DNA from: Dehalococcoidia bacterium
GTDB taxonomy: Bacteria > Chloroflexota > Dehalococcoidia > Lucifugimonadales > JADFKI01
DNA: 64,000 bases
Direction of reading: 5' to 3'
NCBI GenBank assembly: GCA_965204445.1
Contig: OZ241992.1
Coordinates: forward strand, 2,369,773 to 2,433,772
Shown here: piece after piece, positions 1-64,000 of the stretch
Layout of the letters: every line of letters starts with the position of its first letter
Position numbering within the stretch: the first letter of the stretch is position 1
Translations under genes and position numbers: made by a program
Notes under the pieces: generated by a model
Databases searched by the model: none
What the model saw: the letters and a program-made list of their open reading frames with translations, nothing else
What the model was told of the DNA's origin: nothing

Positions 1-38
1 CTTGGGTATTGGATGAAGTGAGATATGGGAGGTGAGAT

Positions 39-623
39 ATGCCTCAGGCGATAAATCTGCAGATGGTAACGCGGGACGATGTGGCGCGCATTCGGCGCTG
101 GCTTGCGGACGAAGAGGTTTCGGAGTCGTGGTTCGGGCGCTACGCATACGGCGATCCGGCGCACCTCGGTTATCATCCCAACGAAGTGGACGACATATCG
201 GACGAAGAGTGGGCGCATGTGTTCGACAACCCGGAGCACCGAATCCTGTCAATATACTGCCCGGAAGCGGGACACATAGGCGAGATCCACATCGCGATTG
301 AGGAATCGCTGGGCGACGGGCAGCTCTCCGTGCTGATTGGGCGCAAGGACTTGTGGCATCACGGCTACGGCTCCGCCGCCGCCCGCCGCGCGCTGGAAAC
401 CGCCTTCGACGAATACGGATTGTACCGCGTATGGGTGGACATTCCCGAATACAATATGCCGGCGCGCAATATGTTCGCGCACCTCGGCTTTCAGCATGAA
501 GGCACGCTGCGCAAGAGCCGCCCGCATGAAGGCGCGCGCTTCGACTCGGTGGTGATGGGCATACTCGCCAACGAATACGTCCCGCTGGAAGACCACGCAA
601 TCAAGGCAATCCCGCGCGTATAG
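39..623 (+). CDS. GNAT-family N-acetyltransferase (RimJ/RimL-like)
   Basis: 194-aa ORF. GNAT-style acetyl-CoA region 'RKDLWHHGYGSAAARRALETAF' and 'ARNMFAHLGFQHEG'. GGGAGG lies just upstream of the ATG. Confidence 0.8.
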   Translation: MPQAINLQMVTRDDVARIRRWLADEEVSESWFGRYAYGDPAHLGYHPNEVDDISDEEWAHVFDNPEHRILSIYCPEAGHIGEIHIAIEESLGDGQLSVLIGRKDLWHHGYGSAAARRALETAFDEYGLYRVWVDIPEYNMPARNMFAHLGFQHEGTLRKSRPHEGARFDSVVMGILANEYVPLEDHAIKAIPRV

Positions 624-917
624 CCTAACCAACGCTATATGCGCCGTCCCGTCCCCGCGTGTTTCGCTTGCCCCATTGCTTTGCGCCAACGCCGTAGGGT
701 ATGCGGCAGGCGTCCCTATTATAGGATTATGGGATAGCGGTTAAAACCGCCCTATGTCCGAATTAAGGTAGCCGTTACAACCGCTCTGCATCGCATCCTA
801 TTAAAGAGATGTTCGGCTGAATTGGGGCAGGGCAAATTGGGATACTCTAGGGATACTGAGGGGCGGCTCAAGTAGCGCGCTGACTAACGGACGCGCCGAT
901 CTAACGGGGGGCAACGC

Positions 918-2243
918 TTGTTGTACGAAGCGCAAGCCGGCAATCTGACGCTTGTAGCCGGCGGCGATACGATGATAACCCGACGGCTGTCGGTCTTTCG
1001 CGAAGACGGCTTTGCGCAGCTCGCCACGCTCTTCCGCGACGCCGATGTGGGCTTCGCCAACCTCGAGATGCTGATGCACGACTATGAGCATTCGCCGGGG
1101 ATGGCGGGCGGCACATTCACGGCATCCGACCCCAAGAACTTGCGCGAGCTGGAGTGGCTGGGCGTCAATCTGGTGTCCTGCGCCAACAACCATAGCTACG
1201 ATTACGGCGAAGGCGGCGTACTCACCCACTTGGCGCATCTCCGCAAATCCGAGTTGGCGTATGCCGGCACGGGGCGCAACCTCAGCGAGGCGCGCGCGCC
1301 GGCGTACTTGGACACCGCCAACGGGCGCGTGGCGCTCATATCGGCGTCATCCACATTCGCAGAGGCGGGACGCGCGTTAGACCAGCGCCCCGACGTCAAT
1401 GGACGCCCCGGCCTCAACCCGCTACGCTTCAGCCTCACGCACACGATCGACCGTCCCGCATTCGACGCGTTGCGCCGCATCAGAAGCAAGCTCGGCTTGG
1501 AAGCGCAGCAGAACGCAGAGCGCAACTTTCGGCATCGCGGCGCTATCCCGGAAGACACCGATGAGCGCTTCCTGTTTATGGACAAGCGGTTCGCGCTGGG
1601 CGAAGAGTTCAAAATCACATCGAAGCTGAACGCGCGCGATCTTGAGGGCAATCTGCGCTGGCTGCGGGACGCCCGCCGAATGGCGGACTGGGCGCTTGTA
1701 TCCGTTCACTGCCACGAAAGCGGCGCAAACCGCGATCTGCCGCCCGATTTTCTGGTGGACTTCGCGCGCGCCTGCATCGACGAGGGCGCAGACGCCTTCA
1801 TCGGACACGGGCCGCACATCACGCGCGGCGTAGAGGTCTATAAGGGCAGACCGATAATGTACAGCCTCGGCAACTTCATCTTTCAGAACGACACCGTGCG
1901 CTGGCAGCCTTCGTACAACTACGATAGCGTGAAGCTAGGGGCGGACGCCACGCCCGCCGACTTCTACGACGCCCGCAGCGAACACGACCAACGCGGCTTT
2001 CCGGGCGATCCGATATATTGGGAAAGCGTGGTGGCGCGCTGCGAATTCAAGGGCGGCGACCTGCGCGCGCTGACGCTGCATCCGATAGATATGGGATACG
2101 GCAAGCGGCGCTCGCAGCGCGGCCGTCCGCTGCTGGCAGGCGCAGATGTGAGCCGCCGCGCGCTGGAACGCGTCAAGCGGCTGTCCAAGCCCTTCGATAC
2201 GGATGTGCGTATCGAAGGGGGTATGGGCGTGGTGCGGGTTTAG
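918..2243 (+). CDS. CapA-family (PGA_cap, metallophosphatase-like) protein
   Basis: 441-aa ORF with 'LVAGGDTM', 'FANLE', 'CANNHSYDYGEGG' and 'IGHGPH' motifs typical of CapA/PGA_cap proteins. The start is a TTG in the ORF track, so the exact start is uncertain. Confidence 0.75.
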   Translation: MLYEAQAGNLTLVAGGDTMITRRLSVFREDGFAQLATLFRDADVGFANLEMLMHDYEHSPGMAGGTFTASDPKNLRELEWLGVNLVSCANNHSYDYGEGGVLTHLAHLRKSELAYAGTGRNLSEARAPAYLDTANGRVALISASSTFAEAGRALDQRPDVNGRPGLNPLRFSLTHTIDRPAFDALRRIRSKLGLEAQQNAERNFRHRGAIPEDTDERFLFMDKRFALGEEFKITSKLNARDLEGNLRWLRDARRMADWALVSVHCHESGANRDLPPDFLVDFARACIDEGADAFIGHGPHITRGVEVYKGRPIMYSLGNFIFQNDTVRWQPSYNYDSVKLGADATPADFYDARSEHDQRGFPGDPIYWESVVARCEFKGGDLRALTLHPIDMGYGKRRSQRGRPLLAGADVSRRALERVKRLSKPFDTDVRIEGGMGVVRV

Positions 2244-2265
2244 GGGCATCTTAATCGGAGGCTAG

Positions 2266-2577
2266 ATGATGACGCAGCAACAGCGCGACAGCAAGCCCGA
2301 ACCGGCGCAAGAGCGCCAAGTTCAGCATTCGATCGGGCCGGAAGCGGCGTTGGCGGCGCTGCGTAGGGCGTCGGACATAGCGCGGCGCAGGGCGCTTGAG
2401 ACTACGGGAGCGGTAGCCATATTCAGGGACGGCGAGATAGTGTATGAGACCGACCCGAATGTACTTTTCAGCGAACCGCAGGAATGGCTCAACGCCTCGT
2501 GCTGCCACACACACCGGCCGAATGCGGCGCATCGCGACGGCGAATCGGATGGCGGCGGCAACGGCAATCCGTCATAA
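2266..2577 (+). CDS. small hypothetical protein
   Basis: 103-aa ORF with GGAGG 6-7 nt upstream of the ATG. No recognisable domain. The C-terminal part may be read-through of low-complexity sequence. Confidence 0.4.
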   Translation: MMTQQQRDSKPEPAQERQVQHSIGPEAALAALRRASDIARRRALETTGAVAIFRDGEIVYETDPNVLFSEPQEWLNASCCHTHRPNAAHRDGESDGGGNGNPS

Positions 2578-2644
2578 CAGCGGTGCCACTAACCCGCATC
2601 ACGCGCAGGATTGGCGTTCATATAACGCCCGGTGTTGCGCCCGC

Positions 2645-3598
2645 CTACGCCGGCAACGGCGTTCCGATGCCGCGCTCCAATGCGATTTTGTACACGCGGA
2701 TGCCGGTGGTGATGTCTTGTACCGCAAGCCCTTGCGATTCGAACAGCGTTATATCCGCGGGGGATGTCCTGCCCGCCGCGCTGCCGCCCACCACATCGGC
2801 TAGGCTGCGAACCTGCTCCCAGCGGATTGCGCCGAACTCGGCGGGATATATCAGATCGCCGCACTCCAGCTTCGCCTGCTCGATATCGTCTGCCACGATG
2901 ATATTAGCGCGGCTCACCGCATCGCCGTCTAGTTCGCGGCGCATCCAGTGGTTGGCGCCGGCGGCGTTGATGTGAGCGCCCTCGGCTAGCCATTCGCCTT
3001 GCAGTACGGGGCGGGATGCGCTGGTCATCGTGATTACCACGTCGGCGTTGCGCGCGCACTCTTCGGCGCTTTCCACCGGCGCAACCTCTATGCCAAGTTT
3101 CGCCGTCATCTCGTCGGCAAACGCCTGCATGTTCTCATGCCTGCGGCTGAACACCCGCGCCATCTTAATCGGGCGCACTTTGCAGACCGCCTCCAACTGA
3201 GTGCGCGCCTGATAGCCGGAGCCGATGACGCCCACGCTTGCGGCGTCCGCGCGCGCCATATACTTGGTGGCGACGCCGCTCGCCGCGCCCGTGCGTATCT
3301 GCCCAAGGTCGGACGCCTCGATCAGCGCCAGCAGTTCGCCCGTGTCAGAGCTGAATATCTGGACATAGAACTTGACGGGGCCGTTTGCCACGCCGTAAGC
3401 CTTCAAGCCCATCACGCCGGCGCCGGGCGCGGCGGCGGACATAAAGTTGAACACGCCGCGCGGCAACCTAATGCGCGAGCGCGGGCTGTTGGTGGCGCCG
3501 CCGTCCGCAAGCAGCCGAAACGCCTCTTCCACCGTATCCAGCGCAATGTCCATAGTCAGTATGCGGTTCACATCCGCTTCGGTGAGGTATAGCGCCAT
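2645..3598 (-). CDS. ornithine cyclodeaminase / mu-crystallin family protein
   Basis: Family-typical N-terminus 'MALYLTEADVNRILTMD' and Rossmann motif 'VGVIGSGYQAR'. The start is moved to the internal ATG at 3598; the longer ORF to 3670 adds a non-homologous extension. Confidence 0.85.
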   Translation of the reverse strand: MALYLTEADVNRILTMDIALDTVEEAFRLLADGGATNSPRSRIRLPRGVFNFMSAAAPGAGVMGLKAYGVANGPVKFYVQIFSSDTGELLALIEASDLGQIRTGAASGVATKYMARADAASVGVIGSGYQARTQLEAVCKVRPIKMARVFSRRHENMQAFADEMTAKLGIEVAPVESAEECARNADVVITMTSASRPVLQGEWLAEGAHINAAGANHWMRRELDGDAVSRANIIVADDIEQAKLECGDLIYPAEFGAIRWEQVRSLADVVGGSAAGRTSPADITLFESQGLAVQDITTGIRVYKIALERGIGTPLPA

Positions 3599-3642
3599 GT
3601 TTGGGACCTTCTTTCGGGGTGTGATTATTGATGTGCGGGGGA

Positions 3643-3675
3643 TTTTCAACGCAAAGGCGCAGGGGCGCAAAGGGA
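3643..3675 (-). repeat. dispersed intergenic TTGCGCC-triplet repeat, copy a
   Basis: The reverse complement reads CCTTTGCGCCCCTGCGCCTTTGCGTTGAAAA, with three TGCGC/TGCGT cores at 8-bp spacing. It is immediately preceded on the minus strand by TATAAT. Confidence 0.8.
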
Positions 3676-3928
3676 TTATACACGCCGGCGCAACAGCCGC
3701 GACAATTCAACCATAGCGGGATGGCGCGCGGATGCGGCGGACTGCATTCTTTCATACCGCTAGACTAAGCAAGCCCATAGAGCCTCCATCCGGAACAACC
3801 TGAATGATTCACCGCTGCCGCCTTGCCAAGACGCGGCGGCGCTATTCCTGGACAGGGGTTGTTTGCGTTAGGGTTGCCATTTAGCGGAGTTCACCTTTTA
3901 TTTAGTAGATTAGCGGATTTCTCAATGG

Positions 3929-3957
3929 ACTTTGCGCCCCCGCGTCTTTGCGTTAAT
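3929..3957 (+). repeat. dispersed intergenic TTGCGCC-triplet repeat, copy b
   Basis: ACTTTGCGCCCCCGCGTCTTTGCGTTAAT, located downstream of the rpoD stop. Confidence 0.75.
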
Positions 3958-3987
3958 CACTCTCGCTAGGAAGGCGCAACCCCGCCC

Positions 3988-5706
3988 CTACGCATCCAAA
4001 AAATCCCGCAGCTTCTTAGACCGCGTCGGCTGCCTCAGCTTTCGCAGCGCCTTCGCCTCGATCTGGCGGATGCGCTCGCGCGTTACCCCGAAGTCGCGCC
4101 CCACCTCTTCCAGCGTGCGGCTGCGGCCGTCTTCAAGCCCGAAGCGCAGCTGAAGCACCCGCGCCTCGCGCTCGTTCAGCGTGTTCAGCACATCCTCCAC
4201 CTGCTCTTTGAGAAGCTGATAGGACGCCGCCTCCGCAGGCGCAAGCGCGCTCCTATCCTCTATGAAGTCCCCCAAGTGGCTGTCCTCCTCCTCCCCTATC
4301 GGCGTCTCCAAAGACACCGGCTCCTGCGAAATCTTCAGGATTTCGCGCACCCGCTCCGGCGTAATCGTAACTTCGCCGGTACTCATCCCCGCGCCTATCT
4401 CTTCGCTGGTAGGCTCCCGCCCGTTTTCCTGCACAAGGCGGCGGCTCACCCGCAGAAGCTTGTTGATAGTCTCTACCATATGCACCGGAATGCGTATCGT
4501 GCGCGCCTGGTCGGCGATTGCGCGCGTGATTGCCTGCCGAATCCACCAGGTCGCATAGGTGCTGAACTTGTAGCCCTTGCGATAGTCGAACTTTTCCACC
4601 GCCCGTATCAACCCGATGTTGCCTTCCTGTATCAGGTCAAGCAGCGACATCCCCCGCCCGATGTACTTCTTGGCGACGCTCACCACCAGCCGCAGGTTGG
4701 CTTCCGCCAGATGCCGCTGAGCCCGCCTGCCCGCCGTCTTGACGCGCCCAAAGCGGCGGCCGTAGCTCAGCTCATACGACTCGATCGCTTTGATGAAGTC
4801 CGGCTTGTCTTTCAGCGTGTTGAGTTCGCTGAGAGCGGGCGGGACCTTGAAAAGCTCCATCGTCTCTTTGGGAAGCAGCCGCCGGTTGAGCGAAAGTTCC
4901 TGAATATCCGCCTTCACCAAGTCCGGCTCGGTGTTCAGCAGTTCGGCGACGAAGTTGAGCATCTCTTCGGGCAGTTCGCCGTCCAGCAGTTCGGCGAGCG
5001 CATCATCGGATAGGAAGTCGGCGAGGGTTTCGGGCTTGGGAACGGCGTGGTAGCGGCAGAAGGCGTCGATGAGGGGGGCGTGGGCGTGGATTCCAACGAG
5101 GAAGTGGTGAACGCATTCCCATGCGCGGACATTGACATCGCGCGGAATCGTCAAGTCTTTGAATTTGGCGTTCCAGTTGGCGTTCTTCTGAATCTCTTCC
5201 AGCAGATCGTCAACGGATTCGATTTTGGATTTGGCTTTTTCTTGCACCCGCGCGCGGACGTCTTTCAGATGGGGACGCTTGGCTAGGATTCGGTTGAACT
5301 CGATGGATTTCTCCACGCGCTCGATGTGCTTCCACTCTTCCATTTCGCGCGCCAGCTTGCGCTCATCCGCCGCCTTCAGCAGCCCGACCCTGCCGATTTC
5401 GCGCAGATACATACGCACAGGGTCGTCGATGATGTCCACATTCTCCAGCTTCTTGACCCATTCGCTGTCTATGTCCGGCTCTTCCGATTCCTGCTCTTCG
5501 TCGTCTTCCTCATCCTCATCGTAGTGGCCGTTCGCGCGGTAGTCCGAATCCCCGTTGCGTCCCGGCACCATCACCTCAGGCTCGCCGAGGCTGTAGCCGT
5601 CTTCCTTGGATTTGCGGGTAAGTATCAGATCGCCCACGGGCGCGCCGTGCGATATATCGGTTATCGCCAAATTGTCCGTGCCGTCCCCGTTCATATATGT
5701 GTCCAT
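3988..5706 (-). CDS. rpoD: RNA polymerase primary sigma factor (sigma-70)
   Basis: 572 aa with an acidic N-terminal region. Region 2 reads '[32 protein letters not shown]'. Region 4.2 reads '[28 protein letters not shown]'. It lies downstream of dnaG, as in the classical operon. Confidence 0.95.
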
Positions 5707-5764
5707 CCGCTTAACCCCCGTCCGACTTGTGTATAGATAAGCAATAAGCCCGTTTCGTATATTC

Positions 5765-5813
5765 GCGCGCGCTTGCCGTATGCGCGAATGCGTATGCGCG
5801 CTTGCCGTATGCG
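5765..5813. repeat. 18-bp direct repeat pair between dnaG and rpoD
   Basis: GCGCGCTTGCCGTATGCG occurs at 5767-5784 and 5796-5813, with additional CGTATGCG words between the two copies. Confidence 0.6.
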
Positions 5814-5834
5814 ATGCGTGCGCCGCCGCGCCTA

Positions 5835-7667
5835 CTACGCCGTTTCCGTCGTCTTTATGTCTGCGTTGAGATTGGCGATTTGCGCCGTCAGCTCGCGCGA
5901 TGGCGGCGTGGCGTTGTCCGCCGTCTCAAGCAGCTCTTCCTGCAGCTCCAGCAGATGGCGGCGCTTCAGCCGTTGGATGCACTGATCCAGCGCCCGCTCG
6001 CTCTCGACGCTATCCGTGGGCGCTATGTCCGCCTGCGTCAGCGACTGCATATGCGCCAGCAGCGGCTCGTCGAGCAGCGCCTCAAGTTCATCCGTCGCCG
6101 CGCAGCCCATCCAGCGCTTGAACACCTCCCTGTCCGCGCTCTTGCGAAAGTATTCGGGCGATAGTTCGTGAACGCGCTCGCGCAACTGCGGGCGGCTCAG
6201 CAGCAGCGATAGCGTAAAATCTTCCAACACATCCTCGCGGCTCGCCGTCAGCGCCGACGCGGCGACCTGTTCCCTGCTGTTCGGCTGCGGCTGCGATTGC
6301 CGTGGCGCGCGCCGCCGCGAAGTATATGCCGGGCGGCGCGGCAACCCCGCTTTGAGCGCATCCATCGTAATGCCCAGCGCGTCCGCCAGGTTCTGCAGAT
6401 AGCGCTGCTGATCGAAGATGTTGTGAGTCGCCGCTATCAGCGGAAATACGGCTTCGACCACCTGCGATTTGCCGTGTCCGCTGCTGATGTCGAAGCGCGA
6501 TGTGATTGCCGGTATAAGGTAACTCATAAGCGGCAGCGCGTTCTGCGTCAACCGCTCCCACTCTGCCGCATCGTGGCGTATAAGTTCGTCCGGATCTTTG
6601 CCGTCGGGCAGCGCCGCGATGTTCAAAGTTATCGGATCGCGCCGCTGCAGGACGCCCTGCGATACCCCGCGCGCCGCCGACTGCTCCCCGATTATCTTCC
6701 AAGACGCCTCTAGGCTGCGAAGCGTCGCCTCTTGTCCCGCCGCGTCCGGATCCAGCGCAAGCACGAACTTGTTCGCCAGCGATTTCAGCTGCGCCACCTG
6801 ATTTTCGGTGAGCGCCGTCCCCATAGACGCAACCACATTGCGATAGCCGCGCTGATGCGCCGCGATGACATCCATATAGCCCTCGACGACAATGCCCGTG
6901 TTGGCGCTGCGAATGTGGGAGTGGGCGAGGTGGAGTCCGTAGAGGGTGTTGCGCTTATCGAAAATGGGGGTGCTTGCGGTGTTGATGTACTTAGGGTTGT
7001 AGCCTTGCGATGCAGGCGCGGCGCTGCTCATATCGCGCCCGCCGAAGCCTATCGCATCGCCCTGCCTGTTGTGTATGGGAAACATCAGCCTGCCGCGGAA
7101 GAAGTCCCATGTTCTGCCGGCATCATTGCGATAGATTAGCCCGCTTGCCACCGCTTCATCTTCGTTCACGCCCATATTGGACAGATAAGTCTTCAGCCCG
7201 TCCCAGCCGTCGGGCGCTACGCCGAGTTGGAATGCGTCGATAGCCTCGCCGTTGACGCCGCGCCGCCCTAGATACTGCATCGCCGCCGCGCCCTGCGCCG
7301 ATTTCAGCCTATCCTGATAGAAGGTTGCGGCAAGGCGGTTGACGGCGTGCAACCGACTGCGCTTATCGCTGTCCTGCTTGGCCGTCGGCGATAGCGGAAC
7401 GCCCGCCTTCTGCGCCAGCAATCGCAGCGCATCCCCGAACTCCAAGTTCTGATGGCGCATAACGAAAGAGAAGGCGTCCCCCCCGGTGGAGCATGCGCCG
7501 AAGCAGCGCCAGCTCTGACGCTCCGGGTTCACGATGAACGAAGGCGTCTTTTCGGTATGAAAAGGACAAGGCGCCTTGAAGCTGCGCCCCGCTTTCTGCA
7601 GCGGAACATAGCCCGACACCACATCCACGATGTCAAGACGCGCTCTTATGTCGTCAGCAACGCTCAT
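5835..7667 (-). CDS. dnaG: DNA primase
   Basis: 610 aa. CHC2 zinc finger '[11 protein letters not shown]...CFGC' and TOPRIM motif '[10 protein letters not shown]'. Confidence 0.95.
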
Positions 7668-7694
7668 TGTTCTATCGGTTGTCCGTCCGAATGC

Positions 7695-8105
7695 TTATCG
7701 GCAGCAATCGTCGATCGCGGAATTTCGGGCGCGCATAGGCGGCGCGCCGTCTTGCGCTTGGGCGTAGGCGTACTCCGCAATCCTAGTCAGCGGCTCGCGC
7801 ACGCTCTCCAAGTGCCAAGCGATATGATCTATGGACGCGCGCATATCCACCAGCGAATCGCCTATGGCGTCCCAGTCTCCCGACGTCTTGAGCATATTGT
7901 TCAAACGATCCGTGAACTCTTTCTGAGCCCCCCACAAATCGCCCAAGTCCGTGCCTACGCTTGCCAGTTCGGCGTCAAGCGTAGCCGGCAGCCCCATCTC
8001 GCGCAACAGCACAACGACGCTGTGCGCCATAACCGCCGTGCGCCGCGCATGATTAAGATCGGCTTCCATCTCTACGACCGCTGTCTGTTCGCTGTTCGCT
8101 GTCAA
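7695..8105 (-). CDS. hypothetical protein inside the dgt-dnaG-rpoD cluster
   Basis: 136-aa ORF on the same strand, ending 27 nt before the dnaG start. No domain recognised. Confidence 0.5.
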   Translation of the reverse strand: MTANSEQTAVVEMEADLNHARRTAVMAHSVVVLLREMGLPATLDAELASVGTDLGDLWGAQKEFTDRLNNMLKTSGDWDAIGDSLVDMRASIDHIAWHLESVREPLTRIAEYAYAQAQDGAPPMRARNSAIDDCCR

Positions 8106-8214
8106 CGCCGATCCTTTCCGCCGCTCGCATACTCTACGGACTGATTGCTGAATTGCTCTGAACCGCTAGTAGAGAGAGGGAACATTCCCTATTTTGGAAA
8201 CGCCTTAGCGCCGC

Positions 8215-8481
8215 CTACTGCCTTCCCAGAACCGCATAATGCGACAAATACATCATCCACGGCTCGCGTATCATCTCAAGCGCGGACTGCTGCGGCTCGG
8301 GGCTCATATCGTTTATCTGCTCGAAGGTAGTCTTCCAAATATGGTCGACTTCGCTCTTCCACGGCTCATACTCAAGCCCGTGAGCGTCCCGCTGCATCGC
8401 CTCCAGATGCTCGCGCACCCGCTTAATCTGATGCGAAACGCTGCGCATCAGTATCCTATCGTTGGGCGTCATACCAGCCAT
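8215..8481 (-). CDS. hypothetical protein, translationally coupled to dgt
   Basis: 88-aa ORF. Its ATG overlaps the dgt stop codon as TAATG at 8479-8483, which suggests translational coupling. Confidence 0.55.
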   Translation of the reverse strand: MAGMTPNDRILMRSVSHQIKRVREHLEAMQRDAHGLEYEPWKSEVDHIWKTTFEQINDMSPEPQQSALEMIREPWMMYLSHYAVLGRQ

Positions 8482-9569
8482 TATAGCAGTCTTTCTATGA
8501 AAATCTTAGCGATCCCCGGCTGAATTCTCTCAGCCACGCGCATCGCATACCAATCCGTCATACCCGACACATAGTCCACCACCGCATCCGATTCGCTTCG
8601 GCTGCGACGGGCATAGTCCGACGGGATTTCGTCCCGATGTTCGTTGAAATGGCGATACAGCAGCCGCACAATGCGCCGCGCCGCCTCGCCCTCGGCGCGC
8701 GCGTCCTGCGGCAGATACACATTCCTGAACATATACTCCCGCAGCTCCATAAACGCCTGCCGCACCGCATCGCCCATCCCGATTGCGGGCAAAGCGTCGG
8801 GATGCGCCCCGTTCAACCCGCTCGCCGCATACGAATTCTCTATGATGTCGCACACGATAGTGTCAATGCGCTCGGCATGCCGCCCGCCCAGCGCATTCAG
8901 CGTCCCCGACGGCAGATCCGCGGGCGAAAGAACGCCGGCGCGAAACGCGTCGGCAAGGTCGTGGTTAATGTAGGCTACCGCGTCCGATACGCGCACCACT
9001 TGCGCTTCGAGCGAAAGGCCGTCGTTGTCGACCCCGGCTAGGAAATCGCCGCGCGGCTTGGAGTGCCGCAGTATCCCCTGCCGCACCTCCCAAGTGAGGT
9101 TAAGCCCCCTGCCGTCCTTCTCCACGCGCTCCACGATACGCAGGCTTTGGCGGCTGTGCCGAAACCCGTCCGGATGAAGCTTGTCCAGCTCATCCTCGCC
9201 GATATGCCCGAAAGGCGTATGCCCCAAATCGTGCGCCATAGCGATGGCTTCCGCGAGATCTTCGTTCAAGTTCAGCGCCCGCGCGATAGTGCGCGCTATC
9301 TGCGCCACCTCAAGCGTATGCGTAAGGCGCGTAACATAATGATCGCCAAGCGGCGCGATAAACACCTGCGTCTTATGCTTCAGCCGCCGAAACGCCTTGC
9401 TGTGGATAACGCGGTCGCGGTCGCGCTGATACTCCGTGCGCACATCGGACGGCCGCTCCGGAACTGCGCGCCCGACGCTGCGCCCCGACCTAGCGGCATA
9501 CGGCGAGAGACATTCCTCGCGCTCTTCAAGTCGCCGGCGTATAACCGCCCGCTGTGCCGTCGCATTCAA
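8481..9569 (-). CDS. dgt: dGTP triphosphohydrolase-like HD-domain protein
   Basis: 362 aa. HD motif 'HTLEVAQIAR...AHDLGHTPFGHIGE'. It sits in the conserved position upstream of dnaG. Confidence 0.9.
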   Translation of the reverse strand: MNATAQRAVIRRRLEEREECLSPYAARSGRSVGRAVPERPSDVRTEYQRDRDRVIHSKAFRRLKHKTQVFIAPLGDHYVTRLTHTLEVAQIARTIARALNLNEDLAEAIAMAHDLGHTPFGHIGEDELDKLHPDGFRHSRQSLRIVERVEKDGRGLNLTWEVRQGILRHSKPRGDFLAGVDNDGLSLEAQVVRVSDAVAYINHDLADAFRAGVLSPADLPSGTLNALGGRHAERIDTIVCDIIENSYAASGLNGAHPDALPAIGMGDAVRQAFMELREYMFRNVYLPQDARAEGEAARRIVRLLYRHFNEHRDEIPSDYARRSRSESDAVVDYVSGMTDWYAMRVAERIQPGIAKIFIERLL

Positions 9570-9781
9570 CGAAATAACGCCTGCCTCCGCTTGCCCTTGC
9601 CTGCCATCGCCATATCAGTGCCCGCCAGCGCCCGCCGCGCGCCGCAACATCTAACCGCCGCATCCAGTATAACACACAAATTCGCTCTATCGGCAGGGCA
9701 AACCCGCAATTCGAGGCGCAATAAGTTCACACCCGCCCCGCAATCTATGATAACATCCAAGCCAAGGAGCGCTTGATTATT

Positions 9782-10531
9782 ATGGCTTGGGAAATAGGCA
9801 GCCTGTTTCTGATAATAGCCGCCGTAGCGGCAATGATCTACGGCGGCATGACGCTGACGCTAAATCAGATGAACAAGCGCTTCGACGAACTGAAAAGCGA
9901 AAACGAAGCGTTGGAAACCCGTCTCAGATCTGAAATCCAGGCATCGGAAACCCGTCTCAGATCTGAAATCCAGGCATCGGAAACCCGTCTCAGAAATGAG
10001 ATGAAGGCATCGGAAACCCGTCTCAGAAATGAGATGAAGGCGCAAAAAACCGAACTCAAAGCCGACATCCAAGCCGTCGACGCCAAAGTCACGGAATTGC
10101 GAAGCGATGTTCAAGCGCTCAACGCCAAAATTGAATCGGTGCGAATCGAACTCAAGGGCGACATTGACGCTCTCGACGCCAAAATTGAATCGGTACGCGT
10201 TGAACTCAAAGGCGATATAGACACCCTAAACGCCAAAATTGAATCGGTGCGAATCGAACTCAAGGGCGACATTGACGCCGCTAACCTCAAAATCGAATCA
10301 GTGCGAATCGAACTCAGCGACGCCATAAAATCATCCGAAGTCCGCATCAGAGGCGAAATCAACGGAGTGCGAACTGAGATAAAGGGCGACATCAAGACCG
10401 TTGAAACCCAACTCAAAGACGTAAGCGAATACGTCCTAGACGTCCACCTCAAAGTGTCCTACCTAGAAGGCTTCGCGCAAGTCCCGCGCATTGAGCGCAT
10501 CAGAGAGCCTCGCCAAGATCAGCCCGAATAA
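9782..10531 (+). CDS. membrane-anchored coiled-coil repeat protein
   Basis: N-terminal TM segment 'WEIGSLFLIIAAVAAMIYGG' followed by heptad-like repeats ('ETRLRSEIQAS' x2, 'ETRLRNEMKAS/Q' x2, 'NAKIESVRIELKGDID' x4). The ORF track starts at TTG 9773. I prefer ATG 9782, with AAGGAG at 9764-9769. Confidence 0.75.
   Translation: MAWEIGSLFLIIAAVAAMIYGGMTLTLNQMNKRFDELKSENEALETRLRSEIQASETRLRSEIQASETRLRNEMKASETRLRNEMKAQKTELKADIQAVDAKVTELRSDVQALNAKIESVRIELKGDIDALDAKIESVRVELKGDIDTLNAKIESVRIELKGDIDAANLKIESVRIELSDAIKSSEVRIRGEINGVRTEIKGDIKTVETQLKDVSEYVLDVHLKVSYLEGFAQVPRIERIREPRQDQPE
9914..10045 (+). repeat. 4 x 33-bp in-frame tandem repeat
   Basis: Units 1 and 2 (9914-9946 and 9947-9979) are identical: GAAACCCGTCTCAGATCTGAAATCCAGGCATCG. 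Units 3 and 4 share the variant ...AGAAATGAGATGAAGGC.... Confidence 0.9.
10115..10330 (+). repeat. 4 x 54-bp in-frame tandem repeat
   Basis: Units 1 and 3 are near-identical (GC.CT.AACGCCAAAATTGAATCGGTGCGAATCGAACTCAAGGGCGACATTGAC). Units 2 and 4 have diverged. Confidence 0.9.
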
Positions 10532-10559
10532 CCCACACCCGCGCCGCTAACACAAAACA

Positions 10560-10598
10560 AGCCCTCCGCCGATGCCGTCAGCCGGAGGGCTTTCGCTT
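10560..10598. terminator. bidirectional intrinsic-terminator-like hairpin
   Basis: Perfect 9-bp stem AGCCCTCCG / CGGAGGGCT with a 14-nt loop. It is followed by TTTCGCTT on the plus strand and by TTGTTTTGTGTT on the minus strand. It lies between two convergent genes. Confidence 0.65.
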
Positions 10599-10640
10599 GC
10601 CGCTATGCAATATGACTGCGCGAGCTACGCCGCCCGTCGC

Positions 10641-10895
10641 CTACACCCGCTCCCCAACCCCGGCCGTCTCCCCCACCATGCTCCGCAGCATCATCTCCAT
10701 CGCCATCGTATGGCTGCATGTGCCATACTTCGCAAAGTAATGACAGTTGCAACTCCACTTGCCCCCCTCATAGGAAATCTCGTGATCGGAATTATCCCCC
10801 CGAAAAGTAGCCTGACACTGCATCAGGACAACCCGCCCCTCTTGCACCGAGTAGTCCTTCGCCTTCTCTATCTTCCTAAAGAAGCTTGAGTCCAT
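10641..10895 (-). CDS. stand-alone SWIM zinc-finger protein
   Basis: 84 aa with the CxCx(n)CxH signature 'WSCNCHYFAKYGTCSHTMA'. Confidence 0.7.
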   Translation of the reverse strand: MDSSFFRKIEKAKDYSVQEGRVVLMQCQATFRGDNSDHEISYEGGKWSCNCHYFAKYGTCSHTMAMEMMLRSMVGETAGVGERV

Positions 10896-11148
10896 TCACT
10901 CCCCTCCTTGAAACGGCGTCCGATTAGCGGATATTCAATGATATGTGGCAACGCTGCTTTCGGCGAACCGCCCCGTATGCCTAGCCCGCCGCAGCCTTCA
11001 TATGCGCCCCACAATTTTACCCTTATCGCCCTGCCAGGTCAATCAAAAGACGCGCTAATCATCCCCACCACGCAGCGCCCATCAATCCGAAACCATCACG
11101 AACCCCTTGCGCCGACGGTCACTTAACGGGTTGTGCGCCCAATACAAC

Positions 11149-11375
11149 TACTCAGCGTGTCATGCGCCCAATTTTGAGACCGCCCCACGCCGCGCATCCT
11201 AACCTTGCGCCCAACACGGATACTCAGCGGATTATGCGCCCAATTTTGAGAATGCGCCGTGTTGCTATCAGAATGCCCCGGAGAAAGCCCCGCGCTACTA
11301 TCAGAATGCCCCGCGCTGCGTCAAAAATACCGCGGAGAATACCCCAAGCTGCCATCAGGACACCCCGCGCCACCT
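11149..11375. repeat. degenerate repeat block overlapping the 3' end of the MFS gene
   Basis: A 32-bp repeat TACTCAGCG..ATGCGCCCAATTTTGAGA occurs at 11149-11180 and 11221-11252. CTATCAGAATGCCCCG occurs at 11265-11280 and 11298-11313. Further units at 33-bp phasing follow. Confidence 0.75.
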
Positions 11376-12654
11376 CGCGAATCCCCACGCCGTCCCTACC
11401 CTCCCCCGCCTGCGTCAGCGTCAGCGCAGCCGTGTAAAACAGCGCCGCCACCGCCACGAAAGCGATGCGGTAGCTCCCCGTCAAGTCAAACGACAACCCC
11501 GCCAGCAACGGCCCGCCAAAAAACGAAACCGCCGTCGCCATATTCACCACCCCCATTATGCTGCCGTACCGCCGTATCCCGAAAGCATCCTGCACCATCA
11601 GCGGAAACAGCGCCCCGAATGCCCCCAAAAAGAAGCCGAACAGCGGCACGAACAACCACAAAAAGAACGCCGACGACCCCGCGAAATGCGTCAGCAGCAA
11701 CAAAAACGTCGCCTGCCCCGCCAAGTCGATCATCAACGCATAACGCGCCGTTATCCGCTCCGCCAGCAGCCCCATCACGAACTTGCCGCTCATCCCGCAT
11801 ATCGCCACCGAACTCAGCGCATACCCCGCCGTGGCGACCGACACCCCCTCCGCGTCCAAATGGTTGAATATCTGCGGCAGCACCGCGCTGTATGTGAATG
11901 TCCCCATCACCACCGCCGCCGTAGTCGCGTAAAACGCCTTAGCCCGCAGCGCCTCCCCCAGCGACCACCCCGTCAGCGCCGGCCCCCGCGCGTCCGCCGA
12001 TCCGCCCCCGCCCTGAGCCGTCGGAAACTCGCGCACCACCGCCAGCGTGTACACCGTCAGCGCAAGCCCTATCGCCCCGAATATCAGATAGCCGCCCGCC
12101 CACGGCGCAAGACTAGCGCCGCCCCAATTCCATGCTGCCCCAAGCGCCGCCGTTGTCAGTATCGGAAAAGCGAACCCGCCGGCGTTGTTCCCCATCAGCG
12201 TTATCCCCATCACCCGCCCGCGCTTTTCCTGAAACCATATCCCCACCAGCCGACCCGCCGGCAATATCGACGCCCCCGCATAACCGGCATACTGAAGCAA
12301 ACTCAGCGCATACCAATGCCAAAGCTCGCTCATAAGCGGACGCAGCAGATAACTCACCGCAATCAGCAGCATCGACGCCGTCATTATCCCGCGCACGCCC
12401 CGCCTATCCATTATCCACCCAAGCAGCGGCGCGATCATGCTCCCCACCGCCGTGAACGACAGCGACAAATTTATCTGCGTCCTACTCCAACCGAATGAAT
12501 CCTCCAACGGCGCTACAAACTGCCCAAAAGCGTACTGCCCCGCCCCCACCGTCAGCATCGCCGCCAAAAACGGCGCAGAAATAACCCACCAGCCCGCATA
12601 TATGCGCGGACGCGGAAAACGGCGCGGTGGGCGTAAAGACTTGACCATCGCCAT
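11224..12654 (-). CDS. MFS transporter with a repeat-encoded C-terminal tail
   Basis: 476 aa with about 12 hydrophobic segments and MFS loop motif 'MDRRGVRG'. The last roughly 60 aa ('RGVLMAAWGILRGIFDAARGILIVARGFLRGILIATRRILKIGRIIR') are encoded by the repeat block. Confidence 0.8.
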   Translation of the reverse strand: MAMVKSLRPPRRFPRPRIYAGWWVISAPFLAAMLTVGAGQYAFGQFVAPLEDSFGWSRTQINLSLSFTAVGSMIAPLLGWIMDRRGVRGIMTASMLLIAVSYLLRPLMSELWHWYALSLLQYAGYAGASILPAGRLVGIWFQEKRGRVMGITLMGNNAGGFAFPILTTAALGAAWNWGGASLAPWAGGYLIFGAIGLALTVYTLAVVREFPTAQGGGGSADARGPALTGWSLGEALRAKAFYATTAAVVMGTFTYSAVLPQIFNHLDAEGVSVATAGYALSSVAICGMSGKFVMGLLAERITARYALMIDLAGQATFLLLLTHFAGSSAFFLWLFVPLFGFFLGAFGALFPLMVQDAFGIRRYGSIMGVVNMATAVSFFGGPLLAGLSFDLTGSYRIAFVAVAALFYTAALTLTQAGEGRDGVGIREVARGVLMAAWGILRGIFDAARGILIVARGFLRGILIATRRILKIGRIIR

Positions 12655-12670
12655 TGAGTATAACCCATTA

Positions 12671-12700
12671 TTCGCCCCCTCTGCGCCCCTGCGCCAAAAA
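12671..12700 (+). repeat. dispersed intergenic TTGCGCC-type repeat, copy c
   Basis: TTCGCCCCCTCTGCGCCCCTGCGCCAAAAA, preceded by TATAAC. Confidence 0.65.
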
Positions 12701-12727
12701 TTGCCCCCAAATTCCCCAATTCACCCC

Positions 12728-12755
12728 TTGATACATTCGTTCTATTTATTATAAT
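12728..12755 (+). promoter_or_regulatory. sigma-70-like promoter candidate
   Basis: TTGATA (12728-12733), a 16-nt spacer, then TATAAT (12750-12755). It lies about 80 nt upstream of the 12835 ORF. Confidence 0.55.
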
Positions 12756-12834
12756 AGACCGCATAATCACAACACACACAATCCCTTCCCACTCAGGAAA
12801 AGGCTAGGATACGGATAACCCCCGCGCAACCGCT

Positions 12835-13143
12835 ATGAGCATCGACGCCACCATACAACGACTCACCCTCGAAGATATAGCTGAACTCCAAGCCTACAAA
12901 GCCGAACTAGAATCCAGGCGCGTCGACGACATCGAACCCCCACGCCGCAAAGCCCAAAAGCGCAAAGCCGCTGCCAACGAAAAGAACGGAAAGGCGCAAG
13001 ACAACCACGCCAACGGCAAGCCGCCCGACGGCGCCGCCGCCATAATCCTCTATAACGAACCCCTATCCATCGAAGAGTGGAAGCGCTCGCGAAAAACCCT
13101 AGCCCACCCCGAAAACATCCCCGCAAACGCCCGCAGCCCCTAA
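12835..13143 (+). CDS. hypothetical lysine-rich small protein
   Basis: 102-aa ORF downstream of a near-consensus promoter. No clear RBS and no domain. Confidence 0.4.
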   Translation: MSIDATIQRLTLEDIAELQAYKAELESRRVDDIEPPRRKAQKRKAAANEKNGKAQDNHANGKPPDGAAAIILYNEPLSIEEWKRSRKTLAHPENIPANARSP

Positions 13144-13144
13144 C

Positions 13145-13257
13145 CCCCTCTGCGCCCTTACACCCTTGCGCCAAAAAATCCTACCCAACCCCTTTGCGCC
13201 CCTGCGCCTCTGCGTTAAAAACCTTAGGCCAGACCCTTTGCGCCCCCTGCGCTAAAA
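13145..13257 (+). repeat. three tandemly arranged copies (d1-d3) of the TTGCGCC-type repeat
   Basis: d1 (13145-13177) reads CCCTCTGCGCCCTTACACCCTTGCGCCAAAAAA. d2 (13189-13221) reads CCCCTTTGCGCCCCTGCGCCTCTGCGTTAAAAA. d3 (13233-13257) reads ACCCTTTGCGCCCCCTGCGCTAAAA. They lie between convergent genes. Confidence 0.8.
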
Positions 13258-13276
13258 CCCGCGCGTAGAATGCGCC

Positions 13277-14467
13277 TTAAGACGCCGCGTCCGGCAGCCA
13301 TCCCCACGGACGCGGCCCCCAATCCGGCGAGTACACTTCGCCGCCCTTGACCGTCGCAATCGGCACAAGCGCCTTGTCCCCCCGCAGCGTATCGCCCTCC
13401 GTGTCGCGGAACAGCCAATCGCCCGTCTCTTCTTTAAGCACGCTAATGTCCGCCGCTCTGCCCACCGCAAGCGAACCCAGCGCATCCCGCATCCCCAGCG
13501 CGCTTGCGGGGTTCGCCGTCGCCATCCGTATCACATCCTCCAGCGAAAACCCCAGCGCCATAAACCGCGCCAGCATCTCCGTCAAGCTATGCACCGTGTT
13601 CCGCCGCCCCGGCGGCGTCATATCCGTGCTTATGCTCAGCGGACGCACTCCCTGATCCAGCGCCTGCCTTGCCACGCGAAAGCTGAAGTTCTGCCTGCCG
13701 TGCGCCGTATCCAAGAACACGCCGCGCTCCTGCGCCTCCAAAACCTCAGGGATGACCCTGCCGCCGCCGTCAATAATGCGCCCCGGATTGCCGCTGAACA
13801 GATGCGTTACGATGTCCCCGCGCTCCAGCAGCGGCAGCAGTTGGCGCGTCAGCGTCGGCCCGTCTTCGTCCACCCCCGCGATGGATCGATCGCCGATATG
13901 AACCATCAGCCGCACGCCGCCCTCGACTGCGGCGCGCTTCGCCAGCTTCACCATCTCTATGCCCATTCGCCGTACGCCCGGCCCAACCGCCCGAATCTTG
14001 ACGCCCTGAATCAGCGGCTTGTTGGCGTTGATGACGCTGATAGTTTCGTCAAGGTCGATATCCTCGCGCCGCGCTGTATCCGGCTGGTAGCTCAGCCCAA
14101 CGCGCGATATGTGCAGCATGCAGAAGATACGCGTCGCCGCCTGCGGCACAACATAGCGCGGGAAGCCGCCGAATGTGTACGCCCCCGCGCTGCCGGCATC
14201 GACTAGCGTTGTTACGCCGGAGCGCACGCCCGCAATATCGGGGTTGATGCCGTTCTGATTCACCCCCTCATACACATGCGTATGCAGGTCAATCATGCCC
14301 GGCGCCACGATGCAGCCGCTAACATCGATAACCCGCCGCGCCGTATCCGCCCCGATGTTGGGCGCAACCGCCGATATGACGCCGCCCGTTGCCGCGACAT
14401 CCAGCTTCGCCCTGACATTCTGCGCCGGGTCTATAACCTCGCCGCCCTTGAGCAACAGATCCGCCAT
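13277..14467 (-). CDS. amidohydrolase-superfamily metallohydrolase (dihydroorotase/deacetylase-like)
   Basis: 396 aa. 'LLLKGGEVIDP' N-terminus and metal-binding motif 'APGMIDLHTHVYEG'. GGAGG lies upstream. Confidence 0.85.
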   Translation of the reverse strand: MADLLLKGGEVIDPAQNVRAKLDVAATGGVISAVAPNIGADTARRVIDVSGCIVAPGMIDLHTHVYEGVNQNGINPDIAGVRSGVTTLVDAGSAGAYTFGGFPRYVVPQAATRIFCMLHISRVGLSYQPDTARREDIDLDETISVINANKPLIQGVKIRAVGPGVRRMGIEMVKLAKRAAVEGGVRLMVHIGDRSIAGVDEDGPTLTRQLLPLLERGDIVTHLFSGNPGRIIDGGGRVIPEVLEAQERGVFLDTAHGRQNFSFRVARQALDQGVRPLSISTDMTPPGRRNTVHSLTEMLARFMALGFSLEDVIRMATANPASALGMRDALGSLAVGRAADISVLKEETGDWLFRDTEGDTLRGDKALVPIATVKGGEVYSPDWGPRPWGWLPDAAS

Positions 14468-14524
14468 AGCGAAACCTCCAAGTTGTGAATGCTGTGTATC
14501 GTATGGGAACGCCCGCCATTAGCG

Positions 14525-14977
14525 TTATCCCAGGATTTCGCTAACATCCAACGCCGCATCCGGCAGCAGCGCCGGCGCTATGCGATCGCCGCGCGCATAC
14601 CGCCGCACAGCGCCATAGCCCGCCCCGACGGGATCGGACAGCCCGTCTATGTAATCCTCATCCAAGTTCACCAACCATAGTTCGGGAATGCCCGCCTCGG
14701 CGTACATCGGAGTCTTCACATCCCTATCGTACTCGACCGTGCTGTGCGAAACCTCTACTATCAGCAGCGCAATATCCGGCTCCGGCTCGGAGCGCTCGCT
14801 CAGACGGACGGGGTTCTGTACTCGGACGATTACGCGCCGCCCAAGCGTCTCCCTGAACAGCCTGTTTAGGGTATTCACACAACCCGCATGGTAGCTTCCG
14901 ATAGGCGCCATCTGAACAATCTCCCCGTCTATGAGCTCCACGCGGTCACGCGGGCTCAGAATGCCCGCCTCCGCCAT
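14525..14977 (-). CDS. Uma2-family (DUF820) putative endonuclease
   Basis: 'ELIDGEIVQMAP', 'EPDIALL' and 'VEVSHSTVEYDRDVKTPMYAEAGIPELWLVNL' match the Uma2 pattern. It is somewhat short at the N-terminus. Confidence 0.75.
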   Translation of the reverse strand: MAEAGILSPRDRVELIDGEIVQMAPIGSYHAGCVNTLNRLFRETLGRRVIVRVQNPVRLSERSEPEPDIALLIVEVSHSTVEYDRDVKTPMYAEAGIPELWLVNLDEDYIDGLSDPVGAGYGAVRRYARGDRIAPALLPDAALDVSEILG

Positions 14978-15125
14978 AAGATATTATTCCTTGACGCTGA
15001 ACCGCCGCTTTGTGATTGCCGGCGCCGGCATCGTTGTCAGTGTTGCCATATCATCCCCCTTTTGTTCTTGTTCCAACCCTGCGTTGGCTATGTCTCGAAA
15101 CGGTTCTGTTACATTTGATGGGTAG

Positions 15126-16676
15126 TTAGACGCCCAATGCGAGTTCGGGCTGCGGCGGCGTTAGGGTGCGCTCGATCGCAACCTTTCGTTCCCTCTCTAT
15201 TGGCAACCCGCGAACTAGCCCAATCAGCGCTTCGCTTTCTTTCGCGCTGGCAGTCTCACCGACTAGCAGCGCTTGGGTGCGCGTGATACGCCGCCGCGGC
15301 TCATCATCGAGCCATCCGTCCCGCCGATTGGCGCACGAGTCCGCTGATGGTGAGCGTAGCGCCCTTAGCGCCGTTGCAAGGCGAGCAGAGTATAACGCGG
15401 TTATCAATCGTGTTGGCTCCGCCGTCAGCGCGCGGCTGCATATGGTCTAGTTGCATAAATCGGATGTGAAGCTCACGCCCGCATCCCGCGCATACGCCGC
15501 CCTGCGCGGCATAGAGTATATCGCGCATATCGGCGTGGGATAGGCGCATACAGGGTTCGGATTTGCGCTGCCGCCAGTTGATGCTCGGCAGGCTAGCGCC
15601 CACATCGGCTTCGTCGTCGGTTCGCTAGGGGGGTACGGCGTGCGTGTACTGGGAACCAGAGTCGCCGCTGCAGTGTGGTGGCAGCGCCTTCCCACAAGTC
15701 GATGCCTATCCATTGGCGTTTTAGCGCTTCGGCGGCAACCAGGGTCGTGGCGCAGCCGCAGAATGGGTCAAGCACAATATCGCCTTCGTTGCTGCTTGCC
15801 TTGATGATGCGCTTGTACAAGGCAATCGGCTTTTGGGTCGGATAGCCGACTTTCTCATTTTCATTTGTCAGCGCCGATATATCGCTGAAGACATTCGTCA
15901 GCGCCACGCCTTTCGCATCGGATAGGTAGTTCTTGCGGCGGGGGATGCCATTATCATTGAAGTCAAGTAGCCCTTCCCGCTCATACCGCTCCATCGTTTC
16001 GCGCAGGAAGCGCCATTGGCGCGTGATGCCGTGAAACTCATAGACCATATTCGGGCAGTCGGCGTTGTTTTGGCGCGATGTCAGCATATAGCGCCCGCGC
16101 TCGTCTTCGTGGCGATATTGCGCGAGTTGAGCGTCCGTGATGGGCGCGTGAAGCCGATTGAAAGTCCAGTCTTTGCCTTTGGAGTACTGCAGGATGTTTT
16201 CGTAAGCCCGCCGCCACTTTCGGCGGGACAGGTTCTCAGCGGCGCGATGCCAGATGATTTCATTCTGGAAATTCGCCGCCCCGAACACGCTATCAAGCAG
16301 CGCCTTGATGTAGTGGGATGCCGTAGGGTCGCAATGCAGATACAGCGAACCCGTCGGTTTCAAAACCCGCCGCATCTCTATCACCCGCACGCCCAACCAG
16401 CACAGAAAAGCCGCCAAGTCGTCGCGCTTCTGCGTCCGCACCAGGTCGATCAACTCATAGAGCGCGGGCTGGTCGTCCTTAATGCTGTCAACCCAATCGG
16501 GATGGACGTCCTTTTCCCAACTCCAGCGGCGCCCCTGCCGCAAGGTTATCGGGCGTGGCGTGAAAGTCCCGCCCCTTGTTGAACGGCGGGTCGGTGGCGA
16601 TGAGGTCAACGCTTTCGGAGTTCATCCCGCGCAGTACGTCTAGGTTATCGTGTATGTACAGGGTTCGGTTATCCAT
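15126..16676 (-). pseudogene. decayed DNA methyltransferase (N4/N6 beta-class)-HNH endonuclease fusion
   Basis: The gene is split over at least three frames. ORF 16488-16676 has 'DLIATDPPF'. ORF 15593-16609 has 'LKPTGSLYLHCD' and 'IVLDPFCGCATT'. ORF 15304-15603 has the HNH motif 'LDHMQPRADGG...ILCSPCNGAKG'. ORF 15126-15407 carries the tail. Single-nt frameshifts lie near 16525 and 15330. It is collinear with the intact paralogue at 21776-23590. Confidence 0.85.
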
Positions 16677-16701
16677 TATTGCGCCCTTCCCATTTGTCGG
16701 A

Positions 16702-17561
16702 TTACAGCGCTGCTACATCTTCCCAACTTGTGAATGGCCGCTCTACGCCCGCGGCTTCAGCCGGCCGCTTACCCTTCAGGCTTTCGTGGGGTCGGAAATA
16801 GTTGTAGTGCGTAACTAACCGGGCAACATAGGCTTGCCCGGTCTCCCGCGATTTTAAGCCTCTCAGCGTTTTATCCCTGTCCCGTATCGTTCCCTGAAGC
16901 CGCTCGCTCAGGTTGTTGTTGATTTCTGCCCGAATGCCTTTGCTGACGACGTGTTCAACCTTGTGAGTTGGAAACGCCTGCGGCATTGCGCGGCGGTAGG
17001 AAGGCAACCTGTCGGTTTTGATTTGTTCGGGCAGGCTTTGCGCCCGTTCACGCGCAAGCGCCAACGCCGTCGCCGCGGCGCGCGTTGTGCGCTCAGGGGA
17101 CAGGTATGCCGCCAGTAGGAAACGGCTATCGGAGTCCATCACATTGAAAAGCCAATAGTTCGTTCCTCCGACATTAACCACTACTTCATCGGCAACCCAA
17201 CGTCGCCTGTGGCAACCTTCATCGGCTTGAGCGCCGAGTCCGCCTTTGCGGTCAACTCGCGAACCCATTGGTAAATGCTGACTTGCGTAGTTTCCCGCCC
17301 AAAATACTGCTTCATATTTTGCGCCGCCTTGCGATAGGACACGCCGTCAAAGTACATATCCACCGCGGCGCCCTTTTCGTGGGGAGTGGCATGTCGGCGT
17401 TGTCCGTCCGTCGGCTTTATGGGCTTGCCGCGGTCGTCAAGTTGGACAAACCGAACCGTGCCAGATGAACGGCAGGTTTGGCAAGATTGCCCAGTTTTGC
17501 GCTTGCAGTTCGCCCCGCATAGATGCCCCATTGCGGTATTATATGCTAAACTACCCAGCAA
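16702..17561 (-). pseudogene. IS6-like DDE transposase interrupted by one frameshift
   Basis: The N-terminal zinc-finger/HTH part (ORF 17181-17561) ends '...KVATGD'. The DDE core (ORF 16702-17268) continues 'RWVADEVVVNVGG...KTDRLPSY...NNNLSERLQG' in the -1 frame. No slippery heptamer is present, so inactivation is more likely than recoding. Confidence 0.75.
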
Positions 17562-17582
17562 ATGTAACAGAGCCCTCGAAAC

Positions 17583-18418
17583 GGTATTCTTAGTGGTGAG
17601 TGGTATTGAGTTTGAGCTTGGCGCAGAAGACTAGCGCAAGCAGACTCACCAGCATCTCCACGCTCTTTGCGCAGCCTTTGTCCGACGAACTAACCGATTC
17701 AACTTCCCGCGCAGCATCGAATGCAATCCTTCATTCCAGTTCACCGTCCCGTACCTCCCAACCACATGCTTGTTGACCGGCAGCGCCCCGTACATTCCGT
17801 ATGCGTCGGTCTCGTAGCGCTCCGCATCCGGCAGACGCTCCAGCAACCGCAAGAAAGTGGCTTCGTCCCTGCCCCCCACCTCAAAGTCTATCCACCTGCT
17901 CACGTCGCGCTCTTCCACCACCGCTGTCCACACCCACAGATCGTTGCGCTTTTCTTCTCTTCTAGCGCCCAAGTATGTCCACATTTCGTCAAGCGCTATC
18001 GTCAACGCAGCGATTGTCGCAGCCCGCCCGCTTGCGCGCCACGCGCTTATTGCGCGCATCCGTTCAAGCGCTATCGCCCCCCTTTTTTGACCCAGCCACT
18101 CACCGATGCAGCGCTTGCGCCCACTACGCGCGCCGCCGCCGATATGCTCGCGCCCTCTATGCGCATCTGAACCGCCTGCCGCCTGGTCTGCTCCGGGAAG
18201 CGCGGCCGCGCTGCGTCCGCCGTGTACTTCCGCTTGCAATCCCCGCACTTGTACACTTGCCTGCCGCGTGTGTGTCCGTCTTTGGGCATCCAATTGGAGC
18301 CGCAGTGGCGGCATCTAACATCGTGTCGATATGACCGCTCGCGCGCCATTAGATCGCATCCTAGATAGTAGTGGTCTGAGTGCCATTATATCTAATGCCA
18401 CTCGATTTTGTGAATACC
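17583..18418. mobile_element. IS1-family insertion sequence
   Basis: Imperfect terminal inverted repeats: GGTATTCTTAGTGGTGAGTGGTATT (17583-17607) against the reverse complement of 18394-18418, GGTATTCACAAAATCGAGTGGCATT (17/25). The internal gene organisation is InsA/InsB-like. Confidence 0.75.
17646..18349 (-). CDS. IS1-family transposase InsAB' (InsA 18071-18349; fusion by -1 frameshift)
   Basis: InsA-like zinc finger 'CRHCGSNWMPKDG...YKCGDCKRKY' plus an HTH. The slippery motif TCAAAAAAGGG (T-run at 18083-18088 on the plus strand) lies exactly where the -1 frame 'KRGAIALERMR...DEMWTY...' opens. Confidence 0.8.
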
Positions 18419-18564
18419 GTATTATCAGCACGTACAGGTGTGATAGATAGGGCAGTACGATAATTCGGACGCATCCAAGCGCGGCGGGAACGGCGCATAA
18501 AAAGGGGCAAAACGCATAGGCAGCTTCACAACCAAAGTGCGTATAAGCGTGGAGTTGAGAAATC

Positions 18565-18729
18565 CGTTGCTATTCACGCTGACAGACGGCGCGAAGCATG
18601 ACGACTCACAGGCGTGAGTAGATGGAGAGTCTCATAAGCAAGATGAAGCGTCGTTACGCGATACGATGAATTGGCGCAACGCTATCCGGCTTTATCCAGA
18701 TTGTGAGCTCACTTATATGGCTACGATGA
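18565..18729 (+). pseudogene. IS5-family transposase C-terminal remnant
   Basis: Frame-broken translation '...LTDGAKHDDSQA', 'ESLISKMKRRYAIR', 'TRYDELAQRYPA' and 'IVSSLIWLR*' resembles the conserved IS5-family C-terminus (..LADKGYDS.., ..RIATRYDKLA.., ..IRLWLR). It is internally deleted and frameshifted. Confidence 0.55.
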
Positions 18730-18881
18730 TTTGCCAACACAACTCGGAATTCCTCTGTTCTTATGATTTGAGCGCTCTTCTCTGGATTTTCGCTCAACAG
18801 CTTCGTTTGCTGCAAAAATCAATTTGGCCCCCCCCCCGTAAAGAGAAGCGCAAGCGCAACGTTGGTTGACGCGCCGCAGAG
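18721..18881 (-). other. start-less partial duplicate of the upstream membrane-protein gene, containing a G10 run
   Basis: This stretch lies directly after, and in frame with, the stop of ORF 18882-19325. It reads 'LCGASTNVALALLFTGGGAKLIFAANEAVERKSREER...', compared with 'TTVLYGGAKLIFAAKEAVEKKAEQ' in the parent gene. The homopolymer is at 18828-18837. Confidence 0.6.
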
Positions 18882-19325
18882 CTACGCATCGCCTCTATCG
18901 TCTTCGTCGCTCAGTATGCGCGCAAGCTCAGGGGTAAGGTTGCCGCTCTGCTCGAGTTGCGCGCGTATGCGCATGCGCTCTTCAGCGCGCCCTTTGGCTT
19001 GACCCTCTTCGATGCCCTGTGCGCGTCCCTTTTGCTCTGCCTTCTTTTCAACGGCTTCTTTTGCTGCGAAAATCAATTTTGCGCCTCCGTAAAGCACGGT
19101 TGTTGTGGGGAATAGCAGCAACGTCGCCAGTATAATGACGCCGGCTTCCTGTTCTGTCAAACTCTTGAGCAGACGAATGCACCACAGATCAGCACAGACG
19201 TTGCCGCATCCGTTTATCAGCACTGCTACCAGCATACTGGCGCTGATTGCCGATGAGCCGTCAAAGAAGCGCCACAAGGTTCGGTTGTCTCCCATAGCAA
19301 CGCCACCGTAGGTTTCGCTTGCCAT
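18882..19325 (-). CDS. hypothetical small membrane protein
   Basis: 147 aa with two hydrophobic segments and a charged Lys/Glu/Arg-rich C-terminus. It lies downstream of the NHL gene on the same strand. Confidence 0.55.
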   Translation of the reverse strand: MASETYGGVAMGDNRTLWRFFDGSSAISASMLVAVLINGCGNVCADLWCIRLLKSLTEQEAGVIILATLLLFPTTTVLYGGAKLIFAAKEAVEKKAEQKGRAQGIEEGQAKGRAEERMRIRAQLEQSGNLTPELARILSDEDDRGDA

Positions 19326-19395
19326 GGGAAACTGCGGAAACTGCGGAACATGCTGTCAGTCCGCCCCGGAAGCGAGCGCGCCGATTGCCGCAGGC

Positions 19396-20430
19396 TTACA
19401 GGTTGAACTGGGGCTCCATGTAGTCGTTCACCTTGTTGTATATCTGCAAGCGCCCGCGCTGCGTGTCTGCGACCAATAGGCGAGACTTGGCGGCGTCGAA
19501 GGTTACGGCTGTGGGCATTGCGAAGCGCCATTCGGGTTCGAGCGTGTACACGCGGCGGCGCGCCTTAATTACATCCACGTTGGCGTCCACCTGCTCTTGG
19601 TGCCACTTGGCGAGCTGCTGCGCGTCCCCGACGAGGCTGGCGAGGAATCTGCCGTCTGCAGCGAATACCTGCACGCGGTCGTTGCCCCAATCGCATACAT
19701 ACACATCGCCGTCCGGGTCGACCGCGACGTCGCTGGGGCGGTTGAGTTGTCCCCTGCCTTTGCCGTATTTGCCGAATGCCGCGACGAAATCGCCGTCTGC
19801 GTCAAATTTCTGGACGCGGTGATTCTTGTGGTCGGCGACATATACGCAGTCGTCGGCGTCGCAGGCGATGCCCCACGGGGCGTTGAATTCGCCTTCGTCC
19901 GATCCGAATCCTCCGAACTGCGATATGTACTCGCCGTCCCTGTTGAACTTCTGGACGCGGTGGTTCAGGCTGTCCACAACATAGACGTCGTCGTTGGAGT
20001 CGAGCGCGATGCCAGAAGGGCGGTTCAGCTCGCCATCGCCGTCGCCGGCTGTGCCCCATACGCCAAGCAGTTCGCCGTCCTTGTCGAATACGCTGACGCG
20101 GTTCATCCACTCGTCGGTGATGTACAGGTTTTCGTCGGAGTCGAGCGCAAGCCCGGCGGGCCATATGAGCTCGCCCTCTGCGTCGCCGTACTTGCTTATG
20201 CGGCCGAGGAACTCTTCGTCGTACGGCGCGGTTGGCACGGTGAACTTGTTGAGCTGGGCTGCGGTGGCGGTCTTGTTCCAGGGGACATCCAGTATCTGTT
20301 CGTACTGGCGGCTCAGCACATAGACCATATCGCCTTCGCCCACGGCGACATTTATCGGCTGGGGCATGTACAGCCCCCCGACGGCGTGGCTGAAATCAAA
20401 GGTGCGGCCTGCCGCTACGGTGGTCAGCAT
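19396..20430 (-). CDS. NHL-repeat beta-propeller protein (copy 1)
   Basis: About six repeats of 'G.F..P.GIA.D....VYV.D..N.RVQ.F'. The start is set at the internal ATG 20430 ('MLTTVAAGR'), preceded by GAGAGAGG. The longer ORF would run into the upstream gene. Confidence 0.85.
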   Translation of the reverse strand: MLTTVAAGRTFDFSHAVGGLYMPQPINVAVGEGDMVYVLSRQYEQILDVPWNKTATAAQLNKFTVPTAPYDEEFLGRISKYGDAEGELIWPAGLALDSDENLYITDEWMNRVSVFDKDGELLGVWGTAGDGDGELNRPSGIALDSNDDVYVVDSLNHRVQKFNRDGEYISQFGGFGSDEGEFNAPWGIACDADDCVYVADHKNHRVQKFDADGDFVAAFGKYGKGRGQLNRPSDVAVDPDGDVYVCDWGNDRVQVFAADGRFLASLVGDAQQLAKWHQEQVDANVDVIKARRRVYTLEPEWRFAMPTAVTFDAAKSRLLVADTQRGRLQIYNKVNDYMEPQFNL

Positions 20431-20551
20431 AGTTTTGCCTCTCTCTGTGCATGATTGGGTATGTATAGGCGGCGGGTTCGGCAATTCTGTCGAACGCCAG
20501 CGCTGCCCCCGCCGAGATTGTCGGAAGCGGCGGGGACAGAAAGGCTTTCGG

Positions 20552-21685
20552 TTAGTTTGCGATGAAGCCAACCTTCTCGAAGTCGCCGCCCACGATGGGC
20601 TTTGCGTCCATCTTCATCCAGTCTTCCACGATGGTGGAATAGACGCTGCGAAAGTCTAGGGAAGGCACAACATCGCCCTGCTCTAGGTCTTCAGCGCGCA
20701 GGGACGGGTAGTCGTTGTACTGCCCGCCGTTGACCTGGTCGCCTATGACAAGCACAGCCCCCGCCGCGCCGTGGTCGGTGCCGGAGCCGTTGTCGTGCGT
20801 GCGCCTGCCGAACTCGGAGAACAGCAGCATTATGACGTTGTCGGAGGCGTCGTGCGCGCGCAGGTCGTCGAAGAAGTCGTTGACGGCGGTGGAGAGGTCG
20901 TCCCACAGCGCCGAAAGCATATTGGGCTGGCCGGCGTGCGAGTCGAAGCTTCCGTGGTCGCAGTAGAACACGCGCGTTCCCAAATCCGCCATATGCACCT
21001 GCGCTATGCCCTTGAGCTTCTTGGCGAGCGTGGTGTCGGCGTACTCCACATCGGAGGAGTAGCGTTCCGGCGCAACCTTCAGGATGTCCGCGCCCTGCAG
21101 GGCGTCCAAACCCGTCTGTCCGAGAAATTCCATCACCGGGCCTCTGCCGATTGCCTGTCCGTATAGGCGCGAGAAGCGGTTCAGTATCTTTTGGCGCTGC
21201 TCTTCGGCGCTGATGCCGGGCATCAAGCCGTAGTTGTTCAGGTCTTCCACGCACGCCACCGGCACGCCCGGCACCGCCATAGCGCGGAACATGCTGGGGC
21301 CGAAGCTTACGCCGGTTACCACATTCTCTTTGCGCGGGTCGATCTCTTGGATGACCTTGCCGAGCCAGCCCTCTGTGCCTACGTCGTCCGGCTCGCAGGT
21401 GTGCCAGATGTCCATAGAGCGAAAGTGAGAGCGCGGCGAGTTTTCGTAGCCCACGCCGTTGATGATGGCGACGTTGCCCTGATTGTACATATCGCGGATT
21501 GCGCCCATCTGCGGATGCAGCCCTATCTTGTCGTCAAGGTGAAGCACCTGCTCTTGGGGAATGCCGACCGTGGGGCGGTTGTCGTAGTAGAGTTCGTCGT
21601 TGTACGGGATGACGGTGTTGAGATAGTCGTTGCCGCCCGAAAGCTGAACAACAACCACAACCGGATCTTTCTGCGCGGTGGTCAT
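20552..21685 (-). CDS. DUF1501-family (sulfatase/phosphatase-fold) protein (copy 1)
   Basis: 'VVVQLSGGNDYLN', 'RSHFRSMDIWHT' and 'FSEFGRRTHDNGSGTDHG' are DUF1501 hallmarks. No Tat or signal peptide is visible. GGAAGGAG RBS. Confidence 0.8.
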   Translation of the reverse strand: MTTAQKDPVVVVVQLSGGNDYLNTVIPYNDELYYDNRPTVGIPQEQVLHLDDKIGLHPQMGAIRDMYNQGNVAIINGVGYENSPRSHFRSMDIWHTCEPDDVGTEGWLGKVIQEIDPRKENVVTGVSFGPSMFRAMAVPGVPVACVEDLNNYGLMPGISAEEQRQKILNRFSRLYGQAIGRGPVMEFLGQTGLDALQGADILKVAPERYSSDVEYADTTLAKKLKGIAQVHMADLGTRVFYCDHGSFDSHAGQPNMLSALWDDLSTAVNDFFDDLRAHDASDNVIMLLFSEFGRRTHDNGSGTDHGAAGAVLVIGDQVNGGQYNDYPSLRAEDLEQGDVVPSLDFRSVYSTIVEDWMKMDAKPIVGGDFEKVGFIAN

Positions 21686-21775
21686 TTTGCTGCTCCTTCC
21701 CAGTTTTAATTTTTGGTGTATCTATCGGATGTAGAAATCGGATTGGCGTTTGATTGATTGCGTTGAAAGCGCGGC

Positions 21776-23590
21776 TTAATCGTCCATGGATGGCTGATAG
21801 CCGCGTCGAAACAGGTAGTCCATATGAAAGCGATGCGCTCGGTCTTCCATCTCCGCCAAATCAACAAGCGCGCCCATCGTGTCGACCAGCATTTCGCCGG
21901 CGTCCGCTATCTGAACGCGGTAGTCGGCGAGGTGGATGCGCTGATTGCCTTTGCGGATGTTGTGCGTGGGGCAGAGCGGCGCGCGGTTCCATATCTGATT
22001 GGAGCCGCGCTTGGACTTAGGATCCACATGGTCAAGATGGAAGTTGTTGGTAGTTTCCACAATGCTGCCGTCCGGGCGGCGGTTGGCGAAGCCGCAGCAC
22101 CACGCCATATAGCCCGACCACTCCAACAGCGTTTCAAGCATTGCCGCATTTGGAATATCGCTTGCCGGCACTTTGAACTCGCGCTCCGGCAATGCGAACT
22201 CTTTCGGGGCGGCGTCGACGATGGGCGTTGCGCGGACGGGCAATTCGTCGGGGCCGTGAACGGTTACCGTCTTGTCTTTGGTGAGCGCCGCCTGTCCGGT
22301 AACTTCGTCTTCGCAGTCGAGAACGATGAGCCGGGGCTTGTTGAACTGGCGCTTGAACACCGTCCACGCGCGCGGGTTGAAGTCGCACGCCACCCAGCGG
22401 CGGTTGAGGCGCTCGGCGGCGACGCCAGCGTATGCGCAGCCCGCAAAGCAGTCTAGCACTACATCGCCTTCATTCGTGCTTGCCTGGATGATGCGTTCCG
22501 CAAGCGCAACAGGCTTTTGCGTGGGGTAGCCGGTGCGCTCTATCGCGCGCGAACCAACCGGCTTTATATCGTCCCACAGGTTGCCCGGAACCTGCCCAAG
22601 GTTTGCGTCCAAGTAGCGCTTTAAGCCGGGCACGCCCCCCTCTTCCGGATGATGAATCAATCCCGCCGCATCCAGTGCGTCAAGTCTCGCTATTACCCCT
22701 TGGATGCTCTTGTATCCCGGGATTACATTAGCCTCTATCCAATCGGCGTAGTTCCCGGTTAGAGGGATTGCCCAGTGGCGTCCACTTCGCGCCGGAATAT
22801 GACCTTTCCACGGCTGCCCGCTTTCACCTCGCGACGTCTCTGCGCCGGTTAAATCGCCTACTCGATACCTGCCGCGCTCATCTTGGTAGCGATAGAACCT
22901 TCTGACATATTCCTCGCTCAGCGGCACCCTAACTGCGTCCGTGTTTATATTATCCTTGCCGCTGTAGAATTGTATGAAGTCTATGACGTTGCCAAATCGC
23001 CGCGCGTCGTTGTGGGCGGATGTGCGCCGCCACACGATTTTGTCGCGAGATTTGTCCTCGCCAAAGATAGCGTCCAGCAGCAAATGCAGATATGAGTCCG
23101 CGGTATGATCGCAGTGCAGATACAGGCTGCCGGTCGGCTTCAGAACCCTGTGAATTTCAATCAGCCGAATAGCCATGTAGCACAAGTACGCCGCCATGCC
23201 GTCGCTGTGGACAATCCGAGTTGCGTCTATCAGGCTGTATATGGCGGGATAGTCCGTTTCTAGGCTTTCGACCCAGTCTTCGTGAATGTCCGCTTCCCAG
23301 GACCATATATCGGTGTAGCCGCCGCGCGTTATGCCTTCCGGCCAAGTTAGCCCCTTGGCGTCGGCTTCTTGGGCGGTGTTTATGCCCCAGCTTGAGAGCA
23401 GACGCCGCTCTATCGCCAGCTCCGAATCGGTGAGCGGGGGCCTTATCCTATCACCAGTGAAAGTTTCGTTCTTGGCAAACGGCGGGTCGATGCACACAAG
23501 GTCGATGCACTCGTCGTTGAGCGCGCGCAGAAACGCTAGGTTGTCTGCGATATAGACGCCTCTGTTGACTGCATTGAAAGCGTTGGGCAT
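21776..23590 (-). CDS. DNA methyltransferase (N4/N6, beta-class)-HNH endonuclease fusion, intact
   Basis: 604 aa. Motif IV 'DLVCIDPPF', 'LKPTGSLYLHCD', motif I 'VVLDCFAGCAYAGVAA' and C-terminal HNH 'HLDHVDPKSKRGSNQIWNRAPLCPTHNIRKGN'. Confidence 0.85.
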   Translation of the reverse strand: MPNAFNAVNRGVYIADNLAFLRALNDECIDLVCIDPPFAKNETFTGDRIRPPLTDSELAIERRLLSSWGINTAQEADAKGLTWPEGITRGGYTDIWSWEADIHEDWVESLETDYPAIYSLIDATRIVHSDGMAAYLCYMAIRLIEIHRVLKPTGSLYLHCDHTADSYLHLLLDAIFGEDKSRDKIVWRRTSAHNDARRFGNVIDFIQFYSGKDNINTDAVRVPLSEEYVRRFYRYQDERGRYRVGDLTGAETSRGESGQPWKGHIPARSGRHWAIPLTGNYADWIEANVIPGYKSIQGVIARLDALDAAGLIHHPEEGGVPGLKRYLDANLGQVPGNLWDDIKPVGSRAIERTGYPTQKPVALAERIIQASTNEGDVVLDCFAGCAYAGVAAERLNRRWVACDFNPRAWTVFKRQFNKPRLIVLDCEDEVTGQAALTKDKTVTVHGPDELPVRATPIVDAAPKEFALPEREFKVPASDIPNAAMLETLLEWSGYMAWCCGFANRRPDGSIVETTNNFHLDHVDPKSKRGSNQIWNRAPLCPTHNIRKGNQRIHLADYRVQIADAGEMLVDTMGALVDLAEMEDRAHRFHMDYLFRRGYQPSMDD

Positions 23591-23699
23591 TGCCGTTGTC
23601 TCTGTAAGATAAGTTGGCTTGCAGGGAAGTTCTTGCGCTATCCAATCATAGGAATAGCCGAGAACTCCCCCGCAAGTGTCCGTCTAGTGCGCCGCGGCG

Positions 23700-25097
23700 C
23701 TATGCGTACTGATAGTCCCGGAGCGATACGATGAGCTGCAGCATTTCGCTGATCCGCATCGCGGCGAAGTCGGCATCGCCCCAAGTCAGGCTGCAGTCTA
23801 TGGCGGCGTGGTCTATAAGTTCCTGGCGCGTCTTGGGGTCGAGGTCGAGGGGACCCATCAGGTCGAGGCAGGTGTCCACGAACTCGTCGGGCGCAAGCTC
23901 GCCGGCGTCCTGGACTTTGCCCACGATTGTCTGCACGCCCGGCAGCGAGGTGTCGCCCACCAGGTCGGCCACGAAGTTGATGCGGCGCATAAGCGAGCCG
24001 CTGTTGATCCACTCGCGCCCGGTGTGCCAGCCCTCTACACTGGGCGGGTTCAGCACTTCCTGCCCCATGTATCCCATCTGCCTGCCGAGGTTGCCGATGC
24101 CGGGCGCGGGGAATTCGTGTCCGCCCACGAAGCGCAGCGTGTTGACCACAACCTCGACCGGGCTCTTGATGCGGGTGAAGCGCGCCTCTTTGAAGAAGTC
24201 GGAGTTGAACAGCACGCGCAGCACGGAGCGCATATCGTATTCGGACTCCACGAAGGCGTCCGCGAGCGTCTGAATGGCGTCGGGATCGCCGGGCGCGACG
24301 CGCTGCCATGCGGGCACCTGCGCTTCGTCCGCTACGAAGAAGTTGTACAGGTGGCGCGCCACGAAGCGCGATGTGGCGGGCTGACTGCAGATGATGTCTA
24401 TGATGTCTTCGCCGTTGAAGTTGCCCGTGTAGCCGAGGAACGACTTTTCGCCTTCGTCGTGGTCGTCGTCGCGGTACTCGAACGACCAGTCGAAGCGTCC
24501 CATCGGAAAGCGCGGGAGCTTAGGCGTAATCGTCCAGCCGGTAAAGGCGCGCGAACACTCGAACACATCGGTTTCGGTGTAGTTGCCCACGCCCATGCTG
24601 AACAGCTCCAGCAGTTCGCGGCCCCAGTTTTCGTTGGGCGCGTCGGCGTGATTTTCGTTGTTGTCGAGCCAGTAGATCATCGCGGGGTTTTGGGCGACTT
24701 CCATCAGTATTCGCTTGTAGCTGCCCATGCCCTTTTCGCGCAGCATGTCCACCATATCCAGGATTTCGTCCCAGTGGTCGACCTTGGATACGCCGGTGGC
24801 GAATATGCCGTGCCAGAAGATAGCCATCTTTTCTTGGAGCGGCGCTTTGGTGTTGACCATATGGTAAAGCCAAGTGGCGTGGCCGGTGCCTTGTATGGTG
24901 CCGGGCTTCCACGACCACGGGTGATAGCGCAGAAGCTCATACCTGTCGACCGGGGGCTGCGCTTCGGGGTTCAGCAGTTCCTCTACGGTGGCTTCGTAGC
25001 CATTGGCGACGTACGCCTCCAGTTCGTCGTGCGTCGCTCCGAATCCGGCGCGGCGCATCAGGTGCGCCATCAGCGCAATGTCATCTCGGTGGGACAT
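23700..25097 (-). CDS. DUF1800-family protein (copy 1)
   Basis: 'LMRRAGFGAT' and 'MAIFWHGIFATG' are DUF1800 hallmarks. The ATG at 25097 lies 7 nt after AGGAGG. Confidence 0.8.
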   Translation of the reverse strand: MSHRDDIALMAHLMRRAGFGATHDELEAYVANGYEATVEELLNPEAQPPVDRYELLRYHPWSWKPGTIQGTGHATWLYHMVNTKAPLQEKMAIFWHGIFATGVSKVDHWDEILDMVDMLREKGMGSYKRILMEVAQNPAMIYWLDNNENHADAPNENWGRELLELFSMGVGNYTETDVFECSRAFTGWTITPKLPRFPMGRFDWSFEYRDDDHDEGEKSFLGYTGNFNGEDIIDIICSQPATSRFVARHLYNFFVADEAQVPAWQRVAPGDPDAIQTLADAFVESEYDMRSVLRVLFNSDFFKEARFTRIKSPVEVVVNTLRFVGGHEFPAPGIGNLGRQMGYMGQEVLNPPSVEGWHTGREWINSGSLMRRINFVADLVGDTSLPGVQTIVGKVQDAGELAPDEFVDTCLDLMGPLDLDPKTRQELIDHAAIDCSLTWGDADFAAMRISEMLQLIVSLRDYQYA

Positions 25098-25395
25098 CAA
25101 TCTGCCTCCTATCTCTATCGTTCACGCCCAATCCAGGGCAGCCTCAGTAGCATATACCACCTAGCGATATGCCCGATATAATCAGCAAATCGCCGGCACA
25201 GAATTAGCCGAATCGTATTTTGTCAAGTATATGAACCAGCGGCGTCTATGTCAAACGCCTCAGCGGGCGCAAAGCGGGGCGGTTTTCGGCGAACCAAACG
25301 GCGGGCCGCTGTCTCAATTATGGCAGATTAGCGGCGCAGATCGACGCAGTTAGTAAGCGCGCGGAAGCGGCGTCCGTTAGAGGGGATGAACGCAA

Positions 25396-25423
25396 ACGGC
25401 GTTTCCTTATTGGGAAACGCCGT
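25396..25423 (-). terminator. intrinsic-terminator-like hairpin downstream of the RCC1-repeat gene
   Basis: Perfect 11-bp stem ACGGCGTTTCC / GGAAACGCCGT with a 6-nt loop, followed on the minus strand by TTTGCGTT. A second imperfect hairpin lies at about 25446-25488. Confidence 0.6.
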
Positions 25424-25492
25424 CAAGCGCAGTAATAGGTGTAGGCGCTGCCCTTCCTCCGCAAAGAACTGCAGGGGGAAGAGCAGCGTTCA

Positions 25493-27853
25493 TTAGTTAG
25501 AGACGCTTGTCGTAGAGATGTCTAGCGTCAGCATGAAATTGCCGACGGTTTCGATGTGGTAGGTGGTAGCCTCTATGGTGTAGCTGCCCGCCTGCAGTTG
25601 CTCGGTTATTCGAGAGTCGCCCCGGTTGACGATGGAGCCGGAGTTGCCTACGCCCTCTAGCAGGTAGAGGTAGGTGTCCGCCACATCGTCGGACGAGATG
25701 CTGACGGTTACGCTTGACGCGGCCTCAAGCGTGAATGTGTAGAAGCGCGCATAGCGGGTTCCCGCTTTTGCGGTTGCGGGCGTCTTATCCGATAGGCAAT
25801 CGGCGTTCCATGTGCCGGTTAGCCAACCCAATCCGGTCTTGCGAATGCAGCCGGGCGCCAATGTCGACGCTGATGCGCGCGTGGGAGTTGCCGTAGGAAT
25901 GGTCGTAGACGTCGCCGTGGGCGTGGTTTCCAGCACGGTTACCGGCGTATTCGTCGGCGTGGGCGTATGGGTTGGCGTTGCCGTCGGGATGGTTCCTCCA
26001 AGTTCCGCCACTCTATCGGTCAGTGCATCGACGAGCCCGCGCAACGATTCGATAAGCCTATTCAGCGTTCCCATATCTTGGAACGTTCCCGCCCGGTCGC
26101 GCAACGCCCCGACTTGCTCTTCAAACTCGTCTAGCCCACCGCCTATGGGCGTGGACACGCCGGTTGCGGTTGGCGTGAGCGTAGGGGCGAGTTCGTCCGT
26201 GATGACCGTGCTCGTAGGCGTTGGGATAGATTCGCTTGTGGACGAAACGCTTGTGGACGTGGGCGTATGAGTTGCCGTTGCTGTGGGCGCAGGTTCGTCT
26301 GTTGCCGAAACACTCGTGGAAGTCGGCGTAAGCGTGGGTTCGCCTGTGGCTGAAACGCTCGTTGCCGTGGGCGTGTGAGTCGGTGTTGAAGTTGTTGTGG
26401 GAGCAGGCGTTGACGATCCGCTCACACCGAATAGGTGTACCGTTACATAGATTACGTCCGTACCCAATTGGTCATCTGCATCGTTGGTTACTCGGACTTC
26501 CACCCTATGGAAGGGTCTCGACCATGTATTCAGCCTGGCATCTACGGACAGAACGCCCGAAGAAGAAATGGCGAACACGCGCGGCTCGCCTATAGCGGCG
26601 CGGAGCCTAAACTTAATGGCGTCTCCGTCCGGATCGCAGGCATCGAAATCCTCCAACACCGTGCGCGTTAGCGAATCTCCGTCTATCCAATAAACCGGAT
26701 CTCTTCCTCTAGAGAAGGTAGTGCGTGGTCGGGCTGTGGCGCAGTCTGTGTCATCATAGACGAAGTAAGGCGGACTGTTGACAAGCGTGGGCGTATGAGT
26801 AGGCTCAGGCGTAGGCGTAAGAGTTGGGATTGGCGTTTCTATGGGCGCAGATGTGGCCGGCGGCGTTGACTCGCCAAATTGGTTTTTGCCCCAGCATACT
26901 ACAGCGCCATCCGCGCGAAGACCGCACTTATGGCTCCCGCCACCGCTTATGGATGCGAAGGTTTCACCCGCAGGCGGCGTTGTTTGACCATAATCGTTAA
27001 GCCCCCAGCATACTGCGACTCCGTCATTTCGCAATCCGCAAGTATGCCGAGCGCCGGCGCTTATAGACGCGAAGGTTTCACCCGCAGGCGGCGTTGACTG
27101 ACCGAATCCGTCATAACCCCAACATACCGCAGCGCCATCCGCGCGAAGACCGCAGGCATGACGATGTCCGGCGCTTATGGATGCGAAGGTTTCATCCGCA
27201 GGAGGCGTTGACTGACCGAACCTGTTATCGCCCCAGCATACTGCGGCGCCGTCATTTCGCAGTCCGCAGGTATAAGACGTATTAGCGCTTATAGACGCGA
27301 ATGCGCCCGCAGGAGGCGTTGCCTCGCCATGTATGTTACGCCCTCCCCAGCATACTGCCGCGCCATCCGCGCGAAGACCGCAAGTATGAGAGTAACCGAC
27401 ACTTGCAACGCTTGCAACGCTTATAGACGCGAATGCGCCCGTAGGGGACGTTGGAGGCGCTGACCTATTGTACTTGGCATCACCCCAGCACACTGCCGCA
27501 CCATCCGCGCGAATACCGCAGGCGTGGCGGAATCCAGTGCTAATAGATGTGAAGACACCTGACGGCGGAGAAATCTGATCATGCGCGTTAAGTCCCCAGC
27601 ATACTGCAGCGCCATCCGTGCGAATACCGCAGGTGAGACCGTCTCCGGCGCTTACGGCGCTGAATGTCATTGCGCGCGGTGTGCTTGTGGATGTGGGCGT
27701 GTTGTCGACGCCCTGCTGCGCGCTTGCGTCGTCCGCATTTGCGAGCAGGGTGAACAGCAGCAACGCCACCACTGTGAGGGCGGTGAGGAAGTAGAGCGCG
27801 GATTTAGAACCTATGAACGGGGGGGGGGGGGGGGTAAATCGTATGTTCGGCAT
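25493..27853 (-). CDS. secreted RCC1-repeat protein with beta-sandwich (cadherin-like) domain, Thr/Pro linkers and C-terminal PPC-like domain
   Basis: 786 aa. Signal/TM segment 'ALYFLTALTVVALLLFTLLANA'. About seven repeats of 'H.CGLRADGAAVCWG.N.FGQSTPP'. T/P/S-rich linkers. The C-terminus 'YARFYTFTLEAASSVTVSISSDD..TYLYLL' is pre-peptidase-C-terminal-like. Confidence 0.8.
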   Translation of the reverse strand: MPNIRFTPPPPPFIGSKSALYFLTALTVVALLLFTLLANADDASAQQGVDNTPTSTSTPRAMTFSAVSAGDGLTCGIRTDGAAVCWGLNAHDQISPPSGVFTSISTGFRHACGIRADGAAVCWGDAKYNRSAPPTSPTGAFASISVASVASVGYSHTCGLRADGAAVCWGGRNIHGEATPPAGAFASISANTSYTCGLRNDGAAVCWGDNRFGQSTPPADETFASISAGHRHACGLRADGAAVCWGYDGFGQSTPPAGETFASISAGARHTCGLRNDGVAVCWGLNDYGQTTPPAGETFASISGGGSHKCGLRADGAVVCWGKNQFGESTPPATSAPIETPIPTLTPTPEPTHTPTLVNSPPYFVYDDTDCATARPRTTFSRGRDPVYWIDGDSLTRTVLEDFDACDPDGDAIKFRLRAAIGEPRVFAISSSGVLSVDARLNTWSRPFHRVEVRVTNDADDQLGTDVIYVTVHLFGVSGSSTPAPTTTSTPTHTPTATSVSATGEPTLTPTSTSVSATDEPAPTATATHTPTSTSVSSTSESIPTPTSTVITDELAPTLTPTATGVSTPIGGGLDEFEEQVGALRDRAGTFQDMGTLNRLIESLRGLVDALTDRVAELGGTIPTATPTHTPTPTNTPVTVLETTPTATSTTIPTATPTRASASTLAPGCIRKTGLGWLTGTWNADCLSDKTPATAKAGTRYARFYTFTLEAASSVTVSISSDDVADTYLYLLEGVGNSGSIVNRGDSRITEQLQAGSYTIEATTYHIETVGNFMLTLDISTTSVSN
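26850..27670 (-). repeat. about 114-120-bp tandem coding repeats (RCC1 blades)
   Basis: The recurrent DNA words GCGCCATCCGCGCGAAGACCGCA and CCCCAGCATACTGC are seen six to seven times. Confidence 0.8.
27819..27834 (-). repeat. 16-nt homopolymer (poly-C on the coding strand) in codons 7-12 of the RCC1-repeat gene
   Basis: The plus strand carries G16. It encodes 'TPPPPPF' between the ATG and the signal peptide. Confidence 0.95.
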
Positions 27854-28017
27854 GCTACTACTCCATTCACTAAGGTTGAGGGCTTATGAATAATGATACG
27901 CCGCTAATTTACGGAAGTCAAATGGGGATTGGCAGAAATTGACGGGGATGGCAAATCTTAGCTGATATTTCAAATCTATAAGCGTTGCAATTTGAGAATA
28001 CCTACTGGGAATGCCAA

Positions 28018-28047
28018 TTGACGCCTAGATTAGGGCGGACATATAAT
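28018..28047 (+). promoter_or_regulatory. sigma-70-like promoter candidate for the SDR gene
   Basis: TTGACG (28018-28023), an 18-nt spacer, then TATAAT (28042-28047). Confidence 0.5.
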
Positions 28048-28155
28048 CCGACGGGCAGTTACCCGACGGGGCGCTGTCAACGTTCGCCTTGCGCCCGTTC
28101 TGCGCGACGAAGCGAACAACCTAGCTAGATGGAATGCAATGGGAAGGATGACAAT

Positions 28156-28905
28156 ATGACGGAAACGGCATCCCGTCTAGCGGGCAAAGTGGCCGTAGTA
28201 ACCGGCGCGGGCAGGGGCATCGGCAGGGCGATCGCGGTGGGGTTTGCGGCCGAAGGCGCATCGGTGTGTTGCGCCGCGCGCACTAAATCCGAAATCGATG
28301 AGGTGGCGCGGCTGATAGAGATCGACGGCGGCAGCGCGCTTGCCGTGCAAGCGGATGTAACGCAACTGGCGGATGTGGATGCGATGCACAGGGCGGCGGC
28401 GGAGCGGTTCGGCGGCATAGACATCGTGGTTGTGAATGCCGGCGGCAACCTAGAACGCGGCCGCATAGAAGACGGCGACTCCGAGGCATGGACGGCTACC
28501 ATCGACCTGAATCTCAAGGGCGCATACTACACCGCAAAGAGCGCGCTGCCCTATCTGAAGCGGCGCGGCGGCAAAATCATCACCATAGGATCCGGCATTG
28601 GACACAACGGGCAGATCGGATCGTCCGCCTACGCCTGCGCCAAGGCGGGCTTGTGGATGCTCACGCGCGTTTTGGCGCAAGAGGTATGGCAGCATAACAT
28701 CAGCGTCAACGAACTTGTTCCAGGCCCCGTAGCAACGCCGGGCGCAACCGCGGCGTGGGCGCAGGAAGAGCGCAGCGTGAACGCCATCGACAGCGAATGG
28801 GTGAAGGAAGCCGATGATGTGCTGCCGCTCGCCATATTCCTCGCCACGCAACCAGTGAAGGGGCCGACGGCGCAGAGCTTCAGCCTGATGCGGCGGGATA
28901 CTTAG
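28156..28905 (+). CDS. short-chain dehydrogenase/reductase (SDR)
   Basis: 'KVAVVTGAGRGIGRA' (TGxxxGxG) and 'YACAKAG' (YxxxK). The ATG at 28156 follows GGAAGGA. The ORF track opens at 28129. Confidence 0.9.
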   Translation: MTETASRLAGKVAVVTGAGRGIGRAIAVGFAAEGASVCCAARTKSEIDEVARLIEIDGGSALAVQADVTQLADVDAMHRAAAERFGGIDIVVVNAGGNLERGRIEDGDSEAWTATIDLNLKGAYYTAKSALPYLKRRGGKIITIGSGIGHNGQIGSSAYACAKAGLWMLTRVLAQEVWQHNISVNELVPGPVATPGATAAWAQEERSVNAIDSEWVKEADDVLPLAIFLATQPVKGPTAQSFSLMRRDT

Positions 28906-28968
28906 ACGGGATGCGAGGGCATCGCCTAGAAATTGCATTATCTACATGACGCAGAATTGGCGGCGCAA

Positions 28969-29664
28969 TTAGACGATATGCGGCGCGCCGACGGCATCAA
29001 GCAACGCGTCTGCGCCTACGCATTCCGTTAGCACGCCGAACTCGCTGCCAAACGCCTGCGTTACCGCGCGCATCGCGTCCGATACGCCGACGTCGCGCCC
29101 AAGTTCGCGCGCCACTGAGGTAACGCGTCCGTCCGGGATGCCGCACGGCACGATGTAATCGAACAAGCGCAAGTCCGGGCATACATTCAGCGCGAAGCCG
29201 TGCAGCGTAACGCCGCGGCTCACGCGCACGCCTATCGCCGCTATCTTGGCGTCGCCCACCCATACGCCGATGGGCTTGCCCGCGCACTCGCCGCGTATGC
29301 CGAAATCCGCAAGCGCGCGTATAAGCGTCTGCTGCAATTGGCGCACATACCCGCGCACGCCGCCGCTCCGCCCGCGCAACCCGATTATGGGATAGCCAAC
29401 TAGTTGCCCGGGTCCGTGATAGGTGGTTTCGCCGCCCCTGTCCGTGAATTCCACTTGGACGCCAAGCGCGTCGAGCGTGGATTGTGGCGCAAGAATATCG
29501 GACTGCCGCCCGCGACGCCCCAGCGTATAGACATTGGGATGCTCCAACAGCAGCAACAGATTGGGCAGCGCGCCGGCGATAACTTGGCTATGCAATCGTC
29601 GTTGCAAGCGGTATGCGGCGCTGTACTCCATAAGTCCAAGCGAGGCTACCCAACAAGTGTTCAT
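28969..29664 (-). CDS. lipB: octanoyltransferase (lipoyl(octanoyl) transferase)
   Basis: 231 aa with 'TDRGGETTYHGPGQLVGYP' and 'KIAAIGVRVSRGVTLHGFALN'. Confidence 0.9.
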   Translation of the reverse strand: MNTCWVASLGLMEYSAAYRLQRRLHSQVIAGALPNLLLLLEHPNVYTLGRRGRQSDILAPQSTLDALGVQVEFTDRGGETTYHGPGQLVGYPIIGLRGRSGGVRGYVRQLQQTLIRALADFGIRGECAGKPIGVWVGDAKIAAIGVRVSRGVTLHGFALNVCPDLRLFDYIVPCGIPDGRVTSVARELGRDVGVSDAMRAVTQAFGSEFGVLTECVGADALLDAVGAPHIV

Positions 29665-29720
29665 AGACAGGCGCTCATAGATATGCCGATATGCCGCGAT
29701 GTGCCTTTGCGCGAAATCGG

Positions 29721-30131
29721 CTAACGGGGCAGTACGGGGAAGGATTGCTTGGCGAAGCCGCTATCGAAGGTGAATATATGAGCATCCAAATTTCTGGATA
29801 CCAACGCCACCGTCCAGTCCACGAAACTCAGCCCGGCGCCCTGATTTTCCATCAAGAGATTCCACGCGCGGTTATGAAATGCGCTTTCAATCCAGAAGGC
29901 GCTTACTACCCCGTCTATCCCGCTTATGAAGTCTGAAACGGCACTGAACCCCAAGCGGTTCTGAATCAAGGCTATCGTTTCCACAAGGACGTATGAGGTA
30001 GTCCATAGCTCCCGTTCATGGTCTATCAGGTGTCCGTATGTATCTCGCGCACTCTCGTGAAAAGCATCCTTACCGGAGACAAGCGCATAGAAAGCGGAGG
30101 TGTCTATAACCACTCTTTCGTTAAGCGCCAT
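29721..30131 (-). CDS. PIN-domain toxin (VapC-like)
   Basis: 136 aa. Acidic residues are in PIN positions ('VVIDTSAF', 'LVETIAL', 'FVDWTVAL', 'FTFDSGF'). The ORF overlaps the upstream ORF by 11 nt. Confidence 0.8.
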   Translation of the reverse strand: MALNERVVIDTSAFYALVSGKDAFHESARDTYGHLIDHERELWTTSYVLVETIALIQNRLGFSAVSDFISGIDGVVSAFWIESAFHNRAWNLLMENQGAGLSFVDWTVALVSRNLDAHIFTFDSGFAKQSFPVLPR

Positions 30132-30783
30132 GAGGATCTATCTCCGCCAGATATTCGTCGTGGCGCAGGGCGACGTCCGTCTTTGTATCCTGACCTATGC
30201 CGACAAAGGCGAGCATCTTACGGCGCTGCTTGACTTTGTGAGGCGAAACGCTAATGGATATGAGGCGCATATCTCTATCTAACCCAAGCAAGACGCCTTT
30301 TACCAATGAAACTTCGCTTATGACTTCGCGCGGCGGATGCTCATCGGAAATCACGATTTTCTCCGATTTCTTGAAAGAAGCGGGGCGTTTGCCTACGACT
30401 GCCTTGAGCAGATTGGACAAGGTTTCGTAGTTCGCTTCCGACGGCAGGCTATCATCCCTAATGAGAAACGCGCAACGCTCCAGGCCTTTTACGGCTTCAT
30501 CCACCGTCGCATCCCCGGATGCTGCCTTTGCCAGCGTTTCGGTTAGCGCGTCTTGGTGACGCTTCACTTCCCGCTCGGTCAAGCCAAAGGTTGACTTATG
30601 CAGGCGTCGCGGCGAGTTCATAGCGTCAAGCATCTGAGCGACGTCAGGCATATCGGAGCGAAACTTTTGGGGATTGGCGGCGTACTTGGAGTACAGCAGC
30701 TTCGCCAATGCGTGGGCATCGGGCTCGGGCGTTTGTGTCGTATTCATAATAGCGTCTTTTCCCTGCGCTAGGGCGGTATCCAT
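30121..30783 (-). CDS. putative cognate antitoxin, unusually long
   Basis: About 220 aa (alternative start at 30747). The C-terminal '...KMLAFVGIGQDTKTDVALRHDEYLAE' resembles the tail of AbrB/SpoVT-type VapB antitoxins. The N-terminal roughly 130 aa are unrecognised. Confidence 0.55.
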   Translation of the reverse strand: MDTALAQGKDAIMNTTQTPEPDAHALAKLLYSKYAANPQKFRSDMPDVAQMLDAMNSPRRLHKSTFGLTEREVKRHQDALTETLAKAASGDATVDEAVKGLERCAFLIRDDSLPSEANYETLSNLLKAVVGKRPASFKKSEKIVISDEHPPREVISEVSLVKGVLLGLDRDMRLISISVSPHKVKQRRKMLAFVGIGQDTKTDVALRHDEYLAEIDPHGA

Positions 30784-30797
30784 TTTAGCGCGCGCCG

Positions 30798-32165
30798 TTA
30801 GTATATCCCCGTATCGTCCGCAATCGCCTCTATGCGGTGCTTGACGGCGTTGGTGAAGGCGGACGCTTCCGCGCCGTCCATGATGCGATGGTCGAATGTT
30901 AGGCATATGTTCATCATAGATCGGATGGCGATTGCGTCGCCCACCACCATGGGGCGTTTGACTATCGACTCTGTGGTCAGGATTGCCGCCTGCGGATGGT
31001 TTATGATGGGTTGCGACGCCACGGATCCCAGCGCGCCGGTGTTGTTCAGCGTGAATGTGCCGAATTGAACATCATCTACGCTAAGCCTGCCTTGCCGCGC
31101 TCGCTGCGTCAAGTCCGCCACGCGCTTTGCTATGCCCGCAACGCTCAGCGTATCGGCGTCCCGAATGACCGGCACAACCAGCCCATCGGGGGCGGCGACC
31201 GCTATGCCGATGTTGACGCGCTTTTTGAGCAGTATGGCGTCGCCGTCCCACGATGAGTTGAGCAGCGGGTTCTCTTTCAGCGATTGCGCGACGGCTTTCA
31301 CCACAAAGGCAAGGTAGGTTATGTTGACGCCCTCGCGCTGCCGAAAGGCGTCCTTGACGGCTTCGCGCTGCCGCACAAGCCCGCTCACATCAACTTCGGT
31401 TATGCTCCACGCCGCCGGTATTTCGGATGCGCTCCGCGCCATATTGGCGGCAATCATACGGCGCACGGCGGACAGCGGCACGTGCTCTTCGTCCGCGCTG
31501 CCGGCGGGCGTTGCTTGTGTTTGCGCGGCGGCGGGCGATACCGCGGTTGAATCGGCAACGGCGGGCGGCGCTGTGGGCGTATCGGCGGCGGGCGCTACTT
31601 GCGCTTGCGCGGCGGTCTCTATGAACGCAAGCACATCTTTGCGCGTGATGCGCCCGTTTATGCCACTGCCGCTTACCTGCGTTAGGTCGACGCCATTCTG
31701 TTCGGCAAGGCGCGTTACGGCGGGCGAATAGCGGCGGCGTTTGCCGGCGGGCGGCGGTGGTTCGACGGCTTGCGATGCGGCGGCGCTTTCGATTGCGCCC
31801 GAACCGGTGGGTCCGACAGGCGCGACGTCTTTCAGCAATACGCCGGTGCGGTCGATGTTCTCAGACGGCGGCGGTTGGTCGGACGCAACGGTGGGTTGCC
31901 GCTCGACGGGATGCGAATCGGTTTCGGATTCGCTCTCAGTTCGTATCGCGGCTATGGGAGCGCCCATCGGGACGGTCTGTCCCTCATCGACGAGAATTTC
32001 GGTCAGCACGCCCGCCGTGGGCGCGGGCAGTTCCATGCTGACCTTATCGGTGAGGATTTCGGCTATCACGTCGTACTTCTCTACGCGGTCGCCCACCTGC
32101 TTCAGCCACTGAGTTATTGTGCCCTCAGTTACGGACTCGCCAACCTGTGGAAGCTCAATTATCAT
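30798..32165 (-). CDS. 2-oxoacid dehydrogenase E2 (dihydrolipoamide acyltransferase)
   Basis: Lipoyl domain 'ILTDKVSMELPAP', an Ala/Pro linker, an E3-binding region and the catalytic motif 'LTFDHRIMDGAEA'. Confidence 0.9.
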   Translation of the reverse strand: MIIELPQVGESVTEGTITQWLKQVGDRVEKYDVIAEILTDKVSMELPAPTAGVLTEILVDEGQTVPMGAPIAAIRTESESETDSHPVERQPTVASDQPPPSENIDRTGVLLKDVAPVGPTGSGAIESAAASQAVEPPPPAGKRRRYSPAVTRLAEQNGVDLTQVSGSGINGRITRKDVLAFIETAAQAQVAPAADTPTAPPAVADSTAVSPAAAQTQATPAGSADEEHVPLSAVRRMIAANMARSASEIPAAWSITEVDVSGLVRQREAVKDAFRQREGVNITYLAFVVKAVAQSLKENPLLNSSWDGDAILLKKRVNIGIAVAAPDGLVVPVIRDADTLSVAGIAKRVADLTQRARQGRLSVDDVQFGTFTLNNTGALGSVASQPIINHPQAAILTTESIVKRPMVVGDAIAIRSMMNICLTFDHRIMDGAEASAFTNAVKHRIEAIADDTGIY

Positions 32166-32264
32166 CGCCTCACCCTGCGAACCGAATATGTGAATAGCCG
32201 ATTGTCAGTAATCGGTTCGCGCTTAAAATTCGCCTATCGCCAACCGACGATTGAACGCCCAAAC

Positions 32265-33248
32265 CTAGTACGCCGCAAGATTGCGAACAGCGTCGGCGAT
32301 TTTCTGTGAATCCAGCATATAGAGCGCTTCGAGCGGCGGGCTGTACGGCATTGCCGGCACTTCGGGGCCGGCGAGCCGCCGCACGGGAGCGTCCAGATAC
32401 TCAAACGCCTCTTCCGCAATAATCGCCGCCACTTCGCCGCCGATGCCGCCAATCTTGTTGTCTTCGTGAACCACCAGCGCCTTGCCCGTCTTCCTGACGG
32501 ATGCCAGCACGGCGTCCGCGTCCAATGGGCGCAGCGTCCGCAAGTCCACCACCTCTACGCTAATGCCCTCATCCGCAAGCGTCTGCGCCGCCTCAAGGCA
32601 GTGATGCGCCATCAGTCCGTAGGTTATGACCGATACATCATCGCCCGCGCGCTTCACATCCGCCTTGCCGATTGGCAGGGTATATTCGGCATCGGGGACT
32701 TCGCCGCGCACAAGCCGATATGTGCGCTTGTGTTCCAAGAATATGACGGGGTCGTCGTCCCGTATCGCGCTCTTGAGCAGCCCCTTGGCGTCATAGGGCG
32801 TTGCGGGCGCGATTACCTTCAAGCCGGGCGTGTGGCAGAAGTACGCTTCCGCGCTCTGCGAGTGGTAGAGAGCGCCGCGCACGCCGCCGCCCTCAGGCGT
32901 GCGCACCACCAGCGGAACGCCGAGTTTGCCATTTGTGCCGTAGCGCACGCGCGCCGCTTCGCCTACAATCTGATTGAACACGGGCCAGATGAAGTCCGCG
33001 AACTGAATCTCGGCAATCGGACGCATGCCGCTGATAGCCGCGCCTAGCGCTATGCCCGCAATAGACGATTCCGCGAGCGGCGTGTCTATGACGCGCGCAT
33101 CGCCGAATTCGTCCGCAAAGCCGTCGGTGGCAAGGAACACGCCTCCGCGCGCGCCCACATCTTCGCCCAGCACAAAGACGCGCTCATCGCGCCGCATCTC
33201 TTCGCGCATAGCGTCGCGCACAGCCTCAAGCACATTCTTCACAGCCAT
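32265..33248 (-). CDS. 2-oxoacid dehydrogenase E1 beta subunit
   Basis: 327 aa with 'VFVLGEDVG..GGVF' and 'DTPLAESSIAG', typical of the E1 beta subunit. Confidence 0.9.
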   Translation of the reverse strand: MAVKNVLEAVRDAMREEMRRDERVFVLGEDVGARGGVFLATDGFADEFGDARVIDTPLAESSIAGIALGAAISGMRPIAEIQFADFIWPVFNQIVGEAARVRYGTNGKLGVPLVVRTPEGGGVRGALYHSQSAEAYFCHTPGLKVIAPATPYDAKGLLKSAIRDDDPVIFLEHKRTYRLVRGEVPDAEYTLPIGKADVKRAGDDVSVITYGLMAHHCLEAAQTLADEGISVEVVDLRTLRPLDADAVLASVRKTGKALVVHEDNKIGGIGGEVAAIIAEEAFEYLDAPVRRLAGPEVPAMPYSPPLEALYMLDSQKIADAVRNLAAY

Positions 33249-33303
33249 CGCATCCGCTCCAATCCGGTTGCATTCACCGCTATTCTATCCAACCCGCCGC
33301 CAG

Positions 33304-34293
33304 TTATTCGGCGTACACATACCGCATAAAGTCGTGGGTTTGGGGATACGCCGCGGTTTCCACAAAATCGGTTGCGGCGTTCACTTCGGCGAGCGCATCC
33401 CCGCGCATGCGGGCGGCCGCGGCATCGTCCAATATGCCCAGCTCAGACAGGCGCGCGCCGAACAGCGCAAGCGGATCGCGTTTGCGCGCCTCTTCTATCT
33501 CAGCGCGCGGGCGATAGCGCGTGTCGTCGTCGTCGCTGGTGTGCGGCAGGTAGCGTTCCACCTGCGCCTCTATCAGCGTGGGTCCGTCGCCGCTGCGCGC
33601 GCGGTTCGCCGCCTCTATCGTGGTCTCATATACCGCAACTACATCGCAGCCGTCCACGGACACGCCCGGCATTCCGTAGCCTTCAGCGCGGCTTGCCAGG
33701 CTTTCGACCGCCATCTGCCGATGCAGCGGCACGCTGGTGGCGTACTTGTTGTTTTCGCAGAAGAATATGACCGGCAGTTTATGGATCGCGGCGAAGTTCA
33801 TCGCTTCGTGCGTATCGCCGACGCTGGATGCGCCGTCGCCGAAGTACACGATTGCCAGCGCATCCTCGCGGCGCATACGCAGCGCCAGCGCGGCGCCCAC
33901 GGCTTGCGGAAGCTGCGTCGCCACCACATTGGACAGGTTCACAAGCCCAAGTTCGGGATACGCCCCGTGCGTGGGAAACTGGCGCGCGCCGCTCAGCGGT
34001 TCGCCGTCCTTGGCGGTAAAGCCCAGCATAATTTCGCGCGGCGTCATACCAAGCGTCAGCATTACCGCAAGATCGCGATAGTAGATGTAGAACAGATCCG
34101 TCCCGCGGCGGAGGGCGTATGCGCTGCCAATCTGCGCCGCTTCGTGTCCCTGAGACGATGCTACGATTGCCGCCTTGCCCTGACGGTTCAGCATCCAGAT
34201 GCGCTCGTCCAAAGCGCGGGACAGCGTCATCTTGGCGTACATTTCCAGCAGCGTATCGTTGCTCAGGCCGCTGCCGTTTGCCCCATCAGCCAT
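33304..34293 (-). CDS. 2-oxoacid dehydrogenase E1 alpha subunit (TPP-dependent)
   Basis: 329 aa. TPP-binding motif 'YFGDGASSVGDTHEAMNFAAIHKLPVIFFCENN'. Confidence 0.9.
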   Translation of the reverse strand: MADGANGSGLSNDTLLEMYAKMTLSRALDERIWMLNRQGKAAIVASSQGHEAAQIGSAYALRRGTDLFYIYYRDLAVMLTLGMTPREIMLGFTAKDGEPLSGARQFPTHGAYPELGLVNLSNVVATQLPQAVGAALALRMRREDALAIVYFGDGASSVGDTHEAMNFAAIHKLPVIFFCENNKYATSVPLHRQMAVESLASRAEGYGMPGVSVDGCDVVAVYETTIEAANRARSGDGPTLIEAQVERYLPHTSDDDDTRYRPRAEIEEARKRDPLALFGARLSELGILDDAAAARMRGDALAEVNAATDFVETAAYPQTHDFMRYVYAE

Positions 34294-34540
34294 AGTATCG
34301 CACCCAAAGCGTTCCTTGCGCTTGCCTTCCCTATCTCTATTGCTTCCACATTCGTCTTTATTATATCCAACCGCGCCGTTTCGTCAAAAGCGGCGTTGTC
34401 CTTGCGCCGTCCATTCGCGATACTGCGCGCTGCCGCCGTTTCCACTATCGCTTGCATAGCACGCAACACTACGATAGCGGCGACGGTTGCCGTACGTCGG
34501 CCGCCGTTCACGCATTAGACCCGCAAGCGGCGCGGGCGTG

Positions 34541-34981
34541 TCAGGACTTTCGCAGGCGCAGGGCGACGGCGGTCACGATTGTGGATGTTATCAGGCTCAG
34601 CAGTCCGCCGATGATGATGTCTATGGGGACAAGCGCCCCCGGCCAGTCGCGTATAATCAGGAAGACCGGCACGATGTAAGTGGCGTACGCCGCGCATCCC
34701 AACACGGCGCTGTTGACCATCGCGAGGCGGATGCTGCGCTCTCTGATGGCGGGCTCGATTGCGAAGCGACTGTTCGCGTAGGCAATCAGCGCGAAGAATA
34801 TGATCCCCGCGAAGATAAACCCTATGCCGTTCAAATTATCGCGCTGAATATCCGACAGGGGGCTGCCGCTGGCTTCGTGAAACCGCGCGTACATGCCCAC
34901 CGCGATGGGCGAAAAGTTCCACGCTATATCAATCACGGCGTATATTATGAACGCCGCTATGAACCTGACGAATTGAATCAT
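34541..34981 (-). CDS. small integral membrane protein (DUF2177-like)
   Basis: 146 aa with four hydrophobic segments. The resemblance to DUF2177 is from memory only. Confidence 0.5.
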   Translation of the reverse strand: MIQFVRFIAAFIIYAVIDIAWNFSPIAVGMYARFHEASGSPLSDIQRDNLNGIGFIFAGIIFFALIAYANSRFAIEPAIRERSIRLAMVNSAVLGCAAYATYIVPVFLIIRDWPGALVPIDIIIGGLLSLITSTIVTAVALRLRKS

Positions 34982-35228
34982 CTTATCCTCACTTGAAATA
35001 AGCCTTGCGTTTGAGCGGTTCGGCTAACAGGTTATAATATCCGTTGCGCGATGTAAATCAACTTCCCGCCGAAAAACCGCCGCAGCGAAAGTCGATGTTT
35101 GCCCCACGCCGGCGTCGAAGATGGCGCAATCGTCCCCACGCCGCCAACGCCGTTGGTTTATAATAAGGCGCATCGCAACCCAAAAGCCTGCGTTGTTAGT
35201 TGTTAACAAAGAACGAAAGAGCGCCGCT

Positions 35229-36272
35229 ATGAAATTCGCCCTGATTACCCATTTGCCCTGGCCGGAAGGCGTCGACGTCCGCAGCATCGCCGAACAGACC
35301 ATAGCTGAAGTAGCGCACGGCGAGGCGCTGGGCTTTCACAGCGCTTGGTTCGCGGAGCATCACTTTTCGCGCTACGGCATCGGTTCGTCGGCGCTGGTGT
35401 TCGCAAGCGCAATCGCGGCGCGCACCCACAAGATACGGCTGGGCACCGCCGTGCTTGTGCCGCCGCTGCACAACCCCATACGCCTAGCAGAGGACACCGC
35501 CACGCTTGACCTGATGAGCAACGGCAGGCTGGATGTGGGCTTTGGACGCGGCGCGGCAAGGTATGAGTTCACGCCCTACGGCGTCGATCATTCTGATACG
35601 CAGGCGCGCTTTCAAGAATCCGTCAATATGATACAAGGGATGTGGACAACGCCCGATTATACACATAAGGGGCGATACTACAGCGCGCATCAGGCGAACC
35701 TTGTGCCGCCGGTGATGCAGCGGCCGCACCCGCCCATCTACATCGCCGCCACGCGCACGCAAGCCACGCTGGAATACGCCGTGGAGCGCGGCTTTCCCAC
35801 GATGATAGGGCTGACGGTCGACACCGAACCGGCGCTTGAGCTCTGCCGCCGCTACGAAGCGATGTCCGCCAAGACGCCGCATCGGGTTGCAGTGGCGGAT
35901 ATACCCTTCTTTCGATACTGCTATGTTGCGGAGAGCGAGCGGCAAGCGCTGGACGACGTGCGCCAATCGCTGAGCTGGGTCATAGATATGCTGCAGTGGC
36001 GCGGCGCGTTCAGCGAGGGCAGCGAGCTGACGCACAGCCTAGACGAATGGCGCAAAACGCGCGGCGAGCCGACGCTCAAGTTCGAGGATGTCTTCGAGAA
36101 GCGCTCCGTCATTGGGACGCCGCAACAGTGCGTCGCCAAAATCAAGGCGCTGCAGGCGCAGGGCATAGAGTACTTCGGCTGCAACTTCGCCTTCGGCGGC
36201 ATGCCCCACCGCAAAGTGATGGACGCAATGACGCTATTCGCCGAAGAGGTGATGCCGCATTTTGCAGAGTGA
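35229..36272 (+). CDS. LLM-class (luciferase-like) flavin/F420-dependent oxidoreductase
   Basis: 'FHSAWFAEHHF', 'LGTAVLVPPLHNPIRLAED' and 'RLDVGFGRG'. The start is at the internal ATG 35229 ('MKFALI'). Confidence 0.85.
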   Translation: MKFALITHLPWPEGVDVRSIAEQTIAEVAHGEALGFHSAWFAEHHFSRYGIGSSALVFASAIAARTHKIRLGTAVLVPPLHNPIRLAEDTATLDLMSNGRLDVGFGRGAARYEFTPYGVDHSDTQARFQESVNMIQGMWTTPDYTHKGRYYSAHQANLVPPVMQRPHPPIYIAATRTQATLEYAVERGFPTMIGLTVDTEPALELCRRYEAMSAKTPHRVAVADIPFFRYCYVAESERQALDDVRQSLSWVIDMLQWRGAFSEGSELTHSLDEWRKTRGEPTLKFEDVFEKRSVIGTPQQCVAKIKALQAQGIEYFGCNFAFGGMPHRKVMDAMTLFAEEVMPHFAE

Positions 36273-36274
36273 GC

Positions 36275-37030
36275 CTATTCGGGGGCGACATGGAACACCC
36301 AATTAGCGAGTGCCTGACCATCCGGGTCATCGTCCGGGAATATGCTCCACTTTGCGAATACTAACAGGTAGGGATTATCCAATATATCAGTCGGTATTCG
36401 GTGAATCTCCACAAAGCCGTCCGCGCTTTCTCGCATACAAGGGTCTATCTGACCCAACGCGCACTCATACTCTACATAATGTCCGCTGCGGTCAATATCC
36501 GCGCCGATGGGAATGCCGCTGCCGTCGGGGTTCAACCCGGGGTATCCTTCAACAAATACCAGTCCAGGCTTCACATCGGTTAGGAAACGCACGACAGAGT
36601 TTGAGCTATCTATAACGGTTGCCTCCGGCCAGATAAAAGGGGGGTCGCGTCCTTCCACCAGTGTTGGGGTAGCTGATATGAAATCCCACTCTGCGCTCAA
36701 GAGATCGCCGTCAACTATGGCGCTAACGGAACCGCCGCTGACTATCTGCGCTTTAGGGAGATCGCGCGGCGGCGGATAGTATCTCACCAGCAACACTTCC
36801 TCTTCTTCTTCGTATGCTTCTTGCGCCGCTTCGCCTATCGTCTCTTGCGCATATTCCGATTGTGATTCCGTCGCAGTATACGTGACTGGCTGCTCACCCG
36901 CATCGGGCGGCGATTGCGCGCACCCCAAGCCGGCAAGCAGCCAAATCGTCAAGAGCGCCGTCAGGGTTGTCCGCCAACTCACCCACAGGGCGGGCGAGAA
37001 GCGTTTCCCTTGTAGTATCAGATATGACAT
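36275..37030 (-). CDS. hypothetical secreted protein or lipoprotein
   Basis: 251 aa. The N-terminal hydrophobic segment ends 'LLAGLGCAQS'. No domain recognised. Confidence 0.6.
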   Translation of the reverse strand: MSYLILQGKRFSPALWVSWRTTLTALLTIWLLAGLGCAQSPPDAGEQPVTYTATESQSEYAQETIGEAAQEAYEEEEEVLLVRYYPPPRDLPKAQIVSGGSVSAIVDGDLLSAEWDFISATPTLVEGRDPPFIWPEATVIDSSNSVVRFLTDVKPGLVFVEGYPGLNPDGSGIPIGADIDRSGHYVEYECALGQIDPCMRESADGFVEIHRIPTDILDNPYLLVFAKWSIFPDDDPDGQALANWVFHVAPE

Positions 37031-37036
37031 CCCTAA

Positions 37037-37075
37037 CCCTTTGCGTCATTTGCGCCATTGCGCCCTTGCGTTAAG
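37037..37075 (+). repeat. dispersed intergenic TTGCGCC-type repeat, copy e (four units)
   Basis: CCCTTTGCGTCATTTGCGCCATTGCGCCCTTGCGTTAAG, with cores spaced 9, 8 and 8 bp. Confidence 0.8.
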
Positions 37076-37206
37076 AGCATCCTCCAATCGCGCAACTCAT
37101 ACTCATAGAGGGACAAGGGAATTGTAATGCAGTCATAAGCGTTGTCAACATAGTTCCAAATATCACATAGCTTAGGCATAAATGCGCCAAACCCTCCGCA
37201 CTCAGG

Positions 37207-37235
37207 TTGCCCCCTACCCGCTTGGCGTCTATAAT
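37207..37235 (+). promoter_or_regulatory. sigma-70-like promoter candidate for the second LLM gene
   Basis: TTGCCC (37207-37212), a 17-nt spacer, then TATAAT (37230-37235). Confidence 0.45.
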
Positions 37236-37327
37236 GCGCCCTATGCTACCGTTGCTACCCGCCCGCCTAATGCCACCGCCGCCTACACCGCTTGCGAACT
37301 TGCGAATATGAACGAAAGGACAATGAT

Positions 37328-38500
37328 ATGGCGCTGCCCGATAGGATGAAGTTCGGCATCTTTCTAGGCCCATTCCACCGCGTCGGCGAGAACCCTACCC
37401 TTGCCATCGACCGCGATATGGAACTAATCCAATGGCTCGACTACCTAGGCTACGACGAGGCGTGGATTGGCGAACACCATAGCTCAGGCTGGGAAATCAT
37501 ATCCTCGCCTGAGATCTTTATAGCGGTTGCCGCCGACCGCACGCGCCATATCAAGCTCGGCACGGGCGTGGTCAGCCTGCCCTACCACCATCCGTTTATG
37601 GTAGCCAACCGAATGGCGCAGATTGACCATATGAGCCACGGGCGCGTGATGTTCGGCGTTGGGCCCGGCGCATTGCCCGGCGACGCCTATATGATGGGCA
37701 TCGAGCCGACCACGCAGCGCGAAAAGATGGACGAAGCATTCGGCATCGTGCTGCGCCTGTTCACCGAAACCGAACCCATCACCTACAAGAGCGACTGGTT
37801 CCAACTCAACGAAGCGATGCTGCAGATACGCCCGTATCAGCGCCCGCATATGCCCATAGCGGTGGCGTCCATTCAATCGCCTTCGGGCGTGGCGCTCGCC
37901 GGCAAGTACGGCGCGGCGGTGCTTACCATCACCGTGCCGCGCGATCCGTCCTCAAACGCGCAGTCCAACCTCGGCGAACTCTGGGCAATCGCCGAAGAGT
38001 CGGCGGCCGAACACAACCAAACCGTCGACCGCAACGATTGGCGGCTTGTGCTGCCCGTCCATCTCGCAGAAACCCGCAAGCAGGCGCGCGACGAAGCGCG
38101 GATGGGCGCCGGCTATTTTCTGCGCGAATACACCGAAGAGACCAACGGGCGCAAGTCCGGATTCGACGGACCTATAGAGAAGATCATAGACCATATGGCG
38201 GACAGCGGCGCATGGGTGGTCGGCACGCCCGACGACTGCATAGAGGCGATCCACCGCCTAGACGAACAGAGCGGCGGCTTTGGCGGCTTTATGGTGCAAA
38301 CGGTCGACTGGGCGCCCCGCGAGGCTATGCTGCGAAGCTACGAACTGCTGGCGCGCTATGTGATGCCGCACTTCCAAGGCAGCGCCGCAGCCACCAAAGC
38401 GTCCCAAGACTGGGCAAGGGCGCGGCAGGATACGCTTGTGAGCGGCAGAATGCGCGCCATCGATCGCGCCAAGCAGGCATACGCGCAGCGCGGCGCCTGA
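37328..38500 (+). CDS. LLM-class (luciferase-like) flavin/F420-dependent oxidoreductase
   Basis: 'YDEAWIGEHHS', 'LGTGVVSLPYHHPFMVANR' and 'MFGVGPG'. The ATG at 37328 follows GAAAGGA. Confidence 0.85.
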   Translation: MALPDRMKFGIFLGPFHRVGENPTLAIDRDMELIQWLDYLGYDEAWIGEHHSSGWEIISSPEIFIAVAADRTRHIKLGTGVVSLPYHHPFMVANRMAQIDHMSHGRVMFGVGPGALPGDAYMMGIEPTTQREKMDEAFGIVLRLFTETEPITYKSDWFQLNEAMLQIRPYQRPHMPIAVASIQSPSGVALAGKYGAAVLTITVPRDPSSNAQSNLGELWAIAEESAAEHNQTVDRNDWRLVLPVHLAETRKQARDEARMGAGYFLREYTEETNGRKSGFDGPIEKIIDHMADSGAWVVGTPDDCIEAIHRLDEQSGGFGGFMVQTVDWAPREAMLRSYELLARYVMPHFQGSAAATKASQDWARARQDTLVSGRMRAIDRAKQAYAQRGA

Positions 38501-38616
38501 CTCCGCCGCATCGCAAATCGCGATAGCCGCCGTCTATCAGCATCGGCGCGCGGACGAATTGCGGTATAGACGGATGCGGCGCACAGCATACGGGACAGCA
38601 TACGGACAAGGCGATA

Positions 38617-38991
38617 TTGGCAGACCTAATCAGCTTCGACATAGACGGCACGCTTGAGGTGGGCGAGCCGCGCGGCAGCATTACCATCGAGTTCGTGCGA
38701 ACCGCGCGGCGCAACGGCAGCATCATCGGGAGCTGCTCGGACAGACCGCTAAGCCACCAGCGGCGCATATGGGAGCGCCTCAATGTGGATGTGGACTTCA
38801 CGGCGCTGAAAGACCGCCTAGACGAAGTTAAGGCGCGCTTTGACGCCGATTCCTATACCCACGTGGGCGATACCGATGTTGATGAACACTTCGCCAACAA
38901 AGCGGGCTTCGAGTTCGTCCGCGTGGATACCGCCGCCTACCGCGCTTGGCACGCGCGCATCCTAAATCAAGGCGCAGGGACGGAGGGCTAG
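38617..38991 (+). CDS. small HAD-superfamily-like hydrolase
   Basis: 124 aa. Motif I 'SFDIDGTLE' and a late 'VGDTDVDE'. TTG start, so the boundary is uncertain. Confidence 0.55.
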   Translation: MADLISFDIDGTLEVGEPRGSITIEFVRTARRNGSIIGSCSDRPLSHQRRIWERLNVDVDFTALKDRLDEVKARFDADSYTHVGDTDVDEHFANKAGFEFVRVDTAAYRAWHARILNQGAGTEG

Positions 38992-38992
38992 T

Positions 38993-39379
38993 ATGGGAAC
39001 TTTTCATATCGCGATGGAAGTGGGGGACGCGCAGGGCTTGCGCTACGAACCCGTGCAAGCGCTGGCGGATTCGGGCGCAACCTACAACATTCTGCCTGCG
39101 CCGCTGCTGAGGGATTTGGGCGTCGCCCCGAAAATAAACAGGGGTTTCACGCTTGCGGACGGCAGACGGATAGAACTCCCAATGGGCGAAACTTGGATAC
39201 GGCTTGAGGGGGAAGAGCATATGGCGCCCGTGGTGTTCGGCGGCGGCGATACGCTGCCAATCGTGGGGGCGGTTACGCTAGAGATATTCGGGCTTGGCAT
39301 AGATCCGGTGAAAGAACGGCTAGTATCCGTTGACGGCTATATGCTGCCAATCGATCCCAACGGACAGACTGAGGGCTAG
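38993..39379 (+). CDS. retropepsin-like (clan AA) aspartic protease, copy 1
   Basis: 128 aa. Catalytic motif '[12 protein letters not shown]' and '[14 protein letters not shown]'. Confidence 0.75.
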   Translation: MGTFHIAMEVGDAQGLRYEPVQALADSGATYNILPAPLLRDLGVAPKINRGFTLADGRRIELPMGETWIRLEGEEHMAPVVFGGGDTLPIVGAVTLEIFGLGIDPVKERLVSVDGYMLPIDPNGQTEG

Positions 39380-39380
39380 T

Positions 39381-39764
39381 ATGGGAAATTTTCATATCGC
39401 GATGGAAGTGGGCGATACGCAGGGCTTGCGCTACGAACCGGTGCAAGCCCTGGTGGATTTGGGCGCAACCTACAACATCCTGCCTGCGTCATTGCTGAGT
39501 CGACTGGGCGTGCGCCCAACCGAAAGCGGCAGTTTCATACTTGCCGACGGCAGACGGATACAGCGCGATATGGGGCAGACTTGGGTTCGGCTTGAGGGAA
39601 GAGAATACATTGCGCCCGTGGTATTCGGCGGCGCTGACACTCAGCCCATATTGGGCGCGGTTACATTAGAGATATTCGGGCTTGGAATAGACCCGGTGGC
39701 AGAACGGCTCATACCGGTTGACGGGTATATGCTGCCGATAGATCCGGACGGGCAGGTTGATTAG
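39381..39764 (+). CDS. retropepsin-like (clan AA) aspartic protease, copy 2 (DLGA variant)
   Basis: Tandem paralogue with a 388-bp period. The motif reads '[12 protein letters not shown]'. The start is at the internal ATG 39381. Confidence 0.75.
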
Positions 39765-39766
39765 CG

Positions 39767-40492
39767 ATGTCCCTTGTAATACGCCGCGCCGACGGCAGAG
39801 CTGCCGATGAACTGCGCCCCACGCGCATAACGCTGGGCGCGCAGGCTTTCGCCGAGGGTTCGGCGCTCATAGAGGCTGGCATGACGCGCGTTCTGTGCGC
39901 CGTCAGCGTGGAGGACAAAGTCCCCCGCTTTCTGCGCGGCACAGGGCGCGGCTGGGTTACCGCCGAATACGCGATGCTGCCGCGCTCAACGCACACCCGA
40001 GTGCCGCGAGAGCGCACTCCGCGCGGACGCTCCCAAGAGATACAGCGGCTTATCGGCAGATCGCTGCGCGCCGCGGTGGATATGGACAAGCTGGGTGAGC
40101 GCACCTTCACCGTGGACTGCGACGTGCTTCAGGCGGACGGCGGCACGCGAACCGCCGCCATCACCGGCGCATATGTGGCGCTGCGTCAGGCATTCGCGGC
40201 GCTGGCGGCCGACGGCAATCTCGCCGAAATGCCGTTGCGAACAGCCGTCGCCGCAACAAGCGTGGGCATCGTGGATGGCGCGGTTATACTGGATCTCTGC
40301 TACGACGAGGATTCGCGCGCCGACGCCGATTTCAATGTGGTTATGACCGCCGCGGGCGAGTTCGTGGAGCTGCAGGGCAGCGCAGAGCGCGCTCCGTTTT
40401 CTAGGAATGCGCTCGACCAGGCGCTTGCGACGGCGGAGCGCGGCATTCGGCGGCTCATCCGCATTCAGCGGGACGCCATAGACGCTATATGA
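39767..40492 (+). CDS. rph: ribonuclease PH
   Basis: 241 aa with '[12 protein letters not shown]' and '[23 protein letters not shown]'. Confidence 0.95.
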
Positions 40493-40500
40493 GCGGACGC

Positions 40501-40574
40501 GCGAAACGCCGCCGAAATATCCTGTTGGCTTGGTCGTGCCGTTGCCGCAAAACACAAGATCGGCGGCGTTTCGC
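40501..40574. other. perfect 15-bp inverted repeat with a 44-nt spacer between convergent genes
   Basis: GCGAAACGCCGCCGA (40501-40515) pairs with TCGGCGGCGTTTCGC (40560-40574). Confidence 0.7.
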
Positions 40575-40588
40575 CAAGCGCGCTACTC

Positions 40589-41440
40589 TTAGAAATCGTC
40601 GGCCGTCATATCGTCGCCGGTGGCGCTGATGATGCGGTGAATTACGGGCGCAAAAGCGCTGTCGTCGCCGGGCTCGGTGTCGTCGTCCGACCAGTCTTTG
40701 AAGAGATGGCCGGGCAGCGATACGGCGCGCGGTTCGTCTTCATCGTAGTTAAGCGCCGCTACCGGCATATAGGCGCGGTAATCGGATGTCCCGCGCGATG
40801 GAAAGGACACAGCGCCCGCCTGCGAGGGATGCTTGAAGGTTTCGCGGATGATAATCGTCAGTTCCTGGAAGCCTGAGCCTGTGACGGTGGCTTCGTAGCG
40901 ATTGCCGCCGCGCATCATTCGCGCAAGCCGCGCCGCCAACTTCGGCTCCACGCTGCCGATGTAGTTGCCCTCAGGGTCCACAACCTTGACGCGGCCGTTT
41001 TCCATCGCAAGGCTGACCACATGCCCCGGCGCAAGCTTCAGCAGCGTCTGCGGCACGGCAAGGTTTATCAGCGAGGTGGTGGTGGACTTGCCGCTGTCCT
41101 CTATGAACACTCTCGCGGCCGCCTTCACGGTGCCGACCGGGCGCGGCGCATCGTGGTCGCTGAGGCTCATAAGCCGGTCGAGGTTCTTGCGCGCGATGCC
41201 GTTGTGCGGCTCGATCTCAAGCGCCCGTTGGAACGCCAGCTTCGCTTCGCGGACGTGTCCGAGTTCGCTGAGCGCTTTGCCCAGCCTGTTCTGCGCCTCC
41301 ATATCGTCGGGGAAGTCGCGCAGGATGGCGCGGTTGGTCATCGCGGCTTCCTGCCATCGGCTTCTCATCGCAAGCGCAACCGCCTTTCGCGCGCGCTCCC
41401 GCCTGACATCTTCGGTCTGTCTGTCAATGAGTTTTTGCAT
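40589..41440 (-). CDS. TPR-repeat protein with uncharacterised C-terminal domain
   Basis: 283 aa. The N-terminal segment 'AQNRLGKALSELGHVREAKLAFQRALEIEPHN' is TPR-like. Confidence 0.65.
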   Translation of the reverse strand: MQKLIDRQTEDVRRERARKAVALAMRSRWQEAAMTNRAILRDFPDDMEAQNRLGKALSELGHVREAKLAFQRALEIEPHNGIARKNLDRLMSLSDHDAPRPVGTVKAAARVFIEDSGKSTTTSLINLAVPQTLLKLAPGHVVSLAMENGRVKVVDPEGNYIGSVEPKLAARLARMMRGGNRYEATVTGSGFQELTIIIRETFKHPSQAGAVSFPSRGTSDYRAYMPVAALNYDEDEPRAVSLPGHLFKDWSDDDTEPGDDSAFAPVIHRIISATGDDMTADDF

Positions 41441-41570
41441 ATCGTCTGTCCTGTCTTGCTCCAGTGTAATTAGGCGCTCAGTGTATTCAGAATGTGAAAA
41501 GTATCACATACGGCGGTTGCCGCAAAGGGTTTTCTCTTGTAAAAGTATTAGATTGGGTATATCCGAATAG

Positions 41571-43067
41571 TTAAAGGCTTCTGTGCGCCTTTTTCCTGAA
41601 AGGCAGCGTCATAAGCCACCAAAGCACTTCCACGATTATGCCCAGCGAAAGCTTGGATTCGCCGCGCGCGCGGTCGTAAAAGGTAATCGGATATTCCACG
41701 ACGCGATAGCCGCGGCGCTGGCATGCGTAGGCGACTTCCACCTGGAAGCCGTAGCCTTTGCAGCGAAACTGCTCCAAGTCGAGCGCGCGCAGCGCATCGG
41801 AGCGAAACGCCTTGAAGCCGGTTGTGCAGTCCTTCACCTTTACGCCGGCGACGATGCGTATGACGATGTTGGCGAATGCGCTGAGCAGCTGCCGACTGCG
41901 CCGCCAATCCTTCGCCACTGCGCCGCCCTGCGTATAGCGCGAGCCTATCACGACGTCGGCATCCCGCAGCGCGTCCAAGAATGCGGGGATGTACTCCGGG
42001 GCGTGCGACAGATCGGCGTCCATCTGCAGCACATAGTCCGCGCCCTGCGCTATCGCATACGCAAAGCCGTCCAGATACGCCGTTCCCAAGCCGTTCTTGG
42101 CTTCGCGCTCTATCAGATGCAAGCGGTTGCCGAACTGACCGCTGATGCCGCGCGCCACTTCGCCCGTGCCGTCCGGCGAATTATCGTCCACGATGATAAG
42201 TCTGATGTCGGGAATGTCAAGCGCGAATATGCGCTGCGCCAGCGCGGGCAGATTATCCGCTTCGTTGTAGGTCGGCGTTACAATCGCAACTGCGACATGC
42301 CTATCGATTGCCGCGTCCGTCCGACGGGCGGAGGCGCTTGGGCGGCGGGCGACGGCGTATTCGCCGCGCATATCGCGCCAGCGCAGCGCCAGCACATCGC
42401 GCATCATCGTCAGCGGCGCCGTGGGGTTCACTTTGCCGTCGTCGGCGCGGTACCAGTCAATCGGCATTTCCAAGATACGCATCCCGCGCTTGGACGCCAG
42501 ATACAAGACTTCTACATCGAAGCCCCAGCCGCTTGTGCGCTGAAGCGCGAATAGTTGGGCGGCGTGGGCGCTGAAGCACTTGAAGCCGCACTGCGTATCT
42601 TGGAAGCCGCGCAGCGCCAAAGACTGAACCCATAGGTTGAACACGCGCGCGCGCAGATGTCCGATTGCGGATTCGTCGTAGCGGTTAGCGCCGGCCGCGC
42701 GCCGCGATCCGATAACGATGTCATAGCCCTGCGCCATATGCGCCAGAAAGTCGGCTATATGCTCCACGGGCATAGCGAGATCTGCATCGCACATAAGGCG
42801 GTTTTCGCCGGCGGCGGCCAGCATGCCGCGCCGCACCGCCGCGCCCTTGCCGCCGTGCGGGATGCGCTCCAGCCGAAAGCCGTCGCGCCGCGCCATCCAG
42901 TCGGCCACAACCGACGCCGTGGCGTCGACGCTGCCGTCATCTACTACGATTACCTCCCAGGCGTAGGATTGCGCGGCTAGATAGCGCGACACCGCCTCTA
43001 ATGTGGGGATAATGCGCGACGCCTCGTTGTACGCCGGAATGATTACTGAAAGATGGGGTACTGCCAT
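41571..43067 (-). CDS. fusion of two family-2 glycosyltransferase domains (polyprenyl-phosphate glycosyltransferase-like)
   Basis: Domain 1 has 'SVIIPAYNE' and 'VVDDGS'. Domain 2 has 'IVTPTYNE', 'IVDDNSPDGT' and 'QMDADLSH' (DPM1/Ppm-like). Confidence 0.8.
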   Translation of the reverse strand: MAVPHLSVIIPAYNEASRIIPTLEAVSRYLAAQSYAWEVIVVDDGSVDATASVVADWMARRDGFRLERIPHGGKGAAVRRGMLAAAGENRLMCDADLAMPVEHIADFLAHMAQGYDIVIGSRRAAGANRYDESAIGHLRARVFNLWVQSLALRGFQDTQCGFKCFSAHAAQLFALQRTSGWGFDVEVLYLASKRGMRILEMPIDWYRADDGKVNPTAPLTMMRDVLALRWRDMRGEYAVARRPSASARRTDAAIDRHVAVAIVTPTYNEADNLPALAQRIFALDIPDIRLIIVDDNSPDGTGEVARGISGQFGNRLHLIEREAKNGLGTAYLDGFAYAIAQGADYVLQMDADLSHAPEYIPAFLDALRDADVVIGSRYTQGGAVAKDWRRSRQLLSAFANIVIRIVAGVKVKDCTTGFKAFRSDALRALDLEQFRCKGYGFQVEVAYACQRRGYRVVEYPITFYDRARGESKLSLGIIVEVLWWLMTLPFRKKAHRSL

Positions 43068-43141
43068 AGCGCAAGTCAGCGCCTCATTCGTCCGGTCTTG
43101 AAAGCCGACGCAACGGCGGCGATAATCGGATAAATCGGCGG

Positions 43142-44374
43142 TTACTCTTGGGGTATGTCTAGGCGAAAGGCGTCGTGAAGCGCGCTTGCCGCCTCGCCCG
43201 CCTGCGATTCTTTCACGATGCAGGTGATGCGTATTTCCGATGTGGTAATCATATCGATGTTGATGCGCTTGTCCGCCAGCGCGCGAAACATTCGCGAGGC
43301 GTAGCCGGGCGCGTCCTGCATGCCGGAGCCCACGATGCTGAGTTTGGCGAGCGTATCGTCGCTTATCGTGCCACGGCTACCAAGTTCGCGCGCGACCGAG
43401 TCCACCACTTCGAGCGAGCGCGCCAAGTCGGTGCGCGCCACGGTGAAGGTGAGATCGGTTGTGCCGTCCACGCCGGCGTTCTGCACTATAACATCGACGC
43501 TTATGTCGGCGGCGGCGAGCGGCTCAAAGAGGCTTGCGGCGATGCCGGGGCGGTCTTTCACGCCAAGCACGGTTATCTTTGCCACATTAGCGTCGGTGGC
43601 AATGCCTCTGACGCGGTTGCGAAGCTCGCCCACATTGGTATTCATATCCGTATCTCCGTGAATAAGCGTGCCCGGGGTGTCGGCGAAGCTGGACGCTACC
43701 AGTATAGGCACATTGTAGTGCATCCCCATCTCAATGGAGCGCGGGTTCATTTTAGCGCCGTAACTGGCGAGCTCCAGCATCTCTTCAAAGCCGATTTCGT
43801 CCAGTTTGCGCGCTTTAGGCACAAGACGGGGATCTGCGGTATAGATGCCGTCGACGTCGGTATAGACTTCGCAGCGATCGGCGCTCACGCCCGCGGCTAT
43901 CGCAACCGCTGTGGTGTCGGAGCCGCCGCGCCCAAGCGTGGTGATGTCCATATCCTCCGTGATGCCCTGAAAGCCCGCCACGATGACGATGTTGCCGGCG
44001 TCAAGCTCAGCGATGATGCGCGAGGGGTTCACGCCCGAAATGCGCGCTCTGCCGTATGAGGTATCGGTGCGAATGCCCGCCTGCGCGCCGCTGAGGCTTA
44101 TGGACGGGTAGCCCATCGTGCGGAGCGCCATAGCCATCAGCGTGCAAGAGACCAGCTCGCCGGTGGAGAGCAGCACATCCATTTCGCGGGCGTCCGGGCG
44201 ATCCGCGATGCGGTTGGCGAGGTCGATGAGCTCATCCGTAGTATCGCCCATAGCGGACAGCACCGCCACCACGCGATTGCCACCGTCGTGAGCGCGCGCG
44301 ATGCGATGCGCCACATTGCGTATCTTGTCCGCATCGGCAAGGGAGCTGCCGCCGTATTTCTGTACAATTAGCAT
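43142..44374 (-). CDS. lysC: aspartate kinase
   Basis: 410 aa with '[10 protein letters not shown]', '[12 protein letters not shown]' and C-terminal ACT repeats. Confidence 0.95.
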
Positions 44375-44454
44375 AGCAAAGCGCCGGTTGCAAGTTGTAA
44401 GGGTTGGTTATCCATGTGTTAGTGAAGCGATTGCGCCGTCGCGGGAAAGTTCGG

Positions 44455-45006
44455 CTATTCGCCAAAAACATAACCCAGGTCAATCGTCAGTCCCGCAAGC
44501 GTGGGCGAAATCAGCGTTTGTCCGTCTTTGTACACGCCCGCAATCGCATATTCGCCGTCGGTTAGCGCCATAACCCATACAAGCTTTGCATCGGGCGCCA
44601 CAAGCCACAACTCGCGCACGCCGTACTTGGCGTACAGATCGCGCTTCTGCGTCCAATCGCGCTGAGCTGTAGAAGGCGATAGGACTTCCACCACCAAATT
44701 GGGCGCGCCCTGCACATTGGCGGGCGTGATGATGTCGGCGCGCTCTTTGGATATGAACATCAGGTCCGGCTGTACAACATCCGTATCTGACAGTATCACG
44801 TCGAAGGGAGCGTCATAGACCCACCCTAATCCGCTTTCCTCTACATCCCGAAACAGCCACAGCAATCTCTTGCTGACTCTTTGGTGCATTTCGTTAGGTG
44901 AAGAGACCAAAATCAACTCCCCGTCAATAAGTTCGTATCGCTCATCGCCCGGAATGTTCGCATAGTCTTCGTATGTGAGCTTGACTACGGCTTCCGTATA
45001 GACCAT
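44455..45006 (-). CDS. Uma2-family (DUF820) putative endonuclease
   Basis: 183 aa with 'YELIDGELI', 'QPDLMFI', 'VVEVLSPST...D...K...YAKYGVRELWLV'. Confidence 0.8.
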   Translation of the reverse strand: MVYTEAVVKLTYEDYANIPGDERYELIDGELILVSSPNEMHQRVSKRLLWLFRDVEESGLGWVYDAPFDVILSDTDVVQPDLMFISKERADIITPANVQGAPNLVVEVLSPSTAQRDWTQKRDLYAKYGVRELWLVAPDAKLVWVMALTDGEYAIAGVYKDGQTLISPTLAGLTIDLGYVFGE

Positions 45007-45241
45007 ATTCGCCCTCCCGTTGCGCGTGGGATGGTCAACTTGCGCCTTCCCTTTCGTAGGGGGAAAGCTTGGACGGGGGCAACGCTTCCCAAACGGCGGT
45101 TCGATAGCCGATTAGCGCGCTGCCAAAGATTCGAAATCTCTATGCCATTCCGTCAAACATAGGCAACGCCATTATTGCATATAGCGGCGGCGCTAATATA
45201 CGCCCGCAACCAAGACGCGATTGCGCTGACCGAACCGCGGC

Positions 45242-46141
45242 CTACCCCGCCACATGCGCGCCCAACGGCGTGGGCTGCGTAACCTTTATTGCGCCGTCCA
45301 CGCCCGATTTCATAGCGGCGTCCGCCATCTCATAGCCTATAGTGTATTCGCGGTCGCGCGCCAGCGCCAGTACGGCGGATCCTGCGCCCGACAGGAACAC
45401 GCCCAGCGCGCCGGCCGCCATCGCAGCGCGAAAGATGTTCTTCATCGGATAAAAGATAGCCTCGCGCGCCGGCTGATGCAGTCTATCCTGCGTGGCGGTC
45501 GACAGGTGCGTTAGGTCGCCGCTCGCGAATGCGTTCACCAAAAGCGCCGCTCTTCCTATGTTAAACACGGCGTCTCGTCTGTCAACCATTTGCGGCAGTA
45601 TTCCCCTAGCCTGCTCCGTGGGCATCGGGACTTCCGGCACGAACAGCACCACTTTTAGATCGGCGGGAATGGGCACGGCCGCCGTGATGAGCGCATCGCC
45701 GTCGCTGACCACGACGCGACAACCGCCCATTATAGCGGCGGCGGCGTTGTCTGGATGTCCCTCGATGTCCGCCGCAAGCGCCAGCAGTCGATTTGCGGGA
45801 ATGTTCGCGCCGCTGAGTTCGCTTGCCGCAAGCAGACCGCTCGCCACGGCGGCGGCGCTGCTGCCAAGTCCGCGCCCCAGCGGAATTTCGTTGCGGCAGC
45901 GAATCCGCACCGACGGAACGGGCTTGCCGATGCCCTCATACACCCGCACGAAACTTCCGTACAGTAGGTTGGTAGCGTCTTTGGGCAGGTTGTCTTTGCC
46001 TTCGCCGCTAATCTCGAAACTCGAAGCACCCGTCTCTACGCTGACGGTGTTCCATATATCCAGCGCCATGCCGAGGCAGTCGAAGCCGGGGCCCATATTC
46101 GCGGTGGTTGCGGGCGCTTTCACCACAACGGAGTGTTTCAT
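45242..46141 (-). CDS. thrB: homoserine kinase
   Basis: GHMP motifs 'PATTANMGPGFD' and 'PLGRGLGSSAAA'. ATG at 46141; the ORF track opens at a TTG two codons upstream. Confidence 0.9.
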   Translation of the reverse strand: MKHSVVVKAPATTANMGPGFDCLGMALDIWNTVSVETGASSFEISGEGKDNLPKDATNLLYGSFVRVYEGIGKPVPSVRIRCRNEIPLGRGLGSSAAAVASGLLAASELSGANIPANRLLALAADIEGHPDNAAAAIMGGCRVVVSDGDALITAAVPIPADLKVVLFVPEVPMPTEQARGILPQMVDRRDAVFNIGRAALLVNAFASGDLTHLSTATQDRLHQPAREAIFYPMKNIFRAAMAAGALGVFLSGAGSAVLALARDREYTIGYEMADAAMKSGVDGAIKVTQPTPLGAHVAG

Positions 46142-46439
46142 ACGCAAGCCTGTTTTCCCTGATGCACACCATACGCCGCCGACGGATGACGCCGCGCGAT
46201 AAGCCTAGCAGATGCGCGGGCGGCGATAAAGGGGATTGCGCCCGATAAACCCGTTCCGACGCTATGCGTAGCGGGGACGGGCGCAGGCGCGCATATGCCT
46301 TGCGATGTATAAGCGTCGGCATACGTCCCGCGCTGCGTCAGGAAAATGGGTTGGAATCGAACTGAGAATCGGCAAGTGTGGGGATATGCCGTATGCGCTG
46401 CCGCGGGCATACGGCGAACTATGTGTGGGAATGATGCGG

Positions 46440-46631
46440 CTAAGCGGCTGCCTTCGTCTTCCGCCTGCGTCCGGGCTTGCCTCGCGTCTTCGCCCAGTCG
46501 AAGTCCTTCTTAGGCTCGGGCAGGATGTCCTTGGTGTAGCCGCACTGGAGGCACTCGGCGTAATTGCCGTACATGTCCCGCGTCAGCTTCAGATCGCCGG
46601 TGCATCGGGGACATGCCTTGAACTGTACCAT
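46440..46631 (-). CDS. small zinc-ribbon protein with basic tail
   Basis: 63 aa with 'CPRC...(16)...CLQC' and the C-terminus 'KTRGKPGRRRKTKAAA'. Confidence 0.6.
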   Translation of the reverse strand: MVQFKACPRCTGDLKLTRDMYGNYAECLQCGYTKDILPEPKKDFDWAKTRGKPGRRRKTKAAA

Positions 46632-46699
46632 TTTGCTTGTTCCATCCTTTCTTTAAGTCGAATCGCCGACTTTCGGCGAGCGCATCGCCCGCCCGCTGT

Positions 46700-46800
46700 T
46701 TAGATTTTCACATAACCTTGGATAAGATAATACAAAAAAATTCCGTTATCTATATTATAAATGCAATAGATAGTATCAATTTTCACAATATAGCGTCGAA
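46700..46800. promoter_or_regulatory. AT-rich island with palindrome and direct repeats
   Basis: About 100 bp that is strongly AT-rich in a GC-rich context. TTATCTAT (46745-46752) pairs with ATAGATAG (46765-46772). ATTTTCACA occurs at 46703-46711 and 46778-46786. A possible minus-strand promoter reads TTGATA-N16-TAATAT. Confidence 0.5.
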
Positions 46801-46879
46801 TGCGAATGCCGTATAGACGGGATGCGGGAATATCTCAATCATATGCCGCGAAAGCAAGCCCATCGGCGGCGGCGGGAAA

Positions 46880-49459
46880 CTATCCGCCGCGAGCGCGTTC
46901 CTGGAGTTCGTAAAGCTTATTGATCGCCTCTAGGGGCGTCATAGCGGCTACTTCGAGGTTCAGAATATCGTCCACCACGGGCGGGGTGAAGTCTATTAGG
47001 GGCATCTGCTGCGCCGGCTTGGCGGATCGTCTGCCGCGCCGCGCCGCGCCGTTTGCGCGATTGCGGCTGCCCTCGAGTTCGCCTAGAAACTCCCATGCGC
47101 GGTTGACCACGCCGCTCGGCATTCCCGCAAGCCGCGCTACATGCACGCCGTAGCTCTTGTCCGCGCCGCCCGGCACGATGCGCCGCAGGAAGGCGACCCT
47201 GCCCTTGTTCTCCGAAACCGCAACATTGTAGTTGCAGGCGCGCGGCAGCGTGTCCGAAAGCTGCGTGAGTTCGTGGTAGTGCGTGGCGAACAACGTCTTG
47301 CAGCCCAAGCGCGGATGATTATGCACATACTCCGCCACGGCGCGCGCAATCGCAAGCCCGTCGTAGGTGCTTGTGCCGCGCCCAATCTCATCAAGCACAA
47401 TCAGCGAGCGCGGCGTGGCGTGGTTCAGGATGGACGCCGTTTCCACCATCTCAACCATAAAAGTGGACTGCCCCATAGCCAGGTCATCCTGCAAGCCCAC
47501 GCGCGTGAAGATGCGATCGCATAGCCCAATCGTCGCCGAATCGGCCGGCACGAAGCTTCCAATCTGCGCCATCAGCGTTATCACCGCAACTTGACGGATA
47601 TAGGTTGACTTGCCCGCCATATTGGGGCCGGTCAGCACCACAAGCTGCTCATCGCTGCAAGAGAGCGTAGTATCGTTGGCGACGAAATCGCCCTCCGGCA
47701 GCATCCGCTCCACAACCGGATGCCGCCCCTGCCGAATGTCTATTGCGCCGCCTTCGTTCAGCGCGGGGCGGGCATAGCCGTAGCGCGAGGCTACCTCCGC
47801 CAGCGCCGCGAACACATCCACGCCGGCGATGGCGCTTGCGGTCTGCATTATGGGATCCGCGGCGGCGGCAACCTGCTGGCACACCTGCCGAAACAGCGCA
47901 TTCTCAAGCTCGCTTACGCGGTCTTGCGCGTTCAGAATCAGCGATTCGTACTCTTTCATCTCAGGCGTGATGAAGCGCTCGCCGCCGACGAGCGTCTGCC
48001 GCCGCACATAGTCTTTGGGCGCCTGCGATAGGTTGGGGTTGCTAATCTCTATGTAATAGCCGAATACCTTGTTGTAGCCGACCTTGAGCGATTTGATGCC
48101 GGTGCGCCGGCGCTCGCGCTGCTCTAGGCTTGCGATATAGTCTTGCGCGCTGCGGGTTGCGTTGCGAACTTCGTCCAAGTCCGGCGAAAAGCCTTCGCGG
48201 ATAACCCTGCCTTCGCCCACAATCAGCGGCGGATCGTCGCTTATGGCGCGCTTGATGAGCGCCGAAGTTTCGTCGTTGTCCCCGATGCGCGCCGCAATTC
48301 GGCTCACCTGCGGGGCGTCATCGTCTTCGCGCAGGATGTCGCGGATTTTGGGCGCGGCGTCGATGCTGTTGGCGAGGCTAACAAGGTCGCGCGGCGTGGC
48401 GCTGAAACCGCGCACTTTGTTCACCAATCGTTCCATATCGGCGACGGCGTCCAGCAGCATAATCACACGCTCGCGCCTCAGCGCGCTGCGGTGAAACCAC
48501 TCCACGGCGTCTTGACGCAGAACCAGTCTATCTACATCGAGCAGCGGCTGCCCCAGCCAGCGCCGCAGCCGCCGCCCGCCCATGGATGTCTTGGTCAGAT
48601 CCAGCACCGAAAACAGCGATGTGTTGACTGCGCCCCAGCGCCCGCCCTCATAGAGTTCAAGATTGCGGCGCGTCTGTTGATCAAGCACCATATATTCGGA
48701 TGTGGAGTAGGTGTGCAGCGCGGCTATCTGTCCGACTGCGCTGCGCTGCGTTTGGGTGAGGTAGTCTATGACTGCGCCCGCGGCGCGCGCCGCAAGCGGC
48801 AGGTTTTCGCAGCCAAAGCCTTCCAGCGATGCCACGCCGAAATGATTCAGCAGCGTTTCGCGCGCCCAGTCCGGGTGAAAGGCGTCGTCCGCAGCCTGCG
48901 TCAGCATAACGCCTTCCTCAAGCGCCATATCGGCGTGCGATTCGGGGACGAGCAGTTCGGAGGGCATAAGGCGCGCAAGCTCAACGGGGAGCTGCGATAG
49001 CGCGAATTGGCTGGTGGCGAACTCGCTGGTGGTGATGTCCACATACGCAAGGCCCGCAGCATCGCCTTCCGAAATCAGCGCCGCCAAGTAGTTGTTCGCC
49101 TTCTGCTCCAGCAGCGAATCTTCGACGATAGTGCCGGGCGTAACCACGCGCACCACTTCGCGATCAACGATGCCCCTAGACTTGGCGGGATCGCTGGTCT
49201 GTTCGCAGATGGCTACCTTGTAGCCTTTCTTGATGAGGCGCGCCAAGTACGATTCCAGCGCATGGTAGGGTATGCCTGCAAGCGGGACGCGCTGACCTCT
49301 GCCGAATTCGCGCGATGTGAGCGCAATCTCGAGTTCGCGCGAAATGGTACGGGCGTCGTCGTCAAACGTCTCATAGAAATCACCCATTCGGAATAGCAGA
49401 ATTGCGTTTGGGTGTTGGCGCTTGACGCCCAGATATTGCCGTCGTACGGGAGTAGTCAT
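46880..49459 (-). CDS. mutS: DNA mismatch repair protein MutS
   Basis: 'TPVRRQYLGVK' mismatch-binding N-terminus, Walker A 'GPNMAGKSTY' and 'DEIGRGTSTYDG'. The start is at ATG 49459. Confidence 0.95.
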   Translation of the reverse strand: MTTPVRRQYLGVKRQHPNAILLFRMGDFYETFDDDARTISRELEIALTSREFGRGQRVPLAGIPYHALESYLARLIKKGYKVAICEQTSDPAKSRGIVDREVVRVVTPGTIVEDSLLEQKANNYLAALISEGDAAGLAYVDITTSEFATSQFALSQLPVELARLMPSELLVPESHADMALEEGVMLTQAADDAFHPDWARETLLNHFGVASLEGFGCENLPLAARAAGAVIDYLTQTQRSAVGQIAALHTYSTSEYMVLDQQTRRNLELYEGGRWGAVNTSLFSVLDLTKTSMGGRRLRRWLGQPLLDVDRLVLRQDAVEWFHRSALRRERVIMLLDAVADMERLVNKVRGFSATPRDLVSLANSIDAAPKIRDILREDDDAPQVSRIAARIGDNDETSALIKRAISDDPPLIVGEGRVIREGFSPDLDEVRNATRSAQDYIASLEQRERRRTGIKSLKVGYNKVFGYYIEISNPNLSQAPKDYVRRQTLVGGERFITPEMKEYESLILNAQDRVSELENALFRQVCQQVAAAADPIMQTASAIAGVDVFAALAEVASRYGYARPALNEGGAIDIRQGRHPVVERMLPEGDFVANDTTLSCSDEQLVVLTGPNMAGKSTYIRQVAVITLMAQIGSFVPADSATIGLCDRIFTRVGLQDDLAMGQSTFMVEMVETASILNHATPRSLIVLDEIGRGTSTYDGLAIARAVAEYVHNHPRLGCKTLFATHYHELTQLSDTLPRACNYNVAVSENKGRVAFLRRIVPGGADKSYGVHVARLAGMPSGVVNRAWEFLGELEGSRNRANGAARRGRRSAKPAQQMPLIDFTPPVVDDILNLEVAAMTPLEAINKLYELQERARGG

Positions 49460-49906
49460 CGCACTTTGCCTGCGCCGCCGAATCCGCATAACGGCAGCGC
49501 CGATGCAACCCGACGCTCAGCGCTATCGCTGACTGCGCCGCCGCATCACATAACCGCACTCACTCTATATTTTAGCGTATTGTATCGCCTCTATGCGGAT
49601 ATGTTAAAGCGGCGGCGGGGTTATGTTTTGGGGCGGGGGAATGCAGAAAGCGCGCCTGTATGTGATGGCAATGGGATGAGGAGGCATAAGCGCTACATAG
49701 CATTGCGGCGCAGCGGCAGGGGAAAACTATCAGCGCCGTAGCATGCAGTCAAAACGGATGCGGCAGGTTCGGGCGCGACGCATCGCAACCCGTCTGCCGC
49801 AATCGCGTTTCTTAGCACTCGTCGGTTATGCCTATTGATCGCGTTTTCACAGACTGCGACGCATCCGTTAGGCAAGCGTATAGCGGCGCAGGACGCTTGC
49901 GATGGA

Positions 49907-50935
49907 TCAGGTTACTTCAAGCGTAACGTTTCGCAGCGGCTCTGCGTACTGCGTGCGGTCGAGCGGGATGGCTTCTTTTTGGTATATCTGCACGCGGTAG
50001 GACTCGTAGTCGGGGATGAACAGGCGGAATTCGCTGTCTATCCTGACGGAGCGCGGGCGGCGCAGGCGCTTTTCCTGCTCCAAATCGCCCATCTCGCGCA
50101 GGCGGTTGGGGACGGCGTTGGTGAGCATGTATGTGCGCGCCACGCGGGACAGGGTGGCGTCGCCGCTGAAGCTCCAGATGTACTGCCCTTCGGCGTTGAA
50201 CATCTGCACGCGGTTGTTGCCCCAATCGGCTACATAGATGTCCCCGTGCGCGTCCACCGCAACCCCGGTCGGGCGGTCGAACTGGCCGGGGCCGCTGCCC
50301 GGTTCGCCTATGACGCGCTTCACTTCGCCGTCGGGCGAGAATATCTGCACGCGGTTGTTGCCCCAATCGGCTACATAGACATCGCCCAGCTCATCTACAT
50401 GGACGCCCCAGGGCAGGTTGAACTGCCCCGCGGCATTGCCGTGCGCGCCGAATCCGCCTAGGTATTCGCCGTCGGCGGTGTAGCGCTGGACCCTGTGATT
50501 GCGCGAGTCCACCACCATTAGGTTGCCGTCAGCATCGAACGCAATGCCGTTGGGGGCGTCGAACTCGCCGTCGCCGTCGCCGTGTGTCCCCCATTTGGAT
50601 ACGAATTCGCCGTCGGGACTGAAGCGCGTTATTCTGTGCGTGGCTTCGTCGCTGACGAAAATGCTGCCTTCGGCGTCGGTGATTATCTGCACGGGCCAGA
50701 CGAACTGTCCGTCGCCGGCGCCGTTGCCGCCGATGCTCTTGAGGTCGTCGGTCAGCGCGTCGGCGTCGTTCACGGGCCAGACGCGTATGCCGGAGGCGCC
50801 TTCGGCGCGCATAAGTATGAGCGCATCGCCGTTGTTGGAGAAGGCGATGTCCGCCGGGAAGTTGGAAACGCGCCGCATTCCCAGCGTCCGCAGGTAGGGA
50901 TAGCCCGCCCTCAGCAGTCCGTATGGCCTACTCAT
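49907..50935 (-). CDS. NHL-repeat beta-propeller protein (copy 2)
   Basis: 342 aa with repeats such as 'GEFDAPNGIAFDADGNLMVVDSRNHRVQRY'. AGGAGAAAG RBS. Confidence 0.85.
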   Translation of the reverse strand: MSRPYGLLRAGYPYLRTLGMRRVSNFPADIAFSNNGDALILMRAEGASGIRVWPVNDADALTDDLKSIGGNGAGDGQFVWPVQIITDAEGSIFVSDEATHRITRFSPDGEFVSKWGTHGDGDGEFDAPNGIAFDADGNLMVVDSRNHRVQRYTADGEYLGGFGAHGNAAGQFNLPWGVHVDELGDVYVADWGNNRVQIFSPDGEVKRVIGEPGSGPGQFDRPTGVAVDAHGDIYVADWGNNRVQMFNAEGQYIWSFSGDATLSRVARTYMLTNAVPNRLREMGDLEQEKRLRRPRSVRIDSEFRLFIPDYESYRVQIYQKEAIPLDRTQYAEPLRNVTLEVT

Positions 50936-50983
50936 AGTCTTTCTCCTGTGGTCTGATTTTGTCCCGTCCGCCCGTCTATTCGG

Positions 50984-52120
50984 CTAGTTGACGAAGGGCT
51001 GAATTTGCTCATACTCGCCCTTGACGATGGGCTTGGCGTCCACATCCAGAACCTGCTCCAGCAGCGTGCCGTATATGCACCTGAAGTCTATGGTGTGCTT
51101 CAGGTCTTCGCCGTGTTCCCAATCGGCGGGATTGAGCGATGGGTATTCGCTGTACAGGCCGCCGTTGATGTTCTTGCCGAATATGTACGCCCCGCCGCCG
51201 GAACCGTGGTCAGTGCCGCTGCCGTTGTCGCGCATGCGCCGCCCGAACTCGGTGAACACGAACACGGTTACATCTTCGGCGGCGTCATGCTCTTCCATAT
51301 CGTCTAGGAAGTCGGATATTGCGCCGGAGAGTTCGTTCATCAGTTTGGGGTGCGAGGGCATTTCGTTGGCGTGCGTATCGTAGCCGCCGTGGCTTGTGTA
51401 AAAGATGCGCGTGCCGAGGTCGGCGAGGTGAATGCGCGCCACATCGCGCATATTCTTGGCTATCTGATTGTCGGCGTACTCTACCTGCGATTGGTAGTTG
51501 TCGGCGACGTCGGCGAGCATATCAGCGCCTTTCAGCACATCCAAGCCCGTCTGACCGATGTATTCGGCGACGGGGCCTGCGCCAATCGCTTGAGCGTACA
51601 GTCCCTTGAACGCCGCAAGCGATCTGTCGCGCAGATTTTCCTGCTCCATGCGCGTCATTACACCGTAGCCTTCCAGGTCGCCAACGGAGGTTACCGGCAC
51701 GCCGGCGACCGCCATTGCGCGAGGCAGTCCCATGCCGATGTTGACGCCGGTAAGCACATTCTCGGAGTTGGGGTCAAGTTCGCGAACCGCCTGTCCCAGC
51801 CAGCCTTCGTTGCCCACGCGGTCGGGTTCGGCGGTGTGCCAGATGTCCATTCCGCGGAAGTGGGAGCGGTTGGAGTTGGGATAGCCGATGCCCTGCACAA
51901 TCGCCATCCTGCCTTCGTCGTAGAGGCGCTTGAAGGGCGCTGCGTTGCCGTTAATCGCCAGGTCGTCGTTGATGGGCAGCACATCCTCTTGGCGCAGCAC
52001 GACCTTCTTGCGCGCGTCGTAGTAGTGCGGGTTGTTGTACGGCACGATGGTGTTCATAAAGTCGTTGCCGCCGGTGAGCTGCACGACTACCAGAGTCTTC
52101 CGCTTGCTTTTGGCACTCAT
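50984..52120 (-). CDS. DUF1501-family protein (copy 2)
   Basis: 'VVVQLTGGNDFMN', 'RSHFRGMDIWHT' and 'FTEFGRRMRDNGSGTDHG'. The start at 52120 gives an N-terminus collinear with copy 1. Upstream ATGs at 52132 and 52177 are also possible. Confidence 0.8.
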   Translation of the reverse strand: MSAKSKRKTLVVVQLTGGNDFMNTIVPYNNPHYYDARKKVVLRQEDVLPINDDLAINGNAAPFKRLYDEGRMAIVQGIGYPNSNRSHFRGMDIWHTAEPDRVGNEGWLGQAVRELDPNSENVLTGVNIGMGLPRAMAVAGVPVTSVGDLEGYGVMTRMEQENLRDRSLAAFKGLYAQAIGAGPVAEYIGQTGLDVLKGADMLADVADNYQSQVEYADNQIAKNMRDVARIHLADLGTRIFYTSHGGYDTHANEMPSHPKLMNELSGAISDFLDDMEEHDAAEDVTVFVFTEFGRRMRDNGSGTDHGSGGGAYIFGKNINGGLYSEYPSLNPADWEHGEDLKHTIDFRCIYGTLLEQVLDVDAKPIVKGEYEQIQPFVN

Positions 52121-52157
52121 AGTATCCCCCATCTTGTCTTTCGGGTTTCGGAGTAGG

Positions 52158-53558
52158 TTAGGCGAACTGATAGTCAACGGTGGATGCGGTCATTTGCAGC
52201 AAGTTATGGACGCCCACCGATGCGCCTTCGTCTTTGATGGCTCTGAGTTCACGGGCATAGTCCACCAGGGAGGCGTAGGTCTGTTCGCTGACCTTGATGC
52301 CGCCCAGAATGTCGAGGCAGCGATCCACCAGCGCCGCCGGTTCGGCGTCCAGATCGCCGGCGCGCTGCACCATATCGCGCACGCCGGGCTTGGTGACGTC
52401 CTCGAACTGACTCTCTACGAAGCCGATGCGCTCGCTGAGGGTGCCGGAGTCTATCCATTCGTGGCCGGTGTGCCAGCCTTCCACGGTGGGCGGGTTCATT
52501 AGGCGCTGCCCCATTATCGCGAGCGGGCCTTCGGTCAGGGAGCCGTTGAGCGTGGTTACGGCGAACTGCGCTATGCCCGGCGTGGGCTTGCTGAACTCGC
52601 CCGTCTGCCTCAGCACGCCCGCTACTAGCTCAGTGGGGCTTTTCACCTTCTTGAACTCCGTCGCCTGCTTGAAGAAGTCGGAGTTGAAGAGTTCGCTGAG
52701 CACGGCGCGCATATCGCCTTCAGTGTCCATAAACGCCCTGCTGAGCTGCTGAATGGCGGCTTCGTTCTTGGGCGGTTCGGTAGCCCAAGAGGGCACCTGC
52801 ACCTCATCCTCGACGAAGAAGTTGTACAGGTGGCGCGAGATGAAGCGCGCGGTTGCGGGCTGCTTGACGATGATGTCTATGATGTCTTCGCCGTCGAATG
52901 CGCCGGTTTCGCCTAGGAAGGTTTTCTCAGCGTAGTCGTGGTCGTCGGCGACGAAAGTGAACTTGGCGGGATAGTGTCCGTTGGGATACAGCGAAAGCGG
53001 CTGCCTGAAAGTCCAACCGGTGAAGGCGCGCGACGCCGCTTTGATGTCGTCTTCGGTGTAGTTGCCTACGCCCATTGAGAACAGCTCTAGCAGTTCACGG
53101 CCGTAGTTTTCGTTGATTTCGTCTTTGTGATTTTCGTTGTTGTCGAGCCAAAACAGCATCGCGGGATCGCGCGAAAGCTCAAGTAGGATGGTCTTCATAT
53201 CCTGCAGCCCCACGCGGCGGAACATCGCTATTTCGGTGTAGAGCGAGGGGCCGTGTTCGCTCTTGCCCCACGCCACGGGGAATATGTGATGCAGGAACAG
53301 CGCCATCTTTTCTTCGAGCGGGCGCGGCGTGTTTATCATCCGGTAGAGCCATTTGCCCACATGCACCGCCACGAGCTCGCCGCCGTAGTAGCGCTCGATG
53401 AACGAGTCGTCCATCTGCGGGAAGCGGTCAGGGTTGACCAGGTCATCCACAATCTCTTCGTAAGTCTTGTCAGCGGTCAGCGCGTCGAGTTCAGCGGGCG
53501 TAGCCCCGAAGCCGGCGCGCCGCATCAGATGCGCCACAAGCGCCCTGTCCGATTTCAT
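52158..53558 (-). CDS. DUF1800-family protein (copy 2)
   Basis: 'LMRRAGFGAT' and 'MALFLHHIFPVAWG'. GGGAGGA RBS. Confidence 0.8.
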   Translation of the reverse strand: MKSDRALVAHLMRRAGFGATPAELDALTADKTYEEIVDDLVNPDRFPQMDDSFIERYYGGELVAVHVGKWLYRMINTPRPLEEKMALFLHHIFPVAWGKSEHGPSLYTEIAMFRRVGLQDMKTILLELSRDPAMLFWLDNNENHKDEINENYGRELLELFSMGVGNYTEDDIKAASRAFTGWTFRQPLSLYPNGHYPAKFTFVADDHDYAEKTFLGETGAFDGEDIIDIIVKQPATARFISRHLYNFFVEDEVQVPSWATEPPKNEAAIQQLSRAFMDTEGDMRAVLSELFNSDFFKQATEFKKVKSPTELVAGVLRQTGEFSKPTPGIAQFAVTTLNGSLTEGPLAIMGQRLMNPPTVEGWHTGHEWIDSGTLSERIGFVESQFEDVTKPGVRDMVQRAGDLDAEPAALVDRCLDILGGIKVSEQTYASLVDYARELRAIKDEGASVGVHNLLQMTASTVDYQFA

Positions 53559-53815
53559 ATCGCATTCCTCCCTAATGTAACGCCGTGTAACGGATTAACG
53601 GATTTGGCCATATGCGCGGGGATTATGTTACCCAAGCATCCCCATTATAACCACAAAGTCAAGCCAAGCGTGAACGCCTATTTGCGCGAAATCATTTGCC
53701 GCCGCCGATAACGCTGTCCCTACTGTCCCTAAGCATAGGAAGCGCAAGCAAATGTGATGTACGGACGAAAGAATGGAGTAGCGCATCGCGCGCGATTGCC
53801 CGGCCGGCGGCGCTG

Positions 53816-54991
53816 CTAATCTATGACGATTTCGCCGACCCTGTACTTCTCGATTCCCGCCCAATCGTACTCCACGCCCAAGCCGGGACCTTGCGGTACG
53901 GATACGCAGCCGTCGGCGTCAATCGCATCGAGTCCGTCGGCGTAGCCGTCCTTGTACACCGGCATGCGCGCGTTGCCCGCCAAGCGCGGATGCACCAAGC
54001 CCATCTCATAGAAGTTGGAGTTTCGCATCGCCGCCATGCAGTGGCGCTGCGCGGGGCCGGCTATGTGAAGCTCGACATCCATCCCGAAGCCTTCGGCGGC
54101 GTGCGCTATCTTCATTACGCCGGTTACGCCGCCGTCGTATTCCGGATCGGCGCGCCAAAAGTCGGTGGCTTCGGCCGCCGCCATATCGGTATGCGCCTCT
54201 ACCATATGAACATGCTCGCCCTGCAACAACGGCGTCTTGATGGACTGGCGCAGGCGCTTGTATGCCTGCAGCGATACGCCGCCGTCGTTCAGTGGATCCT
54301 CATACCAGAAGAAATTCTGTTCGTCGCACGCCAAGCCCACGCGCAACGCATCGCCGTAGGTGTCATAGACGCAGCACGGATCCGTCATAAGCGCCATCTT
54401 GTCGCCCACGCGCTTGCCGACGGCGTGAATCGTCTCTATTTCGCGCTCTATGGGCGCGGCCGCCCAGCCGTGTATCTTGAAGCCCTTGTATCCGAGCTCA
54501 AGGCACTGCTCCGCGAAATCGGCGTAGGCTTCGGGGGAACTGAGCCCGTCAGGGGCGCGGTCGGCGTGGTAGGTGCTGGCGTAGCATGGGAATTTCTGCC
54601 GATAGCCGCCCAGCAGTTGGTATATCGGCGCGTCGAAGAGTTTGCCCGCCAAGTCCCACAGCGTGATGTCGATGGGGCCGATGCCCATTCGGTCGTGCTT
54701 GCGCAGAATCATCTTCGCCTGCCGATAGAAGAGCTCGCGGTCAAGCGCGTTTCTGCCGATGAGGAAGGGCGAGAACATCTGCATCTGCTCAAGCGTGGCG
54801 GGCGTGCCGCTGATGTATTCGCCGCTGACGCCGGCGTCGGTGTCTATGCGTATAGCGGTACAAGCGCGCTGCGACTTGCTGCCGGGCGAATAGAACGGGC
54901 CGGCGGCGAATGCGAGATCGGCGGTTACATCCTGCAGCGGAAAGCGGTATTGTGTGAGCGTTATCTTGCGAATGATAGGCGGGTTGGGCAT
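53816..54991 (-). CDS. enolase-superfamily enzyme (mandelate racemase / muconate lactonizing family)
   Basis: About 391 aa. A capping domain plus TIM-barrel layout with 'GFKIHGW', 'LMTDPCCVY' and 'FWYEDPL'. The ATG lies 2 nt after the stop of the upstream gene. Confidence 0.75.
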   Translation of the reverse strand: MPNPPIIRKITLTQYRFPLQDVTADLAFAAGPFYSPGSKSQRACTAIRIDTDAGVSGEYISGTPATLEQMQMFSPFLIGRNALDRELFYRQAKMILRKHDRMGIGPIDITLWDLAGKLFDAPIYQLLGGYRQKFPCYASTYHADRAPDGLSSPEAYADFAEQCLELGYKGFKIHGWAAAPIEREIETIHAVGKRVGDKMALMTDPCCVYDTYGDALRVGLACDEQNFFWYEDPLNDGGVSLQAYKRLRQSIKTPLLQGEHVHMVEAHTDMAAAEATDFWRADPEYDGGVTGVMKIAHAAEGFGMDVELHIAGPAQRHCMAAMRNSNFYEMGLVHPRLAGNARMPVYKDGYADGLDAIDADGCVSVPQGPGLGVEYDWAGIEKYRVGEIVID

Positions 54992-54993
54992 TG

Positions 54994-55860
54994 CTAGTCC
55001 TCTTTCCAAAAGCGCTCTTCGTCAACCGAATAGCCGCGCGGGATCATGCGCGCCTTCACATCCTCGATCATTCCCGGATGGCCGCAGGCGTATATCAGCG
55101 TGTCTTCCCGCTTCAAGCCAAGCCGTTCGACTTGCGCCTCAACGATGGTGTTGACGCGCCCGGCTTCGCCCTGCCATGCGGCGTTGCGCGCATCCTGCGG
55201 GCGGCTGACGGTGGGAATGAATGTCAGCAGATCGGGGCGTTGCGCCGCCAAGCGAATGAACTCGTCGTCGTAGCCGAATTCGTCCATGTAGCTTGCGCCC
55301 TCAAGCACATAGAAGCGATGCCCGTTTTCGCCGCGATGCAGGTAGTCGCGCAGGTAGCTCACATACGGCACAACGCCGGTAACCGTGGCTACCAGCACAT
55401 GGTTCTTGAAATTGGGATTGAATGTGAATATGCCCTTAGCCCTGGGGCGTATCGTTACCCTATCGCCATGCTGCAACGCATACAGCAGCGGGGTGAGATG
55501 CCCGCCCTCTTCGTATGGCACAAGCTCAATGAAAAGCTCCAAGTCTTCTTCGTGCGGAGCGGATGCGATGGAGTAGGCGCGCTCAATGCCGTCGACGCCG
55601 ATGGTGCAATACTGGCCCGGCTTGAAGGCGAAGCCTTCGGGCTTTTGCAGCCACATAAGCCAAAGATCCGATGTAAGTTCCTCGCGCCTCAAAATCGTGG
55701 TTTCGGCTAGTTTCGGAGCGAGCCGCCGCCCCCTCATCGTGGTCAATTGCGTAACACTCTCCATTCGTTCATTTTCATTTCCATCGGCGTTTATATCCGC
55801 TATTAAGGCGCGCTTTCGAAGTAAGCGGTCGGCCATTTCGGTTATGCTCGGGCAATGCAA
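54994..55860 (-). CDS. ferredoxin-NADP(+) reductase-like FAD/NAD(P)-binding oxidoreductase
   Basis: 'PGQYCTIGVDGIERAYSIAS' (RxYS FAD motif) and 'LVATVTGVVPYVS'. The true start is uncertain, as there are several in-frame ATGs. Confidence 0.75.
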   Translation of the reverse strand: MHCPSITEMADRLLRKRALIADINADGNENERMESVTQLTTMRGRRLAPKLAETTILRREELTSDLWLMWLQKPEGFAFKPGQYCTIGVDGIERAYSIASAPHEEDLELFIELVPYEEGGHLTPLLYALQHGDRVTIRPRAKGIFTFNPNFKNHVLVATVTGVVPYVSYLRDYLHRGENGHRFYVLEGASYMDEFGYDDEFIRLAAQRPDLLTFIPTVSRPQDARNAAWQGEAGRVNTIVEAQVERLGLKREDTLIYACGHPGMIEDVKARMIPRGYSVDEERFWKED

Positions 55861-55870
55861 TGCGCGGCGT

Positions 55871-58669
55871 CTAGTCGGCGGCCGCCATTGCCGCCTCGGC
55901 TTTGACGATGCTTGCGGGCAGCAGCGGCAGCGCGGGGACTTTCAGCATCGGATCCGGCGCGCGCGACCGCTCTATGCCGGTTATCATCTGCCCGAACAGC
56001 GTGGTAACCGAAAGCAGTCCCGGCTGCGCGCCGATCAAGGCGGCCGTACCGCGCGCGACGCCGTCTGCGGTGTGAACCTCAACGCTATCGCCCTCTGCGA
56101 TGCCAAGCGCCGCGGCGTCTTGCGGATGAACCTCTATCACATCATCGCGGCTGATGTAGTTGCGCCCCTTATCCTGATGTATCGCAATCGGGCGCTCCGG
56201 CTGATTGAGCACGCGTCCCCTCGCCAGCAGAAACGGACGCTCTTCGTCGGCGTGCGACGGCGGCTCCGCGAACTTAAGCGGCGTCAGCGCCACGCTGCGA
56301 TTGCGAAAGCCCTCTGCGTACAGACGCGGCGTGTCGACCATATCGATCGCCGGGCAGGGCCACAGCAGGCTTTCGGAGCGCAGGCGCTCATAGGTAATCC
56401 CGCCGTAGGGCTGCCATAGGTTGTTGAATTCGTCGAATACGTCCTCAGCGTCGGCGAACTCAAACCCGTCGGCGCCCATTCGGCGGGCGATCTGACAAAG
56501 TATGCGCCAATCGGCGTCGGCATCGTTGCGCGCGCCTATCGCCGGTTTCAGCAGCTGCACGCGGCGTTCTATGTTGGTGTAGCTTCCCGCCTTCTCAGCG
56601 AAGGTCATTGAAGGCAGAACAACATCCGCGATTTCGGTCAGTTCGTTGGGGAAGGTATCTTGTACCAGCAGAAAGTCCAACTTCTTGGCGGCGGCTACAA
56701 AAGCACCCAGTTCGCCGTTGGTGAAGTTCGGGCTGTCCCCGATGATGTGCAGCGCCTTGATTGCGCCGTTGTTGATTGCGTCCGCGTACTCGCGTATGCC
56801 AACGCCCGGCCGCGAGGGTAGTTCGGTGTCCCACGCCTGCTCGAAGCGGCGGCGCGCCGCATCGTCCGCAACATCGCGATAGCCCGGCAGATGGTCGGGC
56901 GCACATCCCACATCCTTGGAACCCTGTTCGTTTGCGCCTAAGAATAGCGGATACAGCCCGGATGAAGGCTTGCCCAAGCTTCCGCTCACCAGCGCGAGGT
57001 TCACCAATGCGCGCACGCAGTCTTCGCGCAGAGCGGGCGCAAGCGTCTCAAGCGCGTATAGGATAGCGCCCGGCTTTGCGGCGGCGAACTCCCTGGCGGC
57101 GGCGCGAATGTCCGCCTGCGGCAAGCCGGTGAGCCGTTCCACTCTCAGCAGGTCAAACGCCCAAAGGCTGTTCTTGAATTCGTCCAAATTGTCGCATTCG
57201 TTGGCGATGAATTCGTGGTCGTCGAGCGATTCTTCCATTATGACGCGCAACATGCCGCCGATGAGCAGCGTTTCGCTGCCGGGGCGCGGGCGCAGCCATA
57301 TCTTGGCGACGCGCGCAAGCTCAGTTTCGCGCTGATCTATCACGATAAGCGCCGCCCCCGCGCTGACCGCTTTCTTGATTGGCACCGCCATCACATTCTG
57401 CTCTTCGGTCATATTGGAGGACACCACCAGAATCGCGCTCGCGCGCTCAAGCTCCCAAATAGTGTTCGTGGCGGCGGGACGTCCCAGCAGTTCGCCCAGC
57501 GGCTTGGTCAGTTCGGGGCGCAGGTTGGACGATATGTCAATCGTATTGCTGCCCATCACGGCGCGCGCGAACTTCTGCGCGATGTAGTTGTCTTCATTCG
57601 TGCCGCGCGGCGAAACCACAAGCGCATAGCCGTCGCCTCTGAAATCATCGAGCCGTTGTGCTACTGTGTCGAGCGCATCCGGCCAAGACGCTTCGATCAG
57701 CGCGCCGTTGCGCCTCACAAGCGGCTTGCCGATGCGCTGCCGCGCGTTGTTCACAAAGTCTAGCCCAAACTTGCCCTTAAAGCACATCTGCCCCTGATTG
57801 GCGGGGGCGTGAATATCGGTTGTGGGACGGATAAGCCGATTGCGCTTGTCCACTTCCATATTCATTTGGCAGCCCACCGGGCAGTGAGGGCAGACGCTCT
57901 TGACGGTGTCGACCGCCTTGTCCCACTTGTACTTGCGCTCCACCAGCGCGCCCGTGGGACACACGTCGATGCAAGCGCCGCAGAACTCGCACCCCGACTC
58001 CAGCAGCGACGTCCCCTGCGATGTGCCAATCAGCACGCGGTCGGAGCGCTGCAGCAGCGTCAGCGCGCTGTCCCCGCGAACTTCGTCGCACACCCGCACG
58101 CAGCGCGCGCAAACGATGCAAAGGTTCATATCCATATCCCAGTACGGATCGCTGACCGCAAGCGGCATATTGCGGTTGTTGTAACTCAGCGGCGATTCCA
58201 TATCCATTTCTAGGAACCGCACGGTGTCTTTGAGTTCGCAGCGCTCGTTCTTGGGGCAGGTTACGCACCTATCGTTGACCGATACATGACGCAGGCAGAT
58301 GTCTGAGGGTCCGCAAAGTTCGATGCGGTGGCAGGTGAGGCAGCCGTGCGGATGCTCCGATATGAGAAGATCCATAATCCCGCGACGAAGCTCTACGATG
58401 TCGTCGGAGTTGGTGGTAACGCGCATGCCTTCCATAACGGGCGTGGTGCAGGAAGCCGGACTGCCCGGCAGCGGGCGATATTCGCCGTCGCGTCCGGGCG
58501 CTTCCGCCTTCACCACGCACATGCGGCAGGCGCCGAAAGGCTTCATCCCCGGATAGTAGCACAGATACGGAATGTACATCCCGGCGTCCATCGCCGCCTG
58601 GATTACCATCTTGCCCGGATCCGTCTTTACCTCAACGCCGTCTATCATCAGGCTGATCTGGTCTGCCAT
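55871..58669 (-). CDS. molybdopterin formate dehydrogenase alpha subunit with NuoG-like Fe-S N-terminus
   Basis: 2Fe-2S 'CYYPGMKPFGACRMC'. 4Fe-4S 'CIVCARCVRVC' and 'CEFCGACIDVCPTGA'. 'CPHCPVGC' and MopB and MopB_CT regions. No in-frame TGA. The ATG at 58669 lies 6 nt after GGAG. Confidence 0.85.
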   Translation of the reverse strand: MADQISLMIDGVEVKTDPGKMVIQAAMDAGMYIPYLCYYPGMKPFGACRMCVVKAEAPGRDGEYRPLPGSPASCTTPVMEGMRVTTNSDDIVELRRGIMDLLISEHPHGCLTCHRIELCGPSDICLRHVSVNDRCVTCPKNERCELKDTVRFLEMDMESPLSYNNRNMPLAVSDPYWDMDMNLCIVCARCVRVCDEVRGDSALTLLQRSDRVLIGTSQGTSLLESGCEFCGACIDVCPTGALVERKYKWDKAVDTVKSVCPHCPVGCQMNMEVDKRNRLIRPTTDIHAPANQGQMCFKGKFGLDFVNNARQRIGKPLVRRNGALIEASWPDALDTVAQRLDDFRGDGYALVVSPRGTNEDNYIAQKFARAVMGSNTIDISSNLRPELTKPLGELLGRPAATNTIWELERASAILVVSSNMTEEQNVMAVPIKKAVSAGAALIVIDQRETELARVAKIWLRPRPGSETLLIGGMLRVIMEESLDDHEFIANECDNLDEFKNSLWAFDLLRVERLTGLPQADIRAAAREFAAAKPGAILYALETLAPALREDCVRALVNLALVSGSLGKPSSGLYPLFLGANEQGSKDVGCAPDHLPGYRDVADDAARRRFEQAWDTELPSRPGVGIREYADAINNGAIKALHIIGDSPNFTNGELGAFVAAAKKLDFLLVQDTFPNELTEIADVVLPSMTFAEKAGSYTNIERRVQLLKPAIGARNDADADWRILCQIARRMGADGFEFADAEDVFDEFNNLWQPYGGITYERLRSESLLWPCPAIDMVDTPRLYAEGFRNRSVALTPLKFAEPPSHADEERPFLLARGRVLNQPERPIAIHQDKGRNYISRDDVIEVHPQDAAALGIAEGDSVEVHTADGVARGTAALIGAQPGLLSVTTLFGQMITGIERSRAPDPMLKVPALPLLPASIVKAEAAMAAAD

Positions 58670-58730
58670 ACTCATCTCCGTTTAGCGGGGATGCCCGTCG
58701 GCGCATATGCGCATCACAGGCTTTGGCGGC

Positions 58731-60491
58731 TTATGCGCTTTCTACAATCGGCTGCGGCATCGGGGCGCTGACAGCGTCCATAGCGTAGGGGCGGGTGTTC
58801 TTGGGATAGACCGCGGGGCGAAGGCAGCTCCCCGTGGGGCAGCGCTTCTGCTGAATATGCGCCATAAAGTCCGCCTCAAAATGCTGCAATGCTGAGCGTA
58901 TAGGCCCAAAGCCTAGCTGCCCATGCCCGCACAGCGAGCTCGACTCCATCGTCCTGCCTATGTTTCGCATAAGGTCAAGATCCGACGGGCGGCTCTCGAA
59001 GCGCGCCACGCGGTTGACCACCTCTAGAAGCTGCTCCATGCCCAGGCGGCAGGGGAAGCACTTGCCGCACGATTCGTACTGCGTGAACGCCACAAGATTG
59101 CGCGTAATGTCCACGGCGCAGGTGTCTTCGTCTATGACGATGACGCCGCCGGAGCCAAATATGGCGCCCGCCTCGCGCATCTCATCGAAGTCGATGTGAA
59201 CGCCTAGGCTGTCAGCGCCCAGCACGCCGCCGAGCGGCCCGCCCGTCTGCAACATCTTCAGGCGCTTGCCGTCCGGAACGCCGCCGCCGATGTCGTTGAT
59301 GACCTGCCCAAGCGTCAGCCCCATCGGCACTTCGTACAAGCCCGGATACTTCACTTTGCCGTTGAGGCACACTATCGCGGTGCCGGCGCTTCGGCTGACG
59401 CCTATGGACGAAAACCATTCGGCGCCCTTGGCTATGATTTCGGGCGCATACGATAGGCTTTTCACATTGTTGATTGTGCTGGGCATTCCCCATACGCCAA
59501 ACGCCGCTGGGAACGGCGGCCGATAGCGCGGCTGCGAGCGATGCCCTTCGATCGCCTCCATCAGCGCCGTCTCTTCGCCCGCCACATACGATTCGCCCGT
59601 CAGCGCCACCTCTATATCGAAGTTGAATGTGGAGTTCAGGATGTTCTGCCCAAGCAGTCCGTACTCATACGCCTGCTCTATGGCGCGCTCCGTGCGGCTT
59701 ATCGGCCCCTCATGCCCGTGCCTAATGAACACGAAGCCGTTTGTGGCGCCGGTGGCATAGCCCGCGATGCACATACCCTCAAGCAGCGTGTACGGATCGC
59801 TTTCCAGAATGCCCTTATCGTTGTAAGCGCCCGGATCGCCCTCTTCGCAGTTGCACAGGATATACTTGGGCGGATCGGAGCGCACCATAAAGCTCCACTT
59901 CACGCCGGTGGGAAACGCCGCGCCGCCCCTGCCGCGCAGCCCTGAGTCGGTAACCTCTTTGATTACCTCTTCCGGCTGCATCTCAAACAGCGCCCTATGC
60001 AGCCCAGCATAGCCGCCGTTGGCGATGTACTGCATAATGTCCGAGGGCGCGGCAACGCCGGCGTTTCGCAATGCAATCCGCTGCTGCATCTTGATGCCCG
60101 GCAGTTCCGCGAGGTTCGGCGCGCCGTCTATCGGCGTATCGCCCAGATACCCCAGCAACTTGGCGCTCGGCAGCCTATCGTCCACCAACACATCCCGGAC
60201 AATGCCAGGCACGTCGTCCGGCGCGACATTGCCGAAGAACAGGCGCGAACCGCCCGGCTTCTGTATATCCACCAGCGGTTCGGCGTAGCAGAGGCCCAGA
60301 CAGCCCACTTCGTCGATGTTGGCGTCGACGCCCTGCCTATCCAGCTCTGCAATAAGCGCGTCGCGGACTTCGAATGCGCCCGCGGCGTGGCCGCACATCG
60401 CCGTGCCGATACGCGCCCACGGCTTGTTGCCCGCCGTCAGCTCCCGCCAGCGGCTGTCCGCCTGCGCCTTCAATTCCTCATATTGAGGCAT
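58731..60491 (-). CDS. NuoF/FdsB-like NAD(H)- and FMN-binding Fe-S subunit
   Basis: 'GLRGRGGAAFPTG', 'GEETALMEAIEG' and 'ESCGKCFPCR'. It has an N-terminal thioredoxin-like extension. Confidence 0.9.
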   Translation of the reverse strand: MPQYEELKAQADSRWRELTAGNKPWARIGTAMCGHAAGAFEVRDALIAELDRQGVDANIDEVGCLGLCYAEPLVDIQKPGGSRLFFGNVAPDDVPGIVRDVLVDDRLPSAKLLGYLGDTPIDGAPNLAELPGIKMQQRIALRNAGVAAPSDIMQYIANGGYAGLHRALFEMQPEEVIKEVTDSGLRGRGGAAFPTGVKWSFMVRSDPPKYILCNCEEGDPGAYNDKGILESDPYTLLEGMCIAGYATGATNGFVFIRHGHEGPISRTERAIEQAYEYGLLGQNILNSTFNFDIEVALTGESYVAGEETALMEAIEGHRSQPRYRPPFPAAFGVWGMPSTINNVKSLSYAPEIIAKGAEWFSSIGVSRSAGTAIVCLNGKVKYPGLYEVPMGLTLGQVINDIGGGVPDGKRLKMLQTGGPLGGVLGADSLGVHIDFDEMREAGAIFGSGGVIVIDEDTCAVDITRNLVAFTQYESCGKCFPCRLGMEQLLEVVNRVARFESRPSDLDLMRNIGRTMESSSLCGHGQLGFGPIRSALQHFEADFMAHIQQKRCPTGSCLRPAVYPKNTRPYAMDAVSAPMPQPIVESA

Positions 60492-60573
60492 AGCCTATCC
60501 TATGTATTCGTTACGCCTATACCCGCCGAAACACCGCCCTGTTCAATCAGAGCGCGGCAGGCGCAGGGAAAAC

Positions 60574-61071
60574 CTAATGACCGCCGCCGTTTCGCGCAAC
60601 ATCTCGAATCTCAGTAACGCGACGCAATGCTGATTCGACGTTGATGCGCCCGGCGAGCCGATGATTCACCATCATCACCGGCGCCTGAGAGCACGCCCCC
60701 AAGCAGGTGTTGTACTTAAGGCTAACGCCGTTGTCCGCCGTTTCGCCTTCATCCGCAAGCCCAAGCTCCGCCATCACCGCGCTCAAGATTTCGGGCGCGC
60801 CAAGCAGGTGGCAGGTAGGCCCCCAGCATATCTCGACCACATTATCGCCCGGCGGCGTGAACCTAAAGTTGGTGTAGAACGACGCCACGCCCCAAACTTC
60901 GTTTATCGTGGTCTGCGTGTAATCGGCTACCTCTTCTATCGCCATATCCGGAATGTAGCCCAAATCGTCAAGCACCGCATGCAGCGAAGACAGCACATTG
61001 ACGTTCGTCTTCGTCTGCGATGCTATCGCAAGTTTCACGCGCTCCCTAAGGGCATCGTTCTGCGCACTCAA
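60574..61071 (-). CDS. NuoE/FdsG-like 2Fe-2S subunit
   Basis: 165 aa with 'CWGPTCHLLGA' and 'CLGACSQAP'. Confidence 0.9.
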   Translation of the reverse strand: MSAQNDALRERVKLAIASQTKTNVNVLSSLHAVLDDLGYIPDMAIEEVADYTQTTINEVWGVASFYTNFRFTPPGDNVVEICWGPTCHLLGAPEILSAVMAELGLADEGETADNGVSLKYNTCLGACSQAPVMMVNHRLAGRINVESALRRVTEIRDVARNGGGH

Positions 61072-61391
61072 CGGGCAAGCTCCTTACGCCTGGCTTGACT
61101 ATCCCACGCCCGATATTCACCGCCTAATAGGATACTTGCCAAGCCCCGCAAACGCAACCTTCTAGCGGCTCGGCATTCTCGCTTTTCAGTGGCGCAGGGT
61201 ACAATGGCGTCCAAATCGCTGTTACGACGGAAAAATCGCTTATGAATATGAAAACGAAAACCGATAGTCCCAAGTATATCCCCCAAACAATATGCTAAAC
61301 TCTCTCAGGTATGCTATCTTTTATGTTAGCCGGCGCCGCGCTGCGGCAACAACTACAAAAACCGCTTTTGTTTTGCACATGGAGGTAACCA

Positions 61392-61652
61392 GTGGCAAGC
61401 CTTATGGAACGCGTTCAAGAGATTGTCGCCGACAAACTCAGCGTGGATGAATCCGAAGTGGTCGCGGATGCGTCCTTTATGGAAGACCTCAACGCCGATT
61501 CGCTCGACCTCGTCGAGCTCATAATGGCGTTTGAGGAAGAGTTCAGCTCCGACGACAACACCATCGAAATCTCCGACGAAGACGCCGAGGGCATCACCAC
61601 CGTCCAGCAGGCGATAGACTACCTCAAAGAAAAGGGCGTCGCCGACGACTAG
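61392..61652 (+). CDS. acpP: acyl carrier protein
   Basis: '[20 protein letters not shown]' phosphopantetheine site. GTG start 6 nt after GGAGG; the alternative is ATG 61404. Confidence 0.9.
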
Positions 61653-61689
61653 CCGCCCGCCCGTTCCCCAAACTGCCCCGCCCGCGATA

Positions 61690-61716
61690 GGGGCGAGCCC
61701 GCGATAGGCTCGCCCC
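61690..61716 (+). terminator. hairpin downstream of acpP
   Basis: Perfect 10-bp stem GGGGCGAGCC / GGCTCGCCCC with a 7-nt loop. The U-tail is weak (CAATTTGCGTT). Confidence 0.5.
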
Positions 61717-61760
61717 CAATTTGCGTTGTCCCCTCAAACCGCGATACTACGCTAACAATC

Positions 61761-61856
61761 ACCTTTGCGCTATTGCGCCTTTACGTTAAACATCCCCATA
61801 AGCAATCGATACTAGCGCCAAAACCACTTTGCGCTTTCTGCGCCTTTGCATTAAAA
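61761..61856 (+). repeat. two copies (f1, f2) of the TTGCGCC-triplet repeat
   Basis: f1 (61761-61790) reads ACCTTTGCGCTATTGCGCCTTTACGTTAAA. f2 (61825-61856) reads CACTTTGCGCTTTCTGCGCCTTTGCATTAAAA. Confidence 0.8.
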
Positions 61857-61934
61857 TATCCCCTAACCTAAAAAAAGCCTATAGAGGACGGACGCCGCAT
61901 ATGAAGCCCACGCGAACAGCCGGCATATTTTCTA

Positions 61935-61951
61935 CCCCCCCCCCCCCCCCC
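61935..61951 (+). repeat. 17-nt poly-C tract upstream of the GLUG-repeat gene
   Basis: C17 lies about 205 nt upstream of ATG 62156, inside a short ORF 'MKPTRTAGIFSTPPPPPAIP...' that starts at 61901. Confidence 0.95.
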
Positions 61952-62155
61952 GCAATACCACTGCATTGCAAAGACGCGCGCGCCAAAACTGCTGTCGAGT
62001 TTCATCTTGGAATCGCGCGCAACGAATACGCGCGCGCGCCCAAACCGATATTCTTATTATGCGCTTGATCGCGTAACCCGCGAACTATACCCTGATACAG
62101 GGTTTTCGTAGCAAGATCCGAACTCATAGTAGCCGTAAGGTGAGAGTAACCGAAT

Positions 62156-63712
62156 ATGAAAACTGCCACATCCGCCAGCCGCCGCATCCCCGCGCTAATC
62201 GCCCTAGGCATCCTGCTGTCCCTGGCGGCAGCGCTGTCCCTCATCGGCGCAGTGCCAGCCGCAGCGCCCGCAGCCGTATCCGCCGCCGTTCCGGCGCAAG
62301 CCACGGTGGACTACGATTCGGATAACGACAACCTAATCGAGATCTCGGGCCACGCCCAACTCCACGCCGTCAACTACGACCTTGACGGCAACGGCTCCCC
62401 CGTCGCCGGCGCCGGCGCAACCGCGTACAACACCGCCTTCCCCAACGCCGCATCCAATATGGGTTGCGCCTCAACCTGCATTGGCTACGAACTCACCGCC
62501 GACATCGACCTGGACACCGACGGCGACGGCAACATCGGCTCCGACACCGACGACGCCTACAACAACGCCGGCGCAGGCTGGGATCCCATCGGCGACTTCA
62601 ACAACAGATATACGGGCGTTTTCCACGGCAACGGCTTCACCATCACCAACCTGTACATCAATCGCGCCACCGTCTCCTACCAGGGGCTGTTCTCATTGAT
62701 AGGCATAGGCGCGCGCGTAGAAGCGCTGAACATAACCGCCGCCAACATCACCGGCAACAACTATGTCGGCGTTCTGGCAAGCTACAACATAGGCGAAGTC
62801 ATCGCCGTCTATACCGCAGGCAGCGTAACCGCCAGCTCGGGATCATACGCCGGCGGAATAGTCGCCAACCAAACCGCCTCCGGATCTATCCATTCAAGCC
62901 ACTCCAGCGCATCCGTTACCGGACAGGCGAACGTGGGCGGACTGGTAGGCTACGCATCCGCCGGAACAAGCGCTGACATAATAAACTCCTACTCCACCGG
63001 CGTGGTTAGCCGCTCCAGCGGCACGGCTACCACCATCGGCGGGCTAATCGGAGCGGTGGCGACCGGCTTCGCCGCATCCGCAAGCTACTACGACTCCACA
63101 ACCAGCGGCTGCGTATCCGGCGGAACCGCTGGCTGCACAACCAGCGCCGGCGGCATGGGCGTCAGCGCCCGAACCACCAGCGCGCTCCAAACTCCCGTCG
63201 GCTACACCGGCATATACGCCGCCTGGAACGCCAACCTTGACGGCGTAACCGGCGCCGACGACCCGTGGTACTTCGGCACAACATCGCAGTATCCCGTCCT
63301 GAAATACGGCAAGACCGACTACGACATCGACAACGACCGCTATATCGAAGTATCCAACCTCGCCCAACTCGACGCCATCCGCCACGACCGAACCGGCGAC
63401 GGCAATCCCGCAAGCGGCGGCGCGGCCGCCTACAACGCCGCCTTCCCCCTGCGCTTCGCCGGCGCGGGCGGACGCATGGGCTGCCCCAACAGCGGCTGCG
63501 CAGGCTACGAACTCACCCAAAGCCTCGACTTCGACGAAAACGGCGACGGGCAAATCACCGCAACCGGCGACCCAACCTATTGGAACAGCAACGCAGGCTG
63601 GCTGCCCCTCGGCGCATACACAAGCAACTTCAAGGGCAACGGCCATACCATCAACCTGCTGACTATCGCGCGCACCGGCACGAACGACGTTCGGGCTGTT
63701 CAGCTCTTTTAG
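62156..63712 (+). CDS. secreted GLUG-motif repeat surface protein, 5' part (frame broken near 63692)
   Basis: Signal peptide 'RRIPALIALGILLSLAAALSLIGAVPAAA'. A module of about 330 aa occurs once and restarts: 'DYD.DND..IE.S..AQL.A...D..G.G', 'F.GNG.TI.NL', 'GLFS' and GLUG-like 'NVGGLVGYAS'. Confidence 0.7.
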   Translation: MKTATSASRRIPALIALGILLSLAAALSLIGAVPAAAPAAVSAAVPAQATVDYDSDNDNLIEISGHAQLHAVNYDLDGNGSPVAGAGATAYNTAFPNAASNMGCASTCIGYELTADIDLDTDGDGNIGSDTDDAYNNAGAGWDPIGDFNNRYTGVFHGNGFTITNLYINRATVSYQGLFSLIGIGARVEALNITAANITGNNYVGVLASYNIGEVIAVYTAGSVTASSGSYAGGIVANQTASGSIHSSHSSASVTGQANVGGLVGYASAGTSADIINSYSTGVVSRSSGTATTIGGLIGAVATGFAASASYYDSTTSGCVSGGTAGCTTSAGGMGVSARTTSALQTPVGYTGIYAAWNANLDGVTGADDPWYFGTTSQYPVLKYGKTDYDIDNDRYIEVSNLAQLDAIRHDRTGDGNPASGGAAAYNAAFPLRFAGAGGRMGCPNSGCAGYELTQSLDFDENGDGQITATGDPTYWNSNAGWLPLGAYTSNFKGNGHTINLLTIARTGTNDVRAVQLF

Positions 63713-64000
63713 CAGCAACTCCCGCATAGAAACCGTGGGCATAACCAACGCCACCGTCACCGGATCCATCTACACCGGCATCCTAGCCGGCACCAACGGC
63801 GGCTCCGTCATCGCCTCATACACCACCGGATCGGTTAGCGGCACAACCAGGGTCGGCGGCATAATCGGCTACCAAGGCCTGAACGCAGCGTCCATCCATT
63901 CCAGCTACAGTACCGCATCCGTCAGCGGCACTCAGTATGTCGGCGGCGTGCTGGGGCAAAAGTTCGGCAGTGTAACCAACTCATACGCCACCGGCCTGGT
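63693..64000 (+). CDS. continuation of the GLUG-repeat protein in the +1 frame (partial, runs off the window)
   Basis: 'GLFSSFSSNSRIETVGITNATVTGSIYTGILAGTNGGSVIASYTTGSVSGTTRVGGIIGYQ...' aligns with 'GLFSLIGIGARVEALNITAANITGNNYVGVLASYNIGEVIAVYTAGSV' of module 1. Confidence 0.65.

Follow-up and report, generated by a model that had tools for sequence, protein, structure and literature searches.

[quoted passage not shown] The gene sits in an operon unrelated to either a methylase or a nuclease. We consider it probable that its product is a self-contained restriction–modification (R-M) enzyme made of a single polypeptide, the specificity of which diversifies by the exchange of a recognition cassette. 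The intact architecture of the protein, its insertion between two conserved genes, the replacement of the target-recognition domain (TRD) at a fixed locus and the lack of recurrent partner genes form the basis of this view.

Organization of the locus

The fusion gene belongs to a module of four genes on the minus strand, laid out as follows.

25226..25254, minus strand: promoter-like site TTGACA-17-TATACT (11/12 matches), ~125 nt upstream of DUF1800, a candidate operon promoter
23700..25100, minus strand: DUF1800 gene (466 aa, PF08811, E 6e-102), upstream flank of the insertion
23591..23699, minus strand: upstream spacer of 109 nt with a stem-loop (arms 23661-23676 and 23618-23633)
21776..23590, minus strand: methyltransferase-HNH fusion gene, a single ORF of 604 aa between DUF1800 and DUF1501
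21686..21775, minus strand: downstream spacer of 90 nt, which keeps the DUF1501 ribosome-binding region (GGGAAGGAGCAGCAAAATG)
20552..21685, minus strand: DUF1501 gene (377 aa, PF07394), downstream flank of the insertion
19396..20571, minus strand: NHL-repeat beta-propeller gene, last gene of the conserved module

A check of the ORFs in the 21686-23699 region reproduced the positions and the minus strand given in the preliminary description of this DNA, and the gap between DUF1800 and DUF1501 does extend over 21686-23699 (2,014 bp). The second module that had been pointed out in the same window is also there and is free of the insert (DUF1800, 52158-53558; DUF1501, 50984-52177; NHL, 49907-50935). 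Its proteins are merely 42–50% identical to those of the first module, and because of this low identity we take it to be an old paralogue of the interrupted one.

The promoter-like site upstream of DUF1800 is a candidate by its match to the consensus, and the region holds no more such sites than shuffled sequences do. Between the four module genes we found no promoter-like or terminator-like sites. Expression of the fusion gene would probably occur by read-through from the promoter of the host operon, downstream of the conserved stem-loop. A nuclease embedded in a housekeeping-type operon and constitutively co-transcribed with it, as this arrangement suggests, would be unusual for R-M systems and in that respect speaks against such a system.

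The upstream spacer folds with −44.2 kcal/mol (z = −5.0), a value equalled by 0/200 shuffles, and the downstream spacer is unstructured (z = −0.4). A hairpin is thus present upstream of the gene, as previously noticed, but it consists of a 16-bp stem located at 23618-23676 and not at 23643-23690. The stem is kept in 9/9 of the loci where the gene occupies the DUF1800–DUF1501 slot, despite differing loops, and three of its pairs show compensatory changes. We considered this hairpin as a possible part of a mobile unit and rejected it, the GCGGGG...CCCCGC stem being confined to the slot lineage and missing upstream of dispersed copies of the gene. Among orthologous sites that lack the gene, a strong hairpin of another kind is found at L090, and none at two further sites.

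Domain architecture of the fusion protein

The gene can be divided into four segments, all read from the minus strand.

23063..23590, minus strand: N-terminal methyltransferase scaffold (residues 1-176), with motif IV DPPF at 23477-23488
22541..23062, minus strand: TRD cassette (residues about 177-350, ~520 bp), the sole segment replaced among slot relatives
22150..22540, minus strand: C-terminal methyltransferase scaffold and linker, with the ERTGYPTQKP motif and FAGCAY at 22430-22447
21950..22102, minus strand: HNH nuclease core (residues 497-547), with W-C-C-G, F-H-L-D-H, N-R-A-P-x-C and H-N-x-x-K

An intact methyltransferase and a C-terminal HNH domain in one protein had been read from the translation, and profile searches bear this out. 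In Pfam, residues 29-409 match PF01555 (N6_N4_Mtase) with 117.4 bits against a cut-off of 26.7 (E 1e-33). Motif IV (DPPF, residues 35-38) precedes motif I (FAGCAY, 382-387) with the variable region between them, and this order, IV-TRD-I, is that of the beta class. D35, P36, P37 and F38 are invariant in an alignment of 40 family sequences, as is FAGCAY. The structure model of the methyltransferase part has a pLDDT of ~80-96, and Foldseek relates its fold to M.RsrI, M.MboIIA, M.BceJIV and EcoP15I Mod with E values of 1e-13 to 3e-17. The top matches are Type III Mod subunits, EcoP15I (4zcf, E 3e-17) and 6k0w, followed by M.RsrI, M.BceJIV and M.MboIIA. The presence of D rather than S in DPPF, together with these nearest structures, suggests N6-methyladenine as the likely product. 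PADLOC and NCBIfam recognise the methyltransferase part only, through generic methyltransferase models. The C-terminal scaffold is followed by a linker of ~70 residues modelled with low confidence (pLDDT < 50 at residues 423-438 and 460-477), in which the motifs VHGPxELP and ERxFKVPAS are conserved.

The HNH region scores 20.8 bits with PF01844 in the full protein, just below the cut-off of 21.4, while the isolated C-terminal fragment passes it with 22.6 bits; the corresponding regions of relatives reach 22–50 bits. W497, C498, C499, G500, H518, D520, H521, N535, C540, H543, N544 and K547 are invariant in the alignment of 40 sequences, and D520, H521, N535, N544, C498, C499, C540 and H543 in 40 to 79 sequences; this latter set comprises the D-H general base, the structural N, the metal-binding H/N and the zinc ligands of an HNH nuclease. 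The catalytic residues, the loss of which would have contradicted the preliminary description, are therefore present and invariant. A canonical HNH is still found in distant members of the family (41–48% identity), and the C-terminal module is essentially restricted to the C-terminus of 500–610-aa proteins, or to fragments. Structural models of the core, where a beta-beta-alpha-metal fold was looked for, are poorly confident (pLDDT ~40-65), both in the full-length protein and in a stand-alone model from the 79-sequence alignment that was moderate at best; a Foldseek search with the latter (core pLDDT 40-65) gave no meaningful match. There are weak matches to IscB (NCBIfam, E 0.004; PDB 9nvu, E 0.04), a PDB sequence search returned only weak matches to IscB/Cas9 motifs, and the similarity to IscB/Cas9 spans just ~26-40 residues.

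An old insertion under purifying selection

Comparison of synteny confirms that the fusion gene was inserted into an ancestral DUF1800–DUF1501 layout. Orthologous empty sites are found at L090, L085, L086/87 and L088/89, where DUF1501 is 77–92% and DUF1800 78–82% identical to the genes of the window and the two genes are only 16-116 nt apart. The slot is occupied in eight relatives belonging to two clades (L001-L003, L005, L007-L010), with identities of 90–98% for DUF1800 and 94–100% for DUF1501. Presence or absence of the gene tracks phylogeny (the slot is empty in L085-L090) and is uniform within lineages. The gene, retained by the closest relatives and absent from the empty orthologous sites, is not a universal member of the DUF1800–DUF1501 cluster; universal presence is what would have told against the earlier reading.

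The divergence of the scaffold has kept pace with that of the flanking genes (94–95% and about 82% nucleotide identity), and this co-divergence argues that the slot was filled once. The insertion is thus old and single, the gene having entered the DUF1800/DUF1501 spacer in the common ancestor of the two Dehalococcoidia clades. At a dS of about 1, dN/dS is 0.04-0.15 in every segment of the gene (0.04-0.11 for the whole gene, 0.04-0.09 for the HNH), values that point to strong, long-term purifying selection, HNH included. The idea that the gene colonises operon junctions finds no support: the slot was filled in one narrow lineage, by a single ancestral event, the other DUF1800–DUF1501 modules inspected (the second one of the window, L017 and L080) are uninterrupted, and ~70 other members of the family lie in unrelated contexts. 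Insertion of R-M genes into operon-like gene clusters has a precedent (PMC2853133).

We give almost no credence to the opposite view, according to which the gene would be no insert but an ancestral, functional member of a DUF1800-DUF1501-NHL pathway. Such a role could be suspected from its common strand with the neighbours, the short spacers, the absence of internal promoter and terminator signals and the occupancy of the slot in 8/8 closest relatives. However, orthologous modules with DUF1501 proteins as close as 77–92% do without the gene, as does the paralogous module of the window, its ~70 homologues are located elsewhere, and a methyltransferase-nuclease has no plausible biochemical role beside DUF1800, DUF1501 and NHL proteins. 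The fusion gene has no functional link to DUF1800/DUF1501 and, for genome annotation, is an ordinary matter.

A cassette exchanged at a fixed locus

Comparison with the slot relatives delimits the TRD cassette by sharp breakpoints, at about 23064/23030 and 22540/22541; the DNA homology of the N-terminal scaffold to relatives is unbroken down to position 23064 or 23030. Nucleotide identity between TRD alleles is 43–57%, compared with 89–97% for the scaffolds within clade alpha, and three unrelated alleles were found in the slot. Type 1 is carried by the window, L001, the second copy of L002 and the first copy of L007, type 2 by L003 and L008, and type 3 by L005, L009 and L010. Two of these three predate the alpha-beta clade split, since alpha-beta identity is 75–82% for the TRDs and about 80% for the scaffolds. 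Over the whole family, the median identity of TRDs is 28% and that of scaffolds 58%. The TRD has no match in Pfam and is modelled with confidence (pLDDT about 80-96).

Tandem gene pairs with different TRDs exist in L002, L007, L034 and L045. 'TRD-less' copies hinted at by tblastn in L045 (fragments of a similar kind are seen in L034) turned out there to be a tandem of two intact ORFs, each with a different short TRD. In Helicobacter pylori, the TRDs of Type III mod genes move by recombination in conserved motifs (PMC3467074). By a similar route, homologous recombination in the scaffolds flanking the TRD probably diversifies the specificity of the present family, the outcome being replacement of an allele, formation of a tandem pair or re-collapse to a single gene.

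Dispersed copies and a decayed relative

The family is present at 2-4 copies per genome in Dehalococcoidia metagenome-assembled genomes, several of them sponge-derived. One of these is SAR202 bin87 from the sponge Aplysina, for which an enrichment in R-M systems has been reported (PMC5649159). Clustering of the ORFs flanking ~76 dispersed loci revealed no recurrent neighbour; the clusters were made up only of copies of the gene, of shadow ORFs antisense to it and of widespread paralogue families (e.g. luciferase-like monooxygenases). The gene is thus self-contained, as had been supposed. A scan of IMG/VR with the family alignment detected no viral relatives. Five of the ~70 dispersed loci have a DUF1800/DUF1501 module within 6 kb, which we judge compatible with chance because such modules are frequent (two in the 64-kb window).

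Another methyltransferase+HNH gene of the window lies next to transposase ORFs.

15126..16676, minus strand: pseudogene from another methyltransferase+HNH subfamily, disrupted by two frameshifts or more
16702-17268: IS6-like transposase ORF adjoining the pseudogene
17646-18349: IS1-like transposase ORF adjoining the pseudogene

It had been called a decayed paralogue of the fusion gene. The decay is real, but the product, which aligns to residues 96-419 of the 604-aa protein with 36% identity and is nearest to L058.1, identifies a distant relative from another subfamily and not a copy of the fusion gene. The HNH ORF of the pseudogene scores 48 bits.

Copies of the family at different loci have in common a leader of 100-150 nt, including pairs from the same genome (L013/L025 and L016/L017), and tandem copies carry repeated leaders and trailers. 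The shared leader shows that the unit which moves or duplicates is larger than the coding sequence. In agreement with the preliminary description, a search around the fusion gene for terminal inverted repeats and a target duplication gave nothing convincing, only chance-level repeats and one marginal 18-nt direct repeat located at both ends of the coding sequence. The unit contains no transposase.

These features recall a homing-type selfish gene, in which the HNH would cut a specific chromosomal target in genomes lacking the gene, repair would copy the gene in and the methyltransferase would shield the carrier. Location between two conserved genes, as for free-standing homing endonuclease genes, a multi-copy dispersed family, the leader shared between loci, the repeated leader and trailer of tandem copies, the marginal 18-nt repeat and the absence of transposase and terminal repeats all fit such a scenario, which was one of the two left open by the preliminary description, the other being R-M or defence. 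Nevertheless, we find homing improbable and poorly supported. The slot was filled once and not recurrently, other inspected modules are uninterrupted, and lasting purifying selection on all parts of the gene is unlike the usual cycle of invasion and decay of homing genes. Moreover, three unrelated TRDs occur in one slot, which leaves no way to link the recognition specificity to the slot site. Exchange of the recognition domain at a fixed locus is the opposite of what site-specific homing needs, and for this reason we favour R-M or defence.

A combination of the two is conceivable, although we rate its chances as slim. A self-propagating R-M gene would restrict unmodified DNA, breaks made by its own HNH together with the leader and trailer would seed new copies, and the tandem pairs would serve as a store of cassettes for switching specificity. 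If true, such a gene would unite features of a restriction enzyme, a homing gene and a shufflon, and would work with neither transposase nor invertase.

A role outside defence also has to be weighed. The protein could be an epigenetic or housekeeping methyltransferase, TRD switching altering the methylome and gene expression, and the HNH could be a DNA-binding zinc module or a nickase of repair or recombination. Stable vertical inheritance in a metabolic operon under purifying selection is consistent with this, as are a base composition that is not atypical, a location outside defence islands and a match to defence models limited to the methyltransferase part; TRD switching in H. pylori methyltransferases has likewise been interpreted as epigenetic diversification or diversification of the methylome (PMC3467074 and related papers). 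We nonetheless hold this explanation to be unlikely. Across the family the catalytic residues of the HNH (D-H, N and H-N) do not vary, and distant members preserve them in a second, canonical form of the domain, a degree of conservation not expected of a purely structural domain. Members as distant as 41% identity still have the methyltransferase+HNH architecture, and the occurrence in a genome of several copies with different TRDs, beside pseudogenised ones, resembles the turnover of R-M systems.

A probable single-chain R-M enzyme

In the R-M model that we prefer, the N-terminal two-thirds of the protein would act as a beta-class methyltransferase of the Type III Mod type, its swappable central TRD reading a short DNA motif. 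The flexible linker of ~70 residues would tether the HNH nuclease, which is expected to cleave unmethylated DNA that contains this motif; the host chromosome, methylated by the enzyme itself, would be protected. Points that speak against the model are the low-confidence structure of the HNH core and its empty fold search, the PADLOC match to the methyltransferase part only, the lack of a characterised enzyme of this layout in the literature, the embedding in a housekeeping-type operon and the leader shared by copies at different loci.

If this model is correct, the family provides a natural panel of exchangeable recognition cassettes on a near-constant scaffold, useful for enzyme discovery and the engineering of specificity. 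The fusion gene would also be a concrete molecular example of what lies behind the R-M enrichment reported in sponge symbionts. The slot, with its different TRD alleles, two of them older than the clade split, makes a tractable case for the study of long-term polymorphism of specificity.

Comparison with known systems

The insertion resembles the mobile R-M units described by Furuta, Abe and Kobayashi (2010, PMC2853133) in that an R-M-type gene lies between the genes of a conserved cluster, with intact flanks and without a transposase. It differs from them in that no long target duplication was found here and the insertion is an ancient one that has become fixed in a lineage, as opposed to a polymorphism among strains.

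The HNH is comparable to those of IscB/Cas9-type and zinc-ribbon HNH nucleases. It has the pattern H-x-D-H-(I/V)-x-P-x-S-x-x-G-S-N-x-I-x-N-x-A-x-L-C-P and a final N, as in D-H...N...N variants. Unlike IscB and Cas9, the fusion protein has no RuvC or RNA-guided parts, and its first pair of zinc ligands is an unusual adjacent C-C.

With the Type III Mod subunits (EcoP15I Mod, 4zcf; Helicobacter Mod, 6k0w), which are its best structural matches and also match in sequence, the protein shares a beta-class PF01555 domain, conserved N- and C-terminal scaffolds around a variable central TRD, and the exchange of TRD alleles via recombination in conserved flanking motifs known from H. pylori (PMC3467074). 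In contrast to Type III R-M systems, no Res subunit (SF2 helicase and PD-(D/E)XK nuclease) is found among the neighbours, and an HNH is fused to the Mod-like C-terminus instead, an arrangement from which one would not expect ATP-dependent communication between sites.

Single-chain enzymes of Types IIC, IIG and IIL, such as the MmeI family (PMC2731913), likewise combine methylation, recognition and nuclease in one chain, with a single TRD presumably serving both activities, so that changes in the TRD alter specificity, and need no partner gene. TstI, BcgI and TspDTI are further single-polypeptide R-M enzymes, at least as they are cited in PMC12707154. We found in the literature no characterised R-M enzyme that joins a beta-class methyltransferase to a C-terminal HNH, and hence no direct precedent for the way in which such an enzyme would avoid self-cleavage. 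The characterised IIC/IIG/IIL examples have an N-terminal PD-(D/E)XK nuclease and a gamma-class methyltransferase; in the fusion protein the order is reversed, the methyltransferase is of the beta class and the HNH is C-terminal, on a long linker. Should its activity be as proposed, it would represent an uncharacterised single-chain R-M architecture, a Type III Mod-like methyltransferase with a tethered C-terminal HNH, able to work without Res and without any separate endonuclease.

Genomic context and insertion of the gene

The methyltransferase-HNH gene, which encodes the 604-aa fusion, is the second of four consecutive minus-strand genes in the window:

23700-25100, minus strand: DUF1800 gene
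21776-23590, minus strand: methyltransferase-HNH ORF (604 aa)
20552-21685, minus strand: DUF1501 gene
19396-20571, minus strand: NHL-repeat gene

A second DUF1800-DUF1501-NHL module (49907-53558) is without the insert, and the two modules share only 42-50% protein identity. Gene layout, fusion and insert-free second module were all recovered at the coordinates given in the preliminary description. The base composition of the methyltransferase-HNH gene is not atypical. The window also encodes, at 25493-27853 on the minus strand, a 786-aa protein that combines seven RCC1_2 repeats (E 1.5e-50) with long linkers rich in Thr and Pro; its C-terminus gives a weak match to the PPC domain. Eukaryote-like repeat proteins of this kind are often noted in host-associated bacteria.

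The four closest homologues of the 604-aa protein (99%, 81%, 78% and 66% identity) all sit between DUF1800 and DUF1501, on metagenomic contigs with differing outer flanks. A scan in which each species was represented by one genome yielded 204 relatives, nearly all Dehalococcoidia MAGs; 78 loci were kept and their contexts sorted by tblastn with the flanking proteins of the window. The DUF1800-DUF1501 slot is occupied in eight of these loci, which form two clades: alpha (L001, L003, L008, L009), with flanking DUF1800 and DUF1501 97-100% identical to those of the window, and beta (L002, L005, L007, L010), with flanks 90-95% identical. Some 70 other family members (at most 61% identity) lie in unrelated contexts. 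Just outside the two clades, DUF1800 and DUF1501 are directly adjacent at every DUF1501 homologue examined.

Empty sites (modules without the methyltransferase-HNH gene)
L090: DUF1501 92% identical, 108-nt spacer
L085: DUF1501 84% identical, 116-nt spacer
L086/L087: DUF1501 80% identical, 16-nt spacer
L088/L089: DUF1501 77% identical, 89-nt spacer, downstream lactamase_B synteny kept

The DUF1501 protein common to L088/L089 (P0239) has an identical copy annotated in a SAR202 genome. The two genes are adjacent in these outgroup relatives, so the methyltransferase-HNH gene has indeed been inserted into the spacer between them, as had been proposed. This took place a single time, in the ancestor shared by clades alpha and beta. 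The ribosome-binding region of DUF1501 is still present in the downstream spacer. The empty sites contradict the idea that the protein works in a pathway with DUF1800 and DUF1501. The initial interpretation thus stands as regards an insertion, an intact fusion and, probably, a compact restriction-modification (R-M) enzyme; the idea of a habitual coloniser of operon junctions does not, as the insert is ancient and lineage-fixed.

Five dispersed family members (L017, L059, L068, L080, L082) lie no more than 6 kb from a DUF1800/DUF1501 module. At L082 the module is immediately upstream, with the NHL end about 150 nt before the gene. Such modules are frequent, so we judged these cases compatible with chance.

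Co-divergence and exchange of the target-recognition domain

Aligned with the syntenic loci by blastn, the module shows unbroken homology from DUF1800 through the spacer and over the first 530 bp of the gene. Homology restarts at window position 22540 and takes in the 3' part of the gene, the downstream spacer, DUF1501 and NHL. All these stretches are equally similar, about 94-95% identical in clade alpha and about 82% in clade beta. Nei-Gojobori dN/dS is 0.02-0.12 in the comparison with L001; with the type 1 copies of clade beta, where dS is about 1, it is 0.07-0.15. The HNH segment gives 0.04-0.09 within those comparisons. The values are low across the gene, HNH segment included: the whole fusion has long been maintained as a functional gene.

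The single break in homology is a cassette of about 520 bp (22541-23062, residues ~177-350). In the family alignment this segment forms the variable centre, equivalent to the target-recognition domain (TRD); three unrelated TRD alleles occupy the slot.

TRD alleles found in the slot
Type 1: window, L001, L002 copy 2, L007 copy 1
Type 2: L003, L008
Type 3 (about 50 residues shorter): L009, L005, L010, L002 copy 1, L007 copy 2

Types 1 and 3 are each present in both clades, and their nucleotide identity between alpha and beta (75-77% and 79-82%, respectively) is the same as that of the scaffolds on either side (about 80%), so both alleles are older than the clade split. Two histories would account for this: a tandem pair in the ancestor, from which copies were lost differentially, or a polymorphism that has long persisted. 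Types 1 and 3 form tandem pairs in both L002 and L007, with the order reversed between them. L005 appears to have arisen by recombination that collapsed an L002-like pair: N-terminal scaffold and TRD share 94% identity with copy 1, the C-terminal scaffold 96% with copy 2. Further tandem pairs with near-identical scaffolds and different TRDs occur at L045 and L034, the latter also containing internal fragments.

Tandem pairs or arrays of intact genes
L002: 6266-9836
L007: 6001-9573
L045: 5227-8481
L034: 5531-10312

These arrangements suggest recombination-driven shuffling of specificity.

Spacers and expression

A 16-bp stem-loop (23618-23676) precedes the methyltransferase-HNH gene, in a spacer that folds at -44.2 kcal/mol (z = -5.0). 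The stem is kept in nine of nine slot loci with three compensatory pairs, its G-U pairs fit the sense strand, and it is absent from the dispersed family copies searched; it may temper or process the transcript. The empty spacer of L090 (33-140) has its own strong hairpin, unrelated to that of the window (-33.3 kcal/mol, z = -3.5), and the NHL gene there is tandemly duplicated. Upstream of DUF1800 there is a promoter-like site close to consensus, and nothing resembling a promoter or terminator was found within the module, which points weakly to read-through as the probable mode of expression of the gene.

An 18-nt direct repeat (23565-23582 and 21754-21771, 16/18 identical) joins the first codons of the CDS to sequence 5 nt past the stop codon, at a similarity that exceeds chance marginally (z 4-5, a score reached by one of 300 shuffles). 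Three alpha-clade relatives retain only 12 nt of it. Either a lost tandem copy or the insertion itself may have left this repeat behind. Upstream of family members in several genomes (L022, L049, L069, L071, L046 and L060), a short sequence of some 25-30 nt is found repeatedly and in either orientation, perhaps a REP or MITE-like element of these bacteria.

Duplication or mobility, and spread of the family

At several pairs of loci (L013/L025, L016/L017, L011/L084 and others), some of them in one genome, the copies share a conserved 5' leader that covers some 100-150 nt before the start codon, which implies that the duplicating or moving unit is larger than the CDS. Tandem copies repeat both leader and trailer. 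Judged from these sequences, some duplication or mobility mechanism does exist for the family. The same leaders and trailers could speak for a site-specific homing gene; that reading is disfavoured by a slot filled once and held by three unrelated TRDs, and by the remaining DUF1800-DUF1501 modules inspected, all uninterrupted. The IMG/VR viral contigs searched contained no family member, and no partner gene recurred beside the approximately 76 dispersed loci. The family is expanded in Dehalococcoidia (2-4 copies per genome); carriers include SAR202 bin87, which comes from the sponge Aplysina, and for that setting R-M enrichment has been reported (PMC5649159).

The window holds a second copy beside transposase genes:

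15126-16676: methyltransferase-HNH pseudogene, at least two frameshifts, closest to L058.1, HNH ORF 48 bits
16702-17268 and 17646-18349: IS6-like DDE transposase ORF (PF13610), and IS1-like transposase and HTH ORF

This copy is decayed, as originally described, and belongs to a different subfamily. Relatives such as L003 and L005 carry sulfatase and lactamase_B genes at this position downstream of NHL, so the block looks like a later arrival. On its far side lies a Uma2-family putative restriction endonuclease-like gene (14525-14977, minus strand; PF05685, E 4.5e-23); the syntenic contig L001 has a Uma2 gene as well.

Domain architecture and relation to known systems

Residues 29-409 match PF01555 (N6_N4_Mtase, E 1e-33), and motif IV DPPF (35-38) precedes motif I FAGCAY (382-387), the beta-class order. 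For the N-terminal two-thirds, the best matches in both sequence and fold are Type III Mod subunits (EcoP15I Mod 4zcf, with a Foldseek E of 3e-17, and 6k0w), followed by the small beta-class adenine methyltransferases M.RsrI, M.BceJIV, M.MboIIA and CcrM. The model is confident over the methyltransferase (pLDDT ~80-96); the C-terminal 195 residues comprise a poorly modelled linker, then the HNH core. For the HNH motif the profile score is 20.8 bits when the whole protein is searched and 22.6 bits when the fragment is taken alone (cut-off 21.4). Its invariant residues (W497, C498, C499, G500, H518, D520, H521, N535, C540, H543, N544, K547) identify a predicted D-H...N...N-type core with zinc ligands. 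Distant members (41-48% identity) carry instead a canonical C-x-x-C...L-D-H...N...C-x-x-C-N HNH (27-50 bits), so the architecture is conserved across at least three subfamilies. Among 1.84 billion representative proteins, the C-terminal module was found in only 110 clusters, always C-terminal in a 500-610-aa protein or as a fragment.

In sequence the protein shows the hallmarks of both a beta-class methyltransferase and an HNH nuclease, and it is probably a one-polypeptide R-M enzyme. Recognition, methylation and cleavage would all reside in a single chain, the TRD setting specificity and the tethered HNH replacing the Res subunit or N-terminal PD-(D/E)XK domain. A purely epigenetic or repair role is less likely, leaving the invariant nuclease catalytic residues unexplained. 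Searches confined to full-text papers retrieved no description of this fusion. The value of the system lies in an uncharacterised enzyme architecture and a clean natural TRD-cassette system, rather than in its operon context.

The protein resembles Type III Mod in joining a methyltransferase to a TRD, but falls outside the Type III definition because it has no Res, and it departs from the canonical Type IIG/IIL layout. Only the broad single-polypeptide idea of Type IIC, with recognition, methylation and cleavage in one chain, fits (PMC12707154). Insertion of R-M genes into operon-like clusters, as seen here, has precedent (PMC2853133), and the slot gene recalls the Type III mod genes of H. pylori, in which TRDs are replaced at a fixed locus via recombination in conserved flanking motifs (PMC3467074).

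Follow-up and report, generated by a model that had tools for sequence, protein, structure and literature searches.

Simple-repeat phase variation is a textbook phenomenon in a handful of animal pathogens and commensals. To our knowledge, it has hardly been considered in environmental or mutualistic symbionts or in Chloroflexota, and a full-text literature search found no paper linking sponge symbionts, Dehalococcoidia or Chloroflexi to homopolymer phase variation. The closest described counterparts of the locus analysed here, a C16 tract in the gene of a secreted RCC1-repeat protein, are pilC (poly-G) and opa (CTCTT) of Neisseria. There, as here, the repeat follows the start codon and precedes the mature protein, in the region coding for the leader peptide; length changes that are not multiples of three abolish translation, and changes by multiples of three alter only the cleaved leader (both predicted in our case). 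The multi-copy families are likewise mostly OFF at any time, and mismatch repair is present. The resemblance is one of mechanism, predicted here from the sequence, and there is no sequence relation to PilC/Opa. Moreover, the tracts described here reach 27 nt (about 8-13 nt in Neisseria) and are always poly-C on the coding strand, and the host is a monoderm-type Chloroflexota sponge symbiont, whereas Neisseria is a human mucosal pathogen.

The poly-G:C phasome of Campylobacter jejuni and Helicobacter comprises about 20-30 contingency loci per genome. Our genome shares with it the genome-wide occurrence of G/C homopolymers without long A/T runs, the enrichment in surface-structure genes, glycosyltransferases and DNA methyltransferases, and the length differences between close genomes. 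Campylobacter and Helicobacter genomes are AT-rich and lack MutS1/MutL-type mismatch repair. By contrast, the source genome of this study, a 3.2-Mb MAG of a sponge-associated Dehalococcoidia, has 60 % GC and encodes MutS and MutL, so it does not share the absence of MutS1/MutL. Their tracts are typically 8-13 nt long and scattered in coding sequences, whereas those described here (10-27 nt) sit in a few conserved, duplicated 5' cassettes. As in phasevarions (phase-variable Mod of Haemophilus, Neisseria and Helicobacter), two N6_N4 DNA methyltransferase genes carry 5' tracts, but the repeat is a homopolymer and not a tetra- or pentanucleotide. Finally, Buchnera and Blochmannia, where poly(A) frameshifts are rescued by transcriptional slippage, are likewise host-associated and have many genes broken at homopolymers yet otherwise intact. 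Their tracts are poly-A, scattered through housekeeping genes of extremely AT-rich, repair-poor genomes, whereas those described here are poly-C, located at the 5' end and specific to secreted/surface gene families.

Anatomy of the poly-C tract

The window is the whole stretch of DNA analysed, 64,000 nt of Dehalococcoidia bacterium GCA_965204445.1 (contig OZ241992.1, 2,369,773-2,433,772), and coordinates are relative to it. A 16-nt homopolymer had been reported at 27819-27834 in a sequence-only reading of the window, and these coordinates were exactly right: inspection revealed G16 on the + strand, which is C16 on the coding (-) strand. The tract and the elements 5' of it are as follows.

27819-27834, - strand: homopolymer tract C16 (coding strand), encoding the prolines of T-P5 in the signal-peptide n-region; proposed slipped-strand switch
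27835-27853, - strand: start codon ATG (27853-27851) and conserved leader ATG CCG AAC ATA CGA TTT A (MPNIRF-T)
27861-27864, - strand: Shine-Dalgarno (SD) sequence GGAG, 7 nt 5' of the ATG, kept in paralogous and orthologous cassettes (gaatGGAGtag)
27893-27921, - strand: sigma-70-like promoter TTGACT-17 nt-TATCAT (10/12 matches; predicted 5'UTR of ~33 nt)

The distance from the ATG to the start of C16 is 19 nt. The coding strand continues from the leader as C16-G TTC ATA GGT TCT AAA, giving MPNIRFTPPPPPFIGSKS and then a hydrophobic segment. The tract had been placed between the start codon and the signal peptide; it does lie 3' of the ATG, but inside the signal-peptide n-region and not strictly before the signal peptide. 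A homologous promoter (TTGACT...TATAAT) is also present 5' of L002 and L001. An Rfam search of the whole window matched no family, and therefore no known riboswitch or leader RNA is present there.

A chance origin of the focal tract is excluded, and the rarity claimed for it was borne out. Overlapping G9/C9 matches numbered 19 in the window against 0.30 expected from shuffles, and the genome-wide run-length distribution is bimodal (15 8-mers and 8 9-mers; the 46 runs that measure 10-27 nt are C/G without exception and form a second mode at 14-18). There are no A/T runs of at least 10 nt in the genome.

The encoded RCC1-repeat protein

The tract lies near the start of the gene of a secreted protein, organised as follows.

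25493-27853, - strand: ORF of 786 aa with a signal peptide, seven RCC1_2 blades, a cadherin-like segment, Thr/Pro-rich linkers around a helical segment and a C-terminal PPC domain
27719-27853, - strand: predicted Sec signal peptide, residues 1-45 (n-region with R5 and K17; h-region ALYFLTALTVVALLLFTLLA, residues 19-38; c-region NADDASA/Q)
26819-27670, - strand: RCC1-like repeat (beta-propeller) region, residues ~62-345 (PF13540, 7 stretches; PF25390 RCC1-like domain, residues 178-335)
25556-25747, - strand: PPC (pre-peptidase C-terminal)-like domain, residues 703-766 (22.2 bits, under the 25.9 cut-off; E = 2.6e-4)

The signal peptide was called by eye from the translation, with cleavage after ASA (43-45) and before Q (residues 45/46), and the tract falls in the predicted cleaved-off part. 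Assignment as an RCC1-like repeat protein follows Pfam (RCC1_2, PF13540: 168.2 bits over 7 stretches, against a curated cut-off of 22). PPC scores 50 bits in a paralog at C1:2968536. The only Pfam matches of the focal protein were RCC1_2, the RCC1-like domain and PPC, and no PilC or Opa homology was found.

Reading frames around the tract

27804-27813, - strand: OFF-frame stops 2-4 codons past the tract; one shifted frame ends at TAG (27813-27811), the other at TAA (27806-27804)

The number of codons open after the tract is 4, 774 and 1 in the three frames. A length change that is not a multiple of three would thus, as had been proposed, put the protein out of frame, each OFF frame meeting a stop 2-4 codons after the tract. 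The motif GTTCATAGGTTCTAAA, in the region of these stops, is conserved across the leader-C copies. Inspection found no credible downstream start; the in-frame GTG/TTG codons within the h-region have no SD and would delete the n-region. The homopolymer (C16, beyond the minimum of about 8 nt for such loci) is inside the 5' coding region, and a change other than by multiples of three is predicted to truncate the product with no start to bypass it. By inspection, the repeat is within the signal-peptide coding region, so in-frame variation would leave the mature protein unaltered. As claimed, the ORF is in frame (ON) as assembled, 786 aa and open, at a tract length good only to ~+/-1 because G15 is no less abundant than G16 among the unitigs of the source sample. 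Assignment of the focal locus to slipped-strand phase-variation loci of known kind is well supported.

A genome-wide set of poly-C tracts

Read as poly-C, 35 of the 46 tracts adjoin the 5' end of an open frame of at least 250 codons; only 2 do so when read as poly-G. As background, such a frame opens no more than 90 nt away from 3.7 % of random positions. In 20 of the 35, both OFF frames stop within 5 codons. The tracts sort into a small number of families; within these the flanks are conserved and a signal peptide follows the tract immediately, and the cassette layout common to them is SD-ATG-short leader-poly-C-signal peptide. Some tracts are close neighbours: three fall within 3 kb (C1:1718030, 1719464 and 1720880), two are 0.5 kb apart (C1:1930534 and 1931002) and two 5 kb apart (C1:2443861 and 2448414). 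The genes include RCC1, cadherin, LRR, subtilase, GLUG, SGNH/AlgX-like, GT2 and N6_N4 DNA methyltransferase classes, so that multiple loci per genome are enriched in surface, secreted and modification genes. The window itself holds another tract.

61935-61951, + strand: tract C17 (family D), part of a short upstream ORF and ~205 nt ahead of the GLUG surface-protein gene that starts with ATG 62156

Only 3 of 24 copies of family A are in frame. Its lengths are uniform within a genome (C15/C18 here, C17 in the related genome G007); this uniformity is suspicious and could reflect consensus bias. We considered whether the excess of n mod 3 = 0 in family A marks a hidden, frameshift-expressed state, which was unsupported, G007 preferring n mod 3 = 2. 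Family B (SGNH-like) was left out of the ON/OFF counts because either of two ATG codons (-43 or -18) may be the leader start; in-frame stops occur in some copies, and translation could also begin at an M/V/L position downstream.

The genes left out of frame retain ORFs of 400-1277 codons without other lesions. This would also be expected if the tracts acted as a leaky rheostat, in which +/-1 slippage of RNA polymerase or ribosomes (CCC-C sites, poly-proline stalling) mixes frames from any length and so tunes expression or rescues OFF alleles. Tracts of 14-27 nt are longer than the RNA:DNA hybrid, EF-P is encoded, and the leader ORF of the C16 GT2 gene ends at ATATGA, overlapping the canonical ATG (MNKVSVIIPTRN), which would allow translational coupling. 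Transcriptional slippage is established at long A/T homopolymers, but slippage at G/C runs is generally weaker. Moreover, out-of-frame copies show no consistently preferred class (family A mostly has n mod 3 = 0 in this genome and 2 in G007), and stops right after the tract in both OFF frames fit the requirements of a clean switch. We consider frame mixing of this kind, in place of a DNA-level switch, unlikely; it is compatible with switching at the DNA level, not exclusive of it.

The two N6_N4 DNA methyltransferase genes with 5' tracts are at C1:3031575 (C12, fused to an Mrr_cat nuclease domain) and C1:1144915 (C20). A homolog in G004 has C11 behind a homologous leader, and no tract was found in the orthologs of G007 and G018 (85 % identical). 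Hypermutability through loss of mismatch repair was rejected: MutS_V matches lie in intact ORFs of 878 aa and 831 aa (MutS and a second MutS homolog) and the MutL match (DNA_mis_repair) in an ORF of 616 aa that is likewise intact. Loss of repair thus does not contribute to hypermutability.

Comparison with related genomes

Exact copies of the 17-nt leader occur four times in this genome, six times in G018 and five times in G007. The leader-plus-tract copies of the three congeneric genomes (G000/G007/G018; 16) range from C8 to C21. Four of the 16 exact-leader copies are in frame; the other 12, OFF-length variants of the sort that the sequence-only reading had proposed to look for, are out of frame with ORFs otherwise intact. 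The comparison of strains proposed there gave another length in G007 (C21 in a relative of the focal gene, against C16) and no tract in the sister species G018, whose ortholog of the focal gene is 90.7 % identical, intact and has a single T-P. An orthologous subtilase gene has C14/C16/C19 between identical flanks. A single-copy glycosyltransferase GT2 gene, with 99 % identical proteins, differs only in its tract (C17 vs C16/C16). Tract length is therefore polymorphic between close genomes while flanks and ORF are conserved. Runs of at least 13 were found in 20 of 30 relatives from the genus and order. Tracts positioned in or ahead of signal peptides also occur in a different family of the order, and those of G029 lie between the h-region and AHA/QQ. 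The JGI metagenome contigs gave 0 matches to leader+tract or tract+downstream patterns.

These lengths bear on a static role of the encoded prolines. The in-frame tract encodes P5, and the leader MxxIRF...P(n) is conserved, as a poly-proline spacer with a structural or secretion role in the n-region would be, the nucleotide homopolymer being incidental. Such a spacer fits the data poorly and we regard it as very improbable: lengths span the frame classes with 12/16 leader-C copies out of frame, CCC is the only codon used, and the G018 ortholog is intact with a single T-P.

The same comparison bears on whether the tracts are non-adaptive hot spots with no switching role, homopolymers expanded by drift in a host-restricted symbiont that inactivate dispensable genes. 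Pseudogenisation would account for most tract genes being out of frame as assembled and for the truncated or interrupted copies (C1:969649, 258 codons; C1:1931002, 104 codons; C4-T-C6 copies at C1:807360 and in G018). However, the tracts are limited to one base type, one strand orientation, the 5' end and particular gene classes; the out-of-frame genes are otherwise free of lesions, and genomes with GT2 in and out of frame share it at 99 % identity. The flanks are conserved, OFF-frame stops included, and the trait recurs across an order. We judge decay of this kind to be quite improbable.

Length variation within samples

Within-sample lengths were taken from k=31 assembly-graph unitigs of runs X1-X3. 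These runs are not independent of the genome, because they probably come from the source sample of its assembly. At the focal locus, with perfect flanks, G16 had depths of 16.1, 21 and 100 and G15 of 22, 26.8 and 134.4 in X1, X2 and X3 respectively; together they add up to the flank depths (41, 47.5 and 241). The ratio of G16 to G15 is ~43:57 in the source-sample unitigs, where minor flank haplotypes are also present, and the single-copy GT2 tract appears as C15/C16/C17. PCR, sequencing or consensus slippage, or co-resident strains, could produce these mixtures. The length distribution that the sequence-only reading had wanted inspected thus holds both G15 and G16 and not one length, a mixture that may be biological or technical. 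As assembled lengths are uncertain by about +/-1, ON/OFF tallies are soft.

Logan contigs break within the focal tract, and therefore narrow stretches are needed to read lengths. The only indel in these contigs (-2) was rejected as a focal variant; its flanks differ (4 mismatches, as in the C14+A copy at C1:2968536), which points to a paralog. Other samples gave only related strains or paralogs (G14, T+G13), which is population variation and not locus-specific.

Long homopolymers are error-prone and the exact length of this one is uncertain, as would be the case for a sequencing or assembly artefact (e.g. a poly-G artefact or consensus error). We rejected this explanation, which is scarcely credible given the support from several assemblies and runs: conserved unique flanks border the tract on either side in each of three genomes assembled independently, at least four runs (two samples) have unitigs that read into and across it, and its gene context is coherent. 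Neither one fixed length nor an artefact, the outcomes named beforehand as speaking against a switch, was observed.

Discussion

We consider it probable that the C16 tract is a hypermutable homopolymer whose slipped-strand mispairing turns translation ON and OFF, and that it belongs to a genome-wide set of such units. Everything expected of a slipped-strand contingency switch at the sequence level is present, and the earlier proposal of a candidate phase-variation switch is supported to that extent. Transcription would be driven by the TTGACT/TATCAT promoter, and ribosomes would initiate at the SD-ATG, 19 nt 5' of the tract. With n mod 3 = 1 (e.g. 13, 16, 19), the focal locus would be ON: translation would pass the proline stretch in the n-region and yield the secreted RCC1/PPC protein, and in-frame length changes would merely give more or fewer prolines in the cleaved-off part. 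Other lengths would lead into TAG or TAA 2-4 codons past the tract and yield a peptide of about 13-16 aa. Slipped-strand mispairing during replication would move the tract between these states, presumably reversibly. RNA polymerase or ribosomes may also slip on very long C runs, blurring the ON/OFF switch.

The focal locus would be one of ~46 poly-C tracts ('phasome'), apparently built into a few portable 5' cassettes on secreted, eukaryote-like or surface-modifying families, plus GT2 and DNA methyltransferases. With such a set of switches, exposed proteins would occur in many combinations within a population, plausibly a form of bet-hedging against phages or recognition by the host. On balance, the evidence leans towards a cassette-based phasome having evolved in a sponge-associated Dehalococcoidia lineage that comprises several species of one genus, similar tracts being present in other families of its order. 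Dozens of very long poly-C tracts, built into portable promoter-SD-ATG-leader-signal-peptide modules, would then control by stochastic switching the production of eukaryote-like secreted proteins (RCC1, LRR, cadherin, subtilase, GLUG), of surface-modifying enzymes and of DNA methyltransferases.

Annotation will label most tract genes as pseudogenes or as truncated, and the tracts may cause breaks or wrong calls in short-read MAGs; this class of genes may therefore be systematically under-counted. The claim is directly testable with existing long-read data from the same samples.

If true, no contingency-locus system would have been described before in Chloroflexota or in a symbiont of an early-branching animal, and the system would imply an antigenic-variation-like bet-hedging against sponge innate recognition, phagocytosis or phages. 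A recent study reports that eukaryote-like repeat proteins can change the phagocytosis of bacteria by sponges (PMC13747020). If the tracts switch, sponge symbionts would vary proteins of the very class for which that study reports such a change, and tract switching would offer a concrete, testable mechanism for population heterogeneity within the host.

Reading frames around the focal tract

The sequence-only reading had placed a 16-nt homopolymer between the start codon and the signal peptide of the secreted RCC1-repeat protein, with the gene in frame as assembled. Both its coordinates and its coding-strand reading were confirmed on the sequence, together with the following features.

25493..27853, minus strand: focal ORF, open as assembled, 786 aa
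27819-27834: homopolymer, G16 on the plus strand and C16 on the coding (minus) strand, read from the sequence
27864-27861, minus strand: Shine-Dalgarno GGAG, 7 nt before the ATG, read from the sequence
27921-27893, minus strand: promoter TTGACT-17-TATCAT, read from the sequence
27813-27811, minus strand: out-of-frame stop TAG
27806-27804, minus strand: out-of-frame stop TAA

The coding strand runs ATG CCG AAC ATA CGA TTT A-C16-G TTC ATA GGT TCT AAA. The product begins MPNIRF-T-P5-FIGSKS; a hydrophobic core of 20 residues and NADDASA/QQ come next (slash at the predicted cleavage site). By inspection this is a predicted Sec signal peptide with the tract inside its n-region. The shifted frames past the tract are open for 4 and 1 codons only, and the in-frame downstream start candidates (GTG and TTG only) both lie within the hydrophobic core and have no Shine-Dalgarno. 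Since both shifted frames stop at once and no later start is backed by a Shine-Dalgarno, any length change that is not a multiple of three should abolish the protein. The claimed rarity of such a run also held: the window contains 19 overlapping G/C 9-mers against 0.30 expected from shuffles, which excludes a chance origin.

The mature protein carries seven RCC1_2 blades (168 bits), a cadherin-like segment, Thr/Pro linkers and a PPC-like C-terminus. At 27400-27640, in the RCC1 repeats, the source sample's Logan contigs join in more than one way (skips of 139-161 nt and a 232-nt step back), which would fit either copy-number variation of the blades or ambiguous assembly where blades are nearly identical.

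Tract length in the sequencing runs

Read-level data were Logan contigs (k=31 unitigs), not single reads, from sponge or sponge-metagenome samples. Over a wide stretch the contigs break inside the focal tract. Within a narrower stretch of 91 nt, each of the three runs of sample S1 (X1-X3, from which the genome was probably assembled) gave two spanning unitigs with perfect flanks, G16 (depth 16.1, 21 and 100) and G15 (22, 26.8 and 134.4), which together match the flank depth (41, 47.5 and 241 respectively). In X4, a run from a second sample, G15 was present, with no G16 among the pieces listed. The single-copy GT2 glycosyltransferase tract, which has no paralogs, behaved likewise, with C15/C16/C17 depths of 25.2/42.6/29.4 in run X2 and 100.8/170/129.4 in run X3. 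Minor flank haplotypes at the focal tract indicate that co-resident strains exist. The length heterogeneity that the sequence-only reading proposed to look for is thus in the data, with the assembled in-frame state making up about half of the signal at most; unitigs do not distinguish biological from technical slippage. A run that was itself a sequencing or assembly artefact fits the data poorly.

A portable leader

The 17-nt leader of the focal gene (family C, ATGCCGAACATACGATTTA-C(n)) has exact copies in the source genome (4) and in two relatives of the same genus, G018 (6) and G007 (5, plus 1 with one mismatch). Its passengers differ (RCC1+PPC in the focal gene, cadherin+LRR+RCC1, and subtilase S8+RCC1+PPC), and judged from these sequences the leader is portable. 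Tract lengths are C4-T-C6, 16, 16 and 14 in the source genome, 8, 16, 11, C4-T-C6, 19 and 10 in G018, and 14, 17, 16, 18, 21 and 17 in G007. The subtilase orthologs of the three genomes have identical flanks around C14, C16 and C19. No more than 4 of the 16 copies are in frame with the ATG, and the downstream frames are still open for 368-1277 codons; decay of the tract genes fits the data poorly, as does a static proline spacer. A slipped-strand contingency locus is favoured by the C8-C21 span, the few in-frame copies and the immediate stops in shifted frames. The interrupted tract ACCCC-T-CCCCCC occurs in two orthologous copies (C1:807360 and G018:C3:3048085), out of frame in both; these look like stabilised, locked-OFF or decaying copies.

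Comparison with related genomes, also suggested earlier, revealed variation at the focal gene itself. G018 has its true ortholog, L001 (an intact 789-aa ORF starting MRFTPFNSK, 90.7 % identical over 781 aa), which reads ACT CCA at the tract position and has no tract. The more diverged relative in G007 (L002, 952 aa) shares the promoter, Shine-Dalgarno and leader and carries C21, in frame. The tract has therefore been gained or lost, and resized, while the protein barely changes.

Tracts across the genome

In the source genome (2 contigs, 3.22 Mb, 60 % GC; the window is C1:2369773-2433772) the homopolymer spectrum is bimodal, with 15 runs of length 8, 8 of length 9 and then 46 of 10-27 nt (mode 14-18; split evenly on the plus strand, 23 C and 23 G). 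No A/T run of at least 10 nt occurs in the whole genome. Read as poly-C, 35 of the 46 tracts adjoin a frame that stays open for 250 codons or more, vs 2 when read as poly-G; of random positions, just 3.7 % are no farther than 90 nt from where such a frame opens. For 20 of the 35, the other two frames each run into a stop within 5 codons. One C10 run (18828-18837, plus strand; G10 on the minus strand) lies outside all leader cassettes.

Oriented as poly-C, the tract flanks sort into few families. Families A and E (about 18 copies) precede GLUG-motif proteins of about 580 aa, with the signal peptide directly after the tract. The family A cassette is AGGTGA-N5-ATG...ATACGTTTTAGTTTTTATTCA-C(n)-ATAAAAATCTAAAAAAGTCAAGC (for example C1:654162, 723996, 1200931 and 2999811); family E (3 copies) has unlike flanks, CTCTCT-C(n)-GCGATAGAAGCC. 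Family B (about 10 copies) precedes membrane-anchored SGNH/AlgX-like proteins of about 412 aa. Family D (5 copies) lies in short upstream ORFs. Its flank, ...ATTTTCTA-C(n)-GCAATACCACTGCA, is conserved, with C24-AATACCACTGCA in the C1:1133104 copy. One copy is within the window.

61935-61951: family D tract C17, in short upstream ORF MKPTRTAGIFST-P5-... (region 61901-62155)

About 205 nt after it, a GLUG surface-protein gene has its own Shine-Dalgarno, ATG (62156) and signal peptide; the tract is possibly a uORF element, a promoter spacer or a cassette remnant.

In-frame family A copies are rare (2/15 in the source genome, 1/9 in G007 plus G018), which fits a mostly-OFF family. Lengths are uniform within a genome and mostly out of frame (C15 x6 and C18 x4 in the source genome, C17 x5 in G007). 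The out-of-frame class is not shared between the genomes, a point against a hidden functional frame; the uniformity could stem from gene conversion among the cassettes, from a mutational equilibrium or from consensus bias in the assembly.

Single-copy genes

Single genes with a tract include the GT2 glycosyltransferase and two N6_N4 DNA methyltransferases, all outside the window.

C1:2084907 (L055:1484-1500): GT2 tract, C17
C1:3031575: tract C12, in frame, of a methyltransferase fused to an Mrr_cat nuclease domain
C1:1144915: methyltransferase tract, C20

The GT2 protein is 99 % identical in the source genome, G007 and G018, with near-identical flanks; the tract is C17 in the source genome (in frame with an upstream Shine-Dalgarno and ATG) vs C16 in the other two. 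The canonical start ATG AAT AAA GTA... (MNKVSVIIPTRN) lies 6 nt past the tract. With C16 the leader ORF stops at ATATGA, which overlaps this start and points to coupling by termination and reinitiation instead of full silencing. Runs of this length could make RNA polymerase or the ribosome slip, which would render a switch leaky. The C1:3031575 methyltransferase has a homolog in the same-genus G004 with C11 behind a homologous leader, and tractless orthologs in G007 and G018. Both methyltransferases are candidates for phasevarion-like phase variation.

Distribution in relatives

C/G runs of at least 13 nt occur in 20 of the 30 relatives searched. They are patchy within the genus: G004, G007 and G018 gave more than 100 overlapping matches, and G001, G002, G003 and G014 none. 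As these four are single-contig genomes, the absence is not a fragmentation artefact. G029 belongs to a different family of the order; its tracts sit either between the hydrophobic core and the AHA/QQ cleavage site or 3 codons past an ATG ahead of a signal peptide. Tract settings are more heterogeneous in G019 and G025 (also other families), where some tracts (L075 and L083 respectively) follow a shared inverted-repeat element (CCGGGAGTCTGAGGGTGTCCCTCAGATAT...) and not a gene start, possibly a mobile or REP-like element with a poly-C tail.

Proposed switch and its setting

The focal tract is best read as a translational switch in which replication slippage would change poly-C length, placed so that in-frame changes would touch only the cleaved leader. 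Neisseria pilC and opa are alike in this respect, with switching here inferred from sequence, and the arrangement across the genome is similar to the Campylobacter/Helicobacter phasome. Neisseria and Haemophilus, unlike Campylobacter, have mismatch repair, and the genome resembles the former in encoding it despite the many long tracts, with a second MutS homolog (831 aa) besides the following.

47072-47641 (C1:2416844-2417413), minus strand: MutS_V domain of an intact 878-aa MutS
C1:593765, outside the window: MutL, 616 aa

EF-P is encoded, which should allow translation of the poly-proline leader. A full-text literature search found no paper tying sponge symbionts, Dehalococcoidia or Chloroflexi to homopolymer phase variation. 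The mechanism itself is of an already known kind; the interest lies in the taxon and host concerned, in how many and how long the tracts are and in their cassette organisation, and the proposed switch is testable on existing long reads.
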